Shown in pieces: positions 1 through 64,000 of a stretch of DNA of 64,000 bases (position 1 is its first letter; each line of letters opens with the position of its first letter). A program made the position numbers and the translations under genes. Under the pieces are notes generated by a model. That model was not told the origin of the DNA and did not search any database. It saw only the letters and a program-made list of their open reading frames with translations. Source of the DNA: an uncultured Eubacteriales bacterium (GTDB taxonomy: Bacteria; Acidobacteriota; Aminicenantia; Aminicenantales; Aminicenantaceae); assembly GCA_964584935.1 (NCBI GenBank), contig CAZPBN010000003.1, forward strand, positions 39,880-103,879. Direction: 5' to 3'.

Positions 1-79
1 TCTCCTGCTTTTATACTAGATTGAACATTCTTTGAAAGCTTTACTGAGAAATCAAGCTAACGATTCCCATCCACTCCAC

Positions 80-3000
80 TTATTTCCTGACTCGAACAGG
101 ATAAGGAGGACGTTCCGGTTTTTTGGGCGGATTCTTTTTCAGCTCTTCCATAACGACTTCGATGGCTTTTTCAAGCTGAGGATCATGACCGGCAATCACT
201 TTTGCTGGAGTCTGCTCCACTTCGATATCTGGAGGAACTCCCACATTTTCAACCACAAAGCCGTCTTCAGTCCAAATAGCAAGGTTCGGAGCAGTGATGT
301 ATCCTCCATCCATAAGAGTTGGAAAACCCAGTATCCCTACGAGACCTCCCCATGTTCTTTTTCCTATAAGTTTCCCCATTTTCAGTTTTCTGAACATCCA
401 CGGTAAAAGATCGCCTCCAGAACCAGCTGTTTCATTGATAATCATGACTTTGGGCCCGAAAATAGCGGCACTCGGCGTTACCAAATCCTTTCCGTATCTC
501 ATGTTCCAGTAACAGATGAAAGGTCTTCTCAAGTGGTCGATATAATAATCTGCTACCGAACCTCCTCCATTGAAACGCTCATCGATGATTATGGCATCTT
601 TATGGGTTTGGGGGAAGAAATAGCGTTTAAAATAAGTATGGCCAAGGGTTGATGTATTGGGCACATACACATAAGCCACTCTGCCGTCTGTGGCTTCATT
701 GACTTTCTTGATATTCCCTTCGACCCAATCTCTGTTTCTCAGGGAACTTTCGTTTGAAATGGGCACTACTTTAAGTGTCCGGCTTCCTTTTCCGCTGGGA
801 TCAGGTCCTACTGTGATTTCAACAATTTTTCCTGACTTATTTTCAAAATGTTTGTATAAGTTATCAGGAGGATTCAATTTCTTTCCGTTGACAGCAAGAA
901 GGGACTCTCCTTTTTTCACATCAATTCCAGGCTCTTTGAGAGGAGAACGGAGTGAAGGATTCCAGTTAAGCCCTCCGTATACTTTTTCAAACTGATATTT
1001 CCCATTCTTTATGATATAGTCAGCGCCAAGAAGACCCCCCGGGATTCGTTCCGGTGAATCCGGCTTATCCCCTCCAAAAACTCTGTGGTGCCCCACTGAA
1101 AGTTCACTGCACATCCATTGAATCACTCTGTTCAAATCACTCCGGCAAGAACAATGAGGCAGAAACACCTCATATTTCTTTTTCATGGCATCCCAATCAG
1201 CTCCGTGCATATTGGGATCATAAAAATAATCCCTGTTTATTCGCCATGCTTCATCGAATATCTGGAACCATTCTTCTTTCGGATCAATATAAACCTCAAT
1301 ATCACTTGTCTTCAGTTTTCCAGTACCTGGTTTTATTTTCCCTGATGCGTTCACAATATGCAGTGAATTTCTCGTTCGATAGATCAGCTTTTTGTTATCG
1401 GCGGATAATTCATACCAGCGGACATCAGACGACAAAACTGTGTCTTTTCTCTTGTTCAAGTCATATTTGTGAAGTTTTCTTTGAATATTTCTAAAGTCAG
1501 TTCCAATCTGTTCCATGTAGAATATTTGTCCTTCTTCTCCGGTTTGAAGCTGCAAATACAGACCGGCATTCACAGGAAGGGAAATGATTCGATTGTTCAA
1601 ACCTTCAAAATCAATGGAAACAGAAGTATCTTCGTCCTTTTTTTCTTTGGCTTTGTCTTTGTTTTCTTCCTCTTCTTGGGCTGGCTCCACTTCATCGCTT
1701 TCTTTGGCCAGAGGAGACGCGGTCTCTTCTTTCAATGTCACCAGATAAATATTTCGATTCATTTCCATATCCGCATTGGACATTGCAAACCAGTGTCTAA
1801 CCGGGCCAGCATCGGTTGAAGCAAAAAAGTAAAGATATTTTCCACTCTTGTCAAAGACAGGTTCGCTCACATCGCTCATTCCGTCTGTGATGGCATAAGA
1901 CTTATTTTGTTCAACAGAGTACACATGCACTCTATTCATATAGGAAGTTGTGGTCAAGGTATAGGCAATCCATTTTGAATCATGAGACCAGACGCCTTCG
2001 ATACTCCCGAATGCACCCGGTTCATAAATAGGATCCTGAGCAATCTTAGTGATTTTTCCGGACTCGATATCTACCAAATAAAGAGACCGTCCGTTATCTG
2101 CAAAGGTCAGCTTTTTACTGTCTGGAGACCAATGGATAGCATTATAAAACCCTGCTCCATTCAGAGCGATCTTTTCGACTCCGCCTTTACCGTCCTGAGG
2201 CTGGATGTGAAGAGCGTATTCTCCGGACTCATCTGAAAAATAGGCTATAAACTTTCCATCTGGAGACCAAGCAGGATAACATTCGTGAACAGCTGTTGTT
2301 TGGGTGAGGTTCCGGGGATCCCCTTTTTCTTCAGGGACGGTCACAATATCTCCCCTGAAGTCAAGAACCGCTCTGGCTCCTGAAGGAGATATAGAAACAT
2401 CTCGAATATAATTGAAGCCTTTTTCATATCTGCGTCTGAGCTCGGGAAGGTCTGCAGCAATACCAATAATCAACTTTTCACTTTTACCTGTTTTGATATC
2501 AAAGGTGCTCAATCTCCCAGCACGCTCAAAAATGATATTTCCTCTGCAAGCTGAAGCATTCAGAATTGGAAAATCATCAAACCGGGTTAGCTGTTCAATT
2601 TCCTTTGAGTTTGTATCATAAGAAAACAGGTTAAATTCTCCGTTCCTGTCAGAACGAAAATAAATCTTATCTCCAATCCACATCGGATCCGTATCATTGC
2701 ATCCTCCTTCTGGTTGAGGAATTTTCTCAACAGAATAATCTTTGAATGTGAAAATATTTATGGTTGAGATAGTTCCTCCGCGATATTGCTTCCACTGGTT
2801 AAACGCTTCATAAAGAGGCGTATAGGCTATTTTCTCTCCATCGGGAGAATAATCCGCTTTATAGGCGCGGGGAATCTTGAGCTTATTAGGAAAACCGCCC
2901 TCCGCAGAAACGGTGTACAACTGGGAATAACGGTTGGTAAATGAGGTCCGTCCTGACCTAAAGAGAACAGCTGAACCATCCGGAGTGAAATCACAGACAT

Positions 3001-3349
3001 AATCAGAATAAGGATGCCAGGTTAAACGTTTGGGAATACCTCCCTTGGCTGGAACGATGAACACATCTGTGTTTCCGTCATACTGGGCATTGAATGCTAT
3101 GAAGTTTCCATCTGGAGAAAACACAGGATTGCTTTCAATCCCTTCGTCAGATGTTAACCGGCGGACATTATCTCCGTTTCTATCTGCTACCCATAAATCT
3201 TCAGCGTAAACAAATGCAATTTTGGCTTTACTTATTGCCGGATAGGTCAACATTTTTGTGTTCTCAGTATCAATGCCTTCTGTGCCTGCTGCCAGGACAC
3301 AAAATGTCAGAAGCAAGGCAGCAAATAACACATAGCTAAATTTTTTCAT
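80..3349 (-). CDS. Tricorn-protease-like S41 peptidase (PD40/TolB-type beta-propellers + PDZ + S41 domain), secreted
   Basis: Long ORF with repeated SPDG propeller motifs (FSPDGNFIAF, YSPDGEKIAY, WSPDGKFIAY, WSPDSKKLTF) and a TAGSGGD serine-peptidase motif near the C-terminus. Signal peptide MKKFSYVLFAALLL. GGAGG lies 6 nt upstream of the ATG at 3349; the longer ORF to 3418 is less likely. Confidence 0.85.
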   Translation of the reverse strand: MKKFSYVLFAALLLTFCVLAAGTEGIDTENTKMLTYPAISKAKIAFVYAEDLWVADRNGDNVRRLTSDEGIESNPVFSPDGNFIAFNAQYDGNTDVFIVPAKGGIPKRLTWHPYSDYVCDFTPDGSAVLFRSGRTSFTNRYSQLYTVSAEGGFPNKLKIPRAYKADYSPDGEKIAYTPLYEAFNQWKQYRGGTISTINIFTFKDYSVEKIPQPEGGCNDTDPMWIGDKIYFRSDRNGEFNLFSYDTNSKEIEQLTRFDDFPILNASACRGNIIFERAGRLSTFDIKTGKSEKLIIGIAADLPELRRRYEKGFNYIRDVSISPSGARAVLDFRGDIVTVPEEKGDPRNLTQTTAVHECYPAWSPDGKFIAYFSDESGEYALHIQPQDGKGGVEKIALNGAGFYNAIHWSPDSKKLTFADNGRSLYLVDIESGKITKIAQDPIYEPGAFGSIEGVWSHDSKWIAYTLTTTSYMNRVHVYSVEQNKSYAITDGMSDVSEPVFDKSGKYLYFFASTDAGPVRHWFAMSNADMEMNRNIYLVTLKEETASPLAKESDEVEPAQEEEENKDKAKEKKDEDTSVSIDFEGLNNRIISLPVNAGLYLQLQTGEEGQIFYMEQIGTDFRNIQRKLHKYDLNKRKDTVLSSDVRWYELSADNKKLIYRTRNSLHIVNASGKIKPGTGKLKTSDIEVYIDPKEEWFQIFDEAWRINRDYFYDPNMHGADWDAMKKKYEVFLPHCSCRSDLNRVIQWMCSELSVGHHRVFGGDKPDSPERIPGGLLGADYIIKNGKYQFEKVYGGLNWNPSLRSPLKEPGIDVKKGESLLAVNGKKLNPPDNLYKHFENKSGKIVEITVGPDPSGKGSRTLKVVPISNESSLRNRDWVEGNIKKVNEATDGRVAYVYVPNTSTLGHTYFKRYFFPQTHKDAIIIDERFNGGGSVADYYIDHLRRPFICYWNMRYGKDLVTPSAAIFGPKVMIINETAGSGGDLLPWMFRKLKMGKLIGKRTWGGLVGILGFPTLMDGGYITAPNLAIWTEDGFVVENVGVPPDIEVEQTPAKVIAGHDPQLEKAIEVVMEELKKNPPKKPERPPYPVRVRK

Positions 3350-3528
3350 GGAAACCTCCTTCCGTTTTTTTAGTTTAAAAACATTGCGAATTTTTATTTT
3401 TATATAAATACTTCTCAAATGTCAATCCATCAAAGACTTGAATATTTCTAGCATTTTTCCTTTCAGTCAAATATATTTAATTCTATTTTTTGATTATATG
3501 GATAGACAAATCCAAAAACAGAAAAGCC

Positions 3529-3687
3529 ATGATAAAAAGAATAGCAAGCCTTTACCGTAATTCTTATACAGGACTTCCACGGCAAGCTTGGACTCTTTTT
3601 GCCGTTCAGTTAGTCAATGTTTCAGGGTTTATAGTGATTTTCTTTTTAAGTCTTTATCTTACAAGAAAATTGAATTCCAATGATTAA
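3529..3687 (+). pseudogene. N-terminal fragment of an MFS-type transporter (truncated after about 52 codons)
   Basis: MIKRIASLYRNSYTGLPRQAWTLFAVQLVNVSGFIVIFFLSLYLTRKL resembles the first TM region of MFS permeases. The ORF stops abruptly and is followed by about 800 bp of non-coding AT-rich DNA. Confidence 0.35.
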
Positions 3688-4136
3688 ATCAAATCCTACA
3701 GGATGATTATGTCCTTTACAAAAGATTGAAAACAGACATTCAAATTCCTTTAAAAAGAATCAAGCGATTTCAAAAAAAGACACTGTGTTAAATCCAATGA
3801 ACCGTGGCGGATGATGTTCAGAATAAAGAAGCACACAAACAAACTTTTTGAAACAAGTTTCTCCTTTCTATTCAGAGAGTCATGGAATTATTCCCAGGGG
3901 CATCGAATCAAATTCATATTTTTTATTTATCGCCTATCTTTACAATAAAAAATTAATAAAAATTGATTGATTATTAACCTGGTTCATAGCAATCCATATT
4001 CTTCTGGAATTTTATCATTTTTCTTATTTATTGAAAGCTGAAAAAAATATTTTTTCTATATTAAAATAAAAATTCCAATCCACATCTCAAATTTCTGCTT
4101 CTCTATTTTTGTGTTTTTCTGTTTCACTGTTTTTTA

Positions 4137-4337
4137 TGGATGAGAAAACCGTTTGAAGGCCGAGCAGGCATGGTCTCTCCAATTGTAGAGACTGTTTCCC
4201 AAATAGTCCTTTATGATCAATATAAAGCCCAATGCATGGATCGGGCCCTACCTGATGGGGAAAATTCTGCCTTTTCTTGAACCCATTAACCTGATGCATT
4301 TCACTATCATTATCCTATAAAAAAAATGCGGGAACTG
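4137..4337 (+). repeat. Copy 1 of a structured intergenic repeat (block A 4137-4174, variable core, block B 4261-4337); homologous to 49114-49283 on the minus strand
   Basis: Direct comparison with the reverse complement of 49114-49283. Block A (tggatgagaaaaccgtttgaaggccgagcaggcatggt) is 36/38 identical. Block B (aaaattctgcc..ttgaacccattaacctgatgcatttcactatcattatcctataaaaaaaaatgcgggaact) is about 85-90% identical over about 78 nt. The middle differs in sequence and length. Confidence 0.6.
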
Positions 4338-4498
4338 CTAAAAGCCGTCCCCTTGAAATTCACAGCTAATCCCTTCATAATAAGTACAAACAGATTGATT
4401 GTTTTAAAAGAAACAAAACTGAGGATTCATTTGATAAAACATCCTGTGATAACTCCAAGGGGTCCGGTTCATAAGCAAATATAAAAAGGGAAACAGAA

Positions 4499-5236
4499 AT
4501 GGAAAAACAGAAACACATTCGGATTGGAACATCTGGCTGGTATTACCGGCACTGGCTGGGACCTTTTTATCCTAAAAATCTCGCTAAAAAGGACTTTCTC
4601 AGTTTTTATTCCCAGAAATTCTTGACAGCGGAAATCAACAATACATTCTACAAAGTTCCTCAAAAACAAACCCTTCTCAATTGGAAGAACGAAGTTCCGG
4701 CTCATTTTATTTTTTCAGCCAAAGCCAGCCAATATATCACTCATATGAAAAAATTAAAAGATCCTCAGGAACCGGTTGCTCGATTTTTTTCCCAGATTGA
4801 GGCTCTCGGAGAAAAACTGGGTCCTATACTTTTTCAACTTCCTCCTCATTGGAAAATTAATCCTTCTAGACTGGATTTTTTTCTCAAATCCCTCCCCTCT
4901 CAATATAAATATGTTTTTGAATTCCGTGATCCCAGCTGGTTTCATGAGGACACTTACTCCATTCTAAAGGAACAGGGTGCAGCCTTTTGTATATATGATT
5001 TCAACAGACGCCTTTCCCCCAAAGAAGTCACTGCCGAATTCATTTACATCAGACTTCACGGTCCGGATAGACCTTATCAAGGGCAGTATGATAAAAAAAA
5101 TCTTTCCGGTTGGGCAGAGTCTATTTCCGAATGGAAAAAACAAGGAAAGGATGTTTTCTGCTATTTTGATAATGACCAATTGGGATACGCAGCCCAGGAC
5201 GCCCTGCATCTCAAGCAAATACTGGATAAGGAGTGA
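4499..5236 (+). CDS. DUF72 (YecE-like) family protein
   Basis: IRIGTSGWYYRHWLGPFYP, TAEINNTFY and FEFRDPSWF are typical DUF72 motifs. The gene stops 3 nt before the polX start. Confidence 0.85.
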   Translation: MEKQKHIRIGTSGWYYRHWLGPFYPKNLAKKDFLSFYSQKFLTAEINNTFYKVPQKQTLLNWKNEVPAHFIFSAKASQYITHMKKLKDPQEPVARFFSQIEALGEKLGPILFQLPPHWKINPSRLDFFLKSLPSQYKYVFEFRDPSWFHEDTYSILKEQGAAFCIYDFNRRLSPKEVTAEFIYIRLHGPDRPYQGQYDKKNLSGWAESISEWKKQGKDVFCYFDNDQLGYAAQDALHLKQILDKE

Positions 5237-5239
5237 ACC

Positions 5240-6973
5240 ATGCCCGTTCATAACAGTGATATTTCTGAAATATTCAACAAAATCGCCGACCTCCTGGAAA
5301 TCAAAGATGCCAATCCTTTCCGAGTCCGAGCCTACAGAAATGCAGCCCGAACAGTAGAAAGTCTTTCTAAATCTGTGGCAGATATGATCGAACAGGAAAA
5401 AGACTTATCTAAATTTCCGGGAATTGGCAAAGATCTTGCTAATAAGATTGGCACCATAGTAGAGACAGGAACGCTTCCTCTGCTGAAGGAGATGGAAAAA
5501 GATGTGCCTCTGGAACTGAGCCAGATGATGAAAATCCAGGGAATGGGGCCTAAAAAAATAAAAGTGATTTATAAAAAACTGGGAATCAGATCCACTGATG
5601 CCCTGCTCCAAGCGGCAAAGAATGGAGAAATTCAGAATCTTCCTGGTTTTGGCAAAAAAACAGAGAAAGGAATCATCGAAGAAATTGAACGGATGCAAAA
5701 ACAGAAAAAGGGAGGAGTGGAACGAATGAAGCTGGCAAAAGCTGAGCAGATCGCAGAGCCGTTCTTAGATCACTTGAAGAAAGAAAAGGGGATTAAAGAC
5801 ATCATCATCGCCGGAAGCTATCGCAGAAGAAAAGAAACCGTGGGCGACTTGGATATCCTGGCAACCTGCAAAAAAGGATCTCCGGTGATGGACAGGTTTG
5901 TCAATTACGAAGATGTGGAAAAAGTGATTTCTAAAGGAACAACCCGTTCATCCGTATTCCTCCGAAGCGGGCTGCAAGTCGACCTCCGAGTGGTTCCAGA
6001 AGTCAGCTATGGAGCTGCTTTGCATTATTTCACTGGCTCCAAAGAGCATAACATTGCCATCCGCAAAAAAGGAGTCAATAAAAAACTCAAGATCAATGAA
6101 TACGGTGTTTTTAAAGGGGAAAAAAGAATTGCCGGGAAAACAGAGATAGAAGTCTACAAACAGGTGAATCTTCCTTACATGGAACCAGAATTACGGGAAA
6201 ATCGAGGAGAGATTGAGGCAGCCCAGAAAGACAAACTTCCCCGTTTAATCACTCTTGATGACATTAAAGGAGATTTGCATGTTCATACCAAGTACACAGA
6301 CGGCCGCTACAGCATAGAAGAAATGGCTCAAGCAGCCAAAGAGCATCACTATCATTACTTGGCTATCACAGACCACTCCAAGCAGGTGAGAGTGGCGAAC
6401 GGATTGGATGCCAAAAGGTTGCGAAAACAGATTGACGAGATTGACCGCGTCAATCAGAAAATCAAGGATATCCAGATTCTGAAATCCATCGAACTGGATA
6501 TCCTTGAAGACGGATCCCTCGACCTCCCGGATGAAATTCTTAAAGAACTGGATCTGGTTCTTTGTTCTATCCATTCAAAATTCAATCTGACCCAAGAGAA
6601 ACAAACCAAACGGATTATCAAAGCTATGGATAATCCCTATTTCAATATTCTGTGTCATCCCAGCGGCAGATTGATAAATGAAAGAAAACCCTATGAACTC
6701 AATATGGAAAAAGTGATGAAGGCAGCCAAAGAAAGGGGCTGTTACCTGGAGCTCAACTCCCACCCTGACAGACTGGATCTTCATGATGTTCACTGTAAAA
6801 TGGCTAAAGAGATGGGGATAAAATTAGCCATTACCACAGACGCTCACAGCATCAATGATCTGAATTTAATCAAATTTGGTGTTGGGCAGGCAAGGAGAGG
6901 CTGGCTGGAACCTGAAGTCGTTCTGAATACAAAAAACTGGAAAGAACTCAAGAAATTTTTAAAAAGAAAATAA
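5240..6973 (+). CDS. polX: Family X DNA polymerase with C-terminal PHP domain (PolX)
   Basis: HhH region (GIGKDLANKI, GFGKKTE), pol-beta nucleotidyltransferase motif GSYRRRKETVGDLDIL, and PHP motifs DLHVHTKYTDG and ITDHS. Confidence 0.9.
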   Translation: MPVHNSDISEIFNKIADLLEIKDANPFRVRAYRNAARTVESLSKSVADMIEQEKDLSKFPGIGKDLANKIGTIVETGTLPLLKEMEKDVPLELSQMMKIQGMGPKKIKVIYKKLGIRSTDALLQAAKNGEIQNLPGFGKKTEKGIIEEIERMQKQKKGGVERMKLAKAEQIAEPFLDHLKKEKGIKDIIIAGSYRRRKETVGDLDILATCKKGSPVMDRFVNYEDVEKVISKGTTRSSVFLRSGLQVDLRVVPEVSYGAALHYFTGSKEHNIAIRKKGVNKKLKINEYGVFKGEKRIAGKTEIEVYKQVNLPYMEPELRENRGEIEAAQKDKLPRLITLDDIKGDLHVHTKYTDGRYSIEEMAQAAKEHHYHYLAITDHSKQVRVANGLDAKRLRKQIDEIDRVNQKIKDIQILKSIELDILEDGSLDLPDEILKELDLVLCSIHSKFNLTQEKQTKRIIKAMDNPYFNILCHPSGRLINERKPYELNMEKVMKAAKERGCYLELNSHPDRLDLHDVHCKMAKEMGIKLAITTDAHSINDLNLIKFGVGQARRGWLEPEVVLNTKNWKELKKFLKRK

Positions 6974-6991
6974 AAAAATAGGGAGAATACA

Positions 6992-9055
6992 ATGGATTTC
7001 AAAAAAAATCCTAAGACTGATTTTAAAGATATCAAAAATATGACCAAGATAGAGGCTAAAGAAGAAGTGGAAGCACTTCGAGAGGGAATCGAATATCATA
7101 ATTATTATTATTATGTGAAAAATAATCCCCAAATATCAGATGAACTGTACGACCGATTGTTCCGGCGTCTTCAAGACCTGGAGAATGCCTTTCCAGAGCT
7201 TCAGTCAGATATTTCTCCCACCCAGAGAGTTGGGGCGGAACCTTTGGATAAACTCAAAAAAATCAATCACACCACTTCCATGCTCAGCCTCAATGCGGCC
7301 TTGAATGAAAAAGAAGCCAGAGAATTCAATAACTTCATCCGAAGAAATGTGGATAAAACCGATATCCAGTATGTGGTGGAGCCTAAATTTGACGGATTTT
7401 CCGTAGAGGTGGTATACAGGGATGGAATATTTCAGTATGGGGCAACCCGGGGAGACGGGGAAGTGGGAGAAGATATTTCTGAAAATTTAAAAACCATCCG
7501 TTCCCTTCCCATGCGAATGCGGAAACAAAACGGAAACAATCTTCCCTCTTTTCTGGCTGTGCGGGCAGAAGTCTTTATGCCGAAAAAGGAATTCCAAAAG
7601 CTGAATAAAAAAAGGATTGAACAAGGAGATGTTCCCTTTTCCAATCCCAGAAACGCCTCAGCTGGTATAATGAGACAGCTGGATTCCAAAAAGGTCGCTG
7701 ACAAACCGCTGGATATCTTTTTCTATGAAATATTGAGCATTGAGGGAGCAGAATTTAGTTCCCACTGGAAAGAGCTGAAGCAGTTATCGGCATGGGGGCT
7801 CAAAACAGATGTCCATAACACTCTGTGTTCTTCCTTTGACGAAGTTGTCCAATACTACAACAATCTTTTACCGAAAAGGGACGAACTGGAATATGAAATT
7901 GACGGGATTGTGATCAAACTGGATGACCTTCGCTTGAGGTCAGAGCTGGGCACTCGCCAGCGGAGTCCTCGTTGGGCTATTGCCTGGAAGTTTCCTGCAA
8001 AGAAAGAAGTCACTATCATGGAGGATATTGTGGTTCAGGTGGGACGAACTGGAATGTTGACTCCAGTGGCTTTACTTCAGCCCGTGGATGTAGGTGGAGT
8101 CACCGTCAGCCGGGCTACTCTTCATAATGAAGATGAAGTTCTTAGGAAAGATGTCCGGCCTGGTGATAAAGTCAGGATTGCCCGGGCAGGTGATGTCATT
8201 CCAGAGGTGGTGGAAAGAGTTGAAATCAAAGACAAAAAGAGGGGAAAAAAGTTTTCCATGCCAAAAAAATGCCCGGTTTGCAACTCAGAAATTCTCAAAG
8301 AAGGGGCTTATTATTTTTGCTCAGCAGGCCTTTCCTGCCAGGCTCAACTCATTGGTCATATCATCCATTATTCTTCCCGCGAAGCCCTCAATATCGAAGG
8401 CTTGGGCGAAAAAATTGTCATACAACTGGTGAAAAGAGGAATGATCCAGGATATCGCAGATCTCTATCATCTTTCAAAAGAGGAATTACTCAAACTGGAA
8501 GGATTTGCTCAAAAATCAGCCCAAAATTTGTATGATGCGATTCAAGCCACAAAAAATATCCGATTGGACAGATTTCTGTATGCACTTGGTATTCGTCATG
8601 TTGGCCAGCATGTCGCCCGTGTTCTGAGCAGGGAATATCAAAGACTGAATAAAATTCGGGATGCCAAAAAAGAGGAACTGGAACAAATCAATGAAATTGG
8701 GCCTGAAATTGCTCAGAGTGTGGTCCATTTCTTCAAACAGGAAGAAAATAAGAAAGTACTGGAAAAACTTCAAAAAGCAGGAATCAATGTGGAAGAAGCC
8801 TCTGCTCCTAAAAAGAAACCGTTTTTAGAGGGGAAATCCTTTGTTTTCACCGGTGAACTTGAAAATTATAGCCGTGATGAAGCTAAATCCATTGTGGAAG
8901 AGCTGGGAGGAAGGGCAACCTCCAGCATAAGCGGAAGCACTGATTTTGTGGTTGTGGGGAATCATCCGGGAAGTAAACTTCAGAAAGCAAGAGAACACAA
9001 CACCCGTATACTGGATGAAAACGAATTTAGGAAATTGATTAAAAACAATCAATAA
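6992..9055 (+). CDS. ligA: NAD-dependent DNA ligase
   Basis: Adenylation motif VEPKFDG, OB fold, Zn finger CPVCNSEILKEGAYYFCSAGLSC, HhH repeats and a C-terminal BRCT (FVFTGEL...). Confidence 0.95.
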   Translation: MDFKKNPKTDFKDIKNMTKIEAKEEVEALREGIEYHNYYYYVKNNPQISDELYDRLFRRLQDLENAFPELQSDISPTQRVGAEPLDKLKKINHTTSMLSLNAALNEKEAREFNNFIRRNVDKTDIQYVVEPKFDGFSVEVVYRDGIFQYGATRGDGEVGEDISENLKTIRSLPMRMRKQNGNNLPSFLAVRAEVFMPKKEFQKLNKKRIEQGDVPFSNPRNASAGIMRQLDSKKVADKPLDIFFYEILSIEGAEFSSHWKELKQLSAWGLKTDVHNTLCSSFDEVVQYYNNLLPKRDELEYEIDGIVIKLDDLRLRSELGTRQRSPRWAIAWKFPAKKEVTIMEDIVVQVGRTGMLTPVALLQPVDVGGVTVSRATLHNEDEVLRKDVRPGDKVRIARAGDVIPEVVERVEIKDKKRGKKFSMPKKCPVCNSEILKEGAYYFCSAGLSCQAQLIGHIIHYSSREALNIEGLGEKIVIQLVKRGMIQDIADLYHLSKEELLKLEGFAQKSAQNLYDAIQATKNIRLDRFLYALGIRHVGQHVARVLSREYQRLNKIRDAKKEELEQINEIGPEIAQSVVHFFKQEENKKVLEKLQKAGINVEEASAPKKKPFLEGKSFVFTGELENYSRDEAKSIVEELGGRATSSISGSTDFVVVGNHPGSKLQKAREHNTRILDENEFRKLIKNNQ

Positions 9056-9422
9056 ACAATGAACATTTTCCGTCTTCTTAATTGAATATCAAAGGTGACG
9101 GAAAAGACTTCAAACAATTCTGGGAGGAAGAAGGAAAAGCAAGATACCAGGAGTATATCCGGAACAAGAAAAAAGAAAAAGAAGAAGAAAAAAAACCAGA
9201 GCAGAAATAGCTGAAACCAGGCGAGAGGGCGTTTCCTTAGGCTTCTTTTTGAGTTCCTAAAAAATCCTAAAAAGAGATTCCTAAAGGGAATGCCCTTTCA
9301 TTATATTTTATTAAAAAAACCTTTTTTCTATTCTAATTATTCCAGAAAAAAAGTGGAATTAATTTTTTGTGGTTTTTATCTGATTTATCTCTCGGTAATG
9401 ATTTTTTAACAAGAATCCTGAG

Positions 9423-9452
9423 TTTACAAAAGTGTTAAATTATTTGCATAAT
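9423..9452 (+). promoter_or_regulatory. Putative sigma70-type promoter of the RRM-protein gene (TTTACA-18-CATAAT), implying a 5' UTR of about 120 nt
   Basis: Hexamers read at 9423-9428 and 9447-9452. This is the only reasonable match in the 520-bp upstream gap. Confidence 0.3.
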
Positions 9453-9575
9453 GAATAAATATATGTTATCGTAAGGCAAATAGCATTTAGATATTTTTTC
9501 TGAAAATGAGTGAGCTTAAATTCTATTTTCATTAAGAGTATTTAAATTAGAGTATTATTTAAGGAGTAAAATAGA

Positions 9576-9830
9576 ATGAAAGGCAAGAAGCTTTATGTAG
9601 GAAATTTGGACTATTCAGTCAAAGAGGCTGATATAAAGGAACTATTCTCTCAGTTCGGCGAAATTAATGATGCAGTCATTATAAAAGACAAATACACGGA
9701 TCGCTCCAAAGGATTTGGTTTCATTGAATTTTCTAAACCAGAAGAAGCACAAAAAGCAGAATCAGAACTCAACGGAAAAGAATATCATGGCCGCACTTTG
9801 AAAGTAAATGAAGCCCGAGAACGACTGTAA
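9576..9830 (+). CDS. RRM-type (RNP-1/RNP-2) RNA-binding protein
   Basis: RNP-2 KLYVGNL and RNP-1 KGFGFIEF. AGGAG lies upstream of the ATG. Confidence 0.9.
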   Translation: MKGKKLYVGNLDYSVKEADIKELFSQFGEINDAVIIKDKYTDRSKGFGFIEFSKPEEAQKAESELNGKEYHGRTLKVNEARERL

Positions 9831-10058
9831 AGAAATAATAGCCATAACAATCACTACAATAAATACTAATATTTCTTAATTACAAAATCAGAAGATCCCC
9901 AATCAATTTATTTCATTAACAAAATGAACAATAGATAAGATATGGGGATATTCAGTAGACATTCACTAATACCACTATTTTTAGCTGCCTTATATAACAA
10001 AAATGATTAAAAAAATGAAGTGAATCCTATATGAAAGGTAGTAAAAAGGAGGGAAACA

Positions 10059-10484
10059 ATGATTGTATCTAAAGGTAGACAAGTCAAAGTTCAGTATGAA
10101 GGACGCTTAGAAACCGGCAAAATCATTGACAAGACAAAAGAAGGACAGCCATTTGAATTCACTGTTGGCAATGGACAAGTTATTCCGGCTTTTGAAAAAT
10201 CGGTAGAAGGTATGGAAATTGGAGAAAAAAAGGAATTTAAAATAGAACCTGAAAACGCCTATGGAGCCAGAAAAGAAGACCTTGTTAGAGAGGTGCCTCG
10301 CTCTAAAGTGCCAGAAAACATAACACCTGAGGAAGGGAGAGTCTTAAAAGCATTGGATTCTTCAGGTCAATCAATGCTGGTTAAAATTACAAATGTGACT
10401 GATGAAAGTGTCAAGATTGATTTTAACCATCCCTTAGCAGGTGAGAAATTAATATTTGAGGTAAAGATCGTAGATATAAAATAG
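10059..10484 (+). CDS. FKBP-type peptidyl-prolyl cis-trans isomerase (SlyD-like, with an insert-in-flap region)
   Basis: GQVIPAFEKSVEGMEIGEKKEFKIEPENAYG and NHPLAGEKLIFEVKIV. AAGGAGGG lies upstream. Confidence 0.85.
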   Translation: MIVSKGRQVKVQYEGRLETGKIIDKTKEGQPFEFTVGNGQVIPAFEKSVEGMEIGEKKEFKIEPENAYGARKEDLVREVPRSKVPENITPEEGRVLKALDSSGQSMLVKITNVTDESVKIDFNHPLAGEKLIFEVKIVDIK

Positions 10485-10757
10485 CCTCTTTCTACTATAT
10501 ACTATATGCCTTGTCTAGCATACCTTACTGAAATTGAATAAGTTAACTTAAATAATCCAATGTTATTTGGTTCCAGAACACATTCTGGAGGGCCCCAAAA
10601 TAGCTTCTAACTAAATAGAAGATATACATACTATGAGAATGCAATATGTTTTTATGCGTCAATAGATTGAATAAACTAGCCTGATTTAATACTCTTTACC
10701 TCTCATAAAATAACCACTATGGGAGAGAATATGGTATTGACAATAAGAGGTATAATT

Positions 10758-11045
10758 ATGATAATAAAAATGAGGCAGAATCAAGTGACTAAAATCAATA
10801 TCTCGATTCCCCAAGAAATATTGGATGAGATCGATAGAGTGAGTAAAAAGGAGAATAAATCCCGCTCTGAACTACTGCGGATGGCATTCAAAATCTATCT
10901 TGATGTCCTAAAAGAGGAACATAGAGAGAAAAAGAAGCAGAAAAGTATAGAAAAGGCCATTCAGATCCAGGAAGAAATCCGTGATGAGATCGGAAATATC
11001 GACCTCATCCAAGAATTGAGAAAATGGAGAGATGAACGCAAATGA
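10758..11045 (+). CDS. Ribbon-helix-helix (CopG/VapB-like) antitoxin
   Basis: KINISIPQEILDEIDRVSKKENKSRSELLRMAFKIYL is an RHH signature. AAGAGG lies 7 nt before the ATG at 10758. There is a 4-nt ATGA overlap with the downstream PIN gene. Confidence 0.7.
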   Translation: MIIKMRQNQVTKINISIPQEILDEIDRVSKKENKSRSELLRMAFKIYLDVLKEEHREKKKQKSIEKAIQIQEEIRDEIGNIDLIQELRKWRDERK

Positions 11046-11491
11046 ATGCTGCCTGCAGGAGAAATTATGTCATTGATGCTTCTGTTATCCTGAAGTGGTT
11101 TTCTCAAGCTGATGAAAACAATCTTGACAAAGCTCTTCAACTTCGGAAAGAATTCAGGGAACGAAACATAAATTTATATGCGCCGGAACTTTTAATATAC
11201 GAAATTGCCAATGTCTTAAGATACAAAAAAGTCCTGAGTGAAGACATCATTCATAAGGCCATTTCAAGTATCTATGACATGGATATTTTACTGCCTGTTA
11301 ATCTTGCTGTCATGACCCGTGCTGTAACCATTGCTCCGCAGTATCATATCACTGTTTATGATTCATCTTATCTAAGTTTTGCCCAGAATGTGGGATGCCA
11401 TTTGATCACGGCTGATAAAAAGCTTTACCAGAAGATCAAGGGATTTCCAGGATTAGTCTTCATAAGCGATTATGCCCCAGAAAGAAAATAA
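11042..11491 (+). CDS. vapC: PIN-domain toxin (VapC family)
   Basis: YVIDASVILKW (first acidic residue), YEIANVL, VYDSSYLSFA and ITADKKL are typical PIN-domain blocks. The gene is translationally coupled to the RHH gene. Confidence 0.8.
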   Translation: MNAACRRNYVIDASVILKWFSQADENNLDKALQLRKEFRERNINLYAPELLIYEIANVLRYKKVLSEDIIHKAISSIYDMDILLPVNLAVMTRAVTIAPQYHITVYDSSYLSFAQNVGCHLITADKKLYQKIKGFPGLVFISDYAPERK

Positions 11492-11573
11492 AAGATACTT
11501 TTAGTAAAGATGACAATATCATAAGAATAAAGAATAGACTTCGACATTAACGTTAATAAAACAAGTCCGGCTT

Positions 11574-11800
11574 TTATAGAGATGGCACTTGTTCCTCAGC
11601 TGCCATATGAAGCTGGATTTGTGCAGGAGGAAGACGTTCTGCCTTAAAGGTCAGTTTAAGGTGATCGATGATTCTATCAATGACTCTGTGATCTTTGATA
11701 AAGGAGATGATTTTCCTGTCTGCGTGAAGAGGACAGGCCGGATCATATACTTTCCCACCTGTGCTGTCTCTTTTTTGCTCTCAGTTCTTAATTTGCTGTG
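11574..11800 (-). mobile_element. Remnant of the 3' end of an IS91-like (Y2/HUH-type) transposase gene
   Basis: The minus-strand frame reads KVYDPACPLHADRKIISFIKDHRVIDRIIDHLKLTFKAERLPPAQ...VPSL*. This is a decayed version of the C-terminal VYEVDPLxCPxCGxxMxIIxFIxDxxVIxxILxHLxL block. It is about 85% nt-identical to 57696-57806, and the similarity continues about 100 nt past the stop codon. Confidence 0.45.
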
Positions 11801-11815
11801 TACGTTAAATCCAGT

Positions 11816-11947
11816 ATGAATTTTATCAACTTGTCTACGGCTTTGGCTCCTCTGAGAGCAAGGGAAATCGGCATTCGTAAGGTTCTCGGCGCTTCATTGA
11901 GGAATATCTTCACTCTCTTTCTTAAGGAGTTTTCTCGATTGATTTAA
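11816..11947 (+). pseudogene. Internal fragment of an FtsX/MacB-type ABC transporter permease
   Basis: MNFINLSTALAPLRAREIGIRKVLGASLRNIFTLFLKEF contains the hallmark REIGIRKxLGA loop. Only 43 codons remain and no neighbouring ABC genes are present. Confidence 0.55.
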
Positions 11948-12036
11948 TATAAGAGACGTATCAAATTAAAAAAAAGTTCCCCTTCCTTTTTATTCACTCA
12001 TACCGCAGGGAATCCAAAGGGTTAGCAGTGGCAGCT

Positions 12037-12285
12037 TCAATAAGCTTCTTTTCTGTGTTTGATCCGATAAACGAAGACTTCCTTTTTTTTGTCATTGATT
12101 CTATATATGATCCGATAGTTTCCTGACCGGATGCGATATCCTTGTTCTGCTGTGAGCTTAAGGCAACCATGAGGCCTAGGATTTTCTTTAAGGGAAGTGA
12201 TCTTCCTAACAAGAATATCGAATGTTTTTCCTCTAAGTTTATCTAGGTCTTTTTGTGCCTGGGGTAGAAGGAGTATTTTATACAC
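12037..12285 (-). CDS. RelE/ParE-family type II toxin
   Basis: 82 aa. LPQAQKDLDKL, ENPRPHGCLKL and YRIRSGNYRIIYRINDKKKEVFVYRIKHRKEAY are typical RelE/StbE features. The gene overlaps the upstream antitoxin gene by 8 nt. Confidence 0.8.
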   Translation of the reverse strand: MYKILLLPQAQKDLDKLRGKTFDILVRKITSLKENPRPHGCLKLTAEQGYRIRSGNYRIIYRINDKKKEVFVYRIKHRKEAY

Positions 12286-12505
12286 GCCTTTTTCTTAGAT
12301 AATCTTCGATAGGAATGGCTTCTTTTTCTAAAGAGCGCAGGGTTTTTAAATCCAATAAATCTTCTTTCAGTTCCTCTCTCTCGAGCCGCTCTTCAAGGGC
12401 TTTTTCTACAAAAAAGCCGTACTTGATCCCTTGTTCTTTACAGAACTTTTTTACCTTATTTACGGTTTTGTCATTAACCTTAACAGCAAATGTTGTTTTA
12501 GACAT
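12278..12505 (-). CDS. Cognate antitoxin of the RelE-like toxin
   Basis: A 75-aa acidic protein encoded directly upstream of the toxin and overlapping it. The N-terminus is a beta-strand/helix pattern (TFAVKVNDKTVNKVKKFCKEQGI). Confidence 0.6.
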   Translation of the reverse strand: MSKTTFAVKVNDKTVNKVKKFCKEQGIKYGFFVEKALEERLEREELKEDLLDLKTLRSLEKEAIPIEDYLRKRRV

Positions 12506-12662
12506 GTCAGTAAAAGATTAACACAAAACCGAAATAATAACAAACTAAAATAATAAAAAGTTTTAAATAGTTTAAATTAGTTAGCTGACTGGACTTATTT
12601 TTTCTTTTTTTTCTCTCTGTACTTCAAATGACCTGCCCCCAATCATTGTATCACTCCCAGAG

Positions 12663-12752
12663 TTAGAAAAGTAGGTTTTGGAGCGCACAGGCAGGCATTT
12701 GACCACCGCATTGAGGACAAATGAGAGGATCAACTTCATAATAAAAGGAATT
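12663..12752 (-). mobile_element. Short remnant of an IS91-like transposase zinc-ribbon block
   Basis: The minus-strand frame reads FYYEVDPLICPQCGGQM, then diverges and stops. It is the same motif family as the remnants at 11574-11800 and 57640-57900. Confidence 0.3.
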
Positions 12753-13159
12753 TCAATATATGAAACAGTCTGTTTCGTCATCTATCATACTGAGAGGATC
12801 TTGTTTGTGAGACAGAATAGAGTCAGGCTTATCCTGTTCCATAAAAGCACACAAATCAGATGCCTGATTTTCAGATGACTTTTTCTTTGCATTTTTGAGA
12901 AACTCAGACATAGCATCAATACCGCCTACATCGAATCCAAACTTCGAGGCTATTTGAACAGAGACGGTGCCTTTGCCATTGAGGAACTTGATAAGACGTC
13001 TTTTTTTTTCAACTCAGAGGTATCCATTGTTGCGAAGAACCGGGGGCAAAAATAGATTCTAAGTGTCAGATAGACATCAATGAATACAAATACATAAAAA
13101 AATTTTTTTTCCTTTCAAAAACCTTTACAATAGAGGCTGTTATTTAAAGGAAACAAGAT

Positions 13160-15193
13160 ATGAAAAGAATGATTATATTCTCATTGGTAATGTTCATAAT
13201 CCCTTTTGTTGTTTTCGGACAATGGAAAATAAAAAAAACCACCGCATTCAAAACAGACGAGCCAGTGCACATTGATGGATTTCTGAAAGAACAAGATTGG
13301 AATAAAGCTTCTGAAGCTAAGAATTTCATACAGTTTCAACCAGAAAGAGACAAACCAGCATCATTGAACACAGTTGTCAAGATCATGTATGACAATGATT
13401 TCATATACTTCGGATTTTTGTGTCATGACCCTGAACCAAAAAAGATTGCTTCCCAAATATCCAAAAGAGATTCAGATCTAAGGACAGACGATTCCATCTA
13501 TATTATGATCGACACCTATAATGACAAAAGAAACTGCTATTATTTTTCCACAAACCTTCTGGGCACTCAATTGGACGGACGAATAACAGAAAACGGAAAA
13601 ACAAATGATAACACCTGGGATGGAATCTGGAGCTGTGAATGCCAAAAAACAGAATTTGGATGGACAGCCGAGATTGCTATTTCTTTTTCATGTTTAAAAT
13701 ATGAGCCCGGTCAAAATAAAACATGGGGTTTGGGACTGGGAAGGGGAATTCCCCGGAAATTGGAATTCAGCTTCTGGACAGGACCCAAGGAATCTCCTTA
13801 CAAAGTTTCCCAGTTTGGTGAACTGGAGCATTTAGATCTTCAAAAAGCCAAGAAGAAATTACAGGTGATTCCTCATCTCATATCAAAATTGGAAGAGGGC
13901 GAAAAAGCAGAACTCAACGCAGGCGTGGATGCAAGATACGCTATGTCCCAGATGGTATCCGGCCATTTGACAATAAATCCTGATTTTGCAACTGTGGAAG
14001 CTGACCAGGAAAAAGTAAATCTGACTCGATTTGAACTTCATCTTCCAGAAAAAAGAAATTTTTTCCTCGAAGGTTCTGAAATTTACCGCCAGAGAATCAG
14101 GCTTTTTTATTCCCGAAGAATTTCAGATATCTACGGGGGAGCAAAAGTCTACGGAAAGGCCGGAGGATATGAATTTTCAGGAATGACAGTCCAGACAAAA
14201 AAAGATGAATCCATCAATGAAAGCTCAGCAAATTTTTCCGTCTTCCGTTTAAAAAAGGATGTTATGAAATCCTCGACTATCGGTTTTTTAGCTGCCAACA
14301 AACTGGTCAATGGAAAAAATAGGGGAACTGCGGGAATAGACACATCACTTTATTTTTCAGATACTTTTAAATTCACCGGGCAATTCGCCTGCAGCTACGG
14401 CGAAAACAACAAAAGCAACCTGGCATTTTTCCTCCGTCCTAGCTACGATTCCTCAACGTTCCATATCCATCTCCGTTACACTCAGATCGGGAAATATTTT
14501 GCTGATAATGCCAATCAGGTCGGATTTGTCCGTGATGACAATCGAAGAGAGCTGGATTCAGCAGTGAGGAAAACTTTCTGGATCAAAAAATGGGGGTTGC
14601 AGCGGATCACCTACGATTCCAATTACAATATATACTGGGGATTGGATGGGACCCTGAGAAGCTGGAAAATCGATGAAGGGCTTAATTTCGACCTGAAAAA
14701 TAAATTCATGCTGGGTGTGGATCATTCCCAGGAATACAAGCTCTATGAGAAAAAATTCCGAAATAACCGAACCGGTGTTTCCTTAGGATACAACACAAGA
14801 GAATGGCAATCAGTTAGAGTGACATACAATTTTGGTAAAAATTACGATTTGGATTTCAAACTAATCCAAGGCAGTGTGAACTATAAAATCACAGAAGACT
14901 TTTCCCTTTCTTATAACGTGTCGCGATTGATCTTTGATCCAGATCCTGAAGATGAAAGCACCTGGATTCATGTTATCCGGGCAACACAGTATTTCACCAA
15001 TGATTTATTCATAAAAGTGTTCTACCAGGTGAACACTTCCATAGACAAAAGAAATATACAGGTGCTGTTTGTTTACCGGTTTCAGCCTCCGTTCGGCTTT
15101 ATTCAGCTGGCTTACCAGAAAGGAACAGCCGCCTTCGGAGAAAAAGGAGAACAGGGCCACACATTATTCCTGAAGGTTACTTATATGTTTTAA
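13160..15193 (+). CDS. Outer-membrane/secreted protein with an N-terminal CBM9-like (DOMON-type) domain and a C-terminal beta-rich region (DUF5916-like)
   Basis: Signal peptide MKRMIIFSLVMFIIPFVVFGQ. IDGFLKEQDWNKA...FIQFQPERDKPA...YFGFLCHDPEP is typical of this family. The C-terminus alternates hydrophobic residues and ends in F. Confidence 0.7.
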   Translation: MKRMIIFSLVMFIIPFVVFGQWKIKKTTAFKTDEPVHIDGFLKEQDWNKASEAKNFIQFQPERDKPASLNTVVKIMYDNDFIYFGFLCHDPEPKKIASQISKRDSDLRTDDSIYIMIDTYNDKRNCYYFSTNLLGTQLDGRITENGKTNDNTWDGIWSCECQKTEFGWTAEIAISFSCLKYEPGQNKTWGLGLGRGIPRKLEFSFWTGPKESPYKVSQFGELEHLDLQKAKKKLQVIPHLISKLEEGEKAELNAGVDARYAMSQMVSGHLTINPDFATVEADQEKVNLTRFELHLPEKRNFFLEGSEIYRQRIRLFYSRRISDIYGGAKVYGKAGGYEFSGMTVQTKKDESINESSANFSVFRLKKDVMKSSTIGFLAANKLVNGKNRGTAGIDTSLYFSDTFKFTGQFACSYGENNKSNLAFFLRPSYDSSTFHIHLRYTQIGKYFADNANQVGFVRDDNRRELDSAVRKTFWIKKWGLQRITYDSNYNIYWGLDGTLRSWKIDEGLNFDLKNKFMLGVDHSQEYKLYEKKFRNNRTGVSLGYNTREWQSVRVTYNFGKNYDLDFKLIQGSVNYKITEDFSLSYNVSRLIFDPDPEDESTWIHVIRATQYFTNDLFIKVFYQVNTSIDKRNIQVLFVYRFQPPFGFIQLAYQKGTAAFGEKGEQGHTLFLKVTYMF

Positions 15194-15412
15194 TTTTTTT
15201 TATCTTAAAAAAATCAAAAGAAAGTGAATGATATATTCTTTTTTCCAGGATTAATGAGGAAGAAATCAGGTTCTGGGAAGTTTATATCTTACTTCCCCTC
15301 TTTTCCTTGACAAGAAGCTTTATGTCTGTAATATTCTAAACGCAGATGGTGAATAGGCTTGGATTTAGCAAAAATAAGCTTTATCGTATTTAAAAATTTT
15401 TGGAGGCTGTCA

Positions 15413-15556
15413 ATGATGAAAAAAACATATTTCTTTGCAGTTGCCCTGTTGATTTTATCCCTTATGTCCCTTTCTTCTGTCAGGAGTCAGGAAACTGAGG
15501 AAACCGTTTGGAGGCAGCTGGGCAAAATGGGAAACAGAGACCGGTCAAAAAAATAA
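15413..15556 (+). CDS. Small secreted peptide (47 aa; signal peptide plus a charged tail of about 23 aa)
   Basis: GGAGG at 15402-15406 lies 6 nt before the ATG. MMKKTYFFAVALLILSLMSLSSVRS then QETEETVWRQLGKMGNRDRSKK. The ORF ends 15 nt before the M14 peptidase gene. Confidence 0.4.
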   Translation: MMKKTYFFAVALLILSLMSLSSVRSQETEETVWRQLGKMGNRDRSKK

Positions 15557-15571
15557 ACAAGGAGTTCTATC

Positions 15572-16621
15572 ATGCGTATTTTAAAAAAGATTTCTGTTTT
15601 ATTTATAGTATTGATAGTTTTATTCAATATTTCCGCTTTCGGGCAGACATTGAATGTCGGTGAAATTTCAGCAAAACCGGGCGAAAGAACCGACGGTTTT
15701 ATTATCGTGCCTGAAGGGTCCGACGGTGATGAAGTGAAGATTCCTGTAACCGTCATTAACGGAACAAAGAAAGGACCTGTCCTTGCCTTAACCGCAGCTA
15801 TTCACGGATACGAATACCCGCCGGTCATAGCTTTTCAGAGGCTGATAAAAATCATCGACCCGAAACAGGTATCCGGCGCTTTGATCTTTGTTCATGTTGC
15901 CAACATCCCCTCATTCTTGAAACGCACAATTTATTATGGCCCCCATGACTGGAAGAACTTGAACCGGGTATTCCCCGGAAAAATCGACGGCACGATGTCC
16001 GAACGCATTGCCTTCCAGATAACCAAAGAGGTCATCGATAAATGTGATTATCTTATTGATAACCACTGCGGTGACGGCAACGAAGACCTGATGCCTTATC
16101 TTTACTGCCTGCAGACAGGGGATGCCAGTATAGATAAAGCTACAAAGATGATGGCAGAGAATTATGGGCTTCCCCTGGCTATCAATGAAAAAGGAAGGCC
16201 AACAGATATCAAGGAATCTGTGTATGGGGGGAACACAGCCATAGTGAGAGGCAAGCCTGCGATCACCATAGAATCCGGAAAACTGGGCAGGACAGATGAA
16301 ATAGATATAAAAAGAGTTGTGACAGGTACTCTCAATGTGATGAAAGTTCTGAACATGATCAAAGGTGAACCACAGATTGATGCAAAACCTGTATGGGTGC
16401 AGAAATACACCATTATCCGCTCCGAGAAAACCGGTATATTTTACCCTTTGGTCAGCAGAGCCGACCATGTGCAAAAAGGTCAGCTCATAGGTTACCTCAC
16501 CGATTTTTTCGGTAACAGGATCCAGGAAGCAAGAGCCCCTTATGACGGAATTGTGCTTTACATCGTTGCCACCCCGCCTATGAGCCCGGGAGAGCCGATG
16601 GCATCAATCGGCCAGTTCTGA
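15572..16621 (+). CDS. Succinylglutamate desuccinylase/aspartoacylase-family (M14-like) zinc hydrolase, secreted
   Basis: Signal peptide, HGYEYP (HxxE zinc motif), NRVFPG and IDNHCGDGNE. Confidence 0.85.
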   Translation: MRILKKISVLFIVLIVLFNISAFGQTLNVGEISAKPGERTDGFIIVPEGSDGDEVKIPVTVINGTKKGPVLALTAAIHGYEYPPVIAFQRLIKIIDPKQVSGALIFVHVANIPSFLKRTIYYGPHDWKNLNRVFPGKIDGTMSERIAFQITKEVIDKCDYLIDNHCGDGNEDLMPYLYCLQTGDASIDKATKMMAENYGLPLAINEKGRPTDIKESVYGGNTAIVRGKPAITIESGKLGRTDEIDIKRVVTGTLNVMKVLNMIKGEPQIDAKPVWVQKYTIIRSEKTGIFYPLVSRADHVQKGQLIGYLTDFFGNRIQEARAPYDGIVLYIVATPPMSPGEPMASIGQF

Positions 16622-16821
16622 TAAAAATAAGAACCGGACATCCAGGTTCTATACAAAAGAAATAGATGGTAATAAAACTGTTGACGCAAACCAAATAACC
16701 TCAACAAAGGTTTATTACTATCTCTAATAAGTTTAATATAACACCTATTTGTCCAATAATGAATGACTTATAAGCAATAAAATAAACCTATGGTTTGACC
16801 CTAGTTTATTTTTCTGCTATT

Positions 16822-17649
16822 ATGTCAATAAGGAGTTTACCTATTAGAAGCAAATTAAACCAAATTCTTAAAATGTGGCCTCGGGGCACTATTGCTGTGA
16901 GTTCATGGTTCAAGACTCAGGGCATATCTCGACAGTTGCTTGATTCATATGAGAAATCAGAATGGGTCAATAGGATTGGCAGAGGAGCATATTCACGAAC
17001 AGATGATTTTGTTGATTGGACAGGTGGATTATATGCTATTCAAGAACAGCTTAAACTTCCAATTCATATTGGGAGTAAAACAGCTTTGCAAATATCCGGG
17101 ATTTCTCATCAGATCCCACTTGGCAAGGGACAAAATGTTTTTCTATTTGGAAAAACAGGAGCAAAACTCCCAAAATGGTTCAAAGAATATAAATGGGATG
17201 TAAAAATACATTATACCATGACAAATTTATTTGGGACTGTCAAACAATTGGGACTAACTTCATGGCCCATGAGAGATTATTCTATTATCATATCTTCCCC
17301 AGAAAGAGCTATCATGGAACTTCTCTATTTTATTCCCAAGCGGAAATCATTTGAAGAAGCAATCTTTTTTATGGAGGGATTAGTATCAGCTACCTTGCGT
17401 CCTAAATTAGTCCAGGAATTACTAGAAAATTGTAATTCAATAAGAGTGAAGCGTTTATTTATGTACTTAGCTGAAAAGTTTCAACATCAATGGATTCAAA
17501 AGATTGATTTGACAAATGTGAATTTTGGAAAAGGAAAGCGTGTTATCGTTATAGGCGGTATGTTTGATTCCAAATATAAAATTGTAGTGCCTAAAGTGAA
17601 TTATACTGGTGAAGACATTCATAAATCAGCTAAAGATAATGAAAAATAG
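16822..17649 (+). CDS. AbiEi-family antitoxin / transcriptional regulator (type IV TA)
   Basis: N-terminal wHTH-like WPRGTIAVSSWFKTQGISRQLLDSYEKSEWVNRIGRGAYSR. The ATG at 16822 is preferred to the TTG at 16795. The gene overlaps the downstream AbiEii gene. Confidence 0.8.
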   Translation: MSIRSLPIRSKLNQILKMWPRGTIAVSSWFKTQGISRQLLDSYEKSEWVNRIGRGAYSRTDDFVDWTGGLYAIQEQLKLPIHIGSKTALQISGISHQIPLGKGQNVFLFGKTGAKLPKWFKEYKWDVKIHYTMTNLFGTVKQLGLTSWPMRDYSIIISSPERAIMELLYFIPKRKSFEEAIFFMEGLVSATLRPKLVQELLENCNSIRVKRLFMYLAEKFQHQWIQKIDLTNVNFGKGKRVIVIGGMFDSKYKIVVPKVNYTGEDIHKSAKDNEK

Positions 17650-18538
17650 TATTTTTTTTAAACAAGCCGAAATTTTGTTGCGGCTCATACCATTTATAAC
17701 AAAGGAAAAATGTTTTGCTTTAAAAGGGGGAAGTGCTATCAATTTTTTTGTACGTGACATGCCAAGATTGTCTGTTGATATCGACTTAGTATATCTTCCT
17801 TTAGAAAATCGCGAAACAGCTTTGGCTAACATAAATTCTGCTGTTAAAAGAATCAAAAATAAAATATCTAAAGCAATACCTAAATCAAAATGTTTACTGC
17901 GCCCAAATTCAAAGCTGTTGATTAATTTTAAAGGTACAGAGATCAGGATTGAACCAAATTTAATATTTCGGGGAGCCGTATATCCTTGCGAAAAGAGTAC
18001 TCTAACCCAAAAAGCAAAGGGACTATTCCAAATGAGTGTTGATGCCAAAATCCTTTCTTTTGAAGATTTATATAGTGGCAAACTTTGTGCGGCACTAGAT
18101 CGTCAACATCCTAGAGATTTTTTTGATTTAATGATATTAATGAAGAACGAAGGAATTACAGATAAAATACGAAAAGCCTTTGTTGTTTATTTAGCTGGAC
18201 ATAACCGTCCTATGAATGAATTGCTAAGACCTCGATGGCAAGATTTCCGATCTATTTATGAAAATGATTTTATGGGCATGCCGTTTGAACCAGTTTCCTA
18301 TGATGAATTGATAAAAAGTAGAAACCAGATGCATTCAGCCCTTATCAGCACATTGACCGCTGATGAGAAATCCTTTCTTATTTCCATCAAAGAAAGGTCA
18401 CCTAAATGGGAATTAATGGAGATTGAAGGAATTGATAATCTACCAGCAGTTCAATGGAAACTCAAAAATATCACATTGATGTCAAAAAAGAAACGTATTG
18501 AAGCTTTAGAAAAATTGAAAAATGTCCTAAATTATTAA
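17639..18538 (+). CDS. AbiEii/AbiGii-family nucleotidyltransferase toxin (DUF1814)
   Basis: LKGGSAINFF and LSVDIDLVY nucleotidyltransferase motifs. The gene is coupled to AbiEi. Confidence 0.85.
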   Translation: MKNSIFFKQAEILLRLIPFITKEKCFALKGGSAINFFVRDMPRLSVDIDLVYLPLENRETALANINSAVKRIKNKISKAIPKSKCLLRPNSKLLINFKGTEIRIEPNLIFRGAVYPCEKSTLTQKAKGLFQMSVDAKILSFEDLYSGKLCAALDRQHPRDFFDLMILMKNEGITDKIRKAFVVYLAGHNRPMNELLRPRWQDFRSIYENDFMGMPFEPVSYDELIKSRNQMHSALISTLTADEKSFLISIKERSPKWELMEIEGIDNLPAVQWKLKNITLMSKKKRIEALEKLKNVLNY

Positions 18539-18768
18539 CTGCTTATTTTATATTGCTTGATATTTTAATTCTTTAACTTAAAAATCGATTGAGGCAATTC
18601 TTGACATTTTAAATCCACTTTGAAATATCCCTTCATATTGTTTGAGTTATCAAAATGTGTGCGGATTATGAAAAGCCGTGATGAAAATGAATCAAAAATT
18701 AATCTTTCTGGTCATGAGGTCAACTCTCGTGTTTTGAGTGGTTAACTATGCATAAAAGAAATGAAGAA

Positions 18769-19380
18769 CTAATGACTGCGCACGATTTCTTTCACCCGCA
18801 TAAGCTGAACCTGGAAGGAGCGTTCCATCTCATCCAAACGGCTCGAAATATAGGATATGGTCTCCTTGATATTGGGAATAAGAATGTGTTCAAGGGCATT
18901 CACCCTGCGCCGGGTTGTTTCAATCTCATCGGAAAGAAGCTCGACAGCTTTCCAGAGCCGCCCCATTTCCGCTAAATCTTCCATCAATTCCTTTGTCTTT
19001 TTTATTCCAACATCCAGTTCGCTGTCTGTGTTTAAAAAATCATAATCAGAGATTTCAAATTCCTTTATTTGAAACTTGGGGATAGAGATATTGAATATTT
19101 TGTCTTTTTGGGCTTCCACAGTGAGTTTCCCCTCTGGAAGGAGTTTTTTCAAATCATCTTCTGAATTGTAGGCTCGGGCGATACAAAAAGAAAGCATGAC
19201 TTTTTGGAATTTTTTCTCTACTTTTTCCTGTATCTCATTGAGCTGCCTCATCAATTCCAGAAACCGGCGCATCAGCTCTTCCAGTTTGTCTTTTAGAAGT
19301 TTATGCCCCCGTTCAGCCAAAGCCAGACGCCTTCTCAGACGCAAGAGCTCCATACGGTTCGGATTGACATTCAGTTTCAT
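18769..19380 (-). CDS. atpD: A/V-type ATPase subunit D
   Basis: [32 protein letters not shown] is the canonical subunit D N-terminus. It is the last gene of the operon. Confidence 0.9.
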
Positions 19381-20753
19381 TTTTCCTCAGAATAGTATTT
19401 TTCCAGATATTCCGGTCTGATCCTTTTCAGTTCTGCCCTGGGAATGGTCCGAAGAAGTTTCCAGCCGGAATCAATGGTTTCTGTGATAGAGCGGGTTTCG
19501 AATTCACCCTGTTGAACAAATACTTCTTCATACTGGTCTGCGAATTTCAAGTACAGTTTATCCAATTCTGAAAGGGCTGCCTCTCCCAAAATCAACGACA
19601 ATTCTCTTGCTTCCTTACCTCTGGCATAGCAGGCAAATAACTGATTCAGCACATCAGCATGATCCTCCCGGGTTTTGCCTTCACCGATTCCCTGGTCTTT
19701 TAATCTGGAGAGACTGGGGAGCACATCAATAGGGGGATAAATTCCTTTGCGGTGAATCTCTCTGCTCAGCATGATCTGTCCTTCTGTGATATATCCTGTT
19801 AAATCCGCAATGGGATGGGTTTTATCATCCTCGGGCATGGTGAGAATCGGAATAAGAGTTATGGATCCTTTCTTGTTTTTGATGCGTCCAGCCCTTTCAT
19901 ACATGGAGGCAAGGTCAGTATAAAGATATCCTGGATACCCGCGTCTTCCTGGAATTTCTTTCCTTGCGGCTGATATCTCCCGAAGCGCTTCGGCATAAAA
20001 AGTCATGTCAACCAGTATCACCAGAACATGCATGTCAAGGTCAAAGGCAAGATATTCCGCACAGGTCAGAGCCAGCCGGGGAGTGGCAATCCTTTCAATG
20101 GGAGGCTCATTCGCCAGGTTTAAAAAAAGAACAGCTCTTTCCAGCGCTCCAGTATTCCGGAAATCTTCAATGAAAAAATTTGCCTCCTCAAAGGTAATTC
20201 CCATGGCACCAAAAACAACCGCAAATTTTTCTTTTTTTCCGAGCACAGTGGCTTGCCGTGCTATCTGGGCAGCAATTCTGGCATGCGGCAATCCACTTCC
20301 TGAAAAGAGTGGAAGTTTCTGTCCTCTGACCAGGGGGTTCATTCCATCAATCGAGGACAATCCTGTTTGAATAAACTCAGAGGGATAATCCCTGGCTTGA
20401 GGATTGATGGGACTTCCATTTATATCAACCATCTTATCTGCAATAATCTGGGGGCCTTGATCTTTAGGCCTTCCCGAACCATCAAACACCCTTCCAATGA
20501 TATCGTCTGAAACACCAAGCATCTGCGAACGCCCCAGGAAACGAACACGTGATTGATCAACATCAAGCCCGACCGTTCCTTCGAAAACCTGAACAACAGC
20601 CCTCTCCTTTGAGACATCCAACACCGTTCCCCGGCGCATGATTCCCTCAACTGTTTGTATTTCTACCAATTCCCCGTATTTAACATCTTTTATTTGTTCC
20701 ACAATGAGCAAAGGGCCGACTATATTGGATACGGTTATATATTCTTTATGCAT
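19377..20753 (-). CDS. atpB: A/V-type ATPase subunit B
   Basis: Typical B-subunit blocks ([35 protein letters not shown]). Confidence 0.95.
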
Positions 20754-20762
20754 TTTGTCCTC

Positions 20763-22520
20763 TCATGACTTGTCCTTGCTTAAGGTTTTAAAAGTGTTAT
20801 CAATCTCAATATATGTTTCAACTATGCCTGAATCCTCCTCAGGGAGATATTTCATCTGCGATATATTTTCTCTCACTTCCAATTCAATGATTGTTTCCAG
20901 TTCAATTCCTTTCTCAAGAGCCTTCAGAGCCTCATGATGAAAATGTATTATCGAACGGAGCATCTGGTATTGTTTTCTGTAAGAAGTGTAGGTATCTTGC
21001 GGATGGAATGCATTCTGGTGGAGAAAATCTTCCTTGATGGAACGGGAGGACTCCAGAATAAGGCGTTCCTTATCCGAAAGGGATTCCACTCCCACAAGCC
21101 TGGCAATCTCCTGAAGTTCGGATTCTTCCTCGAGCAGATGCATGGCTTCCTGCCTGAGTTCCGAAAATTCTTCATTAACCTCTTTATCCCAGTAAGCCTT
21201 TATATTTTCTTCATAAAGAGAATAGCTCAAAAGCCAGTTTATAGCGGGAAAGTGCCGCATATTAGCCAGTTTATCATCCAGAGCCCAGAACACTTTCACT
21301 ACTTTAAGAGTTGACTGGACAACTGGATCTGAAAGGTCTCCTCCAGGGGGAGACACAGCCCCTATAACACTCAAAGCCCCCCTTCTTTTATCTGATCCAA
21401 GACAGACGACTTTTCCGGCCCTCTCATAAAATTCAGCAAGACGGCTCGCGAGATAAGCCGGATATCCCTCTTCCCCTGGCATCTCCTCCATCCGGCCGGA
21501 TATTTCTCTCAATGCTTCGGCCCACCGGCTGGACGAATCAGCCATAAGGGCTACGGAATACCCCATATCACGAAAGTACTCTGCTATGGTCATTCCGGTG
21601 TAGATTGAAGCTTCCCTGGCTGCAACAGGCATATTAGATGTATTGGCAATAATAATCGTTCTTTCCATCAAAGGGCGGCCTGTATGCGGATCCTTGAGTT
21701 CCGGGAATTCAAGCAAGAGGTCTGCCACTTCATTTCCTCTTTCTCCACAGGCGACAAATACAACAACCTGGGCATCAGACCATTTTGCCAGCTGATGCTG
21801 CACTACTGTTTTCCCGCTGCCAAAAGGACCGGGCACACAAGCTGTTCCTCCTTTTGCCAGAGGAAAAAGCGTATCCAGCACTCTCTGTCCCGTTGATAAA
21901 GGAACATCGGGCATTAACCTTTCCTGAACTTTCCTATTTTTTCGAATAGACCAAGTCTGAAACATTCTCACTTCTTTGGTTTCTTCACTGGACTGTATTC
22001 GGGCGACTGTTTCATTTATCGTAAACTTTCCTTTTCTTATCTCTATAACTTTTCCTGAATACCCGAGAGGAACCATTATCTTGTGTTTTATCAAAGGTGT
22101 CTCTTCAATCTCTCCTAAAAAATCACCTTCAACAACAGTTTTTCCTTGTTTCACACCTGGCGTAAAATCCCATTTCTTCTCTCTATCAAGAGAAGGGACT
22201 TCAATACCTCTGGTAACAAAGTCTCCCTCATTGTCTCTAATAACATCCAGAGGTCTCTGGATACCATCATATATAGAGCTAATAAGTCCGGGCCCCAGTT
22301 CCACGCTTAGAGGTTTTCCGGTGAGAAAGACAGGCTCATCAGGACCAATTCCGGTTGTGTCTTCATAAACCTGGATAAAAGCTTTGTCTTCCCTTAATTC
22401 GATGATCTCGCCTATCAATCCCAATTCCCCTATTTTCACCATGTCATACATTTTTGCTCCCAGACAACCGGATGCTATCACGAGCGGTCCAGCAACTCGA
22501 ATGATTTTACCTTTTTTCAT
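20763..22520 (-). CDS. atpA: A/V-type ATPase catalytic subunit A
   Basis: Walker A GPFGSGKT and the non-homologous insert typical of A subunits. The ATG at 22520 is preceded by GGAAGAGGGA. The ORF-track start at 22541 is a TTG. Confidence 0.95.
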
Positions 22521-22848
22521 CTTTCCCTCTTCCTTTGACAAACGAATCCGATCCGGTGGCTTTTATAGCTATATCCTTCATCATACGTTCCATATAATCA
22601 GTGATCCCTCTATGATCGGAGAAACCAACAACCACCGGACAAAATTTTTTTTTCATATCCTTAAGCTCTTCCGATAAAGGCTCTAAAAAACTCTCATGCA
22701 TAAAACAAAGCGCAATCCCTTCATCTTCCAGAGAGTATAAAATTCTTCTGGCTTCTTCGGAATTTTTTGGAGAAAATATCTTCATCCCTGTCGCTTTAAA
22801 TCCGAACACAAGATCAATATCTCCTATTATAGCTACTTTATCAAACAT
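22507..22848 (-). CDS. atpF: A/V-type ATPase subunit F
   Basis: [21 protein letters not shown] is typical of F. ATGTTTGA overlaps the subunit C stop. Confidence 0.85.
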
Positions 22849-23626
22849 AGGTTTCACTTATCCTTTTTTTCAAAATCTGGGAAGGTATTTTGTTCAATTT
22901 CCCGATTCCCAGAAGTCTGACCAGGTTTAGTTCTCTTTGCTTAGCCAGAGCATAGGCAAAAACAGGCTCAGGACCGAATACTATATATTTTGCTTTCTGC
23001 AAGATCCTCATTAAAAAGTCCTCAAAACTGCGCTCAAACTCGACAAAAGTCTCTTCTTCCTCAAGTGTATCCGTTGCCCTATCCCAGATTTCATAGTAAG
23101 GTGTGGCACGAAGTTTCTCTCCAAATTCAGCATAAGAAAGTTCAAAATCTTTTATAAAAGTTGTCTCATCAAGAAAACCACCTTCAATGAGCATTTCCTT
23201 CAGTTTATTTTTGTTAAAACCAAGATAGGTGGCTCTTGAATAATATTTAATGTTAGTCAGATCTATTTTATGTCTGAAATAATTGATGAAAAAGGAACAA
23301 TCCATTTCTTCAGCCAGCAATAGTGCTTTTTGAGGATGATTGGCTCTGTCAATAAGAACTTTGATTTTTTCATCCACAGCTATTTTTGATATTTCATCAT
23401 CAAGTGCATTCTTTTCTCTTGTAATGAATTCATCAAGTTCCTCGGAGTTGTTCACATTTATTATCTCTTCTGAGAATTGCCCCGCATCAAATATCATCTT
23501 TAAGACAGACCTTATGTCTTCTTCACTAGCCACTTCAAGAAAAACTCCTTTGGAAACAAGGTTTTTTTCCAAAACGCGCACACGCCCTACTGAATAAAGA
23601 TAATCAAGCCTTGATGGTTGTTTCAT
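22841..23626 (-). CDS. atpC: A/V-type ATPase subunit C (short, 261 aa)
   Basis: Position between E and F, helical composition, and the LDYLYSVGRVRVLE N-terminus typical of the family. Confidence 0.75.
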   Translation of the reverse strand: MKQPSRLDYLYSVGRVRVLEKNLVSKGVFLEVASEEDIRSVLKMIFDAGQFSEEIINVNNSEELDEFITREKNALDDEISKIAVDEKIKVLIDRANHPQKALLLAEEMDCSFFINYFRHKIDLTNIKYYSRATYLGFNKNKLKEMLIEGGFLDETTFIKDFELSYAEFGEKLRATPYYEIWDRATDTLEEEETFVEFERSFEDFLMRILQKAKYIVFGPEPVFAYALAKQRELNLVRLLGIGKLNKIPSQILKKRISETYV

Positions 23627-24039
23627 ATCCCTAAAATTTCTGTAATATATTTTTCAAGTTTAGGCCTGATCTCCTCTTTCATCTTCTCCTCATCATAAAG
23701 CTCTTCTTTAACTCCATCTTTAAGAATGATTTTTCTTTTTAAAGCCGATTTTCCGATCTTTTGTTTTTTAAACGCTTTTTCAATCACTTCCTCTATTATT
23801 TTCTTTTTACTAGATAAAAGTTTGATCTTCATTTCAAGACGTGCCCCTGTAACAATCCGGCTTGCCTCCAGTTCCGCCTTTCTCTTTTTTTCTTTAAGTA
23901 TCAATTCGGCTTTTTCTGAAGCTTCTTTCTCCGCAGCCTTTTTTATACTGTCAGCCTTTTCTTTACTTTCAAGAATTATTTTTTCTGCTTCCCTTTGGGC
24001 ATCATCTATTATTTTATTCAAAATATTCTCTAAACTCAT
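23623..24039 (-). CDS. atpE: A/V-type ATPase subunit E (short, 138 aa)
   Basis: ILNKIIDDAQREAEKIILESKEKA coiled-coil N-terminus, and position after the proteolipid gene. Confidence 0.75.
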   Translation of the reverse strand: MSLENILNKIIDDAQREAEKIILESKEKADSIKKAAEKEASEKAELILKEKKRKAELEASRIVTGARLEMKIKLLSSKKKIIEEVIEKAFKKQKIGKSALKRKIILKDGVKEELYDEEKMKEEIRPKLEKYITEILGI

Positions 24040-24146
24040 ATTTTTTGGACATCCTCCTGAAATTTTGTATGAGAAATTTCCTTAAACAGTTAGAAATATG
24101 ATTTTCCTTCCCTTAAAAAACACATTGACATCGGTCAGAATAATCT

Positions 24147-24623
24147 CTAGGACAACGATATTCCATTGAGAAGAAGTATGGTTATCAAAAGTCCAAGTAC
24201 AGCATATGTTTCAACCAGAGCAGCCATAATGACTGGTTTCATCAAATCCTTGGGTTGTTTGGCAACCATATAAACTCCAGAAGCGCAGACTTTTCCCTGA
24301 TGTATTCCTGAAACCAATCCAGTTAAAGCCACAGGTAGACAGGTAATAAGAATATGCCACCCCTGGAAAACTGTGGGAGTCGCCATTTCTCCCCCTACAA
24401 GTCCAACCTTAAGGAGGACTAAAAATGCACTTAAAAATCCATAAATGCCCTGTGTTCCCGGAAGAGCGACAAGCAGGAGCAAGCTTCCGAATTTCTCAGG
24501 GGCTTCACTCATTACCCCGCTAGAAGCTTGACCGGCAAGTCCAATCCCTATAGCAGATCCGATTCCTCCCAGAATAACAGCAAGTGCTCCTCCTGATATA
24601 GCGAGTGTCATACCTAACGACAT
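24147..24623 (-). CDS. atpK: A/V-type ATPase proteolipid subunit K (4-TM, duplicated hairpin)
   Basis: At 158 aa it aligns by eye with Enterococcus hirae NtpK: ALPGTQGIYGF, SGIHQGKV and AALVETYAVLG. Confidence 0.9.
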   Translation of the reverse strand: MSLGMTLAISGGALAVILGGIGSAIGIGLAGQASSGVMSEAPEKFGSLLLLVALPGTQGIYGFLSAFLVLLKVGLVGGEMATPTVFQGWHILITCLPVALTGLVSGIHQGKVCASGVYMVAKQPKDLMKPVIMAALVETYAVLGLLITILLLNGISLS

Positions 24624-24656
24624 ATCCTCCTCCTATATTATCTTAAATTATTTTAT

Positions 24657-26567
24657 TTAGATAAATTCAATATACTTACTCTCTAATTCGAAAGGCTTAA
24701 AAGGCCTTCCTCCGGAGATGAAGAATTTACTGAAAAATTCAACAAACTGCAGACGCATTGAGTGGACAAATCCTCCTAAAAAGCTGATCCCTAAATTAAA
24801 CAAATGCCCTCCCGTAAATATCAACGCTGCAAAAAGCCATCCCACCCATGGAATACCAAGGGCTGTCTTGCAAAGTGTATTGACAACCATAGCTATCACA
24901 CTGGTTGCCAGTCCCAGAGCTAAGAGTCTGGAATAGGACAGAATATCTGCAAGATAGCGGGAAATATCATATAAACTATAAAGTCCACCGAAAAATCGAG
25001 CAAATGGATTCCGGCTGGGGACAGCAAAAAAAATGATGGCTGCTGCGCCGATAAGGGATAAAATTCCTCCTAACGGCACCTTAAAATAACCATACACAAC
25101 AAGGGAAGGCAGCAGCAGCAACCAACCTCCCTGCACAAATATCGCCTGCAAATATTCCCTGTTTTTAATCAATGATATCATCCTTATTAAAGTTCCAACC
25201 CATACCTGAATAAAACCGAGGACAAGAGACAAGATTAAAAAAGAAAGGGGATCTTCCACAGGATCAATAACCATCAACTTCCGGAGAGGAAACCCAAACC
25301 ATCCTCCCACAAGTGTACCAAGAATGACATTGGCAACAGAAAGAAAGAGAAGAAGCTGCATAAACTGAAGTAAAGCTCCCTTTGGTTTGCCGAACTTTAT
25401 ATATAAAATACTTAAAAAGCCCACCAAAAATCCATATCCTGCTTCACTCACTGTTAATCCCACAAAGATAAAAAAGAAAGGGGCAAGCGGAATAGTGGGA
25501 TCCACTGTTCCCTGTCTGGGAAGACCATAGAGCTTGGTTATCATCTCGAAAGGCCGGGTAGGTTTGGGATTTTCCAGAATCACAGGAGGATTTTCTTCAG
25601 CCAGAGGATCACGGAAATAAACTTCCGATACATCTTCATAGGCTTTAAGCTTCGATTTTAATTTTCCCCTATCCTTGGCACGAATCCATCCCTCAATATA
25701 AAAAATCTTCTCTGTTTGACCAAGATCCCTTAAAGAAACCAAGCGTTTTCTTTCATTGATGAGAACATCATGGACTATTTTAAGCTCTTTGATATTGGAG
25801 GCGAGATTTTTAATTCCCTCATTAACAGTATCAATGAGGCTTTCCGACTTTTCTATCTCTTTATTTATTTTTTTTATAACGTCCTCTACTCTATCATTAT
25901 CATCTGCTTTATTCAGTATAGAATCTGTAAAATATAAAAGATTAAAATTCAAATCTTTAAAGGCTTTGAACATGATATCTTCTTCTTTTTTCAAATATAT
26001 AACCAACACATATATCTTTCTTTTTCCCTTTTCAATAAGGGAATACCAGAGTGATGATTCAGAAACAAATTTTTGAAATTCTTCAAATCTGGATAAAGGC
26101 AACACTCCAGGAATAACCTCTACCCCCCCTCTTGTTCCTGTTAACATGACAGGAATCTCAAGATTTTTGAGTGTATCCAAGAATTCTTTTTCTCTCTTCA
26201 AGAAATTTAGGTGGGATAAAGCTTCATTTTTTTTAGATTCAAGTTTTTCAACGTTCTCAATAACACCAAGGTAATCAAACTCAAGTGCTTCTTTTTTATC
26301 ATGACGGGACAACCTGGGTTTTTCGCTGAACAGCTTCTCAGAAAAACTCTTCTCTTCCCACTCAGAAAGATAATTCAGAGCATGAGATAAACGATAAATC
26401 GTATGGTCATATTGAGAGGTGTCAGGTTCTGGTGTTTTAAGGCCCAGTTCACTGGTATTTGTTTTCTCAATCTCAATCAATCCTTCATTCTGGAGTGAAG
26501 AGAGAAACTCCTCTTCCTTCTCGATGGAGGTTAGAATCTTAACCTTCTGGACTTCAGCTATAGCCAT
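24657..26567 (-). CDS. atpI: A/V-type ATPase subunit I (a-type stator/membrane subunit)
   Basis: 636 aa with a soluble coiled-coil N-terminal half and a polytopic C-terminal half containing the conserved Arg region (LSYSRLLALGLA). Confidence 0.9.
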   Translation of the reverse strand: MAIAEVQKVKILTSIEKEEEFLSSLQNEGLIEIEKTNTSELGLKTPEPDTSQYDHTIYRLSHALNYLSEWEEKSFSEKLFSEKPRLSRHDKKEALEFDYLGVIENVEKLESKKNEALSHLNFLKREKEFLDTLKNLEIPVMLTGTRGGVEVIPGVLPLSRFEEFQKFVSESSLWYSLIEKGKRKIYVLVIYLKKEEDIMFKAFKDLNFNLLYFTDSILNKADDNDRVEDVIKKINKEIEKSESLIDTVNEGIKNLASNIKELKIVHDVLINERKRLVSLRDLGQTEKIFYIEGWIRAKDRGKLKSKLKAYEDVSEVYFRDPLAEENPPVILENPKPTRPFEMITKLYGLPRQGTVDPTIPLAPFFFIFVGLTVSEAGYGFLVGFLSILYIKFGKPKGALLQFMQLLLFLSVANVILGTLVGGWFGFPLRKLMVIDPVEDPLSFLILSLVLGFIQVWVGTLIRMISLIKNREYLQAIFVQGGWLLLLPSLVVYGYFKVPLGGILSLIGAAAIIFFAVPSRNPFARFFGGLYSLYDISRYLADILSYSRLLALGLATSVIAMVVNTLCKTALGIPWVGWLFAALIFTGGHLFNLGISFLGGFVHSMRLQFVEFFSKFFISGGRPFKPFELESKYIEFI

Positions 26568-26570
26568 AGA

Positions 26571-26936
26571 CTATTTTGACTCCTCTTTCACATATTTATT
26601 TATTTTATCAGCGGTTTTTTCAACCGCATCAGATAGTTTCTTTTCAATATTTTTGTACAGGGAAGCAATACGTTCCTCTGTCTCCTTTTTTATTCCCAAA
26701 GCTTCCTCTTTAGCATTCTTAATTATCAATTCTTTTTGTTCTTCAGCCTTTTCTCTGGCTTCATTGAGGAGATTTTCTCTTATTCTCTTTGCTTCACTAT
26801 ATGCATCCTGAATAATACCAGCTGTCGTTTCATCTCTGGCAGTTTGGATTATTTTCTGCGCTTTTTCTTCTGTAGACTTAATCTTCTCGAGAGCTTCAAA
26901 GGCTTCATCTTTTTTTTGGCTTTTGCTCACTTTCAT
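26571..26936 (-). CDS. atpH: A/V-type ATPase subunit H/G-like peripheral stalk protein
   Basis: A Lys/Glu-rich coiled coil (EALEKIKSTEEKAQKIIQTARDE) encoded by the first gene of the operon. The start is uncertain: ATG at 26936 or TTG at 26963. Confidence 0.7.
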   Translation of the reverse strand: MKVSKSQKKDEAFEALEKIKSTEEKAQKIIQTARDETTAGIIQDAYSEAKRIRENLLNEAREKAEEQKELIIKNAKEEALGIKKETEERIASLYKNIEKKLSDAVEKTADKINKYVKEESK

Positions 26937-27001
26937 CTCACCTGGAATGTCATTCTTATACAAAATCTTTCATTTGTTTTTTTCTTACTAAATCAGACCG
27001 T

Positions 27002-27031
27002 ATTATATCTAATGTGCTATTTTTTTTCCAA
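27002..27031 (-). promoter_or_regulatory. Putative promoter of the ATPase operon (TTGGAA-18-TATAAT on the minus strand)
   Basis: Hexamers are the reverse complements of 27026-27031 and 27002-27007. Confidence 0.35.
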
Positions 27032-27109
27032 TGGATATTTAGCTGGAGTTTCCATAACATTTTAATCCCATTATTTTTATTTATTGGGTCATTAGGTATA
27101 GTGTCCCTT

Positions 27110-27138
27110 TTGAATACCTTTTTAATATATAGTAAAAT
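27110..27138 (+). promoter_or_regulatory. Putative promoter of the aldo/keto reductase gene (TTGAAT-17-TAAAAT)
   Basis: Hexamers at 27110-27115 and 27133-27138. AAAGGAG RBS at about 27166. Confidence 0.35.
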
Positions 27139-27181
27139 AACGTGATATCAGAATTTCTTTTCAAAAAGGAGAATTCGCCTC

Positions 27182-28114
27182 ATGGTAAAAAAAATAAAAA
27201 CAATTTCAAGAAAAGAGTTCCTTAAAAAAGCATCTTTTGCGTTTTTAGGCATGGGGCTTTTAAAAAATGAAAGTCCGGCATTTTTATTTCCTGGAAAACA
27301 GAAAAGTGTTCACTTCCCACTTAGAACTCTGGGCAGAACTGGAATCAGAGTTGCTCCGGTAGGATATGGAGCCTCACGGACAATGGAATCATCCTTGATA
27401 AGAAGAGCAATCGATAAAGGAATCAATTTCATCGACACTGGCAGACATTATTTCAACGGACAAAATGAATATGCTGTCGGAAAAGCAATAAAAGGAATAA
27501 GAAAAAATATCGTGATTCAATCTAAAATCAGCATACGTTCCAATAACCGGAATAAATTACTAAAATCCTCACAAGAAGCTCTGGAAATAATAAAATCAAT
27601 GGAACGTTCTTTGAACAAAAGTCTTGGAGCCCTTCAAACTGACTATATTGATATTATTCTCTTTCATAGTGCGCGTTCATCAGAAATCATTCATCACGAA
27701 ATGGTTATGAATTTTTTCAAAAAAGCAAAGGAATCAGGAAAAATAAGAGCGTACGGGTTTTCATCTCATTCAAATCAGGTTGAACTGCTCAGAGAAGCAA
27801 ATAAAAAAAATTTTTACGAGGTCATTATGGTTCCTTACAATCACAAAGGTTCCTATATTCACTCTGGCAGCGGTCACTACAGTGAATGGAACCAGAAGGA
27901 ACTCGAAATCGAACTGGCGAAAGCTCAAACAAACAATATAGGAATTGTTGCTATGAAAACCTGTTCAGCAGGACCGTATTCTCCTTCCAAAAATATCAAA
28001 CCTTCATATAAAGAAGCCCTGAAGTGGATTTTGAAAAACAGTTCTGTGAGCACAATGGCATCGGCAATGGCAAATTATAAAGAAATGGATGAAGACATTC
28101 AGGCTATGATGTAA
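27182..28114 (+). CDS. Aldo/keto reductase family oxidoreductase with an N-terminal export-like signal
   Basis: GYGASR, IDTGRHY and DYIDIILFHS are AKR blocks. The N-terminus SRKEFLKKASFAFLGMGLL is Tat-like but lacks the twin Arg. Confidence 0.8.
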   Translation: MVKKIKTISRKEFLKKASFAFLGMGLLKNESPAFLFPGKQKSVHFPLRTLGRTGIRVAPVGYGASRTMESSLIRRAIDKGINFIDTGRHYFNGQNEYAVGKAIKGIRKNIVIQSKISIRSNNRNKLLKSSQEALEIIKSMERSLNKSLGALQTDYIDIILFHSARSSEIIHHEMVMNFFKKAKESGKIRAYGFSSHSNQVELLREANKKNFYEVIMVPYNHKGSYIHSGSGHYSEWNQKELEIELAKAQTNNIGIVAMKTCSAGPYSPSKNIKPSYKEALKWILKNSSVSTMASAMANYKEMDEDIQAMM

Positions 28115-28159
28115 ACTAAAAAAAATATACAGTCAAAAAAATTTCTGGAGAATATTGAT

Positions 28160-28783
28160 ATGGAAAATAATAAATCATTTCTGAGGGAAAACAGGGGGTT
28201 TTTCATTGTCATAATTCTGATTTTTGCCTTATTGAGTCTTGGTTATTTTTTAGGAAAAAATCAAAAAATAAAAGCTGAAAAAAGCCAAACATTCTTTTTC
28301 GAAGAAATCAAAGATCAGCAAAGTTTAAAAACTCCAACTCTTGTCATACAATTAATTTTCAACGCGATAAAAAATGATGATATATCTGCCATTGAAGAAT
28401 GTCTGTTAACAGAACAGGAATATTCTGAACTCAAAAACAAGATTCAATCTGTTTATCAATACCTCAACTGGGAAACACATTTATATGATGAGGATGCTTA
28501 TTATACTTCTTACAAGGATTACATTCTAGGAAAATTTGAAACTCTGATCCAATATTTAAAGACCATAAAATCCTACGACCAATTTAATCTGGATGATACT
28601 TATGAAGGAACAACCCTGGAGATTGACAAAATCAAATCTATCAACGGGATATCTGAAGTCATAAACGGAGTCACTCTTGTGATTTCTTTAGCTAACAGCC
28701 GCACATTGGCGAATAAAACGTTAACCATAGAGATATCCCCCTTGATAAAAACATCAAGCAATCAATACAAACTGGTTCCCTAA
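28160..28783 (+). CDS. Hypothetical membrane-anchored protein
   Basis: A single N-terminal TM (FFIVIILIFALLSLGYFL) and no recognisable motifs. GGAGAA lies upstream. Confidence 0.5.
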   Translation: MENNKSFLRENRGFFIVIILIFALLSLGYFLGKNQKIKAEKSQTFFFEEIKDQQSLKTPTLVIQLIFNAIKNDDISAIEECLLTEQEYSELKNKIQSVYQYLNWETHLYDEDAYYTSYKDYILGKFETLIQYLKTIKSYDQFNLDDTYEGTTLEIDKIKSINGISEVINGVTLVISLANSRTLANKTLTIEISPLIKTSSNQYKLVP

Positions 28784-28995
28784 AATAATTTCTTATTAAA
28801 TAAGCCCTTTTAATAGCGGGCTTAGCCTTCAAAATGTTGAGGTATTACTCTCTTAACGAAAAACCATTTTTTTGCTTCCCGCAAAAACAAGTTTTTGTTA
28901 AGAAAAATCCATTTCTCTTCAAATAAATTGAATTATAGACCACTCCTCTTAAAAATATAGGAAGATAAATTAAAAAGTAAGAAGTCTAGGAGTTA

Positions 28996-29193
28996 CTATT
29001 TACCACTCTTAACAGGAAAGAAAAGAATAATTATTGCTGACAACGCTACCAAGATGTATATAATACGACTTACGACAGACATGGCTCCAAATATCCATGA
29101 GACCAAATTGAAATTAAAAATTCCAACGAGACCCCAGTTTAATCCTCCGATAACCACTAAAATTAAAGCAATCCAACTAATAATTTTTGGCAT
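28996..29193 (-). CDS. DUF378-family small membrane protein
   Basis: IALILVVIGGLNWGLVGIFNFNLV is the DUF378 signature. GGAGG lies upstream. Confidence 0.75.
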   Translation of the reverse strand: MPKIISWIALILVVIGGLNWGLVGIFNFNLVSWIFGAMSVVSRIIYILVALSAIIILFFPVKSGK

Positions 29194-29436
29194 TTTGAAC
29201 CTCCTTTAAAATCATTATAAAAATATAAAATCAAATGTCAAATAGAAATTTTATCTTTTTCATTTTTATACAGGTCTCTTAATCTCCATGAAATAAAGGA
29301 ATGGTTCACTATTCCATTCATTTCTATCCTACTCTCTCATTGTTCCTTTTTTTTCTTTTGAATTTTGAATGATAGCCTTATTGACAATAACATCTTTTTA
29401 AAAGAGAATAAATATGAATTTTTTAATTTTAAGAAA

Positions 29437-30045
29437 ATGAAAAGATTATTGATAATAACCTCAATTTTTTGTCTGAGTGTGCTTAACGGACAAGCCTATA
29501 AAAACAGATTTGGAATTTTTGTTCATGCTGGTTTAACAAGTCCGGAAGAAAAAAACATAAATACTTCATTTGAAAGTGGGTTTGGACTCTTCTATCCATT
29601 GAACCACAAATTTTCCCTTTACTTGGATTTTTCACACTGGAAAAGCAGTGTGGAAAGAAAAGAAAACGGTTTGTATAAAGGAAAGCTTTCTGTCTCACCC
29701 TTTATATTATCCATTCATTATCGTTTTATGAAGAATAAAACCATCTGTCCTTATATCTTTTCCGGATTGGGAGTCATTTTCAACAACTTTAAAATCGAAG
29801 ATCTGATCACTATTCCGGAAGTCTCAATCACCCAAAAAGTCAGAACAGGCGTTGGTCTTCAAGCAGGAATAGGAAGTTCTATAAAGATTAGCAATCGAAT
29901 TCAATTATCAGGAGAGATATTCTATTCTTTCAGGAAAGCAAAAGGAGAAACCATAATAATTGATATGAATCTGGGTACAAGCAAGGAGGAGTTTTTATTC
30001 AATATGAGCTCTTTCAATTTGAAAATAGGAATAAAATATCAATAG
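29437..30045 (+). CDS. Outer-membrane beta-barrel protein (OmpW/OprF-N-like small barrel)
   Basis: Signal peptide MKRLLIITSIFCLSVLNGQA, alternating beta-strand pattern, and a C-terminal IGIKYQ. Confidence 0.65.
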   Translation: MKRLLIITSIFCLSVLNGQAYKNRFGIFVHAGLTSPEEKNINTSFESGFGLFYPLNHKFSLYLDFSHWKSSVERKENGLYKGKLSVSPFILSIHYRFMKNKTICPYIFSGLGVIFNNFKIEDLITIPEVSITQKVRTGVGLQAGIGSSIKISNRIQLSGEIFYSFRKAKGETIIIDMNLGTSKEEFLFNMSSFNLKIGIKYQ

Positions 30046-30110
30046 GAAATTACCGTTTAACTTTTATTGAAGTTTTGACAACAAGAAACTAAAGGATATA
30101 ATACAGAAAA

Positions 30111-30797
30111 ATGGATGCAGCTAAATCAATCGTTGTTGTTGATGACGAACCGGATATTCTGGAATTGGTCTCTCTTCATCTTCGCAAGTCCGGCTACAAA
30201 GTTGATGCTTTCACTGATGGGAAGTCATTTTATAACTCTCTGAAGACTAACAATCCTTCTCTTATTATTCTTGATCTTATGCTTCCAGATATGGACGGCC
30301 TTGAGATATGCAAAGACATTAAAAAGTCAGATAAATATATGAATATTCCGGTTATAATGTTGACAGCTAGAGGAGAGGAGGCTGAACGAGTCCTAGGGCT
30401 GGAACTCGGCGCAGATGACTACGTCACAAAGCCCTTTTCTCCAAGGGAATTGGTGGCGAGGGTTAATGCTGTCCTTAGAAGGCCAAATCATGTGACCAAC
30501 TCTAGACAAATAAAAATTGGTGAAAAAATCAAGATGGACATTGATCGATATGAACTCCAGGTTGAAAATAAGAAAATCAATTTAACCTCGACAGAGTTCC
30601 GCATTCTGCATTTACTTGCATCCAAAAAAGGATGGGTATTCTCTAGAAACGAAATCCTTGATTCTCTCTGGGGACAGGAAAAAGTTGTTGTAGACAGAAG
30701 TATCGACGTGCATATAAAGCATCTTAGAGAAAAATTAGGATCCGAGTCTTCTCTCATTGTCAATGTCAGAGGCGTTGGATATAAAATCCAGGAATGA
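30111..30797 (+). CDS. OmpR/PhoB-family response regulator
   Basis: Receiver domain (DDEPDI, ILDLMLPDMDG, KP) and a winged-helix output domain (LTSTEFRILHLL, VRGVGYK). Confidence 0.9.
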   Translation: MDAAKSIVVVDDEPDILELVSLHLRKSGYKVDAFTDGKSFYNSLKTNNPSLIILDLMLPDMDGLEICKDIKKSDKYMNIPVIMLTARGEEAERVLGLELGADDYVTKPFSPRELVARVNAVLRRPNHVTNSRQIKIGEKIKMDIDRYELQVENKKINLTSTEFRILHLLASKKGWVFSRNEILDSLWGQEKVVVDRSIDVHIKHLREKLGSESSLIVNVRGVGYKIQE

Positions 30798-32524
30798 AAA
30801 ATACGATTTTTCTGAAAATCTTCAGCGGATTTCTTTTATTCACCCTCCTCCTTACAGGAATAACCGCATTTATCTATTATAACAATGTTAAATCTTTTCA
30901 CATAAACACCCTGGTTAGAGATCTTGTGAAGCTATCTGAAGCGTCGAAACCAAACATCCTTCCTATGCTTGAACAGGGATTATTCTCTGAACTTGATTCT
31001 TACGTTAAAGATTTGGGTTCAAAAATCGAAACCAGGATCACAATAATTAACCAAAAGGGAACTGTTCTCGCAGATTCGGATGAAAATCCAGAGACTATGG
31101 AGGATCATAAGTTTCGTCCAGAAGTTATCCGAGCCTTTGAGGGATTTATCGGACAATCTATCCGTTTCAGTAAAACAGTCAGAGAAAATATGCTTTATGT
31201 TGGCGTTCCCATTCTAAAAAATGGTCAGGTAACCCATGTCCTTCGTTTGAGTCTGTACATTTATGATATAAAGCGCTTACTGGGGAACCTCAAATCCAAT
31301 CTCTTTCGTTTTTTCGCTGTTATATTTTTACTTTCTCTGATTGTAGCCCTTTTTTACACGCGGAACCTAACCCGTCCCATAAGGAAACTCAGCCATGCTT
31401 CCCGACAGATTGCCTCTGGAAATTTTAAAGTAAATGTATTCGTGAAGAACAAGGACGAACTGCGTAAATTAGCGGACAGTTTCAATTTTATGTCAGAAAG
31501 AATCTGCGATCTTTTTGAAGAATTGACTTCTCAGAAAGAAAAACTCAACAGCACAATGGATTCAATAGAAGAAGGATTGGTTATAATCAATATTTCGAAT
31601 AACAGAATTCTTCGGGGAAATCTTAGTTTTGCTCATATTGTCGATCAAAAGGATATTGCAGGGAAGTATTACTGGGAAGTTTTAAGAGAATCTGATTTTG
31701 GAGAGCTCATACATCAAGTACAGAAAGACAACAGCTCCCATTCAAAAGAAATCATTCTGGACGGACGTATCTATGCTTGTACTGTGAATCGACTGGAAGA
31801 AAGTTCAGAAATTGTTGCCACCTTTCATGATATCACTGAAATCAAGAATCTGGAGAAAATAAAAAAGGAATTTGTGCTTAATGTTTCTCATGAATTACGG
31901 ACTCCCTTGACATCAATCAAAGGATATCTGGAGACCTTTTATTACGAGGCTAATAAAAAACAACGAAAATATCTAGACATTGCCAGACGAAACACAGAAA
32001 GGTTGATCAAGATCGTTGAAGACCTTCTGGTTCTTTCAGAACTCGAAACAGAAGAGATAAAAATCGAACTGAAAAAAATAGATATCAGGGAATTGTTAGT
32101 TATGACTTCAAAAATTTTCGAACAGCGTGCCAAAGAAAAAAATCTCGAACTGCACCTAAATCTACCCAAGAAACTTCCTCCTGTTACAGGAGACCGATTC
32201 AGGCTAGAACAAATGCTCATCAACCTCATGGACAATGCAGTCAAATATACCGAGGAAGGGGAAATTACTCTCTCCGCATTTAAGGATAACGTCAACCTTT
32301 GTATTGAAGTCAGTGATACAGGTATTGGCATCCCTTCCAGAGAAAAATCCCGTGTGTTTGAACGATTCTACGTTGGGAATAAATCCAGATCACGCCGCAG
32401 CGGCGGGACAGGACTGGGCCTTTCTATTGTTAAACACATCATTCAAATACATAAGGGAAAAATTGAGCTGGAAAGCACTCACGGAGTTGGCACAACTTTC
32501 CGGATATTTCTTCCCGCTCATTGA
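30794..32524 (+). CDS. PhoR-like sensor histidine kinase (2 TM, HAMP, PAS, HisKA, HATPase_c)
   Basis: H-box SHELRTPLTSIKGY, N-box LMDNAVKYT, and G-boxes DTGIGI and GTGLGLSIV. A 4-nt overlap with the regulator gene. Confidence 0.9.
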   Translation: MKNTIFLKIFSGFLLFTLLLTGITAFIYYNNVKSFHINTLVRDLVKLSEASKPNILPMLEQGLFSELDSYVKDLGSKIETRITIINQKGTVLADSDENPETMEDHKFRPEVIRAFEGFIGQSIRFSKTVRENMLYVGVPILKNGQVTHVLRLSLYIYDIKRLLGNLKSNLFRFFAVIFLLSLIVALFYTRNLTRPIRKLSHASRQIASGNFKVNVFVKNKDELRKLADSFNFMSERICDLFEELTSQKEKLNSTMDSIEEGLVIINISNNRILRGNLSFAHIVDQKDIAGKYYWEVLRESDFGELIHQVQKDNSSHSKEIILDGRIYACTVNRLEESSEIVATFHDITEIKNLEKIKKEFVLNVSHELRTPLTSIKGYLETFYYEANKKQRKYLDIARRNTERLIKIVEDLLVLSELETEEIKIELKKIDIRELLVMTSKIFEQRAKEKNLELHLNLPKKLPPVTGDRFRLEQMLINLMDNAVKYTEEGEITLSAFKDNVNLCIEVSDTGIGIPSREKSRVFERFYVGNKSRSRRSGGTGLGLSIVKHIIQIHKGKIELESTHGVGTTFRIFLPAH

Positions 32525-32844
32525 TATTTCCCCAAACAATCGGATCCTGGTGAATTTTCAGAAGATTCAGCCAGTGAATAAAGTTGTCCTTCCCTTTGCA
32601 CAACTTTTTTATGTTCCTATAAACATTTTTTTATAAAAAATTCAAATTGACTCCGCTCAATGAATCCATTTCTGAATAATATTTCTTGGCAAGAACCTTA
32701 TCTTCCTTTAATTTTCGATGAAAACCAGGAACAATACTCCTCAATGAAATATATTTCTTTTTGAATTCTTAACGTCTGGACACAAAAAATATATATGGAA
32801 AAAAAACAATTGAGTCAAGCAAAGACTTAATCCCTTTAGAAAAC

Positions 32845-32873
32845 TTGACCCCTTTATAAAAAAAAAATATAAT
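32845..32873 (+). promoter_or_regulatory. Near-consensus promoter TTGACC-17-TATAAT only 13 nt upstream of the GT4 start codon
   Basis: Hexamers at 32845-32850 and 32868-32873, ATG at 32887, and no Shine-Dalgarno sequence between them. Confidence 0.45.
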
Positions 32874-32886
32874 CGAAGCAAAAAAT

Positions 32887-34104
32887 ATGAATATTCTTTT
32901 CATCTCGGATGTGTCGATTAAAGAAGTAATTGGCGGGGCTGAAAGAGTCCTTTACGAACAAACTACAAGACTCGCTGAAAGAGCAAACCATGTTTGCATC
33001 ATCACTCGAAAACTTCCTTTTCATATGAAAGATCAAGAACAGATAAAAAATGTTAAAGAATTCAGATATCAGGTCAATCGAAAAAACAACTTTTCATTCC
33101 TTTTGTCTTCTCTTATCAATTCAATAAAATTATTCTCTAGATTAAATAAGGAATATAACTTTGACATAATCAATTTTCATCAACCTTTTTCTGCATTGGG
33201 AATAAACCTGACCAAAAAAAGCAGACTCAGTAAAAAAATATACACCTGTTTATCTTTATCTTTTAAAGAATTTGAGGTTCGCAATCCAGCCCCTAATAAA
33301 ATAATCCCCAGAATAACTCATAAGATAAATTCCTATCTCCGAAGAATCATGGAAAAATTCAGTATTTCAAAAAGTGATCTGATAATAGTTTTGAGCGAGT
33401 TCACAAAACATTCACTCATTGAAAAATATGGAATAAAACCAGAAAAAATTCATAAAATTCCTGGAGGAGTGGACCTGGATACATTCAAATATGTTGATGA
33501 TAAAAAAAATGTCCGCCAACGTTTAGGTGTTCCCTCCGAAATATTTTTGACTTTTACAGTCAGAAACTTGGTTCCAAGAATGGGCCTTGAAAATTTGATA
33601 TGTGCTATGAAAAAAATAAAAAGTTCTTACCAAGATATTCATCTTATAATAGGAGGGGAAGGCCCCCTAAAACAAAAGCTGATTAATTTAATCAAATCAT
33701 TAAATCTGGAAAAAAATATAGAACTCACAGGATTCATTCCCCATAAAAAGTTACCTCTTTTCTATCAGGCATCTGATTTTTTTATATTGCCCACAAAATG
33801 CATGGAGGGATTTGGACTGGTGACAATAGAAGCCATGGCTTGCGGAACACCTGTTCTGGGAACTCCTGTTGGTGGAACAAAAGAAATTTTAAATGGATTT
33901 GATTCCAGTTTCTTGTTTGAAGATATAAGTCCTCAATCAATAATAGAATTGATCCTACAAAAATATAAGTATTATAAAAAAAATCCCGATATGTATAAAA
34001 AGCTGTCCCAACGCAGCAGAAAATATGTTGAAAACAATTATTCCTGGGAAAAAAATGCTTTCAAAACAGAAGTTCTATTCAATAAATTAATAAATCAGAA
34101 ATAA
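32887..34104 (+). CDS. Glycosyltransferase family 4 (GT-B, Glycos_transf_1)
   Basis: GGAERV N-terminus and EGFGLVTIEAMACGTPVLGT C-terminal motif. Confidence 0.85.
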   Translation: MNILFISDVSIKEVIGGAERVLYEQTTRLAERANHVCIITRKLPFHMKDQEQIKNVKEFRYQVNRKNNFSFLLSSLINSIKLFSRLNKEYNFDIINFHQPFSALGINLTKKSRLSKKIYTCLSLSFKEFEVRNPAPNKIIPRITHKINSYLRRIMEKFSISKSDLIIVLSEFTKHSLIEKYGIKPEKIHKIPGGVDLDTFKYVDDKKNVRQRLGVPSEIFLTFTVRNLVPRMGLENLICAMKKIKSSYQDIHLIIGGEGPLKQKLINLIKSLNLEKNIELTGFIPHKKLPLFYQASDFFILPTKCMEGFGLVTIEAMACGTPVLGTPVGGTKEILNGFDSSFLFEDISPQSIIELILQKYKYYKKNPDMYKKLSQRSRKYVENNYSWEKNAFKTEVLFNKLINQK

Positions 34105-34107
34105 ACC

Positions 34108-36048
34108 ATGTGTGGATTTTGTGGAATCATCGATACTGAAGGAAAAGAAATCAAAAGAAAATCAATCGATAGAATGAATTCACTCCTTTCCCACAGAGGT
34201 CCCGATGATGAAGGAATCTATATTGAAAATAAGCCTCATAGAAGTTCAACCCCTGTAATCTCTATAGGACTGGGTCATAAGAGACTAAGTATAATTGACC
34301 TTTCAAAAGCTGGAAGACAGCCTATGTCAAACGAAGATAAATCCCTCTGGATGGTGTTTAACGGCGAAGTTTATAACTATATCAAACTGAAAAAAGAAAT
34401 GGAAAATTATGGGCATCATTTTAAATCCCAAACAGATTGTGAGGTGGTTATTCATCTATACGAACAGGAAGGAATAGAATCCGTAAATCAGTTGAATGGA
34501 ATGTTTGCATTCGCTTTATGGGACAGCAAAGCACAAATCCTATATTTATGCAGGGACAGATTGGGAATTAAACCTTTATATTATTACCGGAATGCAAATT
34601 CACTGATATTTGCTTCTGAAATTAAAAGTATTTTATGCGATCCTCAGGTTCCAAAGGAGATAGACTGGAATGCATTGAATCTTTATTTAACTTTTAACTA
34701 TATTCCTGCTCCTTATACCATTTTCGAAAATATAAAAAAATTAGAACCTGGTTGTTTCATTAAATTTGGGAAAAGCATATTTCAAAAAAAGCAATATTGG
34801 GATGTTAGAAACGACAAAAGACCTTATGAAAACAATGCAGAAAACCTAGATGTTTATAAAAAAAACTTATATGGGCTTTTAAAAGATTCTGTAAAAAAAC
34901 GGCTTATCACAGATGTCCCACTAGGAGCATTCCTAAGCGGAGGAATAGATTCAAGTATAATCGTTGGCTTGATGTCCCAAATCTCCAGTCAGCCTGTTAA
35001 AACATATTCCATAGGATATAAAGATATGCCTTTGTTCGATGAAACCAATTATGCCCAGGAAGTTGCTAAATTAAATAATACAGAACATCATGAAATAATG
35101 CTAACCAGCAAGGATGTTTTAAATGTCATCCCTGAAATTCTAAATTATTTTGACGAACCGTTTGCAGATTCTTCAGCTATTCCAACTTGTATTGTTTCCC
35201 GGGAATCAAGCAAATATGTAAAGGTAGCACTGTCAGGAGACGGAGGAGACGAATTGTTTGCCGGTTACAGGATGTATTCCGGAGAATACTGGTATTCGTT
35301 TTACAGGTTGATTCCTTCACTAATAAGAAACAAACTTATTAAACCTTTATTTCAATGGCTCCCTGCTTCCAGAGATATATATTTTCTGGAACATATAAGG
35401 AGAATGAAGAAATTTATTTCAGGAACACAAGATACTTTAGAAAACCGTTTTTTTTCATGGAACGAAATATTCAGTGAAAGCCTCCGGAGAAAACTCATTA
35501 AAGAAAAACCAAACGATTCCACAATAAATTTCAGCCTGGGAAAAGATATGATAGAAAAAAAAATGGACTGTTTTTACAGCGATAAGATAAACAGGATGCT
35601 ATATACGGATTTAAGACTATCTCTACCAAGTGATATGCTTGCCAAGGTTGACATGATGAGCATGAAAAATTCTTTAGAAGTCAGAGTTCCTTTTCTTGAT
35701 CACAGGGTCGTGGAGTATGTGTTTCAAATGCCTGGCAGCCTGAAACTCAGAGCCAAAAAAGGAAAATACATTCTTCTTGAAACGTTTAAACCCCTATTGC
35801 CTCCCAGCCTATTGAAAAAACCAAAATGGGGATTTGAAATTCCTATAAGCAGATGGCTAAAATCGGATCTAAATTTTCTAATAGATGAATATCTTTCAAA
35901 AAATTTAATAAAAAAACAAAAATTATTTGATTTCAGAGTAATCGATGGATTGGTTAAAAATCTCAGTTCAAACCGCTTTGATACTTCCTGGCATCTGTGG
36001 AATTTAATTATTTTCCAAGCCTGGTATTCAAAATATTTTCAACCTTAA
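34108..36048 (+). CDS. asnB: Asparagine synthase (glutamine-hydrolysing)-family amidotransferase
   Basis: N-terminal nucleophile MCGFCGI, PP-loop LSGGIDSS, and embedding between two GT4 genes. Confidence 0.9.
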   Translation: MCGFCGIIDTEGKEIKRKSIDRMNSLLSHRGPDDEGIYIENKPHRSSTPVISIGLGHKRLSIIDLSKAGRQPMSNEDKSLWMVFNGEVYNYIKLKKEMENYGHHFKSQTDCEVVIHLYEQEGIESVNQLNGMFAFALWDSKAQILYLCRDRLGIKPLYYYRNANSLIFASEIKSILCDPQVPKEIDWNALNLYLTFNYIPAPYTIFENIKKLEPGCFIKFGKSIFQKKQYWDVRNDKRPYENNAENLDVYKKNLYGLLKDSVKKRLITDVPLGAFLSGGIDSSIIVGLMSQISSQPVKTYSIGYKDMPLFDETNYAQEVAKLNNTEHHEIMLTSKDVLNVIPEILNYFDEPFADSSAIPTCIVSRESSKYVKVALSGDGGDELFAGYRMYSGEYWYSFYRLIPSLIRNKLIKPLFQWLPASRDIYFLEHIRRMKKFISGTQDTLENRFFSWNEIFSESLRRKLIKEKPNDSTINFSLGKDMIEKKMDCFYSDKINRMLYTDLRLSLPSDMLAKVDMMSMKNSLEVRVPFLDHRVVEYVFQMPGSLKLRAKKGKYILLETFKPLLPPSLLKKPKWGFEIPISRWLKSDLNFLIDEYLSKNLIKKQKLFDFRVIDGLVKNLSSNRFDTSWHLWNLIIFQAWYSKYFQP

Positions 36049-36052
36049 TCAA

Positions 36053-37255
36053 TTGAATAAAATTAGAGTCCTTCATATCATAACCAGATTTGATAAAGGC
36101 GGTTCAGCTTACAATACATTCCTCACCTTGCGGGATCTAACAAAATCAGATTTCAAGCTCTCCCTGGTAGCCGGATTGTCTTTTGAATCTGAAATGAATC
36201 AAGAAGAACTCAAGTCAAGGAATGAAAACATCAGAAAGCTCAGGGCATACGGTGTTGAATACATTGTATGTCCTTTCTTAACAAGAAAAATAAATATTAT
36301 CAAAGATTTCAAAGCATTTGTTTCACTCAGAAAGACAATAAAAAAAAATAAACCTTCAATCGTTCATACCCATTCTTCCAAAGCAGGATTCCTGGGAAGA
36401 ATAGCAGCAAAAATTGAGAAAGTTCCTCATATAATCCATACTCCCCACGGACATGTATTCTCTGGATATTTTGGCTGCTTCAAAACAAAGCTATTCATGG
36501 TTCTAGAAAGATTAGCAGCAAAAATAACCGATACACTCATCGCCCTGGCAAAACAAGAAAAAAACGACTATATCCACTATAGAATAGCAAAGGAAAATAA
36601 GTTGAGAGTTATTCCCAGTGGAATTGAAATGGAAAATTTTAAAGAACCAACTCTTCGAGAAAAAGTAAAAGCCCGGAAAAAACTTGGTATCCCGGAAAAA
36701 GCGGTGGTTGTTGGAACAGCAGGAAGGCTTGTTCCTGTAAAGGGGCCTGAATACCTGGTCAAAGCAGCAAAACATGTCCTGTCTTCGTATCCTGATACAG
36801 TATTCATTTTTGCAGGAGACGGCTACTTATGGAAAAATTTAGAAAAAAAAGCTATTGAATTGAAAATATTAAAAAATATTTATTTTTTAGGGTGGAGGGA
36901 AGATATTTGCAGAATTATGTCCATATATGATATTTTTGTTCTTCCTTCCCTTAATGAAGGAATGGGAAGAGTTTTAATCGAAGCGATGGCGCTGGGAAAG
37001 CCAATTGTGGCAAGCAACGTGGGAAGCATCCCTGACCTGATCGATCATGGAAAAAACGGGTATTTGGTTTCTGCAAAAAATCCATTCCAACTGGCTGATT
37101 CAATAAAAAAACTTATCAAAAATAATAAAATGAGAAATAAAATGGGCAGAGAAGGAAAGAAAAAAGCTGAGTCTTTCACAGCCGAAACAATGGTCAAAAA
37201 AATAAAAGCTCTCTACAAAGAACTATTGGAGTCTCAAGGTGAACACACTTCTTGA
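36053..37255 (+). CDS. Glycosyltransferase family 4
   Basis: FDKGGSAYN N-terminus and EGMGRVLIEAMALGKPIVASNVG motif. TTG start. Confidence 0.85.
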   Translation: MNKIRVLHIITRFDKGGSAYNTFLTLRDLTKSDFKLSLVAGLSFESEMNQEELKSRNENIRKLRAYGVEYIVCPFLTRKINIIKDFKAFVSLRKTIKKNKPSIVHTHSSKAGFLGRIAAKIEKVPHIIHTPHGHVFSGYFGCFKTKLFMVLERLAAKITDTLIALAKQEKNDYIHYRIAKENKLRVIPSGIEMENFKEPTLREKVKARKKLGIPEKAVVVGTAGRLVPVKGPEYLVKAAKHVLSSYPDTVFIFAGDGYLWKNLEKKAIELKILKNIYFLGWREDICRIMSIYDIFVLPSLNEGMGRVLIEAMALGKPIVASNVGSIPDLIDHGKNGYLVSAKNPFQLADSIKKLIKNNKMRNKMGREGKKKAESFTAETMVKKIKALYKELLESQGEHTS

Positions 37256-37590
37256 AAAAATATTTTATATCATTTTTTTAATACTACCATTTTCTATAAT
37301 TATTACCTATTTCACTATTCGTCTTTTCAAAATAAACAAAACAGCTACCAATTTCTTGATATTATTTCTTTTATTATTTATAAGTATGACCTTCTTTTTA
37401 TTTATGTTCACATCATAAAAAATTCAATGTTGGATTATTTTTCAATCAATTAATGGAACAATTGAAAATTAGCCCCCTCTCCACCCGCAAATATCAAAAT
37501 GAACACCTCAATAAAATCATAACAAAATTGAATTGAAAAATCCCTTTTCTATCTCTTTCTCGGATTGTCAACAAAACATTCCTTGTATAA

Positions 37591-38670
37591 TCAATTTGAG
37601 TTGTCTTTTAGCTTTTTTCCTGCAATCATTAAAATGGCAATGATAACAAAAATTATCAGTCCTTGAAAAAGCGAAAGATATATTCTGAGGTCGGTTCCTG
37701 CTTTTAGAATGATCCCACTGATGCAAATACAGGCCGTAACCAGATAAATTAGCAGAACAGTTTGGGTTTCGCTAAATCCAAGCTTAATCAGCCTGTGGTG
37801 GAGATGATCCTTTCCTGTATAGTCCAGCCACTCTCTAAAATTTTTTATCTTGTTTTCCTTTATTCTGAAAATAGTTATGTAAATCATATCAAAAATAAAA
37901 ACACTTAAAATTAAAATAGGCAGGCCCAAGGCAACTTTTGGATTTTTTTCAGCCCACCCTCCCATTACTGCTATTCCCGCCAATGTGAATCCCAAAAAAG
38001 TACTTCCTGCATCTCCGAGAAAGATGGTTGCCGGTTTAAAATTGTATTTAATAAATCCCAAACTGCTTCCTGCCAATGCAATTGTCAGGTAACTCAAATA
38101 AGACTGATTGGTTATAAAAGCCACTACAAAAAAGGAAATCGAACAGATAATGGTTAATCCCGTAGCCAGGCCGTCCATTCCATCAAAAAAATTAACCGCA
38201 TTTGTAATTCCTATGACCCAGAAAATAGTTAAAAAAATTTCTCCATGATTCCCCAGCCATGTGTTCGGAAGAAAACTCAATCGTACTCCGCATATAATCA
38301 GAGCACTGGAGGCAGCAAATTGGGCTAATAATTTCCAAACCGCAGGGATTTTCTTTATGTCATCTACCAAACCCACAAGTAATATGATGGTTCCTCCTGT
38401 AACCACACCTTTTAATTCAATTGAAAAACTAAAATTCAAAAATATAACAGTCACAAATGAGATATATATTGCCAATCCTCCAAGAAGAGGGGTTGGTTTG
38501 TTGTGTATCTTCCTTATTTCAGGAACATCAAAGATTTTGAGTTTCACAGAAATATATCTTATAAATGGTGTGAGTATGAAAGCTATGAGAAAAGAAAAAA
38601 GTAAAAGATAAAGCCATCTCAACGGTTCTTCCGAAAGAAAAAAATAAATATTATCTAGAATATATCTCAT
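37591..38670 (-). CDS. WecA/MraY-family polyprenyl-phosphate hexosamine-1-phosphate transferase
   Basis: Polytopic. VDDIKKIP, NAVNFFDGMDGLA and FLGDAGS motifs. The ATG at 38670 avoids overlap with the DegT gene; the ORF-track start is 38715. Confidence 0.85.
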   Translation of the reverse strand: MRYILDNIYFFLSEEPLRWLYLLLFSFLIAFILTPFIRYISVKLKIFDVPEIRKIHNKPTPLLGGLAIYISFVTVIFLNFSFSIELKGVVTGGTIILLVGLVDDIKKIPAVWKLLAQFAASSALIICGVRLSFLPNTWLGNHGEIFLTIFWVIGITNAVNFFDGMDGLATGLTIICSISFFVVAFITNQSYLSYLTIALAGSSLGFIKYNFKPATIFLGDAGSTFLGFTLAGIAVMGGWAEKNPKVALGLPILILSVFIFDMIYITIFRIKENKIKNFREWLDYTGKDHLHHRLIKLGFSETQTVLLIYLVTACICISGIILKAGTDLRIYLSLFQGLIIFVIIAILMIAGKKLKDNSN

Positions 38671-38677
38671 GGCTTTT

Positions 38678-39736
38678 TTAAGAACATTTGAAAATCTCTT
38701 TAACCGCAGTGACAATTCTTTCTATTTCATGTTGGGTTAAGGATGGATACAGAGGAATGGATATTGTTTTTTCCCAGGCAGCATCGGTATTTGGGAAACC
38801 TGGTATATTCAAATACACATGAAGCGGCTTATAAACAGGGGGTAAAAATCTGATTTTTCTCACTCTTAGCTTTTTTAAATATTCAGTGGCTTTCCTCTTT
38901 GTTTCAATAACAAAACGATAATAGATATGGCTCTTGTTATCTCTCCGCAAGGGCAACGAAAAATCACAGTCTTTGAATTCCTTGAAATAATGCCTGGCTA
39001 TCTCTATTCTTCTATCAATAAACTTATCCAACTTTGATAATTGATCCATTCCCAGAGATGCCTGGATATCTGTCATTTTATAATTATAACGCAGTATGTA
39101 TTTTTTTTTATTATCATAATCTCTGATGTCTTTAATCTTGGATATAAGAGCTTTTGAGTTGCTTAATACCATCCCTCCTTCGCCGCAGGTTAACACTTTT
39201 GTCGCATAAAAAGAAAATGCAGACATTAAACCAAAGCTTCCTGCTTTCCTTCCTTTATAAACAGCACCTGCCGCCTGGGCACAATCTTCAATCACAGGAA
39301 TATTTATTTTCATTAGTCGATCCACTTCGGCAATGCATCCAAACATATGAGGAACAATAATAGCCTTTGTTTTTTTTGTAATAGCTCTTTTTACTTCATC
39401 GATAGAAATGTTATAAGTTAAGGGATCGATATCAACAATAACCGGAGTGGCTCCTGTGTAGTTCACTGCATTGAGAACTGCTGTGCAAACATAGGAAGGA
39501 ATAATAACTTCATCCTTCTCTCCTATTTCCAAAACTCTTAAAGCCATATGCAGAGCAGATGTTCCGGAACTTGAAGCTGCCGCATATTTCACACCAATAT
39601 ACTTTTGAAACATATCTTCAAATTTAGCTACTTTTGGCCCCTGTGCAAGTTGTCCTGACTCTATAGTCGAATCCACCCTCTCAAGGGCTGATCTATCTAT
39701 AAATGGACTGGAATGCGGGATAAATTTTTTCCCCAT
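38678..39736 (-). CDS. DegT/DnrJ/EryC1/StrS-family sugar aminotransferase
   Basis: SGTSALHMAL, and SFYATKVLTCGEGG carrying the PLP lysine. Confidence 0.9.
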   Translation of the reverse strand: MGKKFIPHSSPFIDRSALERVDSTIESGQLAQGPKVAKFEDMFQKYIGVKYAAASSSGTSALHMALRVLEIGEKDEVIIPSYVCTAVLNAVNYTGATPVIVDIDPLTYNISIDEVKRAITKKTKAIIVPHMFGCIAEVDRLMKINIPVIEDCAQAAGAVYKGRKAGSFGLMSAFSFYATKVLTCGEGGMVLSNSKALISKIKDIRDYDNKKKYILRYNYKMTDIQASLGMDQLSKLDKFIDRRIEIARHYFKEFKDCDFSLPLRRDNKSHIYYRFVIETKRKATEYLKKLRVRKIRFLPPVYKPLHVYLNIPGFPNTDAAWEKTISIPLYPSLTQHEIERIVTAVKEIFKCS

Positions 39737-40362
39737 TATAGATCACGTAAGAATCTGAATGATTTAAATGCTTCCGCATATTTGACTTTCCCTTGAAATC
39801 CCCTAAAATTTGCTGTCGCTTTGACACTTTCAACCATATCCAGGTTAGTGGGATAGGATTTGCTTACTTGGGAAGCAAAAATCTTGATCAATTTCTGCTT
39901 TTCTTCCAAAACATCTTCAATATCCACAAATATATCAGGATCAAAATTGATTGATGTGTAATCTTCATAAAAGAAAACCTTCTTTATATATCTGGTTGCA
40001 GCAAAAGTGCAAGAAGCCAAGGTTCTGTGATCCTGATGGATGTCCTCAATATAATTCACATAGACTTCATCAGGTTTTGTCTTCTCAATGACCTTATCAA
40101 TACTGGAAATAATTTGTCTGTTATTCGGCAGCTCAGTATCAGTATATCCCCCCCAAAAAATTTGTTTTACTCCAAGCATTCTTGATGCTTCTTCTTGCTC
40201 TCTTTCCCTGATATTTTCATCACCTCCGTATTCCCCCTTAGTCAGAATCATATAGAATATATTCACTCCTTTTCTGACCATTTTGAGAAAAGTCCCTCCA
40301 CAACCGTATTCTATATCATCAGGATGAGCTCCAAGTGCTAAAACATTCATCTTAGTTCTCAT
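39736..40362 (-). CDS. PIG-L/LmbE-family deacetylase
   Basis: LALGAHPDDIEYGCGGT and HQDH zinc-binding motifs. Confidence 0.85.
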   Translation of the reverse strand: MRTKMNVLALGAHPDDIEYGCGGTFLKMVRKGVNIFYMILTKGEYGGDENIREREQEEASRMLGVKQIFWGGYTDTELPNNRQIISSIDKVIEKTKPDEVYVNYIEDIHQDHRTLASCTFAATRYIKKVFFYEDYTSINFDPDIFVDIEDVLEEKQKLIKIFASQVSKSYPTNLDMVESVKATANFRGFQGKVKYAEAFKSFRFLRDL

Positions 40363-41035
40363 TTACTAAAATAGACAAACTGTCCGGACCACAATTGAAA
40401 AGCAGATCTAACACAGACATAAACGGCTCAAAATCTCCATAAATCTGGGGGTAAATCGGGTGCTTATATTCCTGATAAATTATCTCTATACCTTCTTTCT
40501 CAAATAATTCTGTGTTCATATAATTCGCTCCATCTTTACCTGACAGATAAGCATCTGCATTCAATTGCTTACAGATGTCAATCAATCTCTCTGTACTTTC
40601 TTCTCTTAGCCTGAGTTCAGAAGACCTAAGGAATTTTTTTGTACGAATTTCCAGGGCTTCTGTTAAATAAGCTATCATATGGATATTGAGATCCACAAGA
40701 TTCTCCCACTCCCGATTGAAGGTTTTTTCAAAAAAAGGAATATACTTTTTAAAATATTTTGTTTTTGAATAATGATTATATAAAGCATTCAAATGTTTTT
40801 TTTTCCATGCAACTGTGTTATTTATCTTCACTTCATTTATTTTTTGAGGAAATCTATGAATAACAGGGATAGTCAGCCATTGCCACCTTTTGTCAGTTTT
40901 TATTTTATTTCTATTTTGCCATTCATTTTTTTTGAACTGAACATTATCCAAAAAAACAAAAATGTCACTTCTTCTTATTTTGTCAAAATAGCCAAGCCAT
41001 GGTAAATACTGAGGTTGATGAACGGAAACTAGCAT
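40352..41035 (-). CDS. WbqC-family protein
   Basis: MLVSVHQPQYLPWLGYFDKI is the WbqC N-terminal signature. Confidence 0.8.
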   Translation of the reverse strand: MLVSVHQPQYLPWLGYFDKIRRSDIFVFLDNVQFKKNEWQNRNKIKTDKRWQWLTIPVIHRFPQKINEVKINNTVAWKKKHLNALYNHYSKTKYFKKYIPFFEKTFNREWENLVDLNIHMIAYLTEALEIRTKKFLRSSELRLREESTERLIDICKQLNADAYLSGKDGANYMNTELFEKEGIEIIYQEYKHPIYPQIYGDFEPFMSVLDLLFNCGPDSLSILVNEN

Positions 41036-41152
41036 TTTAATAGATTATCTTTTTTTTATAGATCAAGGACTGTTTATTCCTTCATATCTAGCACCCTATT
41101 TTTAGGATCCAAATTGGAATTATCACAGCCAATAAAGACCTTAACTCCCGAA

Positions 41153-42166
41153 TTATTCAGCCAAACTCTCATTCTCATCCAATGCCTTTTCAATATATAA
41201 AAAGGGAGACTTTGCCAAATCAATCTGTCTTTTTTCTTCGACTGGACTTCCATCAGAATTTTGAATGATCTCAATGACCGGATGAAGTGGAATTTTTTTA
41301 TTCACAGAAACCACTTTCCCAATTTCATCAGAATTCAATTTGACATAACTCCCAATAGGATAAAAAGTCACATAATTCAAAAATGCTTTTAATAATTCCG
41401 GATAAAACGAATCATTTTCCTCCAGAACAATAATTTTTACGGCTTCAAAAGGAATAATTCTGTTGTTTCTATACGGTCTTACGTGTGTGAGGGCTTCATA
41501 TACCTCTGCAATTCCTACGATCTGAGCATATTTGGATATCTCCTTTCCTTTTTTCCCCTCTGGATATCCCTTACCGTTGAACTTTTCGTGGTGTTGGATT
41601 ATGACTTCAGAAGCAATCGGAGGCATATCCGTTATTTTTTTTAAAAGTTCTAATCCATTATAAGGATGTTGTTTCACCTGCTCGAATTCTTCAAAGGTTA
41701 ACCTTCCTGGTTTTGTTATTATCTCCTGCGAAGTATTAAACATACCAATGTCATGAACCAAAGCCGAAGCACACAGGTCGATGAGTTCCTTTTTGTTATA
41801 TCCTAGAGAAATTCCCAGATTTACAGAAAGAATGGCAACATTTAGAGAGTGAATATACATAAATTCACTCTCATGTTTATATAAATTATAATCATTCACA
41901 AGGGATAAAAAGACTTCATGCTTTATATGAAGCTTTTCCACAATAGTTTCAGCAAGATTCATAATTATTTTCCCATCTGCTTTTTTATCTTTCTGCAGGT
42001 CTTTCATTATTTTCTCAATCTGCCGAATAGAATCTTCATATATTTTTTTAATATCTGAAGGATTTTGTAAAACTTTTCTTATTTCATTTACCTTTATCCT
42101 TACTGTATCTCTTCCCTTTACATCCCCTTTTTTAGATTTTTTTACTAATTCTGACAGTCTTACCAT
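41153..42166 (-). CDS. HD-GYP-domain protein (putative c-di-GMP phosphodiesterase) with an uncharacterised N-terminal region
   Basis: LVHDIGM and HHEKFNGKGYP motifs. Confidence 0.8.
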   Translation of the reverse strand: MVRLSELVKKSKKGDVKGRDTVRIKVNEIRKVLQNPSDIKKIYEDSIRQIEKIMKDLQKDKKADGKIIMNLAETIVEKLHIKHEVFLSLVNDYNLYKHESEFMYIHSLNVAILSVNLGISLGYNKKELIDLCASALVHDIGMFNTSQEIITKPGRLTFEEFEQVKQHPYNGLELLKKITDMPPIASEVIIQHHEKFNGKGYPEGKKGKEISKYAQIVGIAEVYEALTHVRPYRNNRIIPFEAVKIIVLEENDSFYPELLKAFLNYVTFYPIGSYVKLNSDEIGKVVSVNKKIPLHPVIEIIQNSDGSPVEEKRQIDLAKSPFLYIEKALDENESLAE

Positions 42167-42170
42167 TATA

Positions 42171-42983
42171 TCAATACTCCAAATGCCGGATAGCTTTTTC
42201 TGCAGTGTCTTTATCGATCTCTTCTTTATCGTTTGAAAAACCGATAAGAAGACTTATATCACAAACATGATTGATCATACGGGGGATACCCTTAGAATAT
42301 TCCCAAATGAGATCAACTGCCGGATCTGAAAAGATGTCTTGTGTTGTTCCTGCAATTTCTAACCGGTGTTTGATATATTGCTTGATTTCGCTCTTTTCAA
42401 GAGGGGTTAAGTGATATCTAGTTGCCAATCTTTGTTTCAAAGGTTTAAGTTCTTCTATTTTTTTTATCAATTCTGGCTGTCCTATAAGAACAAGAGTCAT
42501 AAGAAATTTATAGTTTAATTGAAAGTTCAATAAAAGTCTTAATTCTTCAAAGGTTCTTATATCCCTGATTGTATGGGCTTCATCTATAATGATTACAGTT
42601 TCTTTATGACTATTCATATTTGAAAAAAGATGATTATTCAGACTCTGCAATAATTTCGGCTTGGTTCTTCCGTTATTATGAGATATTCCTAGCTGAAAAC
42701 ATATTTCTCTCAAGAGATCAACAGATGATAACATGGGATTGGTGACAAGACAGATATCATACTTATCTTGAGGAAGTATTTCAAAAAGAATTCTGCTGAT
42801 TACTGTCTTTCCACATCCGTATACTCCGGTCAACAAGGCGGCTCCTTTTTGCTCTTCTATAGCATAACTCAACCTGGTGAGTGCTTCCACATGTTCGCTT
42901 GAAAGATAGATAAAGCGGGGATCTGGTGTGTTTTCAAAAGGTTTTTCATTTATTTGCCAGTATTGTTCATACATAGTTATCAT
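42171..42983 (-). CDS. ExeA/GspA-like AAA ATPase
   Basis: Walker A GVYGCGKT, Walker B VIIIDEAH, and GQPEL and GIPRMIN blocks typical of ExeA-like ATPases. Confidence 0.8.
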   Translation of the reverse strand: MITMYEQYWQINEKPFENTPDPRFIYLSSEHVEALTRLSYAIEEQKGAALLTGVYGCGKTVISRILFEILPQDKYDICLVTNPMLSSVDLLREICFQLGISHNNGRTKPKLLQSLNNHLFSNMNSHKETVIIIDEAHTIRDIRTFEELRLLLNFQLNYKFLMTLVLIGQPELIKKIEELKPLKQRLATRYHLTPLEKSEIKQYIKHRLEIAGTTQDIFSDPAVDLIWEYSKGIPRMINHVCDISLLIGFSNDKEEIDKDTAEKAIRHLEY

Positions 42984-43334
42984 CTCTTTTTTATATTTAT
43001 CATTTAAAACATGAGGATTGAAATTATGATTATAAAATCAATAAAAACTCACATCAAATTCAATCTAGACTCCTCTACATAAATCATTCAATAGAAACAA
43101 ATGCAATTTATATGCCAATTAATGGTTTTTTCTATCTTCTTTATTTATAAGAAAATAAAGGGAATAATCCCCCCTATTGATAGTATATTTATTACTATAT
43201 TGCCAATTTATGTCAATAAGAGGCATCATTAGTGTCAAATTTACATTACACATTCAATAGAAAAAATTGAATAACAGGAAGCAGTTCAACACAAATCATC
43301 TTGAATTTTTTTCCATAACAGATATATTATTCAA

Positions 43335-44798
43335 ATGAGGAACAATATGAAAAGGATTTTATTACTCCTTATTTCAACGGTTTTAATAAATTTCTTTAAT
43401 ATTTACGGGATGAAAACTGATACTATTCAGATGCTGGGACTGATGGATATTCGGACAGACTACAGCGATGGAGCTCACACCTTGGACTATATTGTGAAAT
43501 TAGCTAAAAAGAGAGGATTCCATGTTCTTTTTATAACCGATCATGACAGAGTCGCTTTAGAGTATGGATTGCTCCCATTTGAAAACATTCTAAAGATTAA
43601 GGTAGAGAGGGATTCTATTAATAAAAAAGGAGCACTAAAGTATTTATCCATGATAGAACGAGTCTCGAAAGAAAATCCGGACATGATTTTAATTCCTGGA
43701 ACAGAATCCAGCCCTTTCTATTACTGGAAGGGGAGTATAATTAAAAGAAATTTAACCGTTTTAAACTGGGAAAGGCATCTTCTAGTGGTAGGTCTGGAGG
43801 ATCCATCAGATTATAAAAATCTGCCTACCATTCACAATGAATCCACTTATAATGTAAAAAGATTTTCTTATCTCACCCTGCTTCTATTAATACTCGTTTC
43901 AATATTTTGTATATATATAATTTTAAGAAAGAAAAAAGCTATCAAAATTGCTGGTATAATAATCTTAATTTTTTGTTTGCTTCTTATGATCAATAAATAT
44001 TTCTACAAGAATTATTCTTTTGATCAGTATCATGGAGATAAAGGGATTTCACCTTATCAGGTTTTTATAGACTATGTCATCAATCACGGCGGCATGGTTT
44101 TTTGGAATCATCCTGAGACAAAATCAGGCTATTCAAAAATGGGCCCGGTGTATAGAAATACACCTCCTTATCCACAAGTATTAATCAAATCAAGGAATTA
44201 TACCGGTTTTTCGTCTTTATATGGTGACAGCACCACAATCATTGATCCTGGAAATCTATGGGATAAAGTTTTGCTTGAGTACTGTTCCGGAAAAAGGGAA
44301 AATCCTGTGTGGGGAATTTCTACTTCTGATTTCCATAAAGAAGGCGGTGCGGGAGAAAAGTTAGGAAATTTTCTTACGGTTTTTCTAGTAACCGAAAAAA
44401 GCAAAAGAGGTATTCTGGACGCCATGGAAAAGGGAAAAATGTATGCTTTCAGAGGAAATATTGATTATCCCCCTTTGGTTTTGAAAGAATTCTCAGTTTC
44501 AAATTCACACGATTCTCAAAATGTGACTATGGGAGATGAAATAATATGCGATACAAAACCCCACATTCACATTGTTATTCAAACGGCTTTCCCTAAGACA
44601 GAGAATGCTGTGATTGTTCAGCTTATTAGGTCTGGGACAATGATAAAAAAGTTCTCCGGTAAAACCCCTCTACATATAGATTATCACGATAATTATTATA
44701 AAGCCGGGAAAAAAACATATTACAGAATCACCGCAAAGGACAGTAAAAATCAAAAAATAGTTTCAAATCCTGTCTTTGTGACTTTTAAGAAAAAATGA
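43335..44798 (+). CDS. Membrane protein with a degenerate PHP-like N-terminal domain
   Basis: N-terminal signal/TM, DIRTDYSDGAHTLDYIVKLAKKRGFHVLFITDHD (PHP-like but without the HxH), and two central TM helices (LTLLLLILVSIFCIYIIL, IAGIIILIFCLLLMI). Confidence 0.55.
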   Translation: MRNNMKRILLLLISTVLINFFNIYGMKTDTIQMLGLMDIRTDYSDGAHTLDYIVKLAKKRGFHVLFITDHDRVALEYGLLPFENILKIKVERDSINKKGALKYLSMIERVSKENPDMILIPGTESSPFYYWKGSIIKRNLTVLNWERHLLVVGLEDPSDYKNLPTIHNESTYNVKRFSYLTLLLLILVSIFCIYIILRKKKAIKIAGIIILIFCLLLMINKYFYKNYSFDQYHGDKGISPYQVFIDYVINHGGMVFWNHPETKSGYSKMGPVYRNTPPYPQVLIKSRNYTGFSSLYGDSTTIIDPGNLWDKVLLEYCSGKRENPVWGISTSDFHKEGGAGEKLGNFLTVFLVTEKSKRGILDAMEKGKMYAFRGNIDYPPLVLKEFSVSNSHDSQNVTMGDEIICDTKPHIHIVIQTAFPKTENAVIVQLIRSGTMIKKFSGKTPLHIDYHDNYYKAGKKTYYRITAKDSKNQKIVSNPVFVTFKKK

Positions 44799-44840
44799 TG
44801 CTCTAAAATAAAAATACACTCTTTCCAAGTTAAAAACTTG

Positions 44841-45032
44841 TTATTTTTTTACCCTATTAAACTCTCTGACTCCCAACGCTATGGCAAAAAGAAGTAACAA
44901 CTGGGAAAATTGAACGTAAGCCTGGGCAGTTATCCCAAAAAAGAATGGCTTTAAAAGAATTCTGGTGATAATACCGAAAATAATGCAAATGACTGCGGCA
45001 ATAATAAACAAATCACACAATCTATTTATCAT
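44841..45032 (-). CDS. Small two-TM membrane protein (63 aa) encoded by the last gene of the RiPP-type operon
   Basis: AAGGAGGG lies 4-5 nt before the ATG at 45032. MINRLCDLFIIAAVICIIFGIITRILL...LLLLFAIALGV. Confidence 0.5.
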   Translation of the reverse strand: MINRLCDLFIIAAVICIIFGIITRILLKPFFFGITAQAYVQFSQLLLLFAIALGVREFNRVKK

Positions 45033-45094
45033 ACGTCCCTCCTTATTTATGTTTTGATAATATACTTTGATTTCCAATATGTCAACTTATATAA

Positions 45095-46540
45095 TTATGA
45101 ACGAGTTCCTTGTATCTTTTTTATTAATGAATCTTGTATTTGTTCCTGGGAATTAATATATTTTCTCATAGCACCCCAAAATTGAGCTGTCATTCGGGCT
45201 TCTTTGAAGTACTTTTGAAGTTCTGGTTTTGGAAAACCTTTGAGGCTAATAACAGGTTCATCCAGCCTACTGAACTTAGCCCAGTCCCTTGTGAGAATTT
45301 TAAGATTATATTTTTCAGGATTTTTGTAAATCGCAGTACCGGGATAGGGATTAAATATTGATACCTCCTGAGTCATATTGAGGTCATTTTCCCAAAGATA
45401 AACCATTGCCTTAAGACTTTCAGTAGCTGTTTCAGGAGTTTCTCCTGGATGTCCAAACATCCATAAAGTACCTGCTTCCAATCCATGTTTTTTGATCAAT
45501 TTACATTTCTCTACAACCTTGTTAAAAGTAATCTTTTTATTCATTATTTTGAGTACTTTTTCTGATGCGCTTTCAACGGCAATGAGTATTCTTGTTATAC
45601 CGGCATCCTTCATTATTTCAATATGCTCTTCCGGCAAGTGATTAGCATGAGCTAAAACCGCAACTGTGTGGTCTTTGAAATCAATTTTTTTTAGCTTTTG
45701 ACACATGTGATTGAAAAAATATTCCGGAACATTAAACATGCTCGCCAGAAAACCGATAAAAGCATCGTTCTGGTTATATTTCGAAACTAAAAAATTAATT
45801 TCTTTAGATATTTTATCCACAGCGCGTACCCGCATTTTATGTCCCCAAAATTCACTTTCCACACAATACACACATCTGAAAGGACAGCCTCTTGTAAACG
45901 TAAAGAAAAAATTACATCTTTCCAAGTATTTCTCCTTAACTAAGGAGTAATCACAAGCCGGAAGCTCTTCTAATTTTCCAGGTTTTCTGTTTACGTTTCT
46001 TATAATAGAATCGTTTTTTCTATAGGTGATCCCCTCTATATTTTTCAAATCCTTTTTACTGAGAATGCAATCGACTATGTCAAGCATTGTCCATTCCCCT
46101 TCTCCGCGAACCACTATATCCACATTTTTACTCTCTTGGAGGCATTCTTTATCCAGAAATGTCACATGAGGACCTCCGATAACAGTCGTGATTTCCGGAT
46201 TTATGTCTTTGCACAATTCGAGAATCTTAAGGGAGACAGGATACTGGCATGTATGAGGCCCGATCCCCACAATTTTGGGATCGGCTCTCCTTATAACTTT
46301 CTCTAATTTATGAAAAGGAAACGGATCTTCTCCTCTGTCAGGAATATCTGTTAAGAACAATTCATCTGTAAAAAAAACTTTAATCCGATATCCTTTTGAT
46401 TTCAAAAAGGTTGCTATAGAAAGAATTCCTTCTCCTGCTGTATGCCGGTCGCTGTGAGGCAAAATACCCTGACGCCAGAAAGGGGCTTGCATCAATAAAC
46501 AATCGACTTTATTCATAGCTGAAAAACTCCACCGTTCCAT
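45095..46540 (-). CDS. B12-binding-domain radical SAM protein
   Basis: An N-terminal cobalamin-binding-like domain followed by the RGCPFRCVYCVE CxxxCxxC cluster motif. Confidence 0.85.
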   Translation of the reverse strand: MERWSFSAMNKVDCLLMQAPFWRQGILPHSDRHTAGEGILSIATFLKSKGYRIKVFFTDELFLTDIPDRGEDPFPFHKLEKVIRRADPKIVGIGPHTCQYPVSLKILELCKDINPEITTVIGGPHVTFLDKECLQESKNVDIVVRGEGEWTMLDIVDCILSKKDLKNIEGITYRKNDSIIRNVNRKPGKLEELPACDYSLVKEKYLERCNFFFTFTRGCPFRCVYCVESEFWGHKMRVRAVDKISKEINFLVSKYNQNDAFIGFLASMFNVPEYFFNHMCQKLKKIDFKDHTVAVLAHANHLPEEHIEIMKDAGITRILIAVESASEKVLKIMNKKITFNKVVEKCKLIKKHGLEAGTLWMFGHPGETPETATESLKAMVYLWENDLNMTQEVSIFNPYPGTAIYKNPEKYNLKILTRDWAKFSRLDEPVISLKGFPKPELQKYFKEARMTAQFWGAMRKYINSQEQIQDSLIKKIQGTRS

Positions 46541-46558
46541 TCCTAATTTAGGTTCGTT

Positions 46559-47593
46559 TCATTCAATTTCATCCTGATCGGTTCTTCCCTTTTTATCCAC
46601 ATCTATCTTTTTTCTTAATTCTGCCATTCGACACGATTCACTGTCAGGCACAAACATTTTTTTTCTTTCCAATAAAGCTAAACCTTCGCATCTGAAACAC
46701 CAGAATTTCTTATTACACTTAGAAAAAGAATAACACGGCTTTTCAGAATCTTCTCTTATTTTCTTCAATGCAGAGGAATTTTCCCACAATGAATTTATAC
46801 TTATTTCTGATATGTTTCCAAGTTTATAAGGAACATTCAAGCAGGGATACACATCTCCTCTAGCATTAACGGCAAACATCACTTTCCCGAGATCACAGCT
46901 AAACGAACCGGTTGGATTTATTTTCGAAGCTTTTTCATAATGTTTGAAGTATTCCGTCATTTGCTCGTTTGTAAGCCTGTGTTTCACTGGTTCTTTATTT
47001 CCATTATCTCCCGGGTAAATCACAGGAGAAAAAATATGTAATAATTTCATCTCAGAAACCATTTCTCTTATTCTTCCTAACTCACTGAAATTCTCTGCGA
47101 GCACAGGAGTTTTTATGGCAATTCCAATTTCTTCCTTTTTCAAAAGCCTTATAGCATCCATAACTGATTCAAATGAACCGGAAATCCCGGTCAATCTATC
47201 GTGAGTCTCTGATGTAGCTCCTAACAGCGTTATATCAACCCAGTAAACACCAATTCTTTTTAATCTTGCCGCTTCAGTGGCTCCAATCAACGTTCCGTTT
47301 GTAAAAAGAAGAGTGGCGAAGTTGGATTGGACTGAATAATCCAATATGTCCCAAATATCTTCTCTCATCATAGGTTCTCCTCCTGTAATTGTCAAAAATA
47401 AAGAACCTAGTTCGGAAGCTTCATCCAAAATTCTTTTGATTTTATCTAAACTTAGGGTTTCGGTTTTTCTTTTATCATTATAACAATGAACACACTTCTG
47501 GTTGCAGGAAGTGGTCACCTCAATAGCTACAGAAAAAGGTATATTTTTACTAACTATTTTTCTGTAAAGACCGCCGAGTTTCATGGCTGCCAA
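46559..47593 (-). CDS. Radical SAM / SPASM-domain peptide-modifying enzyme
   Basis: TSCNQKCVHCY cluster motif, GGEPMM, and a C-terminal Cys-rich SPASM-like region (GDVYPC...LGNI...CYSFSKCNKKFWCFRC). Confidence 0.85.
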   Translation of the reverse strand: MAAMKLGGLYRKIVSKNIPFSVAIEVTTSCNQKCVHCYNDKRKTETLSLDKIKRILDEASELGSLFLTITGGEPMMREDIWDILDYSVQSNFATLLFTNGTLIGATEAARLKRIGVYWVDITLLGATSETHDRLTGISGSFESVMDAIRLLKKEEIGIAIKTPVLAENFSELGRIREMVSEMKLLHIFSPVIYPGDNGNKEPVKHRLTNEQMTEYFKHYEKASKINPTGSFSCDLGKVMFAVNARGDVYPCLNVPYKLGNISEISINSLWENSSALKKIREDSEKPCYSFSKCNKKFWCFRCEGLALLERKKMFVPDSESCRMAELRKKIDVDKKGRTDQDEIE

Positions 47594-48396
47594 TCCTTGA
47601 ATATTTCATCAAAAACATTGTCATTTTTTCTAAACTCTAAGTTATAGATAGGAACTCTACAACATATCTGTTCAACAGAAGAAAGTATATGTTCAATCAT
47701 CTCTGTATTTTCAGTGGGGTATTTCGGAAAAGATACACAGACACTGGAAAAAAGTGTCTTAACTGCATCTATCTTTTCAGTTTTTTTAATTTTCAATGCG
47801 TTTGATTTATTAATAAAATAAATTCCTTTCATTGGAAAATTTCCGTAACTTGAAATATCTCCCCATGGAGTGGAACACGAATACCATTTCTCATTCAAGT
47901 ATTTCAAGCCTATACAATCATCTGATAATATAAGTTTGCCAGTTTTTTTCGCAAGAGTACTTTTCCCTCCTTCATTGGGACCAATGAAGACATAACCTTC
48001 CCCTTCATTCATTACAGCCGATGCATGGATCAAAACACCATGATATTCAGGCAGGACATATTGCATCACTAACCTAAGAAAATTACTGTAGAGGTATTTT
48101 GCAAGTTCTCTGTTTATATAAGAAGCATCTGGTCCAAATGCAAATTTCTTCCTAAGGTCCACATTTCCCATCATAACCTGCATCTTCATATTTTTTTCTT
48201 TTCCATAACCATTTTCTTCCAGAACAAAATCAAATATTTTTTTATCTTTATAGAAATGAATTGAAAAATCGGCATCCCCGTTGCTTTTATAATCCTTCAG
48301 CCATTCATTCAGAATGACAAATCCTTCCTCCGTATCTGTTTCCAAATATAAATTCAGCCCTGCTATATTAACCACCAGGTTTTTCTTTGACATCAA
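47581..48396 (-). CDS. HPr-kinase-related (HprK-like) P-loop protein
   Basis: HASAVMNEGEGYVFIGPNEGGKSTLA matches the HPr kinase C-terminal domain P-loop context. The gene overlaps both neighbours. Confidence 0.7.
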   Translation of the reverse strand: MMSKKNLVVNIAGLNLYLETDTEEGFVILNEWLKDYKSNGDADFSIHFYKDKKIFDFVLEENGYGKEKNMKMQVMMGNVDLRKKFAFGPDASYINRELAKYLYSNFLRLVMQYVLPEYHGVLIHASAVMNEGEGYVFIGPNEGGKSTLAKKTGKLILSDDCIGLKYLNEKWYSCSTPWGDISSYGNFPMKGIYFINKSNALKIKKTEKIDAVKTLFSSVCVSFPKYPTENTEMIEHILSSVEQICCRVPIYNLEFRKNDNVFDEIFKDWQP

Positions 48397-48646
48397 GAAG
48401 CTCCTTTTTCTGAAGTTCTGTTAAAAAATCTCGGACATCTTTTTCAACTGTATCTCTATTCGATTCAAACAGAGTAAGAACATGATTTATTATTTCATCA
48501 AGCCTTTTTTCATTTTCAAGGAATTTCCAAATTTCAGTCCCAACTTCATTAAATACAATCACTTCATTTTCTTTTACTGAAACCACAACAGCTTTTTTTT
48601 CTATTTCTCTCCACGGTACATGGAAATACCGACTATAATGATTCAT
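48368..48646 (-). CDS. PqqD-family RiPP recognition element (lasso B1-like)
   Basis: At 92 aa, VVVSVKENEVIVFNEVGTEIWKFLENEKRLDEIINHV...DVRDFLTELQKKELL is a typical PqqD/RRE pattern. Confidence 0.8.
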   Translation of the reverse strand: MNHYSRYFHVPWREIEKKAVVVSVKENEVIVFNEVGTEIWKFLENEKRLDEIINHVLTLFESNRDTVEKDVRDFLTELQKKELLDVKEKPGG

Positions 48647-49053
48647 CTTTTATTTGATTCTCCTCTTGGGTATTTAAAAATTGGTTCAAAAAATTTTTGC
48701 GGAATTGTTTTTTCCATTTCTATCCAACAGTGTCCTTCCAATTTTGATTTGCTGAACAAAGCACCAAAGACAATTTTGGCATCAGATCCTCTTGATCTCA
48801 GAACTCTGCATATAGCAACTGAGCTATTAAAACATGAAATTCTTATGCCAGCTTTTTTAAAAAGAAAAAAACAAAAATTTATATATTTTTTTAATTTTTC
48901 TTTATCACAAGGTTTTTTCATTATGCCGTTGGCTTCAGCGAGTTTAAAACGTATTTCCGGAGAAGATAAGACAATCATCATCAATTCCCATATTATTGAA
49001 ACCAGAAGCTTTATATCTCTGTAATAATAAAGCTTTTTTAGCAAATTCCGCAT
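48643..49053 (-). CDS. Lasso-peptide B2-like transglutaminase-fold cysteine protease
   Basis: ISCFNSSVAICRVLRSRGSDAKIVFGA...LEGHCWIE matches the C...RG...G...(A/G)H(A/C)W(V/I)E signature of B2 proteins. A 4-nt overlap with the PqqD gene. Confidence 0.75.
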   Translation of the reverse strand: MRNLLKKLYYYRDIKLLVSIIWELMMIVLSSPEIRFKLAEANGIMKKPCDKEKLKKYINFCFFLFKKAGIRISCFNSSVAICRVLRSRGSDAKIVFGALFSKSKLEGHCWIEMEKTIPQKFFEPIFKYPRGESNKR

Positions 49054-49068
49054 AAATAACCATTTAAG

Positions 49069-49097
49069 ATTTTATTCTACCTTCTCCCTTATGTCAA
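49069..49097 (-). promoter_or_regulatory. Consensus-like promoter TTGACA-17-TAAAAT 15 nt upstream of the B2 start codon
   Basis: Reverse complements of 49092-49097 (TTGACA) and 49069-49074 (TAAAAT), with a 17-nt spacer. There is no SD between the -10 and the ATG at 49053. Confidence 0.45.
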
Positions 49098-49113
49098 GAA
49101 TAGTTGAATTTGA

Positions 49114-49296
49114 AGTTCCCCCATTTTTTTCTTTATAGGATAATAATAATGAAATGGATCAGGTTAATGGGTTCAAAAACACGCAGGATTTTCACCAGCG
49201 ATGAAAATCCAGCTCGATTTCAGGCCTCGCTCTCCTCTTCGAGGAACCATGCCCGCTCGGCCTTCAAACGGTTTTCTCACCCATATAACCTGATCC
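49114..49296 (-). repeat. Copy 2 of the structured repeat (block B 49114-49192, GC-rich core, block A 49246-49283, 5' closing-stem arm to 49296)
   Basis: Homology to 4137-4337 as described for copy 1. A 17-bp closing helix pairs 49156-49172 with 49279-49296. Internal hairpin ggattttca/tgaaaatcc. The copy is bracketed by a 20-bp inverted repeat (49111-49130 and 49351-49371). Confidence 0.6.
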
Positions 49297-49531
49297 TCTC
49301 ATCTTTTACTCCTGAACTTTCCTTCAATTCTTATTTCCCAGTTTATGAAGAAAAAAATGGGGGAAGCTTCATTTGGGGGGAAGGGGGCTTGAAAAGGTGC
49401 CCCCAAAAATTGGTTTCCCACTTTAAGATTTGATTAACTTAATGATTATAAATACATTACGTTAAGACTTGATCAATTTTTGGGGGAACTCCTGTAGTTG
49501 AAGTCCCCTAAATTATGATACAATAAGATAA

Positions 49532-50419
49532 ATGAAGCAGGAATATTCTTTTTTTGAATGGTTCAGTGATAAAAATCGTTTAATTTGTACCGGATCAAAC
49601 TTATTGAAACTGGATAAAATTGCTTCTTTGGTCAAAAGTCTGAACAAATCAAATGTGAAGGTTATGCTTTTGAAAGGGGCTGATTTACTGGAAAACACAT
49701 ATGAAGATATCAGCCAAAGGTCTATGGAGGATATGGATATACTCGTAAAACAAGGAGATCTCGATAAGGCAAGAAAAGTTCTTAGAGAAAACAACTATAG
49801 ATTGCTCTATTCAAATAAATCAAATTCTGAAGTCTACACGCTGGAAACAGAAAAAAATATATTCATTGACCTTCATTGGAGACTTGTTAACAAGAAAAGT
49901 CCTTCCCAACGATATATTTACTCACCCGATGAAACGATTATCTGGCAAAGAGCCGCTCAATTTAAAATTAAACATGTTCCTGTTTATGGAATGTGTCCTG
50001 AGGATCTTCTTGTTTACTTGTGTTTCCATTCTTTAAAAGAACGATTTCTGCAGAAAAAATGGCTCATTGACATAAAACTATTACTGAATAAGCAAGAAAA
50101 CCATATCGATTGGAATCAATTCATAGATATTGCCAGAAATTTTGGTACAGACAAACTGTGTGGTTTAATCCTTGATTATTTGAAAAAATTCTATTCTGTC
50201 AAAGTTCCATCCTGTTTGTTGATAAAATTGAAAAACAAATACCCTTTTTACTTTTTATCAGAACTTATTTTTAGATCCTATTTAAAATTGACAATAATTC
50301 CTAAAGATTTTCTCTGGCTTCTGGCAATGAACAGTAAAAAAAATCAGTTTCTTTTCTTAAAAGGATTACCTCTTTATCTCTGGAAAAAGTGGAGAGGGCA
50401 CATTTTACAAAAATATTGA
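49532..50419 (+). CDS. Uncharacterised nucleotidyltransferase family protein (PF14907-like)
   Basis: VMLLKGADLLENTYEDISQRSMEDMDILV and DLHWRL are typical of this family, which co-occurs with PqqD/HprK-like/B2 genes. Confidence 0.7.
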   Translation: MKQEYSFFEWFSDKNRLICTGSNLLKLDKIASLVKSLNKSNVKVMLLKGADLLENTYEDISQRSMEDMDILVKQGDLDKARKVLRENNYRLLYSNKSNSEVYTLETEKNIFIDLHWRLVNKKSPSQRYIYSPDETIIWQRAAQFKIKHVPVYGMCPEDLLVYLCFHSLKERFLQKKWLIDIKLLLNKQENHIDWNQFIDIARNFGTDKLCGLILDYLKKFYSVKVPSCLLIKLKNKYPFYFLSELIFRSYLKLTIIPKDFLWLLAMNSKKNQFLFLKGLPLYLWKKWRGHILQKY

Positions 50420-50461
50420 TTTGGATGGACTATTTTGAGAGGGCTAAATATTATTATTCAA

Positions 50462-50605
50462 TCAAGTCGGACAGCTATTCAATGCCTGTAAAGTTGAAGA
50501 ACATTCAGCCATTGCATTCCTGCAGGCAAGAAATGCTCTGTTAATCTTTTCGCTCTGCTCAATAGCCGGTTTTTCGTATTTTCTCTTTTTTCCCTGATTT
50601 TTCAT
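50462..50605 (-). CDS. Candidate RiPP precursor peptide (47 aa): MKNQGKKRKYEKPAIEQSEKINRAFLACRNAMAECSSTLQALNSCPT
   Basis: Translated by hand and absent from the ORF track (below 60 aa). GAAGGTG lies 4 nt upstream of the ATG, and TTGACA-17-TAGATT lies upstream. The leader is charged with a YEKPAI motif. The C-terminal third contains 3 Cys and ends in Thr. Confidence 0.55.
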   Translation of the reverse strand: MKNQGKKRKYEKPAIEQSEKINRAFLACRNAMAECSSTLQALNSCPT

Positions 50606-50623
50606 AAAACACCTTCTTTTGTT

Positions 50624-50652
50624 AATCTATATAATTTTCTCCAAAATGTCAA
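50624..50652 (-). promoter_or_regulatory. Putative promoter of the precursor ORF (TTGACA-17-TAGATT)
   Basis: Reverse complements of 50647-50652 and 50624-50629, with a 17-nt spacer. Confidence 0.4.
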
Positions 50653-50718
50653 TATCGATATTATAGTAAAATTTTCTTTTTTCTTATTTTTATCAAAATA
50701 GCAGCTTAAGGGATCCGG

Positions 50719-51396
50719 TTATATTTTATCTGTACTGCACATTAAAATCCCTTCCGGATCCACAAATCTCAAATAAAAACCCCAGCCTCCTGACCCCTGA
50801 AGGACTTTAATTAACACTTTATTCCATCCCTTCTTTAGATTCACCTTGATTTTATCTTGATCAGGGGAAGCTCCTCTATAAATAGCATGAGAATGGACAA
50901 GTTCATCATTTAACCATACACGAACCGCATCATCACTCCCTAGCAACATTTGGGTTTCAAAGGCTTCTGATGAATACACATACACCAATCCATAAGCTAC
51001 AGATTGTTCTTTGACTGGCAGCATATTCGCAAGATCCACATATCCGTTTTCTTCTGATTTCATTCTCTCCCATTTGACTCTCAAGTCATTTTTTCCCTGG
51101 TAGTTCTTAACAAGGGCAATCTCTTTCTCAGGGGGATAGACTTTTCTAAGGAAATCCATATTTGGAGCATCAAAAGATCCTATGATATTCCATTCAGTGA
51201 TAAATCTTCGTGAGGCTGATGTCGAACTCAATCCTATAAAAGCCAAGTTTGACCCGCTAGACTCAGGAACTTTTCCTTCAATCTTCAATAATATGTTATT
51301 TTCACCTTCTTGGAGACTCACTTTCTCCAAGATGAATTTTCCTATTTTTTTATCAGGCGAATATCCATTGAAAATCTTAGTTGGAGATAGGGACAC
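50719..51396 (-). CDS. Hypothetical protein with a jelly-roll / galactose-binding-like C-terminal domain; possibly N-terminally truncated
   Basis: GSDDAVRVWLNDELV and KGWNKVLIKVLQGSGGWGFYLRF resemble accessory beta-sandwich domains of glycoside hydrolases. There is no signal peptide. Confidence 0.5.
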   Translation of the reverse strand: MSLSPTKIFNGYSPDKKIGKFILEKVSLQEGENNILLKIEGKVPESSGSNLAFIGLSSTSASRRFITEWNIIGSFDAPNMDFLRKVYPPEKEIALVKNYQGKNDLRVKWERMKSEENGYVDLANMLPVKEQSVAYGLVYVYSSEAFETQMLLGSDDAVRVWLNDELVHSHAIYRGASPDQDKIKVNLKKGWNKVLIKVLQGSGGWGFYLRFVDPEGILMCSTDKI

Positions 51397-51479
51397 ATAT
51401 TCTATATCATTTATTTCGGAAACTTTAATATTTCAGTATATCGTACATTTATTATATTATGAGATCAGGAATATTGAAT

Positions 51480-52445
51480 TCAATCATAGACATAGTCCAG
51501 CCAGTGTTCATATTTATCTATTTTCCCGGTTAATGTATCCCTGAAGATCTTGTCTATTTTATCTGATATTTCTCCTCTTTTCCCTGAACCAATAATATAT
51601 TCCTTCTTCGGGGAATCTGGATCGGAACCGTCTGTAATTTTTATAATAGGAGTTAATTCAACTGCTGTTCCACAGAAAAACATTTCATCTGCTTCCAGAA
51701 GCTCTTGTTTCTTTATTGGCCCTATCGATGTATTGATTCCCAGGTCTTTTGCAATTTCTAAAAGAGAGGTCCTTGTAATCCCTTCAAGCACGGATTCTGT
51801 TTTATCGTTTGTCTTCAGAACTCCCTCTTTCGCAACCATAATATTTTCTCCCGGACCTTCCGCAATGTTTCCTTCCATATTAAGAAATATGGCTTCATCA
51901 CAATCATTTTTGCGGGCTATGTTTCCACAGATGGTCGACTGAACATAAACACCTCCTAGTTTAGCCGACATATCAATTTGACTGGGATGAACTCTATTCC
52001 AGGGAATGATGTATGCATGAACTCCTTTTTGCGCCTTCTCTCCCAGATAAGCTCCCCACTCCCAAGCAGCAATGACCAATTCCACAGGTGAATCTTTAGG
52101 AATAAGGCCAAGATTCCCATAGGAATAAAACAAAAGAGGCCTTATATAAGCTGAATCAAGCTCATTTTCTCTCATAACAAGTTTAATCGCTTCTGTAATT
52201 TCCTCTCTGCTGTAAGGAACCTCCATATTCAGTATGGATGCTGAGTGAAAAAATCGTTCCACATGTTTTTCCAGACGAAACACAGCCGGTCCCTTAGGCG
52301 TGTTATAAGCTCGAATTCCCTCAAAAACAGAAGTCCCATAATGAAGTGCATGAGTCATAGGATGAAGCACTGGTCGGGACCAGTCATAAAGTTCTCCCAT
52401 AAACCAGTATTTCTTTGCCTTAGGAAAATTTGTATTTTCAAACAT
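51480..52445 (-). CDS. ilvE: Branched-chain amino acid aminotransferase (fold type IV)
   Basis: VFEGIRAY, YIRP, the AKLGGVYVQS region and EGPGENI blocks. Confidence 0.9.
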   Translation of the reverse strand: MFENTNFPKAKKYWFMGELYDWSRPVLHPMTHALHYGTSVFEGIRAYNTPKGPAVFRLEKHVERFFHSASILNMEVPYSREEITEAIKLVMRENELDSAYIRPLLFYSYGNLGLIPKDSPVELVIAAWEWGAYLGEKAQKGVHAYIIPWNRVHPSQIDMSAKLGGVYVQSTICGNIARKNDCDEAIFLNMEGNIAEGPGENIMVAKEGVLKTNDKTESVLEGITRTSLLEIAKDLGINTSIGPIKKQELLEADEMFFCGTAVELTPIIKITDGSDPDSPKKEYIIGSGKRGEISDKIDKIFRDTLTGKIDKYEHWLDYVYD

Positions 52446-52582
52446 TTATACTCCTTCTAATAATTTATTATAGTAAGAGAATTAAGATGTTTTTTCATTT
52501 GCACTGGAAAGACTGGAAATTATTAAACTATCATAAAAAAATTGAAAAAAAAAGATATCTTTTAAAAAATCTGACAATAAAA

Positions 52583-53119
52583 TCATCTTTTCTGTACTCC
52601 ACTCAAGTTTTCCTTAATCTCAAATTTCCAAGAACACCAAACATCAGGAGGATGAGGATCCGGCGGACAGATAAGGCAGGTTGTTCTTATTCTCGGATCT
52701 ATTGTTTGCGCAAAATAACTATACTCGACAATCCCTACTTCTTTGCAGGGAAAATCGGGAAGGTTTTTTCTCTTTCTTGCTTCCTGAACACGGCATTTGT
52801 TCATCCTGAAGACACAATGACGTTCACTTTCCTCTGCAATTTCCTGGACATTAACATGAGCATACAATCTGAATTTGAGCGCTTGAATCAAAGAAGAAAT
52901 TCCGCCTCCGGGTTTCAATCCTAATCTTTTCATTATTCTCCTGGCTTCGATCACTGTGAAACTTTCCCAGGCTTCCCTGTCAAGATCCATGGCGACATCC
53001 ATTCCATACCTTTTTTCTGCCGCCTGAAACCATAAGCCATCATGGGCAAGCCAGTTTTTCGCTGCATCTTTCAACAGCTCATGCAGCTCTTCCTTCGATA
53101 AATCTTTTTTTTCTTTCAT
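52583..53119 (-). CDS. Hypothetical cytosolic protein with a C-terminal Cys cluster (DUF6125-like; family assignment tentative)
   Basis: WLAHDGLWFQ N-terminal block and C-rich segments (CRVQEARK...FPCKE...CLICPP...WCSW). Its start codon abuts the radical SAM gene stop. Confidence 0.55.
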   Translation of the reverse strand: MKEKKDLSKEELHELLKDAAKNWLAHDGLWFQAAEKRYGMDVAMDLDREAWESFTVIEARRIMKRLGLKPGGGISSLIQALKFRLYAHVNVQEIAEESERHCVFRMNKCRVQEARKRKNLPDFPCKEVGIVEYSYFAQTIDPRIRTTCLICPPDPHPPDVWCSWKFEIKENLSGVQKR

Positions 53120-54060
53120 TATACTCTCGGCTCATAATACAATAAGCCTTTGTATTTGACTTCTTTAATTTTTTCATCATGAATCAATATATCAATATAT
53201 TTAATGATTTCATTTTTATGTTTTCCCAGTGAATGAGAAATATCCAAAAGGGTTACAGGTCTTCTTTGAATCAGGGAAATGATGTCTCTTTCAAGATTTT
53301 TGGATTGCGAAGTCTGCTCTTTTCTATGAAATTGAGCAATGATTTCACATTTTTCTCCAAACATCTCCCTGATTTGTTCCATATCTTTTCGAGATAATGG
53401 TTTGGCAAACTCTTCTGCAGGAGGACGGATGACTGTATTGAGTTGTATTTTATTGGGACCAATAGCTGAAGAGGCTTTAATCAATTTTTTTATATGTTGG
53501 GGAGAGTCATTCAATCCTTTAACCAGCATAATTTCAAGCCAGAGCAAAGCTTTATACTTTTTGTTGAAATTGATAAGTCCCTTTATTATCTCATTGATAT
53601 CCAGGGATTTATGTGGCCTGTTGACTTTCAAAAAAATATCCTGGGATGCAGCATCCAAGGAAGGAACCACCAGATCTGCCGGCATCAATGATTGTCTTAC
53701 TGACTCTCTTATAAAAAGAGTGGAATTTGTTAAAACAGCGACAGGAATGGATGTGCTTTTTTTTATCTCTCTTATCATATTTCCCAGATCCAGGTTTAAG
53801 GTTGGTTCTCCGGATCCAGAAAAAGTGATGTAATCAATTTTTTTATCTGAAGAGACAGCCTTTTTCACTTGAGACATGACCGTATCATAAGGAAAAAATT
53901 TTTTTCTTTGTACGGTTTTATTTGTGGTGGGAGATAACTGACAGTAAACACAGTCCAGTGTGCATGTTTTAAATGGAAGAATATCAATTCCTAGAGAATA
54001 ACCCAGTCTTCTGGAAGGAACAGGTCCATAAATATAGATATGATAATCTTTCTCTTTCAA
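53119..54060 (-). CDS. Radical SAM protein (COG0731-like)
   Basis: GPVPSRRLGYSLGIDILPFKTCTLDCVYCQL contains the CxxxCxxC motif in a characteristic N-terminal context. GSGEPTL. Confidence 0.8.
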   Translation of the reverse strand: MKEKDYHIYIYGPVPSRRLGYSLGIDILPFKTCTLDCVYCQLSPTTNKTVQRKKFFPYDTVMSQVKKAVSSDKKIDYITFSGSGEPTLNLDLGNMIREIKKSTSIPVAVLTNSTLFIRESVRQSLMPADLVVPSLDAASQDIFLKVNRPHKSLDINEIIKGLINFNKKYKALLWLEIMLVKGLNDSPQHIKKLIKASSAIGPNKIQLNTVIRPPAEEFAKPLSRKDMEQIREMFGEKCEIIAQFHRKEQTSQSKNLERDIISLIQRRPVTLLDISHSLGKHKNEIIKYIDILIHDEKIKEVKYKGLLYYEPRV

Positions 54061-54139
54061 GTTATTAGTCCTGCATTATTCTTTCCAACAATCATTGAAA
54101 CTTAAAACATCATAGCCCTATATAAACCAACGCCCCATT

Positions 54140-54343
54140 TCACAGCCTGTCTTTATACACTTCAATAAATCTTCTCAGGGAGCGATCATATGTTTGTTCA
54201 ACATCATCAGGGAATAAACAAGCAGGAAGTTCCTTCATACGCCAATGATATTGAATGCATTCGCAACATTTCCCTTTCCGGCTGCAGGGTTCATAGGTAC
54301 AGTTGCAATTATTCAGATTTTCATCAATATTGCATTCTGCCAT
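54140..54343 (-). CDS. Small Cys-rich protein (9 Cys in 67 aa)
   Basis: [44 protein letters not shown]. It lies between the NifU-like and radical SAM genes on the same strand. Confidence 0.6.
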
Positions 54344-54367
54344 GGTGACTCCTTATATGAATTATTT

Positions 54368-54847
54368 TTATGTTTTCCGGTAGAATTTTTTCCACAAATT
54401 TTTTCTATGATTCAAGTAATCAGCCAGAGAACGCCTCAAAGTTCCAGACGCAAGCTGGGCACAATGAACATCTGGAGCCGGAAGTCCCCCCAGACGTTTT
54501 AATATTTCTTCTGTATTCACAAGAGCCAGGGCTTCCGTAAATGATTTTCCTTTTGTTATTTCTGTAACCATACTTCCGCAAGCCATCGTTGTTCCGCAGC
54601 CATCTGTCTGAAAAGTACATTGTTCAATCTTGCCGTTTTTGACTTTAACAAACATCTCCATAGTATCCCCACAAGAACCTTTTACAGATGCATAACCGTC
54701 TGCATTATCACATTTCTCAAAATTCCTTGGATTTTGCCAGTGCTCAATGACTGTTTCAGAATACTGTTTTTTTAACTGTTTCATAAGCTGCTCTTGGGTT
54801 TCCTGGACAAAATAATCTATCTCTTTATCTTTATCCATTTTTTTCAT
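54368..54847 (-). CDS. NifU/IscU-like Fe-S cluster scaffold protein
   Basis: GSCGDTMEMF, DGCGTTMACGS and HCAQLA supply the three scaffold cysteines in canonical contexts. Confidence 0.8.
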   Translation of the reverse strand: MKKMDKDKEIDYFVQETQEQLMKQLKKQYSETVIEHWQNPRNFEKCDNADGYASVKGSCGDTMEMFVKVKNGKIEQCTFQTDGCGTTMACGSMVTEITKGKSFTEALALVNTEEILKRLGGLPAPDVHCAQLASGTLRRSLADYLNHRKNLWKKFYRKT

Positions 54848-54980
54848 TTAACCTCTATTGTTGGATGTTAACCCTGAATTCTAAAACATGATTGATATGG
54901 AAATAATTAAAGAACAATTATTATATTAAAAGTTATTATATCAAAAAGAAAGGGTTTAATTAAATCAAATTGTTAAAAAT

Positions 54981-55475
54981 TTAAAATATTTTATGAAAAG
55001 GGATCTCACTCAATAAGAATTCGTTTATTTCCTTTTGTATTGTATCCAAAACAATAAGCCGTGGTTCCTTTCCTTTGTATGAACTAAAGATATGATCCTC
55101 ATCTAATATCATTGGAAATTTGACATCAATGCCAATACAAAATCCTTTTATTCGTTTTTGTGCTACTTTTCTTTTCTGTTCCGAATCAATTAAATCCTTG
55201 CTGCAAACCACAACCCCTAAAATATTTTCCGCCTTATTTTCATTTGTTTTTTCTATAAATCGAAAAAGAGTATTCCGGCATAGTGAGCAATTGAGATAAT
55301 CATAATCCATTATCAAAATACAGATTTTTCCTGCACTATATCCCTGTCTCTTGCTCGAAAAAATATCTGTTTTAAATGGTATTTTTTTTTCTTCTTTCCC
55401 TGAAGATAAAGCAAACAGTGACAAAAAAAGAATAAAAATGATAAAAACTATAATGAATGTTTTGAATCGATTCAT
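54981..55475 (-). CDS. Hypothetical secreted protein (possibly thioredoxin-fold-like)
   Basis: Signal peptide MNRFKTFIIVFIIFILFLSLFALSSG and a CSLC motif. No confident family assignment. Confidence 0.45.
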   Translation of the reverse strand: MNRFKTFIIVFIIFILFLSLFALSSGKEEKKIPFKTDIFSSKRQGYSAGKICILIMDYDYLNCSLCRNTLFRFIEKTNENKAENILGVVVCSKDLIDSEQKRKVAQKRIKGFCIGIDVKFPMILDEDHIFSSYKGKEPRLIVLDTIQKEINEFLLSEIPFHKIF

Positions 55476-55685
55476 GTGGAACCGCCTTTTTGAGATAAAT
55501 CACAGATTAAATAATGAAACTTCTTCTAAAACATAAAAAAGACGGATTGAAAAAAAGAATTTTCTCAAAAAAATAAAACACACAAACTCATCCGAAACAA
55601 ATAGCGGGACTCCTTTATCTATGCTATCCTTCGCGAAGAAAGAAGAGATTCCCAGCAGCGATTCCAATTTGCAAGCAGTGAAGGT

Positions 55686-56273
55686 TCAGTCTTTTCGATA
55701 TTTTTGGATATGGTTTTGGACAGATTTGGGAAAGACTGTCATGAGATCTTCCAGCTTATCGTTATCCAAGTTTTCCCAGTTCCATTCATTCAGCGAAGGT
55801 TTAAATCTATTTTTTCTTTGAATGTAGACAAAATCCAGTGCAGCTTTCTCTGGGTGGGCGAGGGGAATCCGGTTTGCGACCCCGTAGCCGAAAAACAGTT
55901 CTTTTTTAATGTGTAAATAATGGATTTCACCGATATCTGTTTTAAACGTTTTCGTTTTGTTGGTGGTAACACAGCTCAGTATATATGGGGCTTGATCCAG
56001 GATCCCATGCATGAACAGCGCCGATTCCATTGAAATGTAGCTTGGAGGATAGAGAAATCCTGTGATTTCCTCCAGATTCGGCAGGGCGAATGAGTTGGCA
56101 AATAATCCTTTTCCTAGCCGGAAAAGAATTTTTTTCTGCTGCATCCTCTGGACCGCTCTTCGAAGGGCAGAATTGGAAAGCCTGGAAATACGCAGAAGTT
56201 CGGAAAAGTGATAGATTTTTTTCCCTCCTTTGAGGACGGAAAACCAATCTGAAAGCGTAAACGATTCTCTCAT
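55686..56273 (-). CDS. AbiEi-like wHTH antitoxin/regulator
   Basis: FSELLRISRLSNSALRRAVQRMQQKKILFRLGKGLFAN is a wHTH, with the AbiEi-type C-terminal domain. The gene lies adjacent to an AbiEii-like gene. Confidence 0.7.
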   Translation of the reverse strand: MRESFTLSDWFSVLKGGKKIYHFSELLRISRLSNSALRRAVQRMQQKKILFRLGKGLFANSFALPNLEEITGFLYPPSYISMESALFMHGILDQAPYILSCVTTNKTKTFKTDIGEIHYLHIKKELFFGYGVANRIPLAHPEKAALDFVYIQRKNRFKPSLNEWNWENLDNDKLEDLMTVFPKSVQNHIQKYRKD

Positions 56274-56283
56274 CTTACATCCC

Positions 56284-57132
56284 TTATTTATGCACCGGGC
56301 TAAGAACGGCCTTGACAGCAGCCAAAGCTGATTCCCGAATTTCCCTGTATCCCGATACTTCCAGCTGTCTCCGGTATCGCTGAGGGAGAAAAAGCTTCAT
56401 CTCATTTGCAAGCAGTGAAGGTGAGGTGCTGCGGAGTTTTTCCTCCACGACCTCCAAGATTGGCCGCTCTCCGTAATCGTTCAGCTTTTTGACCAAAAGC
56501 TTTCCGTCCCTGGGCGCCTTTAGGACTTTATCGAGATACCAGATGTCAAAGAGATCTCTCCCTTTGAAATAAGGACGGCTGATCACGGCTATTACTTTTT
56601 CGATTAAAAGTTCCTTGGGCGCAGCTCCCATGACGAGCGTTCTCTTATTGAAAAGATCCAAGTCAGATGCAACAGGATAGACCTTGGGTTCGTAGACCGG
56701 ATACCGACCAAATTCAATCTTTAGTCGGAACTTGAGCCGGGATCCTTGCGGGCGGAAGAGATACCAATATGTAAAAACCCTAGGATTAGGCATTTTTCGG
56801 GGCAGCCTCCACTCACTCTCTCCTTGGCCCAGAAGCTGAACCATTCCTTTTTCAACGGATGATCCTGATTTCTCGATGATTTTTTGAGTGAATTCTCGGT
56901 CAATAGAAGATCCTGCAAAATCGAGGTCTTCTGAATACCTATATCCGCCGTGGAGAAGATGGATACACGTTCCCCCCTGAAAACAGATTTGCTGGCTCTC
57001 AGGCAGGGAAAATAAGGAATCGAGCGCCGTAAGGTGCATGATCTCTGCGACGACAGTGCTCAGAGGAAGTCCTTGTTCTGCGGCCCTGTTATGAAGACTA
57101 GACAAGAGATCATCGTTTCCAAATTTATACAT
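56284..57132 (-). CDS. AbiEii/AbiGii-family nucleotidyltransferase toxin (DUF1814)
   Basis: FQGGTCIHLLHGGYRYSEDLDF motif. Confidence 0.8.
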   Translation of the reverse strand: MYKFGNDDLLSSLHNRAAEQGLPLSTVVAEIMHLTALDSLFSLPESQQICFQGGTCIHLLHGGYRYSEDLDFAGSSIDREFTQKIIEKSGSSVEKGMVQLLGQGESEWRLPRKMPNPRVFTYWYLFRPQGSRLKFRLKIEFGRYPVYEPKVYPVASDLDLFNKRTLVMGAAPKELLIEKVIAVISRPYFKGRDLFDIWYLDKVLKAPRDGKLLVKKLNDYGERPILEVVEEKLRSTSPSLLANEMKLFLPQRYRRQLEVSGYREIRESALAAVKAVLSPVHK

Positions 57133-57639
57133 TTTTGTCCACTATCGGAAATATAATGAATTTTTTAAACAAAATCAACCCGAAATCTTATTTTTATCGT
57201 GTATTCGACCTGTATGCTGTTCCAATTCTTCTTGGGCTCCGAGGCTCCGGCCGAATATTTTTCATGATCATTCCTTTGACCAAGGGGTAGGCCCCGATGA
57301 CCCCTTGAGTAGTATAAATGTCCAAAGAAAAAAAATTACTATCCCCAATCATAAAACCTGATATTTTCTCACGGATCAAAGAAACTCACTGGGCTATCAT
57401 AGCCAGTCTTCTCATTGCTACAATAACGATTCCACCTTTGTTAAGGTTGTTATATGAAACAGAATAGGGATTATTCCGGCAAAGAGACCAAATTTGCAAG
57501 ATAATGAACGGACTTATACATCCATTTTTGTTGCTTGGATGTGTTGTAATCCTAATAATTGTTGGTGGTTTATTTCTAGGATTGGGTAGACTTCGTACTC
57601 GAGATATAGGGCTCATCAAGTCGAAATTGCCTATTGGGT

Positions 57640-57900
57640 TTGTATCTCTATTTGGTCTTTGGATTACCCCACAATTAATTTTGATGATAATTAAAGTCAT
57701 TGACAGAATCATCGATCACCTTAAACTAACCTTTAAGGCAAAATGTCCTCCTCCCACCCAAGCCCAGCTTCCTATGGCAGCTGAGAAAAAAGTGCCATAT
57801 CTATAAAAGTCTTAGTTCCTTTATGAATCTAAATGTCCGAGTCTATTCTTTATCGCTATTATATTGTCATTTTTACTAAAATTATCTTCTTCTTTCTTCT
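57640..57900 (+). mobile_element. Remnant of the 3' end of an IS91-like transposase gene plus downstream element end; paralogous to 11492-11800 on the minus strand
   Basis: ...MIIKVIDRIIDHLKLTFKAKCPPPTQAQLPMAAEKKVPYL* closely matches the minus-strand frame at 11574-11700. About 100 nt after the stop codon are also conserved (aatgtccgagtctattctttatcgctattatattgtcatttttactaaaattatctt). Confidence 0.45.
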
Positions 57901-58034
57901 TTGAATTATCTCCTTGACAGGATACTTTTATTTTCTTTAAAATCGTTAAAGTAGAAGTTGAGAGGAGAGGGAATTAGTAGGAATCATTAAAATGAGTCAA
58001 AATCTAAGAAAGCTGAAAAAGGAAATACCTATAT

Positions 58035-58502
58035 TTGTTCAAATTTGGAAGCTGTCAGCTTCACATCGAATGGGCTTCACCTGTTGAAGCTTCTAAAGAA
58101 GGCCAAGCAAGAGGCAACAGCGGTGTTTTCTTAATAGGCCTCTATGAAGTTCAGGTGCTGGATAATTATAAGAATAAGACTTATGCGGATGGTATGGCTG
58201 GTGCTGTGTATGGACAGTATCCTCCTCTGGTTAATGTGTGCCGTCCGCCTGGAAAATGGCAGTGTTTTGATATTATCTTTGTGGCTACTCAGTTTGGTGA
58301 AAACAAGAGGCTGAAACAGCCGGCCCGCATGACTGTGTTTCATAATCATGTTTTGGTCCAACATGATGTGGCGCTGACAGGCCCTACTGCCTGGAAAAAG
58401 AGGCCTTCTTATAAGCCTCATGCCCAGAGATTGCCCCTTTCTCTTCAGGACCATGGAGACCCGGTTCGGTTCAGAAATATATGGATCCAAGATTTCAATT
58501 GA
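58035..58502 (+). CDS. DUF1080 (3-keto-disaccharide hydrolase-like) domain protein, apparently 5'-truncated
   Basis: LHIEWASP...NSGVFL...YEVQVLD...GAVYGQYPP...LQDHGDPVRFRNIWI are the family blocks. The signal peptide and the first 60-80 residues or so are missing, and the start is a non-ATG codon. Confidence 0.55.
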   Translation: MFKFGSCQLHIEWASPVEASKEGQARGNSGVFLIGLYEVQVLDNYKNKTYADGMAGAVYGQYPPLVNVCRPPGKWQCFDIIFVATQFGENKRLKQPARMTVFHNHVLVQHDVALTGPTAWKKRPSYKPHAQRLPLSLQDHGDPVRFRNIWIQDFN

Positions 58503-58555
58503 TTGAGACTGATATTCAGGTTAGGTCAGATTAAAATGTCTGAGGGAGGTGAGTC

Positions 58556-60544
58556 ATGGAAGTCCCTATTCTGAAAGAAACTATCATTGTTCTGGCGGCA
58601 GCCATTGGTGTCTTTTTTGTCAGCCATAGATTAAGGCTGCCCACTGTGACTGGTTTCATCTTGACAGGCATTCTTATCGGGCCCGGCGGGTTTGGCCTGA
58701 TAAAGGATACCCACAGCATCGATGTACTGGCTGAGATTGGAGTGGTCATGCTCCTCTTCACCATCGGGCTGGATATCTCTTTTGAAAAACTGGGCAACCT
58801 GAAAAAGTTTTTTTGGGTGGGTGGAGGACTCCAAGTATGCCTAACATCACTTCTGGTTATCGGAGTGCTGCAGTTTTTTTATTTCTCTTTATCTGAACTG
58901 ATCGTTTATGGGTTTTTAATTTCACTCAGCAGTACAGCCCTAGTATTAAAAATCTATTCGGACTCCAATCAGCTTGAATCCCCCCAGGGCAATATTTCCC
59001 TTGGTATCCTTCTTTTCCAGGATATAAGTCTTGTTCCCATGATTGTCATCACCCAATTTCTTGGTCAGGCAGGGACTCATTCCTTAGCCAAAATGCTGGT
59101 GAGATTTTCCTTAAGCATCCTGGCTGTGGGAGCCGTGGTCATTATTGCCAGACACCTCATGCCGCGGATTTTGTTTCTCATGGTCAAGACCAGGGTAAGA
59201 GAAATTTTCTTGATCACCAGCCTATTCCTATGTCTGGGCATGGCTTTTTTAACCTCGTCCCTTGGGTTGTCCCTGGCCTTGGGGGCTTTCCTGGCTGGGA
59301 TCATCATCTCTGAATCAGAATACAGCTACCAGGTTACCGCAGAGATTATGCCTTTGAAGGACCTTTTCATCAGCCTATTTTTTATTTCTATCGGCATGCT
59401 GCTTAATCTTCAATTTGCCTGGAATGAAAAATTCATCATAATCACTTTGGTTTTGATTGTCCTATTTCTGAAGGCTCTTATTGTTTTTTTAATCATAAAA
59501 ATCATCAGATATCCCACTCGGATTGCTCTTATAACCGGGCTGGGGCTGGCTCAAATAGGAGAATTTTCTTTTGTTCTGGCAGGCGTGGGCAAAGCCAATG
59601 GCCTTATCCCCGAAGAAATCTTCCAGATTTTTATTGCCTCTTCTATTTTGACCATTCTGGCAACTCCATTTCTTTTCCAATTCTCGCCAGTTCTAGTATC
59701 AGGATTAGAGAAAATATTTAAGACAAAACAAAATTTAAAACCAGTCCAGAAAGAAAAAGAAGAGACCTTTAAAAATCATGTCATAATCGGCGGTTATGGT
59801 CTGAACGGCCGTAATCTTGCTCGGGTTCTCAAGGAAACAGGGATTCCCTATTCCATCATTGAACTCAATCCAGATACGGTCAGAAAAGTTCTTAAGAATG
59901 GAGAACCCATTATTTTTGGTGACATTTCTTCCCGGGAAGTACTCCAGGCTGCAGGAATCGACCAGGCCAAGGTAGTTGTTTTTGCCATTTGTGATCCCAT
60001 AGCCATAAACACAGCAATCAAGACCGCCAGAGAAATGAACAGAGAAGTTTATATCATTGTCAGGACCAGATTTGTTTCTGAAATAGATGAGTTGTACAAA
60101 CTGGGAGCCAATCAGGTGATTCCACAGGAATTCGAGACTTCAATTGAAATTTTTGCCAGAGTCCTGGAGGAATTCCGTATCCCCAGAAACATCATTAATG
60201 CTCAGATCAAGCTCATTCGCAACGAATGCTATGGAATGTTGAGGGGAGTGGCCAAAACCAAGCGGACTATGGAGAAAATAGCCGAACTCCTCAGAGCTGG
60301 AACGACAGAAACTTTTTTAATTCCTCAAGATTCTCCAGCTGCGGGAAAAACATTAAAAGAGCTAGATATAAGGCAGAAAACAGGAGCCAATATTATTGCC
60401 GTAGTCAGAGGAGAAGAATCCATCACCAGTCCCTCTCCAGATTTTAAAATAAAAGAAGGGGACACCCTTGTTCTGGTCGCCAATCACAAAGATATGGACA
60501 GAGCTTTCCACTTCCTCGATTCCCAGTCGAATGAGGATGCCTGA
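58556..60544 (+). CDS. CPA2-family monovalent cation:proton antiporter with C-terminal TrkA-N and TrkA-C (RCK) domains (Kef-type)
   Basis: A polytopic N-terminal region of about 390 aa, Rossmann motif IIGGYGLNGRNLA, and a C-terminal TrkA-C (GKTLKELDIRQKTGANIIAVVRG). Confidence 0.9.
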   Translation: MEVPILKETIIVLAAAIGVFFVSHRLRLPTVTGFILTGILIGPGGFGLIKDTHSIDVLAEIGVVMLLFTIGLDISFEKLGNLKKFFWVGGGLQVCLTSLLVIGVLQFFYFSLSELIVYGFLISLSSTALVLKIYSDSNQLESPQGNISLGILLFQDISLVPMIVITQFLGQAGTHSLAKMLVRFSLSILAVGAVVIIARHLMPRILFLMVKTRVREIFLITSLFLCLGMAFLTSSLGLSLALGAFLAGIIISESEYSYQVTAEIMPLKDLFISLFFISIGMLLNLQFAWNEKFIIITLVLIVLFLKALIVFLIIKIIRYPTRIALITGLGLAQIGEFSFVLAGVGKANGLIPEEIFQIFIASSILTILATPFLFQFSPVLVSGLEKIFKTKQNLKPVQKEKEETFKNHVIIGGYGLNGRNLARVLKETGIPYSIIELNPDTVRKVLKNGEPIIFGDISSREVLQAAGIDQAKVVVFAICDPIAINTAIKTAREMNREVYIIVRTRFVSEIDELYKLGANQVIPQEFETSIEIFARVLEEFRIPRNIINAQIKLIRNECYGMLRGVAKTKRTMEKIAELLRAGTTETFLIPQDSPAAGKTLKELDIRQKTGANIIAVVRGEESITSPSPDFKIKEGDTLVLVANHKDMDRAFHFLDSQSNEDA

Positions 60545-60722
60545 GATATTATCACGGGATTAGAAATGCTCACCTCTAGCAACGCGGACATAGTCATGTG
60601 TGAGTATTGATTATGATGGTCAATTCCAAAATAATTCATTCGTGCACCTCCTAATTTTTAGATTTGACCTTGCGGATAGTCTATCATACTTTAGACTACG
60701 GCAGGAGGTGCATCACATCATC

Positions 60723-60899
60723 ATGCTACCTATATTTGTTCAGACAAAAACAGTGGTGATACTGCTCACCAACCGGGTTCATCCCCATGATGAAGGCTCT
60801 ATTGTCTCCTTAAGAAGTAAGGTTACCAATGTGACAGCCAGCTCTGTCATGAAAATTGAAAGAGGGGTCCAAATGAATAGGACTCATTTTCCCCTATAG
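60723..60899 (+). pseudogene. C-terminal fragment of a beta-lactamase-family serine hydrolase
   Basis: KTVVILLTNRVHPHDEG resembles the conserved C-terminal block (..V.LLTNR.HP) of class C-like esterases/PBPs. No upstream catalytic domain is present. Confidence 0.35.
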
Positions 60900-61014
60900 G
60901 ATTGACTGAGCTTCTTTAGATTGAATTCTTCCCGATCCAGCATTATTGAGAAAATAATAGAAAGAAATTCTCAATGGAAAGGGTTTTGCAGGAAGAAAAA
61001 ATGGAAAAGGATTT

Positions 61015-61725
61015 TTACTTTCCTAACTGGATCTGAATGTCTGCTTTTTCTTTCAATCGGTCAATATATTTTTTTTGGGCCAGATATCGTTTGAGCTGGT
61101 CTTTGACTTCTTTAAATTCCATCTGATATTGTCTTTGTTCATAGAGCTCTTTAATTTCTTTATCCGTAATTTTTACTTTTTCTAAGACTATCTCTTCAAT
61201 CAATTTCTGAACTATCAAACTGTCTTTTTGCTGCTGGATAAACATTTCTTTAAATTTCTCCAGAGATTCAATTCCTTGTTTTTGTAATGCCTTGAGCAAC
61301 TCTTCTTCGCTCATATTCTGCTGTTGTTTGATCATTTCTAATTGATCCTTGAAATAATTTTCCTTATCCTTTTGAGTTAATTCAATTTCCTCTCTTTCAG
61401 CTTCTCTTTCCAACAGTTTTCTAGAAATCAAATTATTCAATTGACTCCTTTTGTAAGCATCGAGAAACTTCTCACCTTCCGGCGAAGTGTACAAAAACTG
61501 CACGAATTGGGGATATTGCTGCTGCAGCTGAATCATAATTTGCTGAAGGTTAGCCATTTGTTCCAGTTCTTTCATATACACTTCTTTTCCATCAATAGTA
61601 GCCACCACTTGCTTCTTATTTTGCTGCAGTTCTGATTGTTCCTGTCCCGATAAAGGAGCTGAAAAAATAAAAAGAGAAATCAGCACACAAGTGGTCATGA
61701 TTTTCATATTCATAAAAACCTCCAT
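61015..61725 (-). CDS. Secreted SurA-N-terminal-domain-like chaperone (no PPIase domain seen)
   Basis: Signal peptide MKIMTTCVLISLFIFSAPLSGQ. VATIDGKEVYMKELEQ followed by a long helical Gln/Glu/Lys-rich region, typical of SurA_N-type periplasmic chaperones. Confidence 0.55.
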   Translation of the reverse strand: MEVFMNMKIMTTCVLISLFIFSAPLSGQEQSELQQNKKQVVATIDGKEVYMKELEQMANLQQIMIQLQQQYPQFVQFLYTSPEGEKFLDAYKRSQLNNLISRKLLEREAEREEIELTQKDKENYFKDQLEMIKQQQNMSEEELLKALQKQGIESLEKFKEMFIQQQKDSLIVQKLIEEIVLEKVKITDKEIKELYEQRQYQMEFKEVKDQLKRYLAQKKYIDRLKEKADIQIQLGK

Positions 61726-61927
61726 TTATACATTTCTATTTTATGAACCCTAAACAAGGTTTCTTTTTTCCCTTTGGTAAATATTTACAAAAGGAGATGA
61801 AAAGATGTTAAAAAAAAGACCCAGTTAAGACTTGAATCTCAATTTGCTATCTTTCGTCTCCATTAACTTAACATCTTTTCAGTATCAATACAACTCCGTG
61901 TAAGCATCCTTATTTCCGTGATAGCAT

Positions 61928-62130
61928 TTAAGCTGCATACTTGGCTGCTTCCGTTTTCCTTTGATCCCAATATAATTCCCATTCTTCATTAAGTTTCAAC
62001 AACCGCATTTGAAGAAGAGGATTGACTCCATGTCGAAACCAACTCATCCCTCTTTTCTTGAACCGTCTCGAGACTGTAATATCTACGGTTTTTTCTATCG
62101 GACCTGATCCATATCCTTTGACTTTCGGAA
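61928..62130 (-). mobile_element. C-terminal remnant of an IS transposase (family uncertain, ISKra4-like tail)
   Basis: IEKTVDITVSRRFKKRGMSWFRHGVNPLLQMRLLKLNEEWELYW fits the xE....v..R.K..GM.W...G....L.lR....N..W..yW tail of several IS transposases. The rest of the 195-aa ORF is low-complexity and overlaps the wecB start. Confidence 0.35.
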
Positions 62131-62471
62131 TGTTTCTGATCCAATAGCCCCTCTTTCTCGACTCAACAAAAAACAATCCGCATAAGGCGATGGATAAGTA
62201 AAAGTATAATGCTTCCAGAGAAAAGTTCAAACAAAAAAACAGTAACAAATCTCGCTCCAGCCTTACCTGAATTTCATCTTGACTCGCCGGGAAGATAAAA
62301 AAAATAGCGATTAAAAGATCAATAAGAACAAGAAGATCGTTGAGAGGATTATTCTTAGAAAAGTCTTGAAACTCCCATGAAAAAAAATAATAATAAACAC
62401 ATTGACTTATTTTTATGAATGGTTCAGATTCATAGGGATTATTCACTAAGAAGAAAAGGAATGCAATTCCC

Positions 62472-63710
62472 ATGAAAAAAGTATTATTCGTATTCGGCAC
62501 CCGACCGGAAGCCATAAAACTGGCTCCCTTAATTCTAGCGATGAAAAATCAGCAGTCCCCAAAGAATCAAAAGACCCCAAAAACCCAGCAGCCCCAAAAC
62601 CAGAATTTAAAGAAACTAAAGAAATTAATTCCTGTGGTCTGTGTGACCTCCCAGCATCAAGAGATACTCCAGCAGGTCTTAGTCCATTTTAATATTGTTC
62701 CAGATCATGACCTCAACCTCATGACAGAAGGACAGACCCTTTTTGACGTAACAGCCCACGGTTTGCAAAAGCTCCAGCATGTACTTCATCAGGAAACTCC
62801 GGATGCAGTGATAGTTCAAGGGGATACCAACACCACTTTTTTAGCTTCTTTGGCTGCCTATTATAAAAAGATTCCTATTGGTCATGTAGAAGCCGGGCTT
62901 CGCTCCCAAGATAAATACAATCCCTTCCCCGAAGAGCTTTTCCGTAGAATGACAGATGCTCTTTCCGACTGGTGCTTTGCTCCCACTGAACAAGCCGTTC
63001 AGAATTTAAGAAAAGAAAATATTGAAGAGCAAAAAATTCACCTTACCGGCCAAACCGGAATCGATGCTCTGTTTATGACTCTGGAAAAGCTCAAATCCCT
63101 TTCCTCAGAGAAAGAGGCAGAAGCCTTCCTTCCCAGCTTCATAAAAGATCCTGGTCCCGGACAGAAATGGGATGAGCCCAAAGACAAACAAAAAATCATC
63201 CTCATCACTCTTCACCGCCGAGAAAGCTTTGGCAGGGATTTGCTCGCTGTATGCCAGGGGATAAAAGAGCTGGCTTATGAATTAGCTCACAAAGTTCCCC
63301 ACGCCCGGATTGTCTGGCCGGTCCATCCCAATCCAGAAGTTTCCAAGCCTGTAAAGTCCCAGTTAGATTCTGTTCCCCTTGTATTCCTGATACCTCCTCT
63401 TGATTATCCTTCCTTTGTCTGGATGATGAAGCGCTCTTATCTTATTTTAACAGATTCAGGAGGAGTCCAGGAAGAAGCCCCTTCTTTTGGGAAGCCGGTT
63501 CTGGTCCTCAGAAAAAAAACAGAACGACCTGAAGCCATTCAGGCCGGCACAGCCCGGCTGATAGGAACCAACCCCCAAACAATCGTCAGGAAGACCCTGG
63601 CCCTTATTAAGGAGCAAGGCAAATACCAAAAAATGGCCCGCCGAGTCAATCCTTTCGGAGACGGCAAATCCTGCTTGAGGATAATAAAAATTCTGGAAGA
63701 GGAACTTTAA
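62472..63710 (+). CDS. wecB: UDP-N-acetylglucosamine 2-epimerase (non-hydrolysing) with a Gln/Lys/Pro-rich insertion
   Basis: FGTRPEAIKLAP, HVEAGLRS, DSGGVQEEAPSFGKPVLVLR and NPFGDG motifs. Confidence 0.9.
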   Translation: MKKVLFVFGTRPEAIKLAPLILAMKNQQSPKNQKTPKTQQPQNQNLKKLKKLIPVVCVTSQHQEILQQVLVHFNIVPDHDLNLMTEGQTLFDVTAHGLQKLQHVLHQETPDAVIVQGDTNTTFLASLAAYYKKIPIGHVEAGLRSQDKYNPFPEELFRRMTDALSDWCFAPTEQAVQNLRKENIEEQKIHLTGQTGIDALFMTLEKLKSLSSEKEAEAFLPSFIKDPGPGQKWDEPKDKQKIILITLHRRESFGRDLLAVCQGIKELAYELAHKVPHARIVWPVHPNPEVSKPVKSQLDSVPLVFLIPPLDYPSFVWMMKRSYLILTDSGGVQEEAPSFGKPVLVLRKKTERPEAIQAGTARLIGTNPQTIVRKTLALIKEQGKYQKMARRVNPFGDGKSCLRIIKILEEEL

Positions 63711-63711
63711 T

Positions 63712-64000
63712 ATGCCTCAGAAGCCCCTCAGAAAAAAGATCTCCCTATTTGTTCTCCTGATATTGATAGCTGTGTGGGCAGTGCTGGGGATCAAGTTTTA
63801 CCGCCAGTGGAGTCTGCACCGCGATGTCAGCCGCTACATCACTACTCCCTCTCTCAAACCAACCCTGCAGAGGATCAAAGCGGTCCGATTTGACCCTTCC
63901 TTTTATTATCAAGGAAAACGCCCCTCTGAATTGGCCAAAGAACTGGCTCACCGCTGGCAGGAGGCAGGAATCAATTTGGTTTTTTTCCGCGCTTATGACC
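63712..64000 (+). CDS. Membrane-anchored protein, 5' part only (runs off the window)
   Basis: The ATG lies 2 nt after the wecB stop. MPQKPLRKKISLFVLLILIAVWAVLGI is a TM anchor, and the frame stays open to the window end. Confidence 0.5.
   Translation, partial: MPQKPLRKKISLFVLLILIAVWAVLGIKFYRQWSLHRDVSRYITTPSLKPTLQRIKAVRFDPSFYYQGKRPSELAKELAHRWQEAGINLVFFRAYD

Follow-up and report, generated by a model that had tools for sequence, protein, structure and literature searches.

We describe a locus that is probably a self-contained biosynthetic gene cluster for a RiPP other than a lasso peptide, formed by the pathway proposed below, and that most likely represents a new RiPP architecture. It lies in the window, i.e., the whole stretch of 64,000 nucleotides that was analyzed. 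A minus-strand operon of six ORFs (44841-49053) is accompanied by a nucleotidyltransferase gene and a gene for a short peptide. Every ORF of the first-pass annotation was recovered at its coordinates, and the family assignments made there (B2, PqqD, HprK-like, two radical SAM enzymes, PF14907) were borne out by the ORF check, profiles and fold. Its suggestion of a hybrid pathway is supported as well. Full-text literature searches found nothing on a product of this gene combination, as had been supposed. The features of the region are as follows.

43335-44798, plus strand: PHP + CehA/McbA-like metallohydrolase membrane protein, 487 aa, convergent with the operon
44841-45032, minus strand: small membrane protein with two hydrophobic segments, 63 aa from ATG, lineage-specific accessory gene
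45095-46540, minus strand: B12-binding radical SAM enzyme, class B, 481 aa as listed
46559-47593, minus strand: radical SAM/SPASM enzyme, 344 aa, without a fused RRE
47581-48396, minus strand: ScmC-family P-loop protein, 271 aa, PEPCK/HPr-kinase fold, putative peptide kinase
48368-48646, minus strand: discrete PqqD-family RRE, 92 aa, putative leader-binding chaperone
48643-49053, minus strand: B2-like protease, 136 aa, lasso-B2-type transglutaminase-core Cys protease, putative leader peptidase
49069-49097, minus strand: sigma-70-like promoter match TTGACA-17-TAAAAT (11/12) just 5' of the B2 start codon, consensus scan only
49532-50419, plus strand: PF14907 (NTP_transf_5) nucleotidyltransferase, 295 aa, transcribed away from the B2 operon and towards the precursor gene
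50462-50605, minus strand: precursor peptide gene, 47 aa
50624-50652, minus strand: sigma-70-like promoter match TTGACA-17-TAGATT upstream of the precursor gene, consensus scan only

The genes from B2 through PqqD and the P-loop protein to the SPASM enzyme overlap by 4, 29 and 13 nt, and gaps of 18 and 62 nt follow. The true start of the B12 enzyme is probably the ATG at 46516, since its orthologues align from residue 9. Taken as a whole, the region shows no enrichment of promoter matches over shuffles, so the match at 50624-50652 is weak evidence. Orthologues of the 63-aa protein (58-62% identical) occupy the same position in loci L001, L002 and L005; the Omnitrophota locus L007 has no counterpart, and no Pfam or NCBIfam profile matched the protein. 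The 487-aa protein also has orthologues adjoining the cluster in L001, L002 and L005 (54-55% identity) and is absent from L007; it scores 55 bits against NF038032 (cut-off 80), and its membership in the cluster is doubtful.

About nine independent contigs show this gene order, with protein identities of 36-70%. Aminicenantes and Omnitrophota, hence two or more candidate phyla, are represented, as are unassigned metagenomes; recurrence on this scale takes the arrangement beyond chance. The seven-gene set is kept across these contigs while the flanking genes change, and a conserved peptide of 47-51 aa accompanies it in every case. The family is rare (about 10 protein clusters among 5.8 billion), and all known members come from metagenome-assembled sequence. 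The lasso cyclase, which the first-pass annotation had found lacking in the window's locus, proved to be consistently missing: none of the homologous loci carries an adjacent Asn-synthetase-like cyclase. Its claim that an ABC exporter is lacking holds for the Aminicenantes loci, where there is no obvious exporter, but not for Omnitrophota, where a DrrAB-like ABC transporter lies beside the nucleotidyltransferase gene.

Sequence comparison strongly supports the ORF at 50462-50605, previously a candidate only, as the RiPP precursor, on the grounds of its conservation, synonymous changes, Shine-Dalgarno-like stretch, YxxPx(I/L) motif and relocation. The alignment includes orthologues from L001, L003/L004, L005, L007 and L018, i.e., five distinct lineages. 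The leader is Lys-rich with an invariant K-Y-x-K-P-x-I...E-K-I-x-R, and the core has an invariant F-L-A-C-R...C-x-x-T-L-Q...C-P block with three invariant Cys. Y10, P13 and I15 are invariant and form the lasso-type YxxPx(I/L) motif; lasso leaders carry YxxPxL at -17 to -12 (PMC10368454), and the match points to lasso-type leader recognition. Pairs of orthologues, 26-46% divergent in nucleotides, differ in 14-23 synonymous versus 12-25 non-synonymous codons, roughly half of the changes being silent. A purine-rich, Shine-Dalgarno-like stretch lies 5' of the precursor copies and is weakest in L001. In L007 the gene has been relocated to between the SPASM and B12 radical SAM genes. The precursor matched no family among Pfam and NCBIfam profiles. 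Thirteen of the 21 positions of the predicted core are invariant between phyla. Antibiotics under diversifying selection are not usually so well conserved, and the pattern could reflect a cofactor-like, signalling or metal-binding role.

Membership of the 136-aa and 92-aa proteins in the B2 and PqqD families had been set beforehand as a test, and both belong: 34.6 bits against PF13471 (GA 26) and 57.9 bits against PF05402 (GA 23.4). Against the lasso B2 model NF033537 the window's protein scores 30.6 bits, just under the cut-off of 33, which its orthologues in L001 and L007 clear (42.5 and 41.7 bits). C74 and H108 are invariant among B2 orthologues, and an acidic residue (Asp or Glu) always occupies position 114; with these residues the protease looks like an active enzyme. 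The best NCBIfam matches of the PqqD protein are the GeoRSP PqqD, lasso_PqqD_Bac and PqqD models, all under equivalog cut-offs.

The protein previously called HprK-like does have the PEPCK/HprK fold: a Foldseek comparison of its AF2 model with the PDB gives PEPCK or HprK/P for each of the top 50 matches, and its profile aligns to the PEPCK P-loop. The family itself, however, is ScmC (precomputed Pfam PF27840), which links the locus to the SynChlorMet cassette, a connection that the first-pass annotation did not mention. Matches to the ScmC and HprK-related NCBIfam models are weak, and none to Hpr_kinase_C was found at E <= 0.1. Orthologues share an invariant block HAS...YVF.(G/A)PN.GGK(S/T)T...LSDD. 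The protein retains H123, G138, G143, K144, S145, D158 and D159, with the motif spacing of lasso precursor kinases (compared with PMC10368454). In the lasso kinase BsfK, which its B1 RRE makes more active, the equivalent residues were shown to be important. Judged by these residues and the modeled fold, the protein looks active. The near-canonical SynChlorMet-type locus L017 encodes a ScmC-like protein with two radical SAM/SPASM proteins, a signal-peptidase-like protease and an ABC exporter, which indicates that ScmC-type proteins are regular parts of peptide-maturation cassettes.

The nucleotidyltransferase gene lies at the same place and points the same way in every complete locus, and its product scores 154.9 bits against PF14907 (GA 31.2). 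K48-G49, D67-x-D69 and D113 are invariant among orthologues and fit a Pol-beta-type NTase active site, so that this protein, too, appears to be an active enzyme; no relative was found among PDB sequences.

Both radical SAM proteins have domains above Pfam thresholds and thus look catalytically competent. The SPASM enzyme reaches 77.5 bits for PF04055 (GA 29.5) and 37 bits for the SPASM family PF13186 (GA 21.5). Its best NCBIfam matches are AhbD, NirJ, MftC, ScmE, PqqE and WgkB, all far under cut-off, and its closest PDB sequences are SkfB, PqqE and CteB. The B12 enzyme scores 54.2 bits for PF02310 (GA 32.1) and 88.3 bits for PF04055 (GA 29.5); its best NCBIfam matches, BchE, ApyD, HpnJ and PhpK, are likewise under cut-off, and 9ccb, CysS and TokK are its closest PDB sequences.

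The proposed pathway starts from what was directly observed, namely gene content, families and folds, catalytic motifs, the conservation and mobility of the precursor, and the absence of a cyclase. From these we infer the sequence of steps, the point at which the leader is cut, and every reaction (crosslinking, methylation, phosphorylation and nucleotidylation). Because no enzyme reaches an equivalog cut-off, the type of each reaction is guessed from what its family tends to do. The discrete PqqD-type RRE would bind the 47-aa precursor through the K-Y-x-K-P-x-I leader motif and hand it to the tailoring enzymes, as lasso B1, PqqD/PqqE and MftB/MftC suggest by analogy. The SPASM enzyme would then modify the invariant core, most likely by forming a thioether crosslink from at least one of the three Cys, of the sacti- or ranthipeptide type, and the B12 radical SAM enzyme would most likely add one or more C-methyl groups. 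The ScmC/HprK-like protein would most likely place a phosphate on a conserved hydroxyl, that of the invariant Thr38 or of the Ser/Thr at 36, and the PF14907 nucleotidyltransferase may decorate that phosphate, as in pseudomycoidin. Finally, the B2-type Cys protease together with the RRE would cut off the leader. If the lasso spacing from YxxPxL applies, cleavage after Leu26 would release a 21-residue core, A-C-R...C-P-x; the residue at the would-be -2 position is Phe, versus Thr, Ile or Val in lasso leaders.

It is possible, though unlikely, that the peptide instead gives rise, on the PQQ/mycofactocin model, to a small molecule that is cofactor-like or binds metal and that the producing cell uses itself and does not secrete. 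A discrete PqqD with a PqqE/MftC-like SPASM enzyme is indeed the PQQ/mycofactocin design, and AhbD, NirJ, MftC and PqqE are among the SPASM enzyme's matches. The core, with its three invariant Cys, is strongly kept between two phyla, and the Aminicenantes loci have no exporter. But conservation spans the whole 21-24-residue core, versus two or three residues in PqqA/MftA, and the DrrAB-like transporter is attached in Omnitrophota. Moreover, no cofactor-using redox enzyme is linked to and conserved with the cluster, and the rarity of the family is unusual for a cofactor pathway.

Still less probable is that the module serves the adjacent polysaccharide/PEP-CTERM-type envelope locus, e.g., through a peptide attached to or regulating an exopolysaccharide, in the manner of annotated cassettes of an HprK-related kinase, PqqD and a nucleotidyltransferase. 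The cluster in the window and in L001 abuts XrtA/PEP-CTERM-associated-ATPase-like, HD-domain, WbqC, PIG-L, DegT, WecA-like, GT4 and EPS-type amidotransferase genes, and in L007 a PseC/DegT-like aminotransferase lies about 1.7 kb from the nucleotidyltransferase gene. Among distant relatives of the P-loop protein, 27 of 85 match HprK-related kinase A, one of the relatives being fused to a glycosyltransferase-like region. However, the window and L001 come from the same phylum, so their shared flanks may reflect ancestry alone. The upstream flank is an RND efflux system in L003 and L004, with different genes there in L018 and L001, and no exosortase or PEP-CTERM protein was identified at the window locus.

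The annotation's statement that no C homologue is present stands for a lasso cyclase but not for the Asn synthase family, since the window encodes an AsnB-type member at 34108-36048. This protein, 8.8 kb away, scores a sub-threshold 253 bits (cut-off 525) against the lasso cyclase model NF033535, but it begins with MCG, i.e., keeps the glutaminase Cys2, clears the AsnB model TIGR01536 (504.6 versus cut-off 267), and has the XrtA/PEP-CTERM amidotransferase as its best model and GT4 glycosyltransferase genes as neighbors. We rejected it as a lasso cyclase; it is a glutamine-hydrolysing AsnB-type EPS amidotransferase in a polysaccharide locus. A conventional lasso cluster split by rearrangement, with this or another Asn synthase of the genome acting in trans, would account for B1, B2, the kinase-like protein and the nucleotidyltransferase as the accessory genes that paeninodin, pseudomycoidin and Bsf-type clusters carry, but it is largely refuted and highly improbable. 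No related locus, the 15-kb Omnitrophota locus included, has an Asn-synthase-like sequence. In the orthologue alignment, moreover, no Asp or Glu is conserved in the predicted core as an isopeptide acceptor for closure of a lasso ring, and in L001 the core lacks acidic residues altogether.

The preferred reading, a RiPP pathway distinct from the lasso one, can be compared with described systems. As in sactipeptide and ranthipeptide pathways (AlbA, SkfB, CteB, PapB), a SPASM radical SAM enzyme stands beside a short Cys-containing precursor, and SkfB and CteB are among its closest solved relatives. Here, however, the RRE is separate and not fused to the radical SAM enzyme, the core has only three Cys, which are not regularly spaced like those of known sacti- or ranthipeptide cores, the equivalog models are all missed, and B2, ScmC, PF14907 and B12-radical SAM proteins are foreign to those classes. 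The B12 enzyme resembles RiPP B12 C-methyltransferases (ApyD, TIGR03975-type, CysS/TokK-like class B) in having a B12-binding domain at the N-terminus, ahead of the radical SAM core. ApyD, which beta-methylates a Tyr in its precursor, gives the second-best NCBIfam match (147.6 bits, cut-off 750), but unlike ApyD-type enzymes the protein has no fused RRE, and non-methylating BchE-type models score equally well, so that methylation is the commonest outcome and not an assignment.

The closest described systems are Haft's SynChlorMet and the phosphorylated lasso clusters (B1/B2/K/N), and the locus fails the defining tests of both. SynChlorMet (SCM) is bioinformatically defined in TIGRFAMs/NCBIfam by ScmC TIGR04249, ScmD TIGR04248, ScmE TIGR04250 and ScmF TIGR04251, and shares with the locus one operon of PqqD-family, ScmC-family P-loop and PqqE-like radical SAM/SPASM proteins. 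The four equivalog models stay far under cut-off here (18.5/125, 24.8/100, 102.9/400 and 72/400 bits). The locus has one SPASM enzyme instead of two, its second radical SAM enzyme being B12-dependent, and its protease is of the lasso B2 type versus signal-peptidase-like; it adds the PF14907 nucleotidyltransferase, and its precursor can be named. With the phosphorylated or phosphoglycosylated lasso clusters (paeninodin PadeA-C-B1-B2-D-K, pseudomycoidin PsmK/PsmN, Bradymonas BsfA-C-B1-B2-K-N-D) it shares split B1 and B2 proteins (a PqqD RRE and a Cys protease of PF13471), a nucleotidyltransferase of the PF14907 type and YxxPx(L/I) in the precursor leader; a further common element is a kinase-like protein that has the HprK fold and carries H...G..G.GK(S/T)...DD. 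Unlike them, it has a kinase-like protein of Pfam ScmC lacking the Hpr_kinase_C match, a core without a conserved Asp/Glu acceptor, Phe at the would-be -2 position of the leader, and an Asn-synthetase-like cyclase in none of the approximately nine loci; SPASM and B12 radical SAM enzymes here replace the scaffold-forming enzyme.

The ORF list recovered every gene that the first-pass annotation had placed in this cluster, with the same coordinates:

48643-49053, minus strand: B2-like protease, 136 aa
48368-48646, minus strand: PqqD, 92 aa
47581-48396, minus strand: P-loop protein, 271 aa
46559-47593, minus strand: radical SAM/SPASM enzyme, 344 aa
45095-46540, minus strand: B12-radical SAM enzyme, 481 aa
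44841-45032, minus strand: small membrane protein, 63 aa counted from the ATG
49532-50419, plus strand: PF14907 nucleotidyltransferase, 295 aa
50462-50605, minus strand: candidate precursor, 47 aa

The first three junctions of the operon overlap by 4, 29 and 13 nt, and the final two are short gaps. The P-loop protein starts with TTG; the database gene begins one codon later. The family assignments were also upheld by profile search, with PF13471, PF05402, PF04055 plus PF13186, PF02310 plus PF04055, and PF14907 all above the Pfam thresholds. No Rfam family, tRNA included, was found at gathering thresholds anywhere in the 64-kb window. The rest of the window (80-26567) is housekeeping and includes a tricorn-type protease (80-3418), PolX and NAD-dependent DNA ligase (5240-9055), and a V/A-type ATPase operon (about 18769-26567).

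The 136-aa protein had been proposed to be a B2 protease. It scores 34.6 bits with PF13471 (GA 26) and 30.6 bits with the lasso B2 model NF033537, below the cut-off of 33; its orthologues from a Candidatus Aminicenantes MAG (L001) and an Omnitrophota MAG (L007) exceed that cut-off with 42.5 and 41.7 bits, which places the family as proposed. Cys74 and His108 are invariant in the alignment, and an acidic residue is conserved at position 114. The database gene products have 111 aa in the window and 92 aa in L018, an Aminicenantaceae MAG. Since the 136-aa reading is the version conserved across all orthologues, automated annotation probably truncates the gene. A single-sequence AlphaFold model of B2 was unusable (pLDDT 39.8). 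The 92-aa protein likewise proved to be of the PqqD family (PF05402, 57.9 bits), and is under the cut-offs of two lasso-specific exception models (40.3 bits against 80 and 24.2 against 70). Among PDB sequences there were no close relatives of B2, the ScmC profile or the PF14907 protein, PEPCK P-loop matches excepted. Word-index protein searches with B2 and with the 47-aa peptide gave only near-identical or self matches, and therefore the family alignments were built from fetched loci.

The intergenic region between the B2 and nucleotidyltransferase genes carries a 386-bp insertion relative to L018 (49109-49494). An 8-bp direct duplication, TAGTTGAA, borders it on both sides (49101-49108 and 49495-49502). 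The insertion has imperfect terminal inverted repeats of about 12 bp, G[A/G]AGTTCCCCCA, and folds unusually stably on the minus strand (z = -4.3). It lies 11 bp upstream of the -35 element of a promoter-like site of the B2 operon. Neither a second copy in the window nor an Rfam match was found. The insertion looks like a MITE-type mobile element.

The arrangement of the cluster is conserved. Every contig that is long enough carries the 47-aa ORF, the oppositely oriented PF14907 gene, and then B2, PqqD, ScmC, radical SAM/SPASM and B12-radical SAM genes. This was seen in L001/L006 (a Candidatus Aminicenantes MAG), in L018, which is 98-99% identical to the window, in the further contigs L003/L004 and L005, and in the fragments L002 and L011-L014. 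The upstream flanks vary: L001 has histidine kinases there, L003 an RND pump, and the window and L018 other genes. Upstream of the cluster in the window, NifU_N, DUF6485, a 313-aa radical SAM protein and DUF6125 form a small conserved group, with a class IV aminotransferase after it (52583-54847). The genes of this region (51480-54847) were rejected as cluster members because they are common only to L018, which is of the same species, and not to the other loci. The 63-aa membrane protein and a 487-aa PHP/CehA-like protein are found only in loci of the Aminicenantes type. L007 has these enzymes too, with 36-54% identity, but the peptide gene there sits between the SPASM and B12 genes. L007 also encodes a DrrA-like ABC ATPase and a DrrB-like ABC-2 permease (1210-2807) after the PF14907 gene and on the same strand; the Aminicenantes loci are without this pair.

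A polysaccharide/envelope locus (32887-42983) directly adjoins the cluster, and L001 has the same neighbours. It includes two GT4 glycosyltransferases, an AsnB-type amidotransferase, a WecA/MraY-like transferase, a PseC/DegT aminotransferase, PIG-L, WbqC and HD-domain proteins, and a protein resembling the XrtA/PEP-CTERM-associated ATPase (231.7 bits, cut-off 324.5).

The absence of a lasso cyclase, which the first-pass annotation had pointed out, was borne out both at the cluster and in the related loci. There is no Asn-synthase-like gene in any related locus, and no Asn-synthetase-like cyclase in the cluster itself or up to 10 kb away from it in L001, L003, L005, L007 and L018. The window does contain one Asn synthase that had not been mentioned before (34108-36048), which lies between the two GT4 genes of the polysaccharide locus. 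We rejected it as a hidden cyclase. It is of the AsnB type: the protein starts with MCG and passes TIGR01536, the glutamine-hydrolysing AsnB model (504.6 bits, cut-off 267), and fails the lasso cyclase model NF033535 (253 bits, cut-off 525). The model that it matches best is that of the XrtA/PEP-CTERM amidotransferase.

The peptide itself also argues against lasso chemistry. In a lasso core, an Asp or Glu at about position 7-9 serves as acceptor of the isopeptide bond. The predicted core shows no conserved acidic residue at any position, and that of L001 contains none at all. Since there is no conserved Asp or Glu, a lasso macrolactam cannot, as far as the predicted core tells, be the conserved product.

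The peptide genes differ from each other by 26-46% at the nucleotide level, with synonymous changes in about half of the codons that differ. An SD-like motif precedes most copies, that of L001 being the weakest. Six peptide sequences share an invariant leader block, K-Y-x-K-P-x-I...E-K-I-x-R, and an invariant core block, F-L-A-C-R...C-x-x-T-L-Q...C-P, with three invariant Cys. Judging by this divergence with its synonymous changes, the shared motifs and the SD-like sites, the 47-aa ORF is a genuine gene that belongs to the system. Within the leader, Y10-x-x-P13-x-I15 is invariant in the six sequences and matches the YxxPxL motif of lasso leaders, which covers positions -17 to -12 (PMC10368454). 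With lasso spacing (Tyr at -17) the putative -2 residue is the invariant Phe25; the lasso leader criterion at this position is Thr, rarely Ile or Val. Two residues are candidate phospho-acceptors: Thr38, which is invariant, and residue 36, which is Ser or Thr. Beside the precursor gene, a stretch of about 760 bp (50668-51427) with a 225-aa ORF (50719-51396, GTG start, no family match) has no counterpart in the 98-99% identical L018, where about 470 unrelated bases are found. The stretch is a strain-specific replacement.

The P-loop protein had been labelled HprK-like. This label stands at the level of fold and motif, and the more precise family is ScmC (PF27840). Direct profile searches give weak matches to ScmC (E 1e-3), HprK-related kinase B (0.013) and kinase A (0.06), in addition to a PEPCK P-loop. 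PF27840 is precomputed on the window protein and on all orthologues in the unmarked form, which means E <= 1e-5; the ScmC equivalog TIGR04249 gives the window protein 18.5 bits (cut-off 125). AlphaFold modelling with ten homologues gave a mean pLDDT of 64.9, and the blocks from residue 121 onward are mostly at about 75-93 with two short dips. The best 50 Foldseek matches of this model in the PDB are all PEPCK or HprK/P (E 3e-6 to 1e-3, with modest TM-scores of 0.23-0.51).

The HPr-kinase-like peptide kinases of lasso clusters, PadeK, PsmK and BsfK, combine a PEPCK/HprK fold with the motif H-x14-G-x2-G-x-G-K-S ... D-D. The P-loop protein has both. Its invariant block HAS...YVF.(G/A)PN.GGK(S/T)T...LSDD conserves H123, G/A138, G143, K144, S/T145, D158 and D159, the middle Gly of the kinase motif being Glu or Asp here, and the His-to-Lys spacing (+21) is the same as in the lasso precursor kinase BsfK. 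The H-G-G-G-K-S-D-D motif was validated by mutagenesis in BsfK, which is strongly stimulated by the B1 RRE (PMC10368454).

The P-loop protein has very few close homologues (10 clusters among 5.8 billion). Among 1.84 billion representatives, 10,887 relatives were found at E <= 1e-3 and merely 32 at E <= 1e-30. Profiles were run on 85 of the higher-scoring relatives, taken from the 150 best that were listed: 63 matched ScmC (TIGR04249, E <= 1e-5), 27 matched HprK-related kinase A, 18 matched kinase B, and three matched the model of archaeal-type signal peptidase I. The ScmC-like loci L008-L010 from Clostridia/Ruminococcus were rejected as informative relatives, as they have only the P-loop domain in common. 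In L009, the one of these three whose neighbours were checked, a distant ScmC-like protein stands beside an S24 peptidase (9782-11228). In L017, a near-canonical SynChlorMet-type cassette, an ScmC-like protein is beside or fused to an archaeal-type signal peptidase I, and a bacteriocin-type ABC exporter follows (9947-12950). These neighbourhoods suggest that ScmC proteins and peptide processing are generally linked.

The SPASM enzyme has no fused RRE; among solved proteins, SkfB, PqqE and CteB are the nearest to it. It does not reach the sacti- and ranthipeptide-specific equivalogs StsB (98 bits, cut-off 625) and AlbA (71.5, cut-off 850), and PapB is absent among the 25 best families listed. 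For the B12 enzyme the nearest solved relatives are 9ccb, CysS and TokK, and a top NCBIfam match is ApyD, which beta-methylates Tyr. The nucleotidyltransferase scores 154.9 bits with PF14907 (GA 31.2) and has an invariant Pol-beta-type G...DxD...D active site (G49, D67, D69, D113).

If lasso spacing holds, the leader would be cut off behind Leu26, within the invariant FLACR block, and a core of 21 residues would remain. Presenting the peptide to the tailoring enzymes would fall to the discrete PqqD. The SPASM enzyme would most likely crosslink at least one of the three invariant Cys, the B12 enzyme would most likely C-methylate the peptide, and the ScmC protein would most likely act as a kinase on Thr38 or on the Ser/Thr at position 36. 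The PF14907 enzyme may then elaborate the phosphate in the manner reported for pseudomycoidin (PMC8498205). Any single chemical step in this scheme is at most evenly balanced between right and wrong.

Overall, the earlier observation was confirmed and its interpretation supported. We consider it quite probable that the genes form a functional non-lasso RiPP cluster. In line with the first-pass annotation, no characterised product came to light: full-text literature searches found no description of this gene combination and no mention of SynChlorMet. The cluster is rare and confined to uncultured Aminicenantes and Omnitrophota. It is best regarded as a new architectural variation on RiPP biosynthesis and as a candidate for a new class, of which it would be the founding example. 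In such a class the lasso B1/B2 pair for leader recognition and leader cleavage, the kinase and the nucleotidyltransferase would be detached from the cyclase and serve as a general processing module for a peptide whose scaffold is built by SPASM and B12 radical SAM enzymes, with a conserved physiological role; we hold this tentatively, at somewhat under even confidence. If it is true, the near-invariant three-Cys core in both phyla would point to a role such as signalling, metal binding or an envelope function and not to an arms-race antibiotic. The RRE and B2 protease would then make up a portable unit, one not tied to cyclases, which evolution has coupled to radical SAM chemistry. That would matter for ideas on RiPP pathway assembly and for genome-mining tools in which B1/B2 serve as lasso markers.

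This is also the first ScmC-containing cassette for which a precursor can be named. Thousands of proteins belong to the ScmC/HprK-related superfamily, as the representatives counted here indicate, and seven genes with a 47-aa peptide make a small concrete system for ScmC and PF14907 activities. Because the producers belong to uncultured candidate phyla, the product can be reached only through heterologous expression. This is a bioinformatic prediction, and such unassigned enzyme combinations are fairly frequent in RiPP genome mining.

Three known systems resemble the cluster in part. It shares PqqD, ScmC and a radical SAM/SPASM enzyme with the SynChlorMet cassette, but is far under all four SCM equivalog cut-offs: PqqD scores 24.8 bits with the ScmD model TIGR04248 (cut-off 100), and the single SPASM enzyme scores 102.9 bits with ScmE and 72.1 with ScmF (cut-offs 400). 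Its second radical SAM enzyme is B12-dependent, and the protease also differs. L017 has ScmE-like and ScmF-like proteins at 374 and 358 bits against the same cut-offs, together with an ScmC-like protein, a signal-peptidase-I-like protease and an ABC exporter; this content shows ScmC proteins to be a regular part of cassettes for peptide maturation. With phosphorylated lasso clusters the locus has in common B1, B2, the kinase, the nucleotidyltransferase and the leader motif; it has no cyclase and no conserved acceptor residue. With sacti- and ranthipeptide systems it shares a SPASM radical SAM maturase and a Cys-containing core.

Follow-up and report, generated by a model that had tools for sequence, protein, structure and literature searches.

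The closest described systems to the locus considered here are the linear polyphosphorylated peptides (LPPs) and the phosphorylated lasso peptides. LPPs have been reported from Bacillota, where a precursor with a YxxP leader is handled without a cyclase by a recognition element, an HprK-like kinase, an NTP transferase and an SpI-like peptidase (Popov et al., Nat Commun 2026, PMC13381572). The YxxPxL motif that marks such leaders is defined as lying 15–17 residues before the core (PMC10368454, PMC13381572), and position -2 of lasso leaders is Thr, with Ile, Val and Ala documented as variants but not Phe (PMC10368454). In LppB, the leader Tyr is hydrogen-bonded by D70, the kink at the leader Pro is fixed by N33, and the Pro itself is sandwiched between V35 and F74 (Popov et al., PMC13381572). 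Lasso-type recognition elements beside radical SAM enzymes were noted in RRE-Finder and treated there as false positives, and our literature search returned no description of ScmC, of SynChlorMet, or of RiPPs that combine HprK with radical SAM enzymes.

The window, by which we mean the whole 64,000-nucleotide stretch of DNA that was analysed, contains a cassette that combines HprK-like and radical SAM genes, and at one edge of it lies a 47-codon ORF whose most likely product is the precursor of a modified peptide natural product. The ORF was proposed by a first-pass annotation together with a GAAGGTG ribosome-binding site and a TTGACA-17-TAGATT promoter, all of which are present as described, and its translation, MKNQGKKRKYEKPAIEQSEKINRAFLACRNAMAECSSTLQALNSCPT, is exactly as that annotation wrote it. 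With 47 aa it is shorter than the 60-aa threshold that an ORF listing applies by default, and would be missing from such a listing. The features of the gene are as follows.

50462..50605, minus strand: gene of the precursor peptide (47 aa and a stop codon), with conserved sequence and synteny and with purifying selection acting on it
50610..50616, minus strand: ribosome-binding site GAAGGTG, followed by TTTT and then the ATG (50605..50603), a spacing of 4 nt
50624..50652, minus strand: promoter-like element TTGACA-17-TAGATT of the precursor gene, 10/12 consensus positions in a promoter scan
50528..50605, minus strand: putative leader, residues 1–26, in the register of lasso and LPP systems; predicted boundary uncertain by about 2 residues
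50561..50578, minus strand: YEKPAI, predicted RRE-binding motif, residues 10–15, with invariant Y, P and I
50465..50527, minus strand: putative core, ACRNAMAECSSTLQALNSCPT, with conserved Cys28, Cys35, Cys45, Thr38-Leu-Gln and Pro46

No Rfam family accounts for the region, no Pfam or NCBIfam model matches the precursor peptides, and a six-frame motif search found no second precursor copy in the 64 kb window.

Comparison with other genomes shows the 47-codon ORF to be a genuine and conserved gene. An Aminicenantaceae MAG (L001) has, in the same gene order, an annotated 47-aa protein that is 98 % identical, and homologues of 47 aa occupy the same position in five of the five related Aminicenantes loci that cover it (L001, L002, L004, L005 and L006). 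In the last four of these, where the ScmC-like protein is 49–54 % identical to that of the window, a 47-aa gene was called each time, and the order runs from the peptide, upstream of a convergent NTP_transf_5 gene, through B2, PqqD, ScmC and radical SAM/SPASM to the B12-radical SAM gene. The genes on the other side of the peptide vary, the window and L001 having an aminotransferase region there, L002 a response regulator and L005 an RND pump, and the peptide constantly adjoins the NTP_transf_5–B2–PqqD–ScmC–radical SAM series all the same, so that the ORF marks one conserved edge of the cassette. Against the diverged loci, the proportion of synonymous differences (pS) is 0.62–1.0, that is, saturated, while pN is 0.15–0.24, which identifies the ORF as a coding sequence under purifying selection. 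Despite this saturation, a TTGACA-17-TATATT element precedes the homologous ORF at the corresponding position in L002, L004 and L005, and the same three ORFs have a purine-rich ribosome-binding site (AGGTGG in L004, GAAGGT in L005).

The family is small. A profile search of 5.8 billion proteins recovered 8 precursor homologues, and three more divergent ones were found among 1.84 billion cluster representatives, giving 12 members in total, nine of them close and three divergent. A tblastn scan of metagenomes with the peptide alignment gave no matches; repeated with the ScmC alignment, it yielded 40 loci. A GTDB scan added only one further cassette and one SCM-type locus, the latter in Margulisiibacteriota.

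The remainder of the cassette consists of one convergent gene and an operon on the strand of the precursor gene.

49532..50419, plus strand: NTP_transf_5 nucleotidyltransferase (PF14907, E 3.6e-45), convergent with the precursor gene
49069..49097, minus strand: promoter-like element TTGACA-17-TAAAAT before the B2 operon, 11/12 consensus positions, its sequence shared with L001
48643..49053, minus strand: B2-type transglutaminase-like cysteine protease, putative leader peptidase (PF13471, 34.6 bits against a cut-off of 26)
48368..48646, minus strand: PqqD-family RiPP recognition element (RRE), B1-like (PF05402, E 1.3e-15)
47581..48396, minus strand: ScmC-family (PF27840) HprK/PEPCK-like P-loop protein of 271 aa, putative peptide kinase
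46559..47593, minus strand: radical SAM/SPASM enzyme (PF04055 and PF13186), under every curated NCBIfam cut-off
45095..46540, minus strand: B12-binding radical SAM enzyme, putative C-methyltransferase (PF02310 and PF04055)
44841..45032, minus strand: small membrane protein of 63 aa, conserved, a presumed member of the cluster

All of the cluster proteins stay under the curated cut-offs of the named NCBIfam systems. The nucleotidyltransferase gene keeps its place and direction in L001, L002, L004, L005 and L006 and recurs in a more distant type of locus (L013). The B2 protein scores 30.6 bits against the lasso B2 model NF033537, whose cut-off is 33; its Cys74 and His108 are invariant in four orthologues, and no sequence match was found for it among solved structures. 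The ScmC assignment is the precomputed Pfam hit (PF27840) of the homologues of the 271-aa protein, which has a Walker A motif, GPNEGGKST, followed by LSDD, and a predicted fold resembling PEPCK and HPr kinase (mean pLDDT 67, low TM-scores, moderate confidence). It is only distantly HprK-like, and we refer to it as a putative kinase. The window's version of this protein, with a TTG start, is not on record, the database version beginning one codon later. The best solved relative of the radical SAM/SPASM enzyme is SkfB (E 6e-12), with CteB among the nearest, and the B12-radical SAM enzyme resembles ApyD, PhpK and RiPP C-methyltransferase families, under their cut-offs, with CysS and TokK as solved relatives. 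Both radical SAM genes are packed tightly with the ScmC gene, their frames either overlapping or directly adjoining, and all loci of sufficient length have both. Orthologues of the 63-aa membrane protein come after the B12-radical SAM gene in L002, L003 and L004. Other small ORFs are present between NTP_transf_5 and B2, in a stretch that is largely an insertion absent from L001.

Evidence for the precursor reading also comes from the leader. Invariant among the nine closest members are Y10, K12, P13, I15, E16, E19-K-I21, R23 and F25-L-A-C-R29, and in the remainder of the core M32, A33, C35, T38-L-Q40 and C45-P46; the leader pattern KKYxKPxIE..EKIxRxFLA is nearly invariant. The three divergent members retain the Y, the P, the FLAC run and the Cys pattern, with I or L at position 15. 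The first-pass annotation had noted that Y10, P13 and I15 have the spacing of the lasso Y/P/L motif and that the core has three Cys, and the alignment bears out both points, the three motif residues being invariant in the nine closest members, with Y and P extending to the divergent ones, and all three Cys being invariant. It had also suggested a search for small ORFs beside homologous loci, which found its KYxKPxI leader and the Cys pattern conserved.

On the side of the recognition element, the closest solved structures to the PqqD are the lasso RRE TbiB1 (E 5.9e-17), then PbaB1 and LppB. The protein aligns to LppB (9x8z_B) without a gap and keeps N33, V35, D70, F74 and L83, and across seven PqqDs belonging to four peptide families the sole invariant residues, the initiator Met aside, are N33, W40, D70 and F74. 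At the level of sequence, this alignment shows a lasso/LPP-type RRE that keeps the Tyr- and Pro-holding residues of the solved complexes, and its predicted binding of the YxxPxI leader motif is well supported by homology. Searched for as Y-x-[K/A]-P-x-[LIVM]-[E/I], the motif gave 18 matches in 587,851 six-frame residues (9,932 segments), all of them in candidate precursors.

A leader motif of the form Y-x-[K/A]-P-x-[LIV]-E is also present in other small-ORF families beside distant loci with HprK/ScmC-like and PqqD genes. In the L013 type, represented by nine loci, the precursor begins MATQDKRPYEKPTLEPSSIFGADTTTCCRATNGTCS and the order is S24/S26-like, ScmC, PqqD, radical SAM/SPASM, peptide, NTP_transf_5; in L045, where the precursor begins MKKKKKKYVKPLISSEKVFETAALGCGKCYSAS, a radical SAM/SPASM gene precedes the peptide and an S24 peptidase follows it. 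Four further loci (L025, L026, L032 and L033) have Cys-free acidic peptides beside an HprK-like gene, accompanied in L026 and L033 by a PqqD and an S26-like peptidase. The B2 protease was found only in loci of the window type; S24/S26-like genes occur in the L013, L045, L008 and L026 types and in none of the window type.

Taken together, the conserved synteny, the shared leader motif and the retained RRE contact residues uphold the proposal that the ORF is a precursor candidate for the adjoining PqqD/B2/HprK-like/radical SAM operon. Very probably it serves as precursor (A) gene to a RiPP pathway whose machinery is of lasso-type descent but whose product is no lasso. A more specific and more tentative reading, which we put just short of probable, is that it is the first precursor of a hitherto undescribed class of RiPPs, in which the lasso leader module (YxxP leader, B1 RRE and B2) has been taken over by a radical SAM/SPASM cross-linker and a B12 methylase, an HprK-like kinase and a nucleotidyltransferase have been retained, and the product is a thioether-bridged, C-methylated, phospho-decorated, non-lasso peptide.

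The following pathway can be envisioned. The RRE would bind the leader and hand the peptide on to the enzymes that modify it. Of these, the radical SAM/SPASM enzyme would act on the three invariant Cys, thioether cross-links of the sacti- or ranthi-type being the likeliest product, for which the conserved Met/Ile32 and Thr38 are candidate acceptors. The B12-radical SAM enzyme may add one or more C-methyl groups. The HprK-like ScmC protein would phosphorylate a conserved hydroxyl, for which Thr38 or Ser/Thr36-37 seem likelier than the variable C-terminus, and NTP_transf_5 might then decorate the phosphate, as in phosphoglycosylated lasso peptides (pseudomycoidin). Finally, the B2 cysteine protease, assisted by the RRE, would cut off the leader near Phe25-Leu26-Ala27, and a modified peptide without a macrolactam ring, some 21 residues long, would be set free. 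The first-pass annotation had set the cut exactly between L26 and A27; since the distance from YxxP to the cleavage site is 15–17 residues in characterised systems, the site is uncertain by about 2 residues. Among the points that count against the pathway as drawn are these: core position 3, the phosphosite of LPPs and of Bsf, is not a Ser; the C-terminal residue is variable; and position -2 in the canonical register is the invariant Phe25. An anSME-type sulfatase-maturase motif (CxPxR), considered by eye, was rejected, as the C-terminus reads C-P-[T/R/Q].

The alternative that survives best, although we consider it unlikely, is that the product is an LPP-like linear peptide, phosphorylated and perhaps glycosylated, whose Cys are structural (disulfides or metal ligands) and whose neighbouring radical SAM enzymes modify other residues or another substrate. 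An RRE, an HprK-like protein and NTP_transf_5 without a cyclase are indeed the LPP core set, the RRE residues match those of LppB, and the cluster is near polysaccharide genes, as LPP clusters are. However, this reading has to account for two radical SAM genes that are packed tightly with the ScmC gene and conserved in all sufficiently long loci, and for the absence of an SpI-like peptidase, an MsbA-like pump and the LPP Ser3. It must also accommodate the distribution of Cys. Cores with at least three Cys are present in every locus that has both a radical SAM/SPASM gene and an identified peptide, whereas the six YxxP peptides of L025, L026, L032 and L033, where no radical SAM/SPASM homologue was found, have none, a correlation that is drawn from few independent lineages and in which L025 and L032, half of the contigs without radical SAM, are short, so that the absence of the enzyme there is weaker evidence. 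The invariance of the Cys, together with their occurrence wherever a radical SAM/SPASM gene is present, suggests indirectly, from comparison of the loci, that Cys thioethers may be formed.

A second alternative, for which we see very little likelihood, is that the ORF encodes a small conserved protein which only happens to lie beside the operon and has another role, for instance in regulation, metal binding or immunity. The gene has its own promoter and is split from the operon by the convergent gene, because of which the co-regulation of the two can only be presumed, and it matches none of the known Pfam or NCBIfam precursor families. It nevertheless shares its leader motif with peptide families that adjoin distant ScmC–PqqD pairs in different gene orders, the RRE keeps the residues that bind YxxP, and among the ORFs of the cassette it is the only conserved candidate for a substrate.

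A third alternative follows the first-pass annotation, which had drawn the macrolactam of a lasso peptide between Ala1 and Glu8 of the core and had offered the C-terminal Thr as the target of the kinase. On this reading the peptide would be a true lasso precursor, its ring closed by a macrolactam synthetase, with the radical SAM enzymes, the kinase and the nucleotidyltransferase as tailoring enzymes. The YxxPxI leader, the B1-like RRE and the B2-like protease are those of a lasso system, the peptide of the window does have Glu at the proposed core position 8, and an Asn_synthase protein is encoded about 14 kb away.

34108..36048: AsnB, the sole Asn_synthase protein in the window, starting MCG and with a full glutamine amidotransferase domain

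This protein passes the AsnB model TIGR01536 (504.6, cut-off 267) and fails the lasso cyclase model NF033535 (253, cut-off 525), and with GT4 glycosyltransferases on both sides it is a genuine AsnB in a polysaccharide locus. No lasso cyclase was found in the cassette, in the homologous loci or elsewhere in the 64 kb window. As for the ring acceptor, only the window and its 98 % identical twin (P0001) have E at position 34, the ten other members having Q, S, A or G, and no acidic core residue is conserved across the precursor family. The last residue, in turn, is T, R or Q, or is missing. With Glu34 restricted to two genomes and the last residue variable, neither the lasso ring nor the C-terminal Thr phosphosite is supported. 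Thus, the locus has a lasso-style leader and lasso-style leader-handling proteins but neither an enzyme that could close the ring nor a conserved acceptor for it, and its product is therefore not a lasso peptide; we rejected the lasso reading on these two grounds and regard it as extremely improbable. Weakest of all is the notion of a chance ORF in an AT-rich intergenic region, which the mere 47 codons and the AT-rich genome might suggest, but which the pS/pN analysis refutes, and which is practically out of the question for a frame whose length and sequence are kept across loci with saturated synonymous sites, whose dN/dS is about 0.06–0.23 where dS is computable, whose promoter is conserved, and which independent gene callers have annotated in other assemblies.

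Returning to the reading of the ORF as the precursor of a non-lasso RiPP, its significance is that it supplies a candidate substrate for cassettes of PqqD, ScmC/HprK-like and radical SAM/SPASM proteins, for which no precursor family was found. It also provides a simple rule for mining, namely to screen the surroundings of each ScmC–PqqD pair for small ORFs that contain Y-x-K-P-x-[ILV]-E, and in the loci examined this rule recovered several peptide families with zero background matches. It seems, too, that the lasso RRE/B2 leader module can serve pathways other than lasso biosynthesis, here in the largely uncultured phylum Aminicenantes, which extends the 2026 LPP finding beyond Bacillota. If the tentative class proposed above is real, then it would form, with the L013 and L045 types, part of a wider and unrecognised radical SAM branch of the LPP/phosphorylated-lasso lineage outside Bacillota. 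We rate the overall value as moderate, given that the family is small and that hybrid RiPP clusters are frequent.

How far, then, does the locus depart from what has been described? Like LPP clusters, it is a cyclase-less relative of the phosphorylated lasso peptides, its RRE being discrete and of the lasso type, its P-loop protein distantly HprK-like and its nucleotidyltransferase of the NTP_transf type, and it is likewise near polysaccharide genes; its precursor has an N-terminal YxxPx[V/I/L] leader, and the RRE contacts N33, V35, D70 and F74 are identical. On the kinase feature of LPPs, NTP_transf_5 is clear, and the P-loop protein, with its PEPCK/HprK-type fold, its GxxxxGKS...SDD motif and PF27840, matches only weakly. 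Of the LPP consensus YxxPxVLxHQxIxFETxxS, the precursor aligns only at the Y, the P, the second residue after the Pro and one Ile, and the equivalent of the phosphorylated Ser3 is Cys28 or Arg29. Unlike LPPs, moreover, the cassette uses a lasso B2 cysteine protease in place of an SpI/S26-like peptidase, adds two radical SAM enzymes, has no MsbA-like exporter that we could see, and pairs a kinase-like protein of the ScmC family (PF27840) with a core that is Cys-rich and without Ser3; its host belongs to Aminicenantes, whereas LPPs are from Bacillota.

The phosphorylated and phosphoglycosylated lasso peptides (paeninodin, pseudomycoidin and Bsf) share with the locus the A, B1, B2, K (HprK-like) and N genes and the YxxPxL leader, and among them position -2 is known not always to be Thr. 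They differ in having a macrolactam cyclase, a conserved Asp/Glu acceptor, a conserved C-terminal Ser and Ser3, none of which is present here, and the window adds the radical SAM/SPASM and B12-radical SAM enzymes. With sactipeptides and ranthipeptides (SkfA/SkfB, subtilosin and SCIFF/CteB) the locus has in common a radical SAM/SPASM enzyme, a Cys-containing core and an RRE; here, by contrast, the RRE stands apart from the maturase as a lasso-type B1 protein of its own instead of being fused to it as a domain, the cluster includes B2, the kinase-like protein and the nucleotidyltransferase, and thioether formation is only predicted. The radical SAM/SPASM enzyme reaches none of the sacti/ranthi cut-offs, scoring 98 against StsB (cut-off 625) and 71.5 against AlbA (cut-off 850).

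Finally, the SynChlorMet (ScmC/D/E/F) and GeoRSP systems of NCBIfam/TIGRFAM likewise group a PqqD-like protein, a ScmC-family protein and radical SAM/SPASM enzymes. The Margulisiibacteriota locus (L008) looks like a genuine SCM-type cassette. Against the SCM equivalog models the proteins of the window score 18.5 of the required 125 for ScmC, 24.8 of 100 for ScmD and 102.9 of 400 for ScmE, all far below the cut-offs, as is also the case for GeoRSP. Where SCM has two SPASM enzymes, the cassette of the window has one SPASM and one B12-radical SAM enzyme, and with them B2 and NTP_transf_5.

Two differences between the window and its twin locus in another Aminicenantaceae MAG (L001) stand out. The first is a short segment between the start of the NTP_transf_5 gene and the B2 promoter, which is present in the window and missing from L001 in an alignment of the two loci, which are 98.5 % identical.

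Features of the segment between NTP_transf_5 and the B2 promoter
49109..49494, MITE-like segment of 386 bp with direct and inverted repeats, missing from L001
49186..49210, minus strand, terminator-like hairpin

The segment is flanked on both sides by the 8-bp direct repeat TAGTTGAA (49101-49108 and 49495-49502) and carries perfect 10-nt inverted repeats near both termini (49114-49123 and 49481-49490), such that on its sequence features it looks like a MITE-type insertion. Apart from the hairpin inside it, the region has no terminator-like hairpin. The second difference lies directly upstream of the −35 box of the precursor promoter, where no alignment was possible between window positions 50668..51427 and L001 positions 9470..9938, with flanks on both sides that are 98 % identical. 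Judged from this comparison, the stretch marks a replacement or indel whose boundary abuts the precursor promoter; the 225-aa ORF within the stretch (50719..51396) had no family match.

The twin locus also bears on gene annotation. The public annotation gives its B2 gene (11291..11569) a length of 92 aa, and this call probably has the wrong start, because a B2 length of 136–138 aa is conserved across the window and the homologous loci L002, L004 and L005. At the other end of the cassette, two genes follow the B12-radical SAM gene.

Genes beyond the B12-radical SAM gene
44841..45032, minus strand, predicted membrane protein of 63 aa
43335..44798, plus strand, PHP/CehA-like membrane protein of 487 aa

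Both are kept in L002 and L004, the smaller one also in L003, and either may have a role in export, immunity or processing.

Among more distant loci, a second, high-GC cassette type was found on soil metagenome contigs (L013–L017, L020, L022 and L047), in the order S24/S26-like peptidase, ScmC-like protein, PqqD, radical SAM/SPASM, 53-aa peptide and NTP_transf_5. With the 53-aa peptide (MATQDKRPYEKPTLEPSSIFGADTTTCCRATNGTCS...TSTTS) placed in the lasso register, position −2 is Thr and the core begins with CC. Four further metagenome contigs (L025, L026, L032 and L033) resemble LPP loci and are not part of the published LPP set. On each, a single Cys-free YxxP peptide or a pair of them (e.g., MKKYEKPVVEMIEVQIEEEIAAPIDAGLGDESGGEDW) adjoins an HprK-like gene; L026 and L033 contain a PqqD and an S26-like peptidase as well, and L026 adjoins Wzz, CbiA and sortase genes. 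An SCM-type cassette is carried by a Margulisiibacteriota MAG contig (L008, DATJPP010000092.1), with two radical SAM/SPASM genes, PqqD, a 350-aa ScmC-like protein and an S26-like peptidase; a search of this 6.6-kb contig for a YxxP small ORF found none.

Near the window's cassette lies a polysaccharide-type locus (32887..37255 and 39736..41035) that contains GT4 glycosyltransferases and an AsnB/XrtA-type amidotransferase.

Feature of the polysaccharide-type locus
40352..41035, WbqC homologue, assigned from Pfam matches on L002 and shared gene order

On the same basis, a PIG-L homologue is expected beside it. LPP and paeninodin clusters have a published link to capsule loci, and the window's cassette likewise lies near a polysaccharide-type locus.
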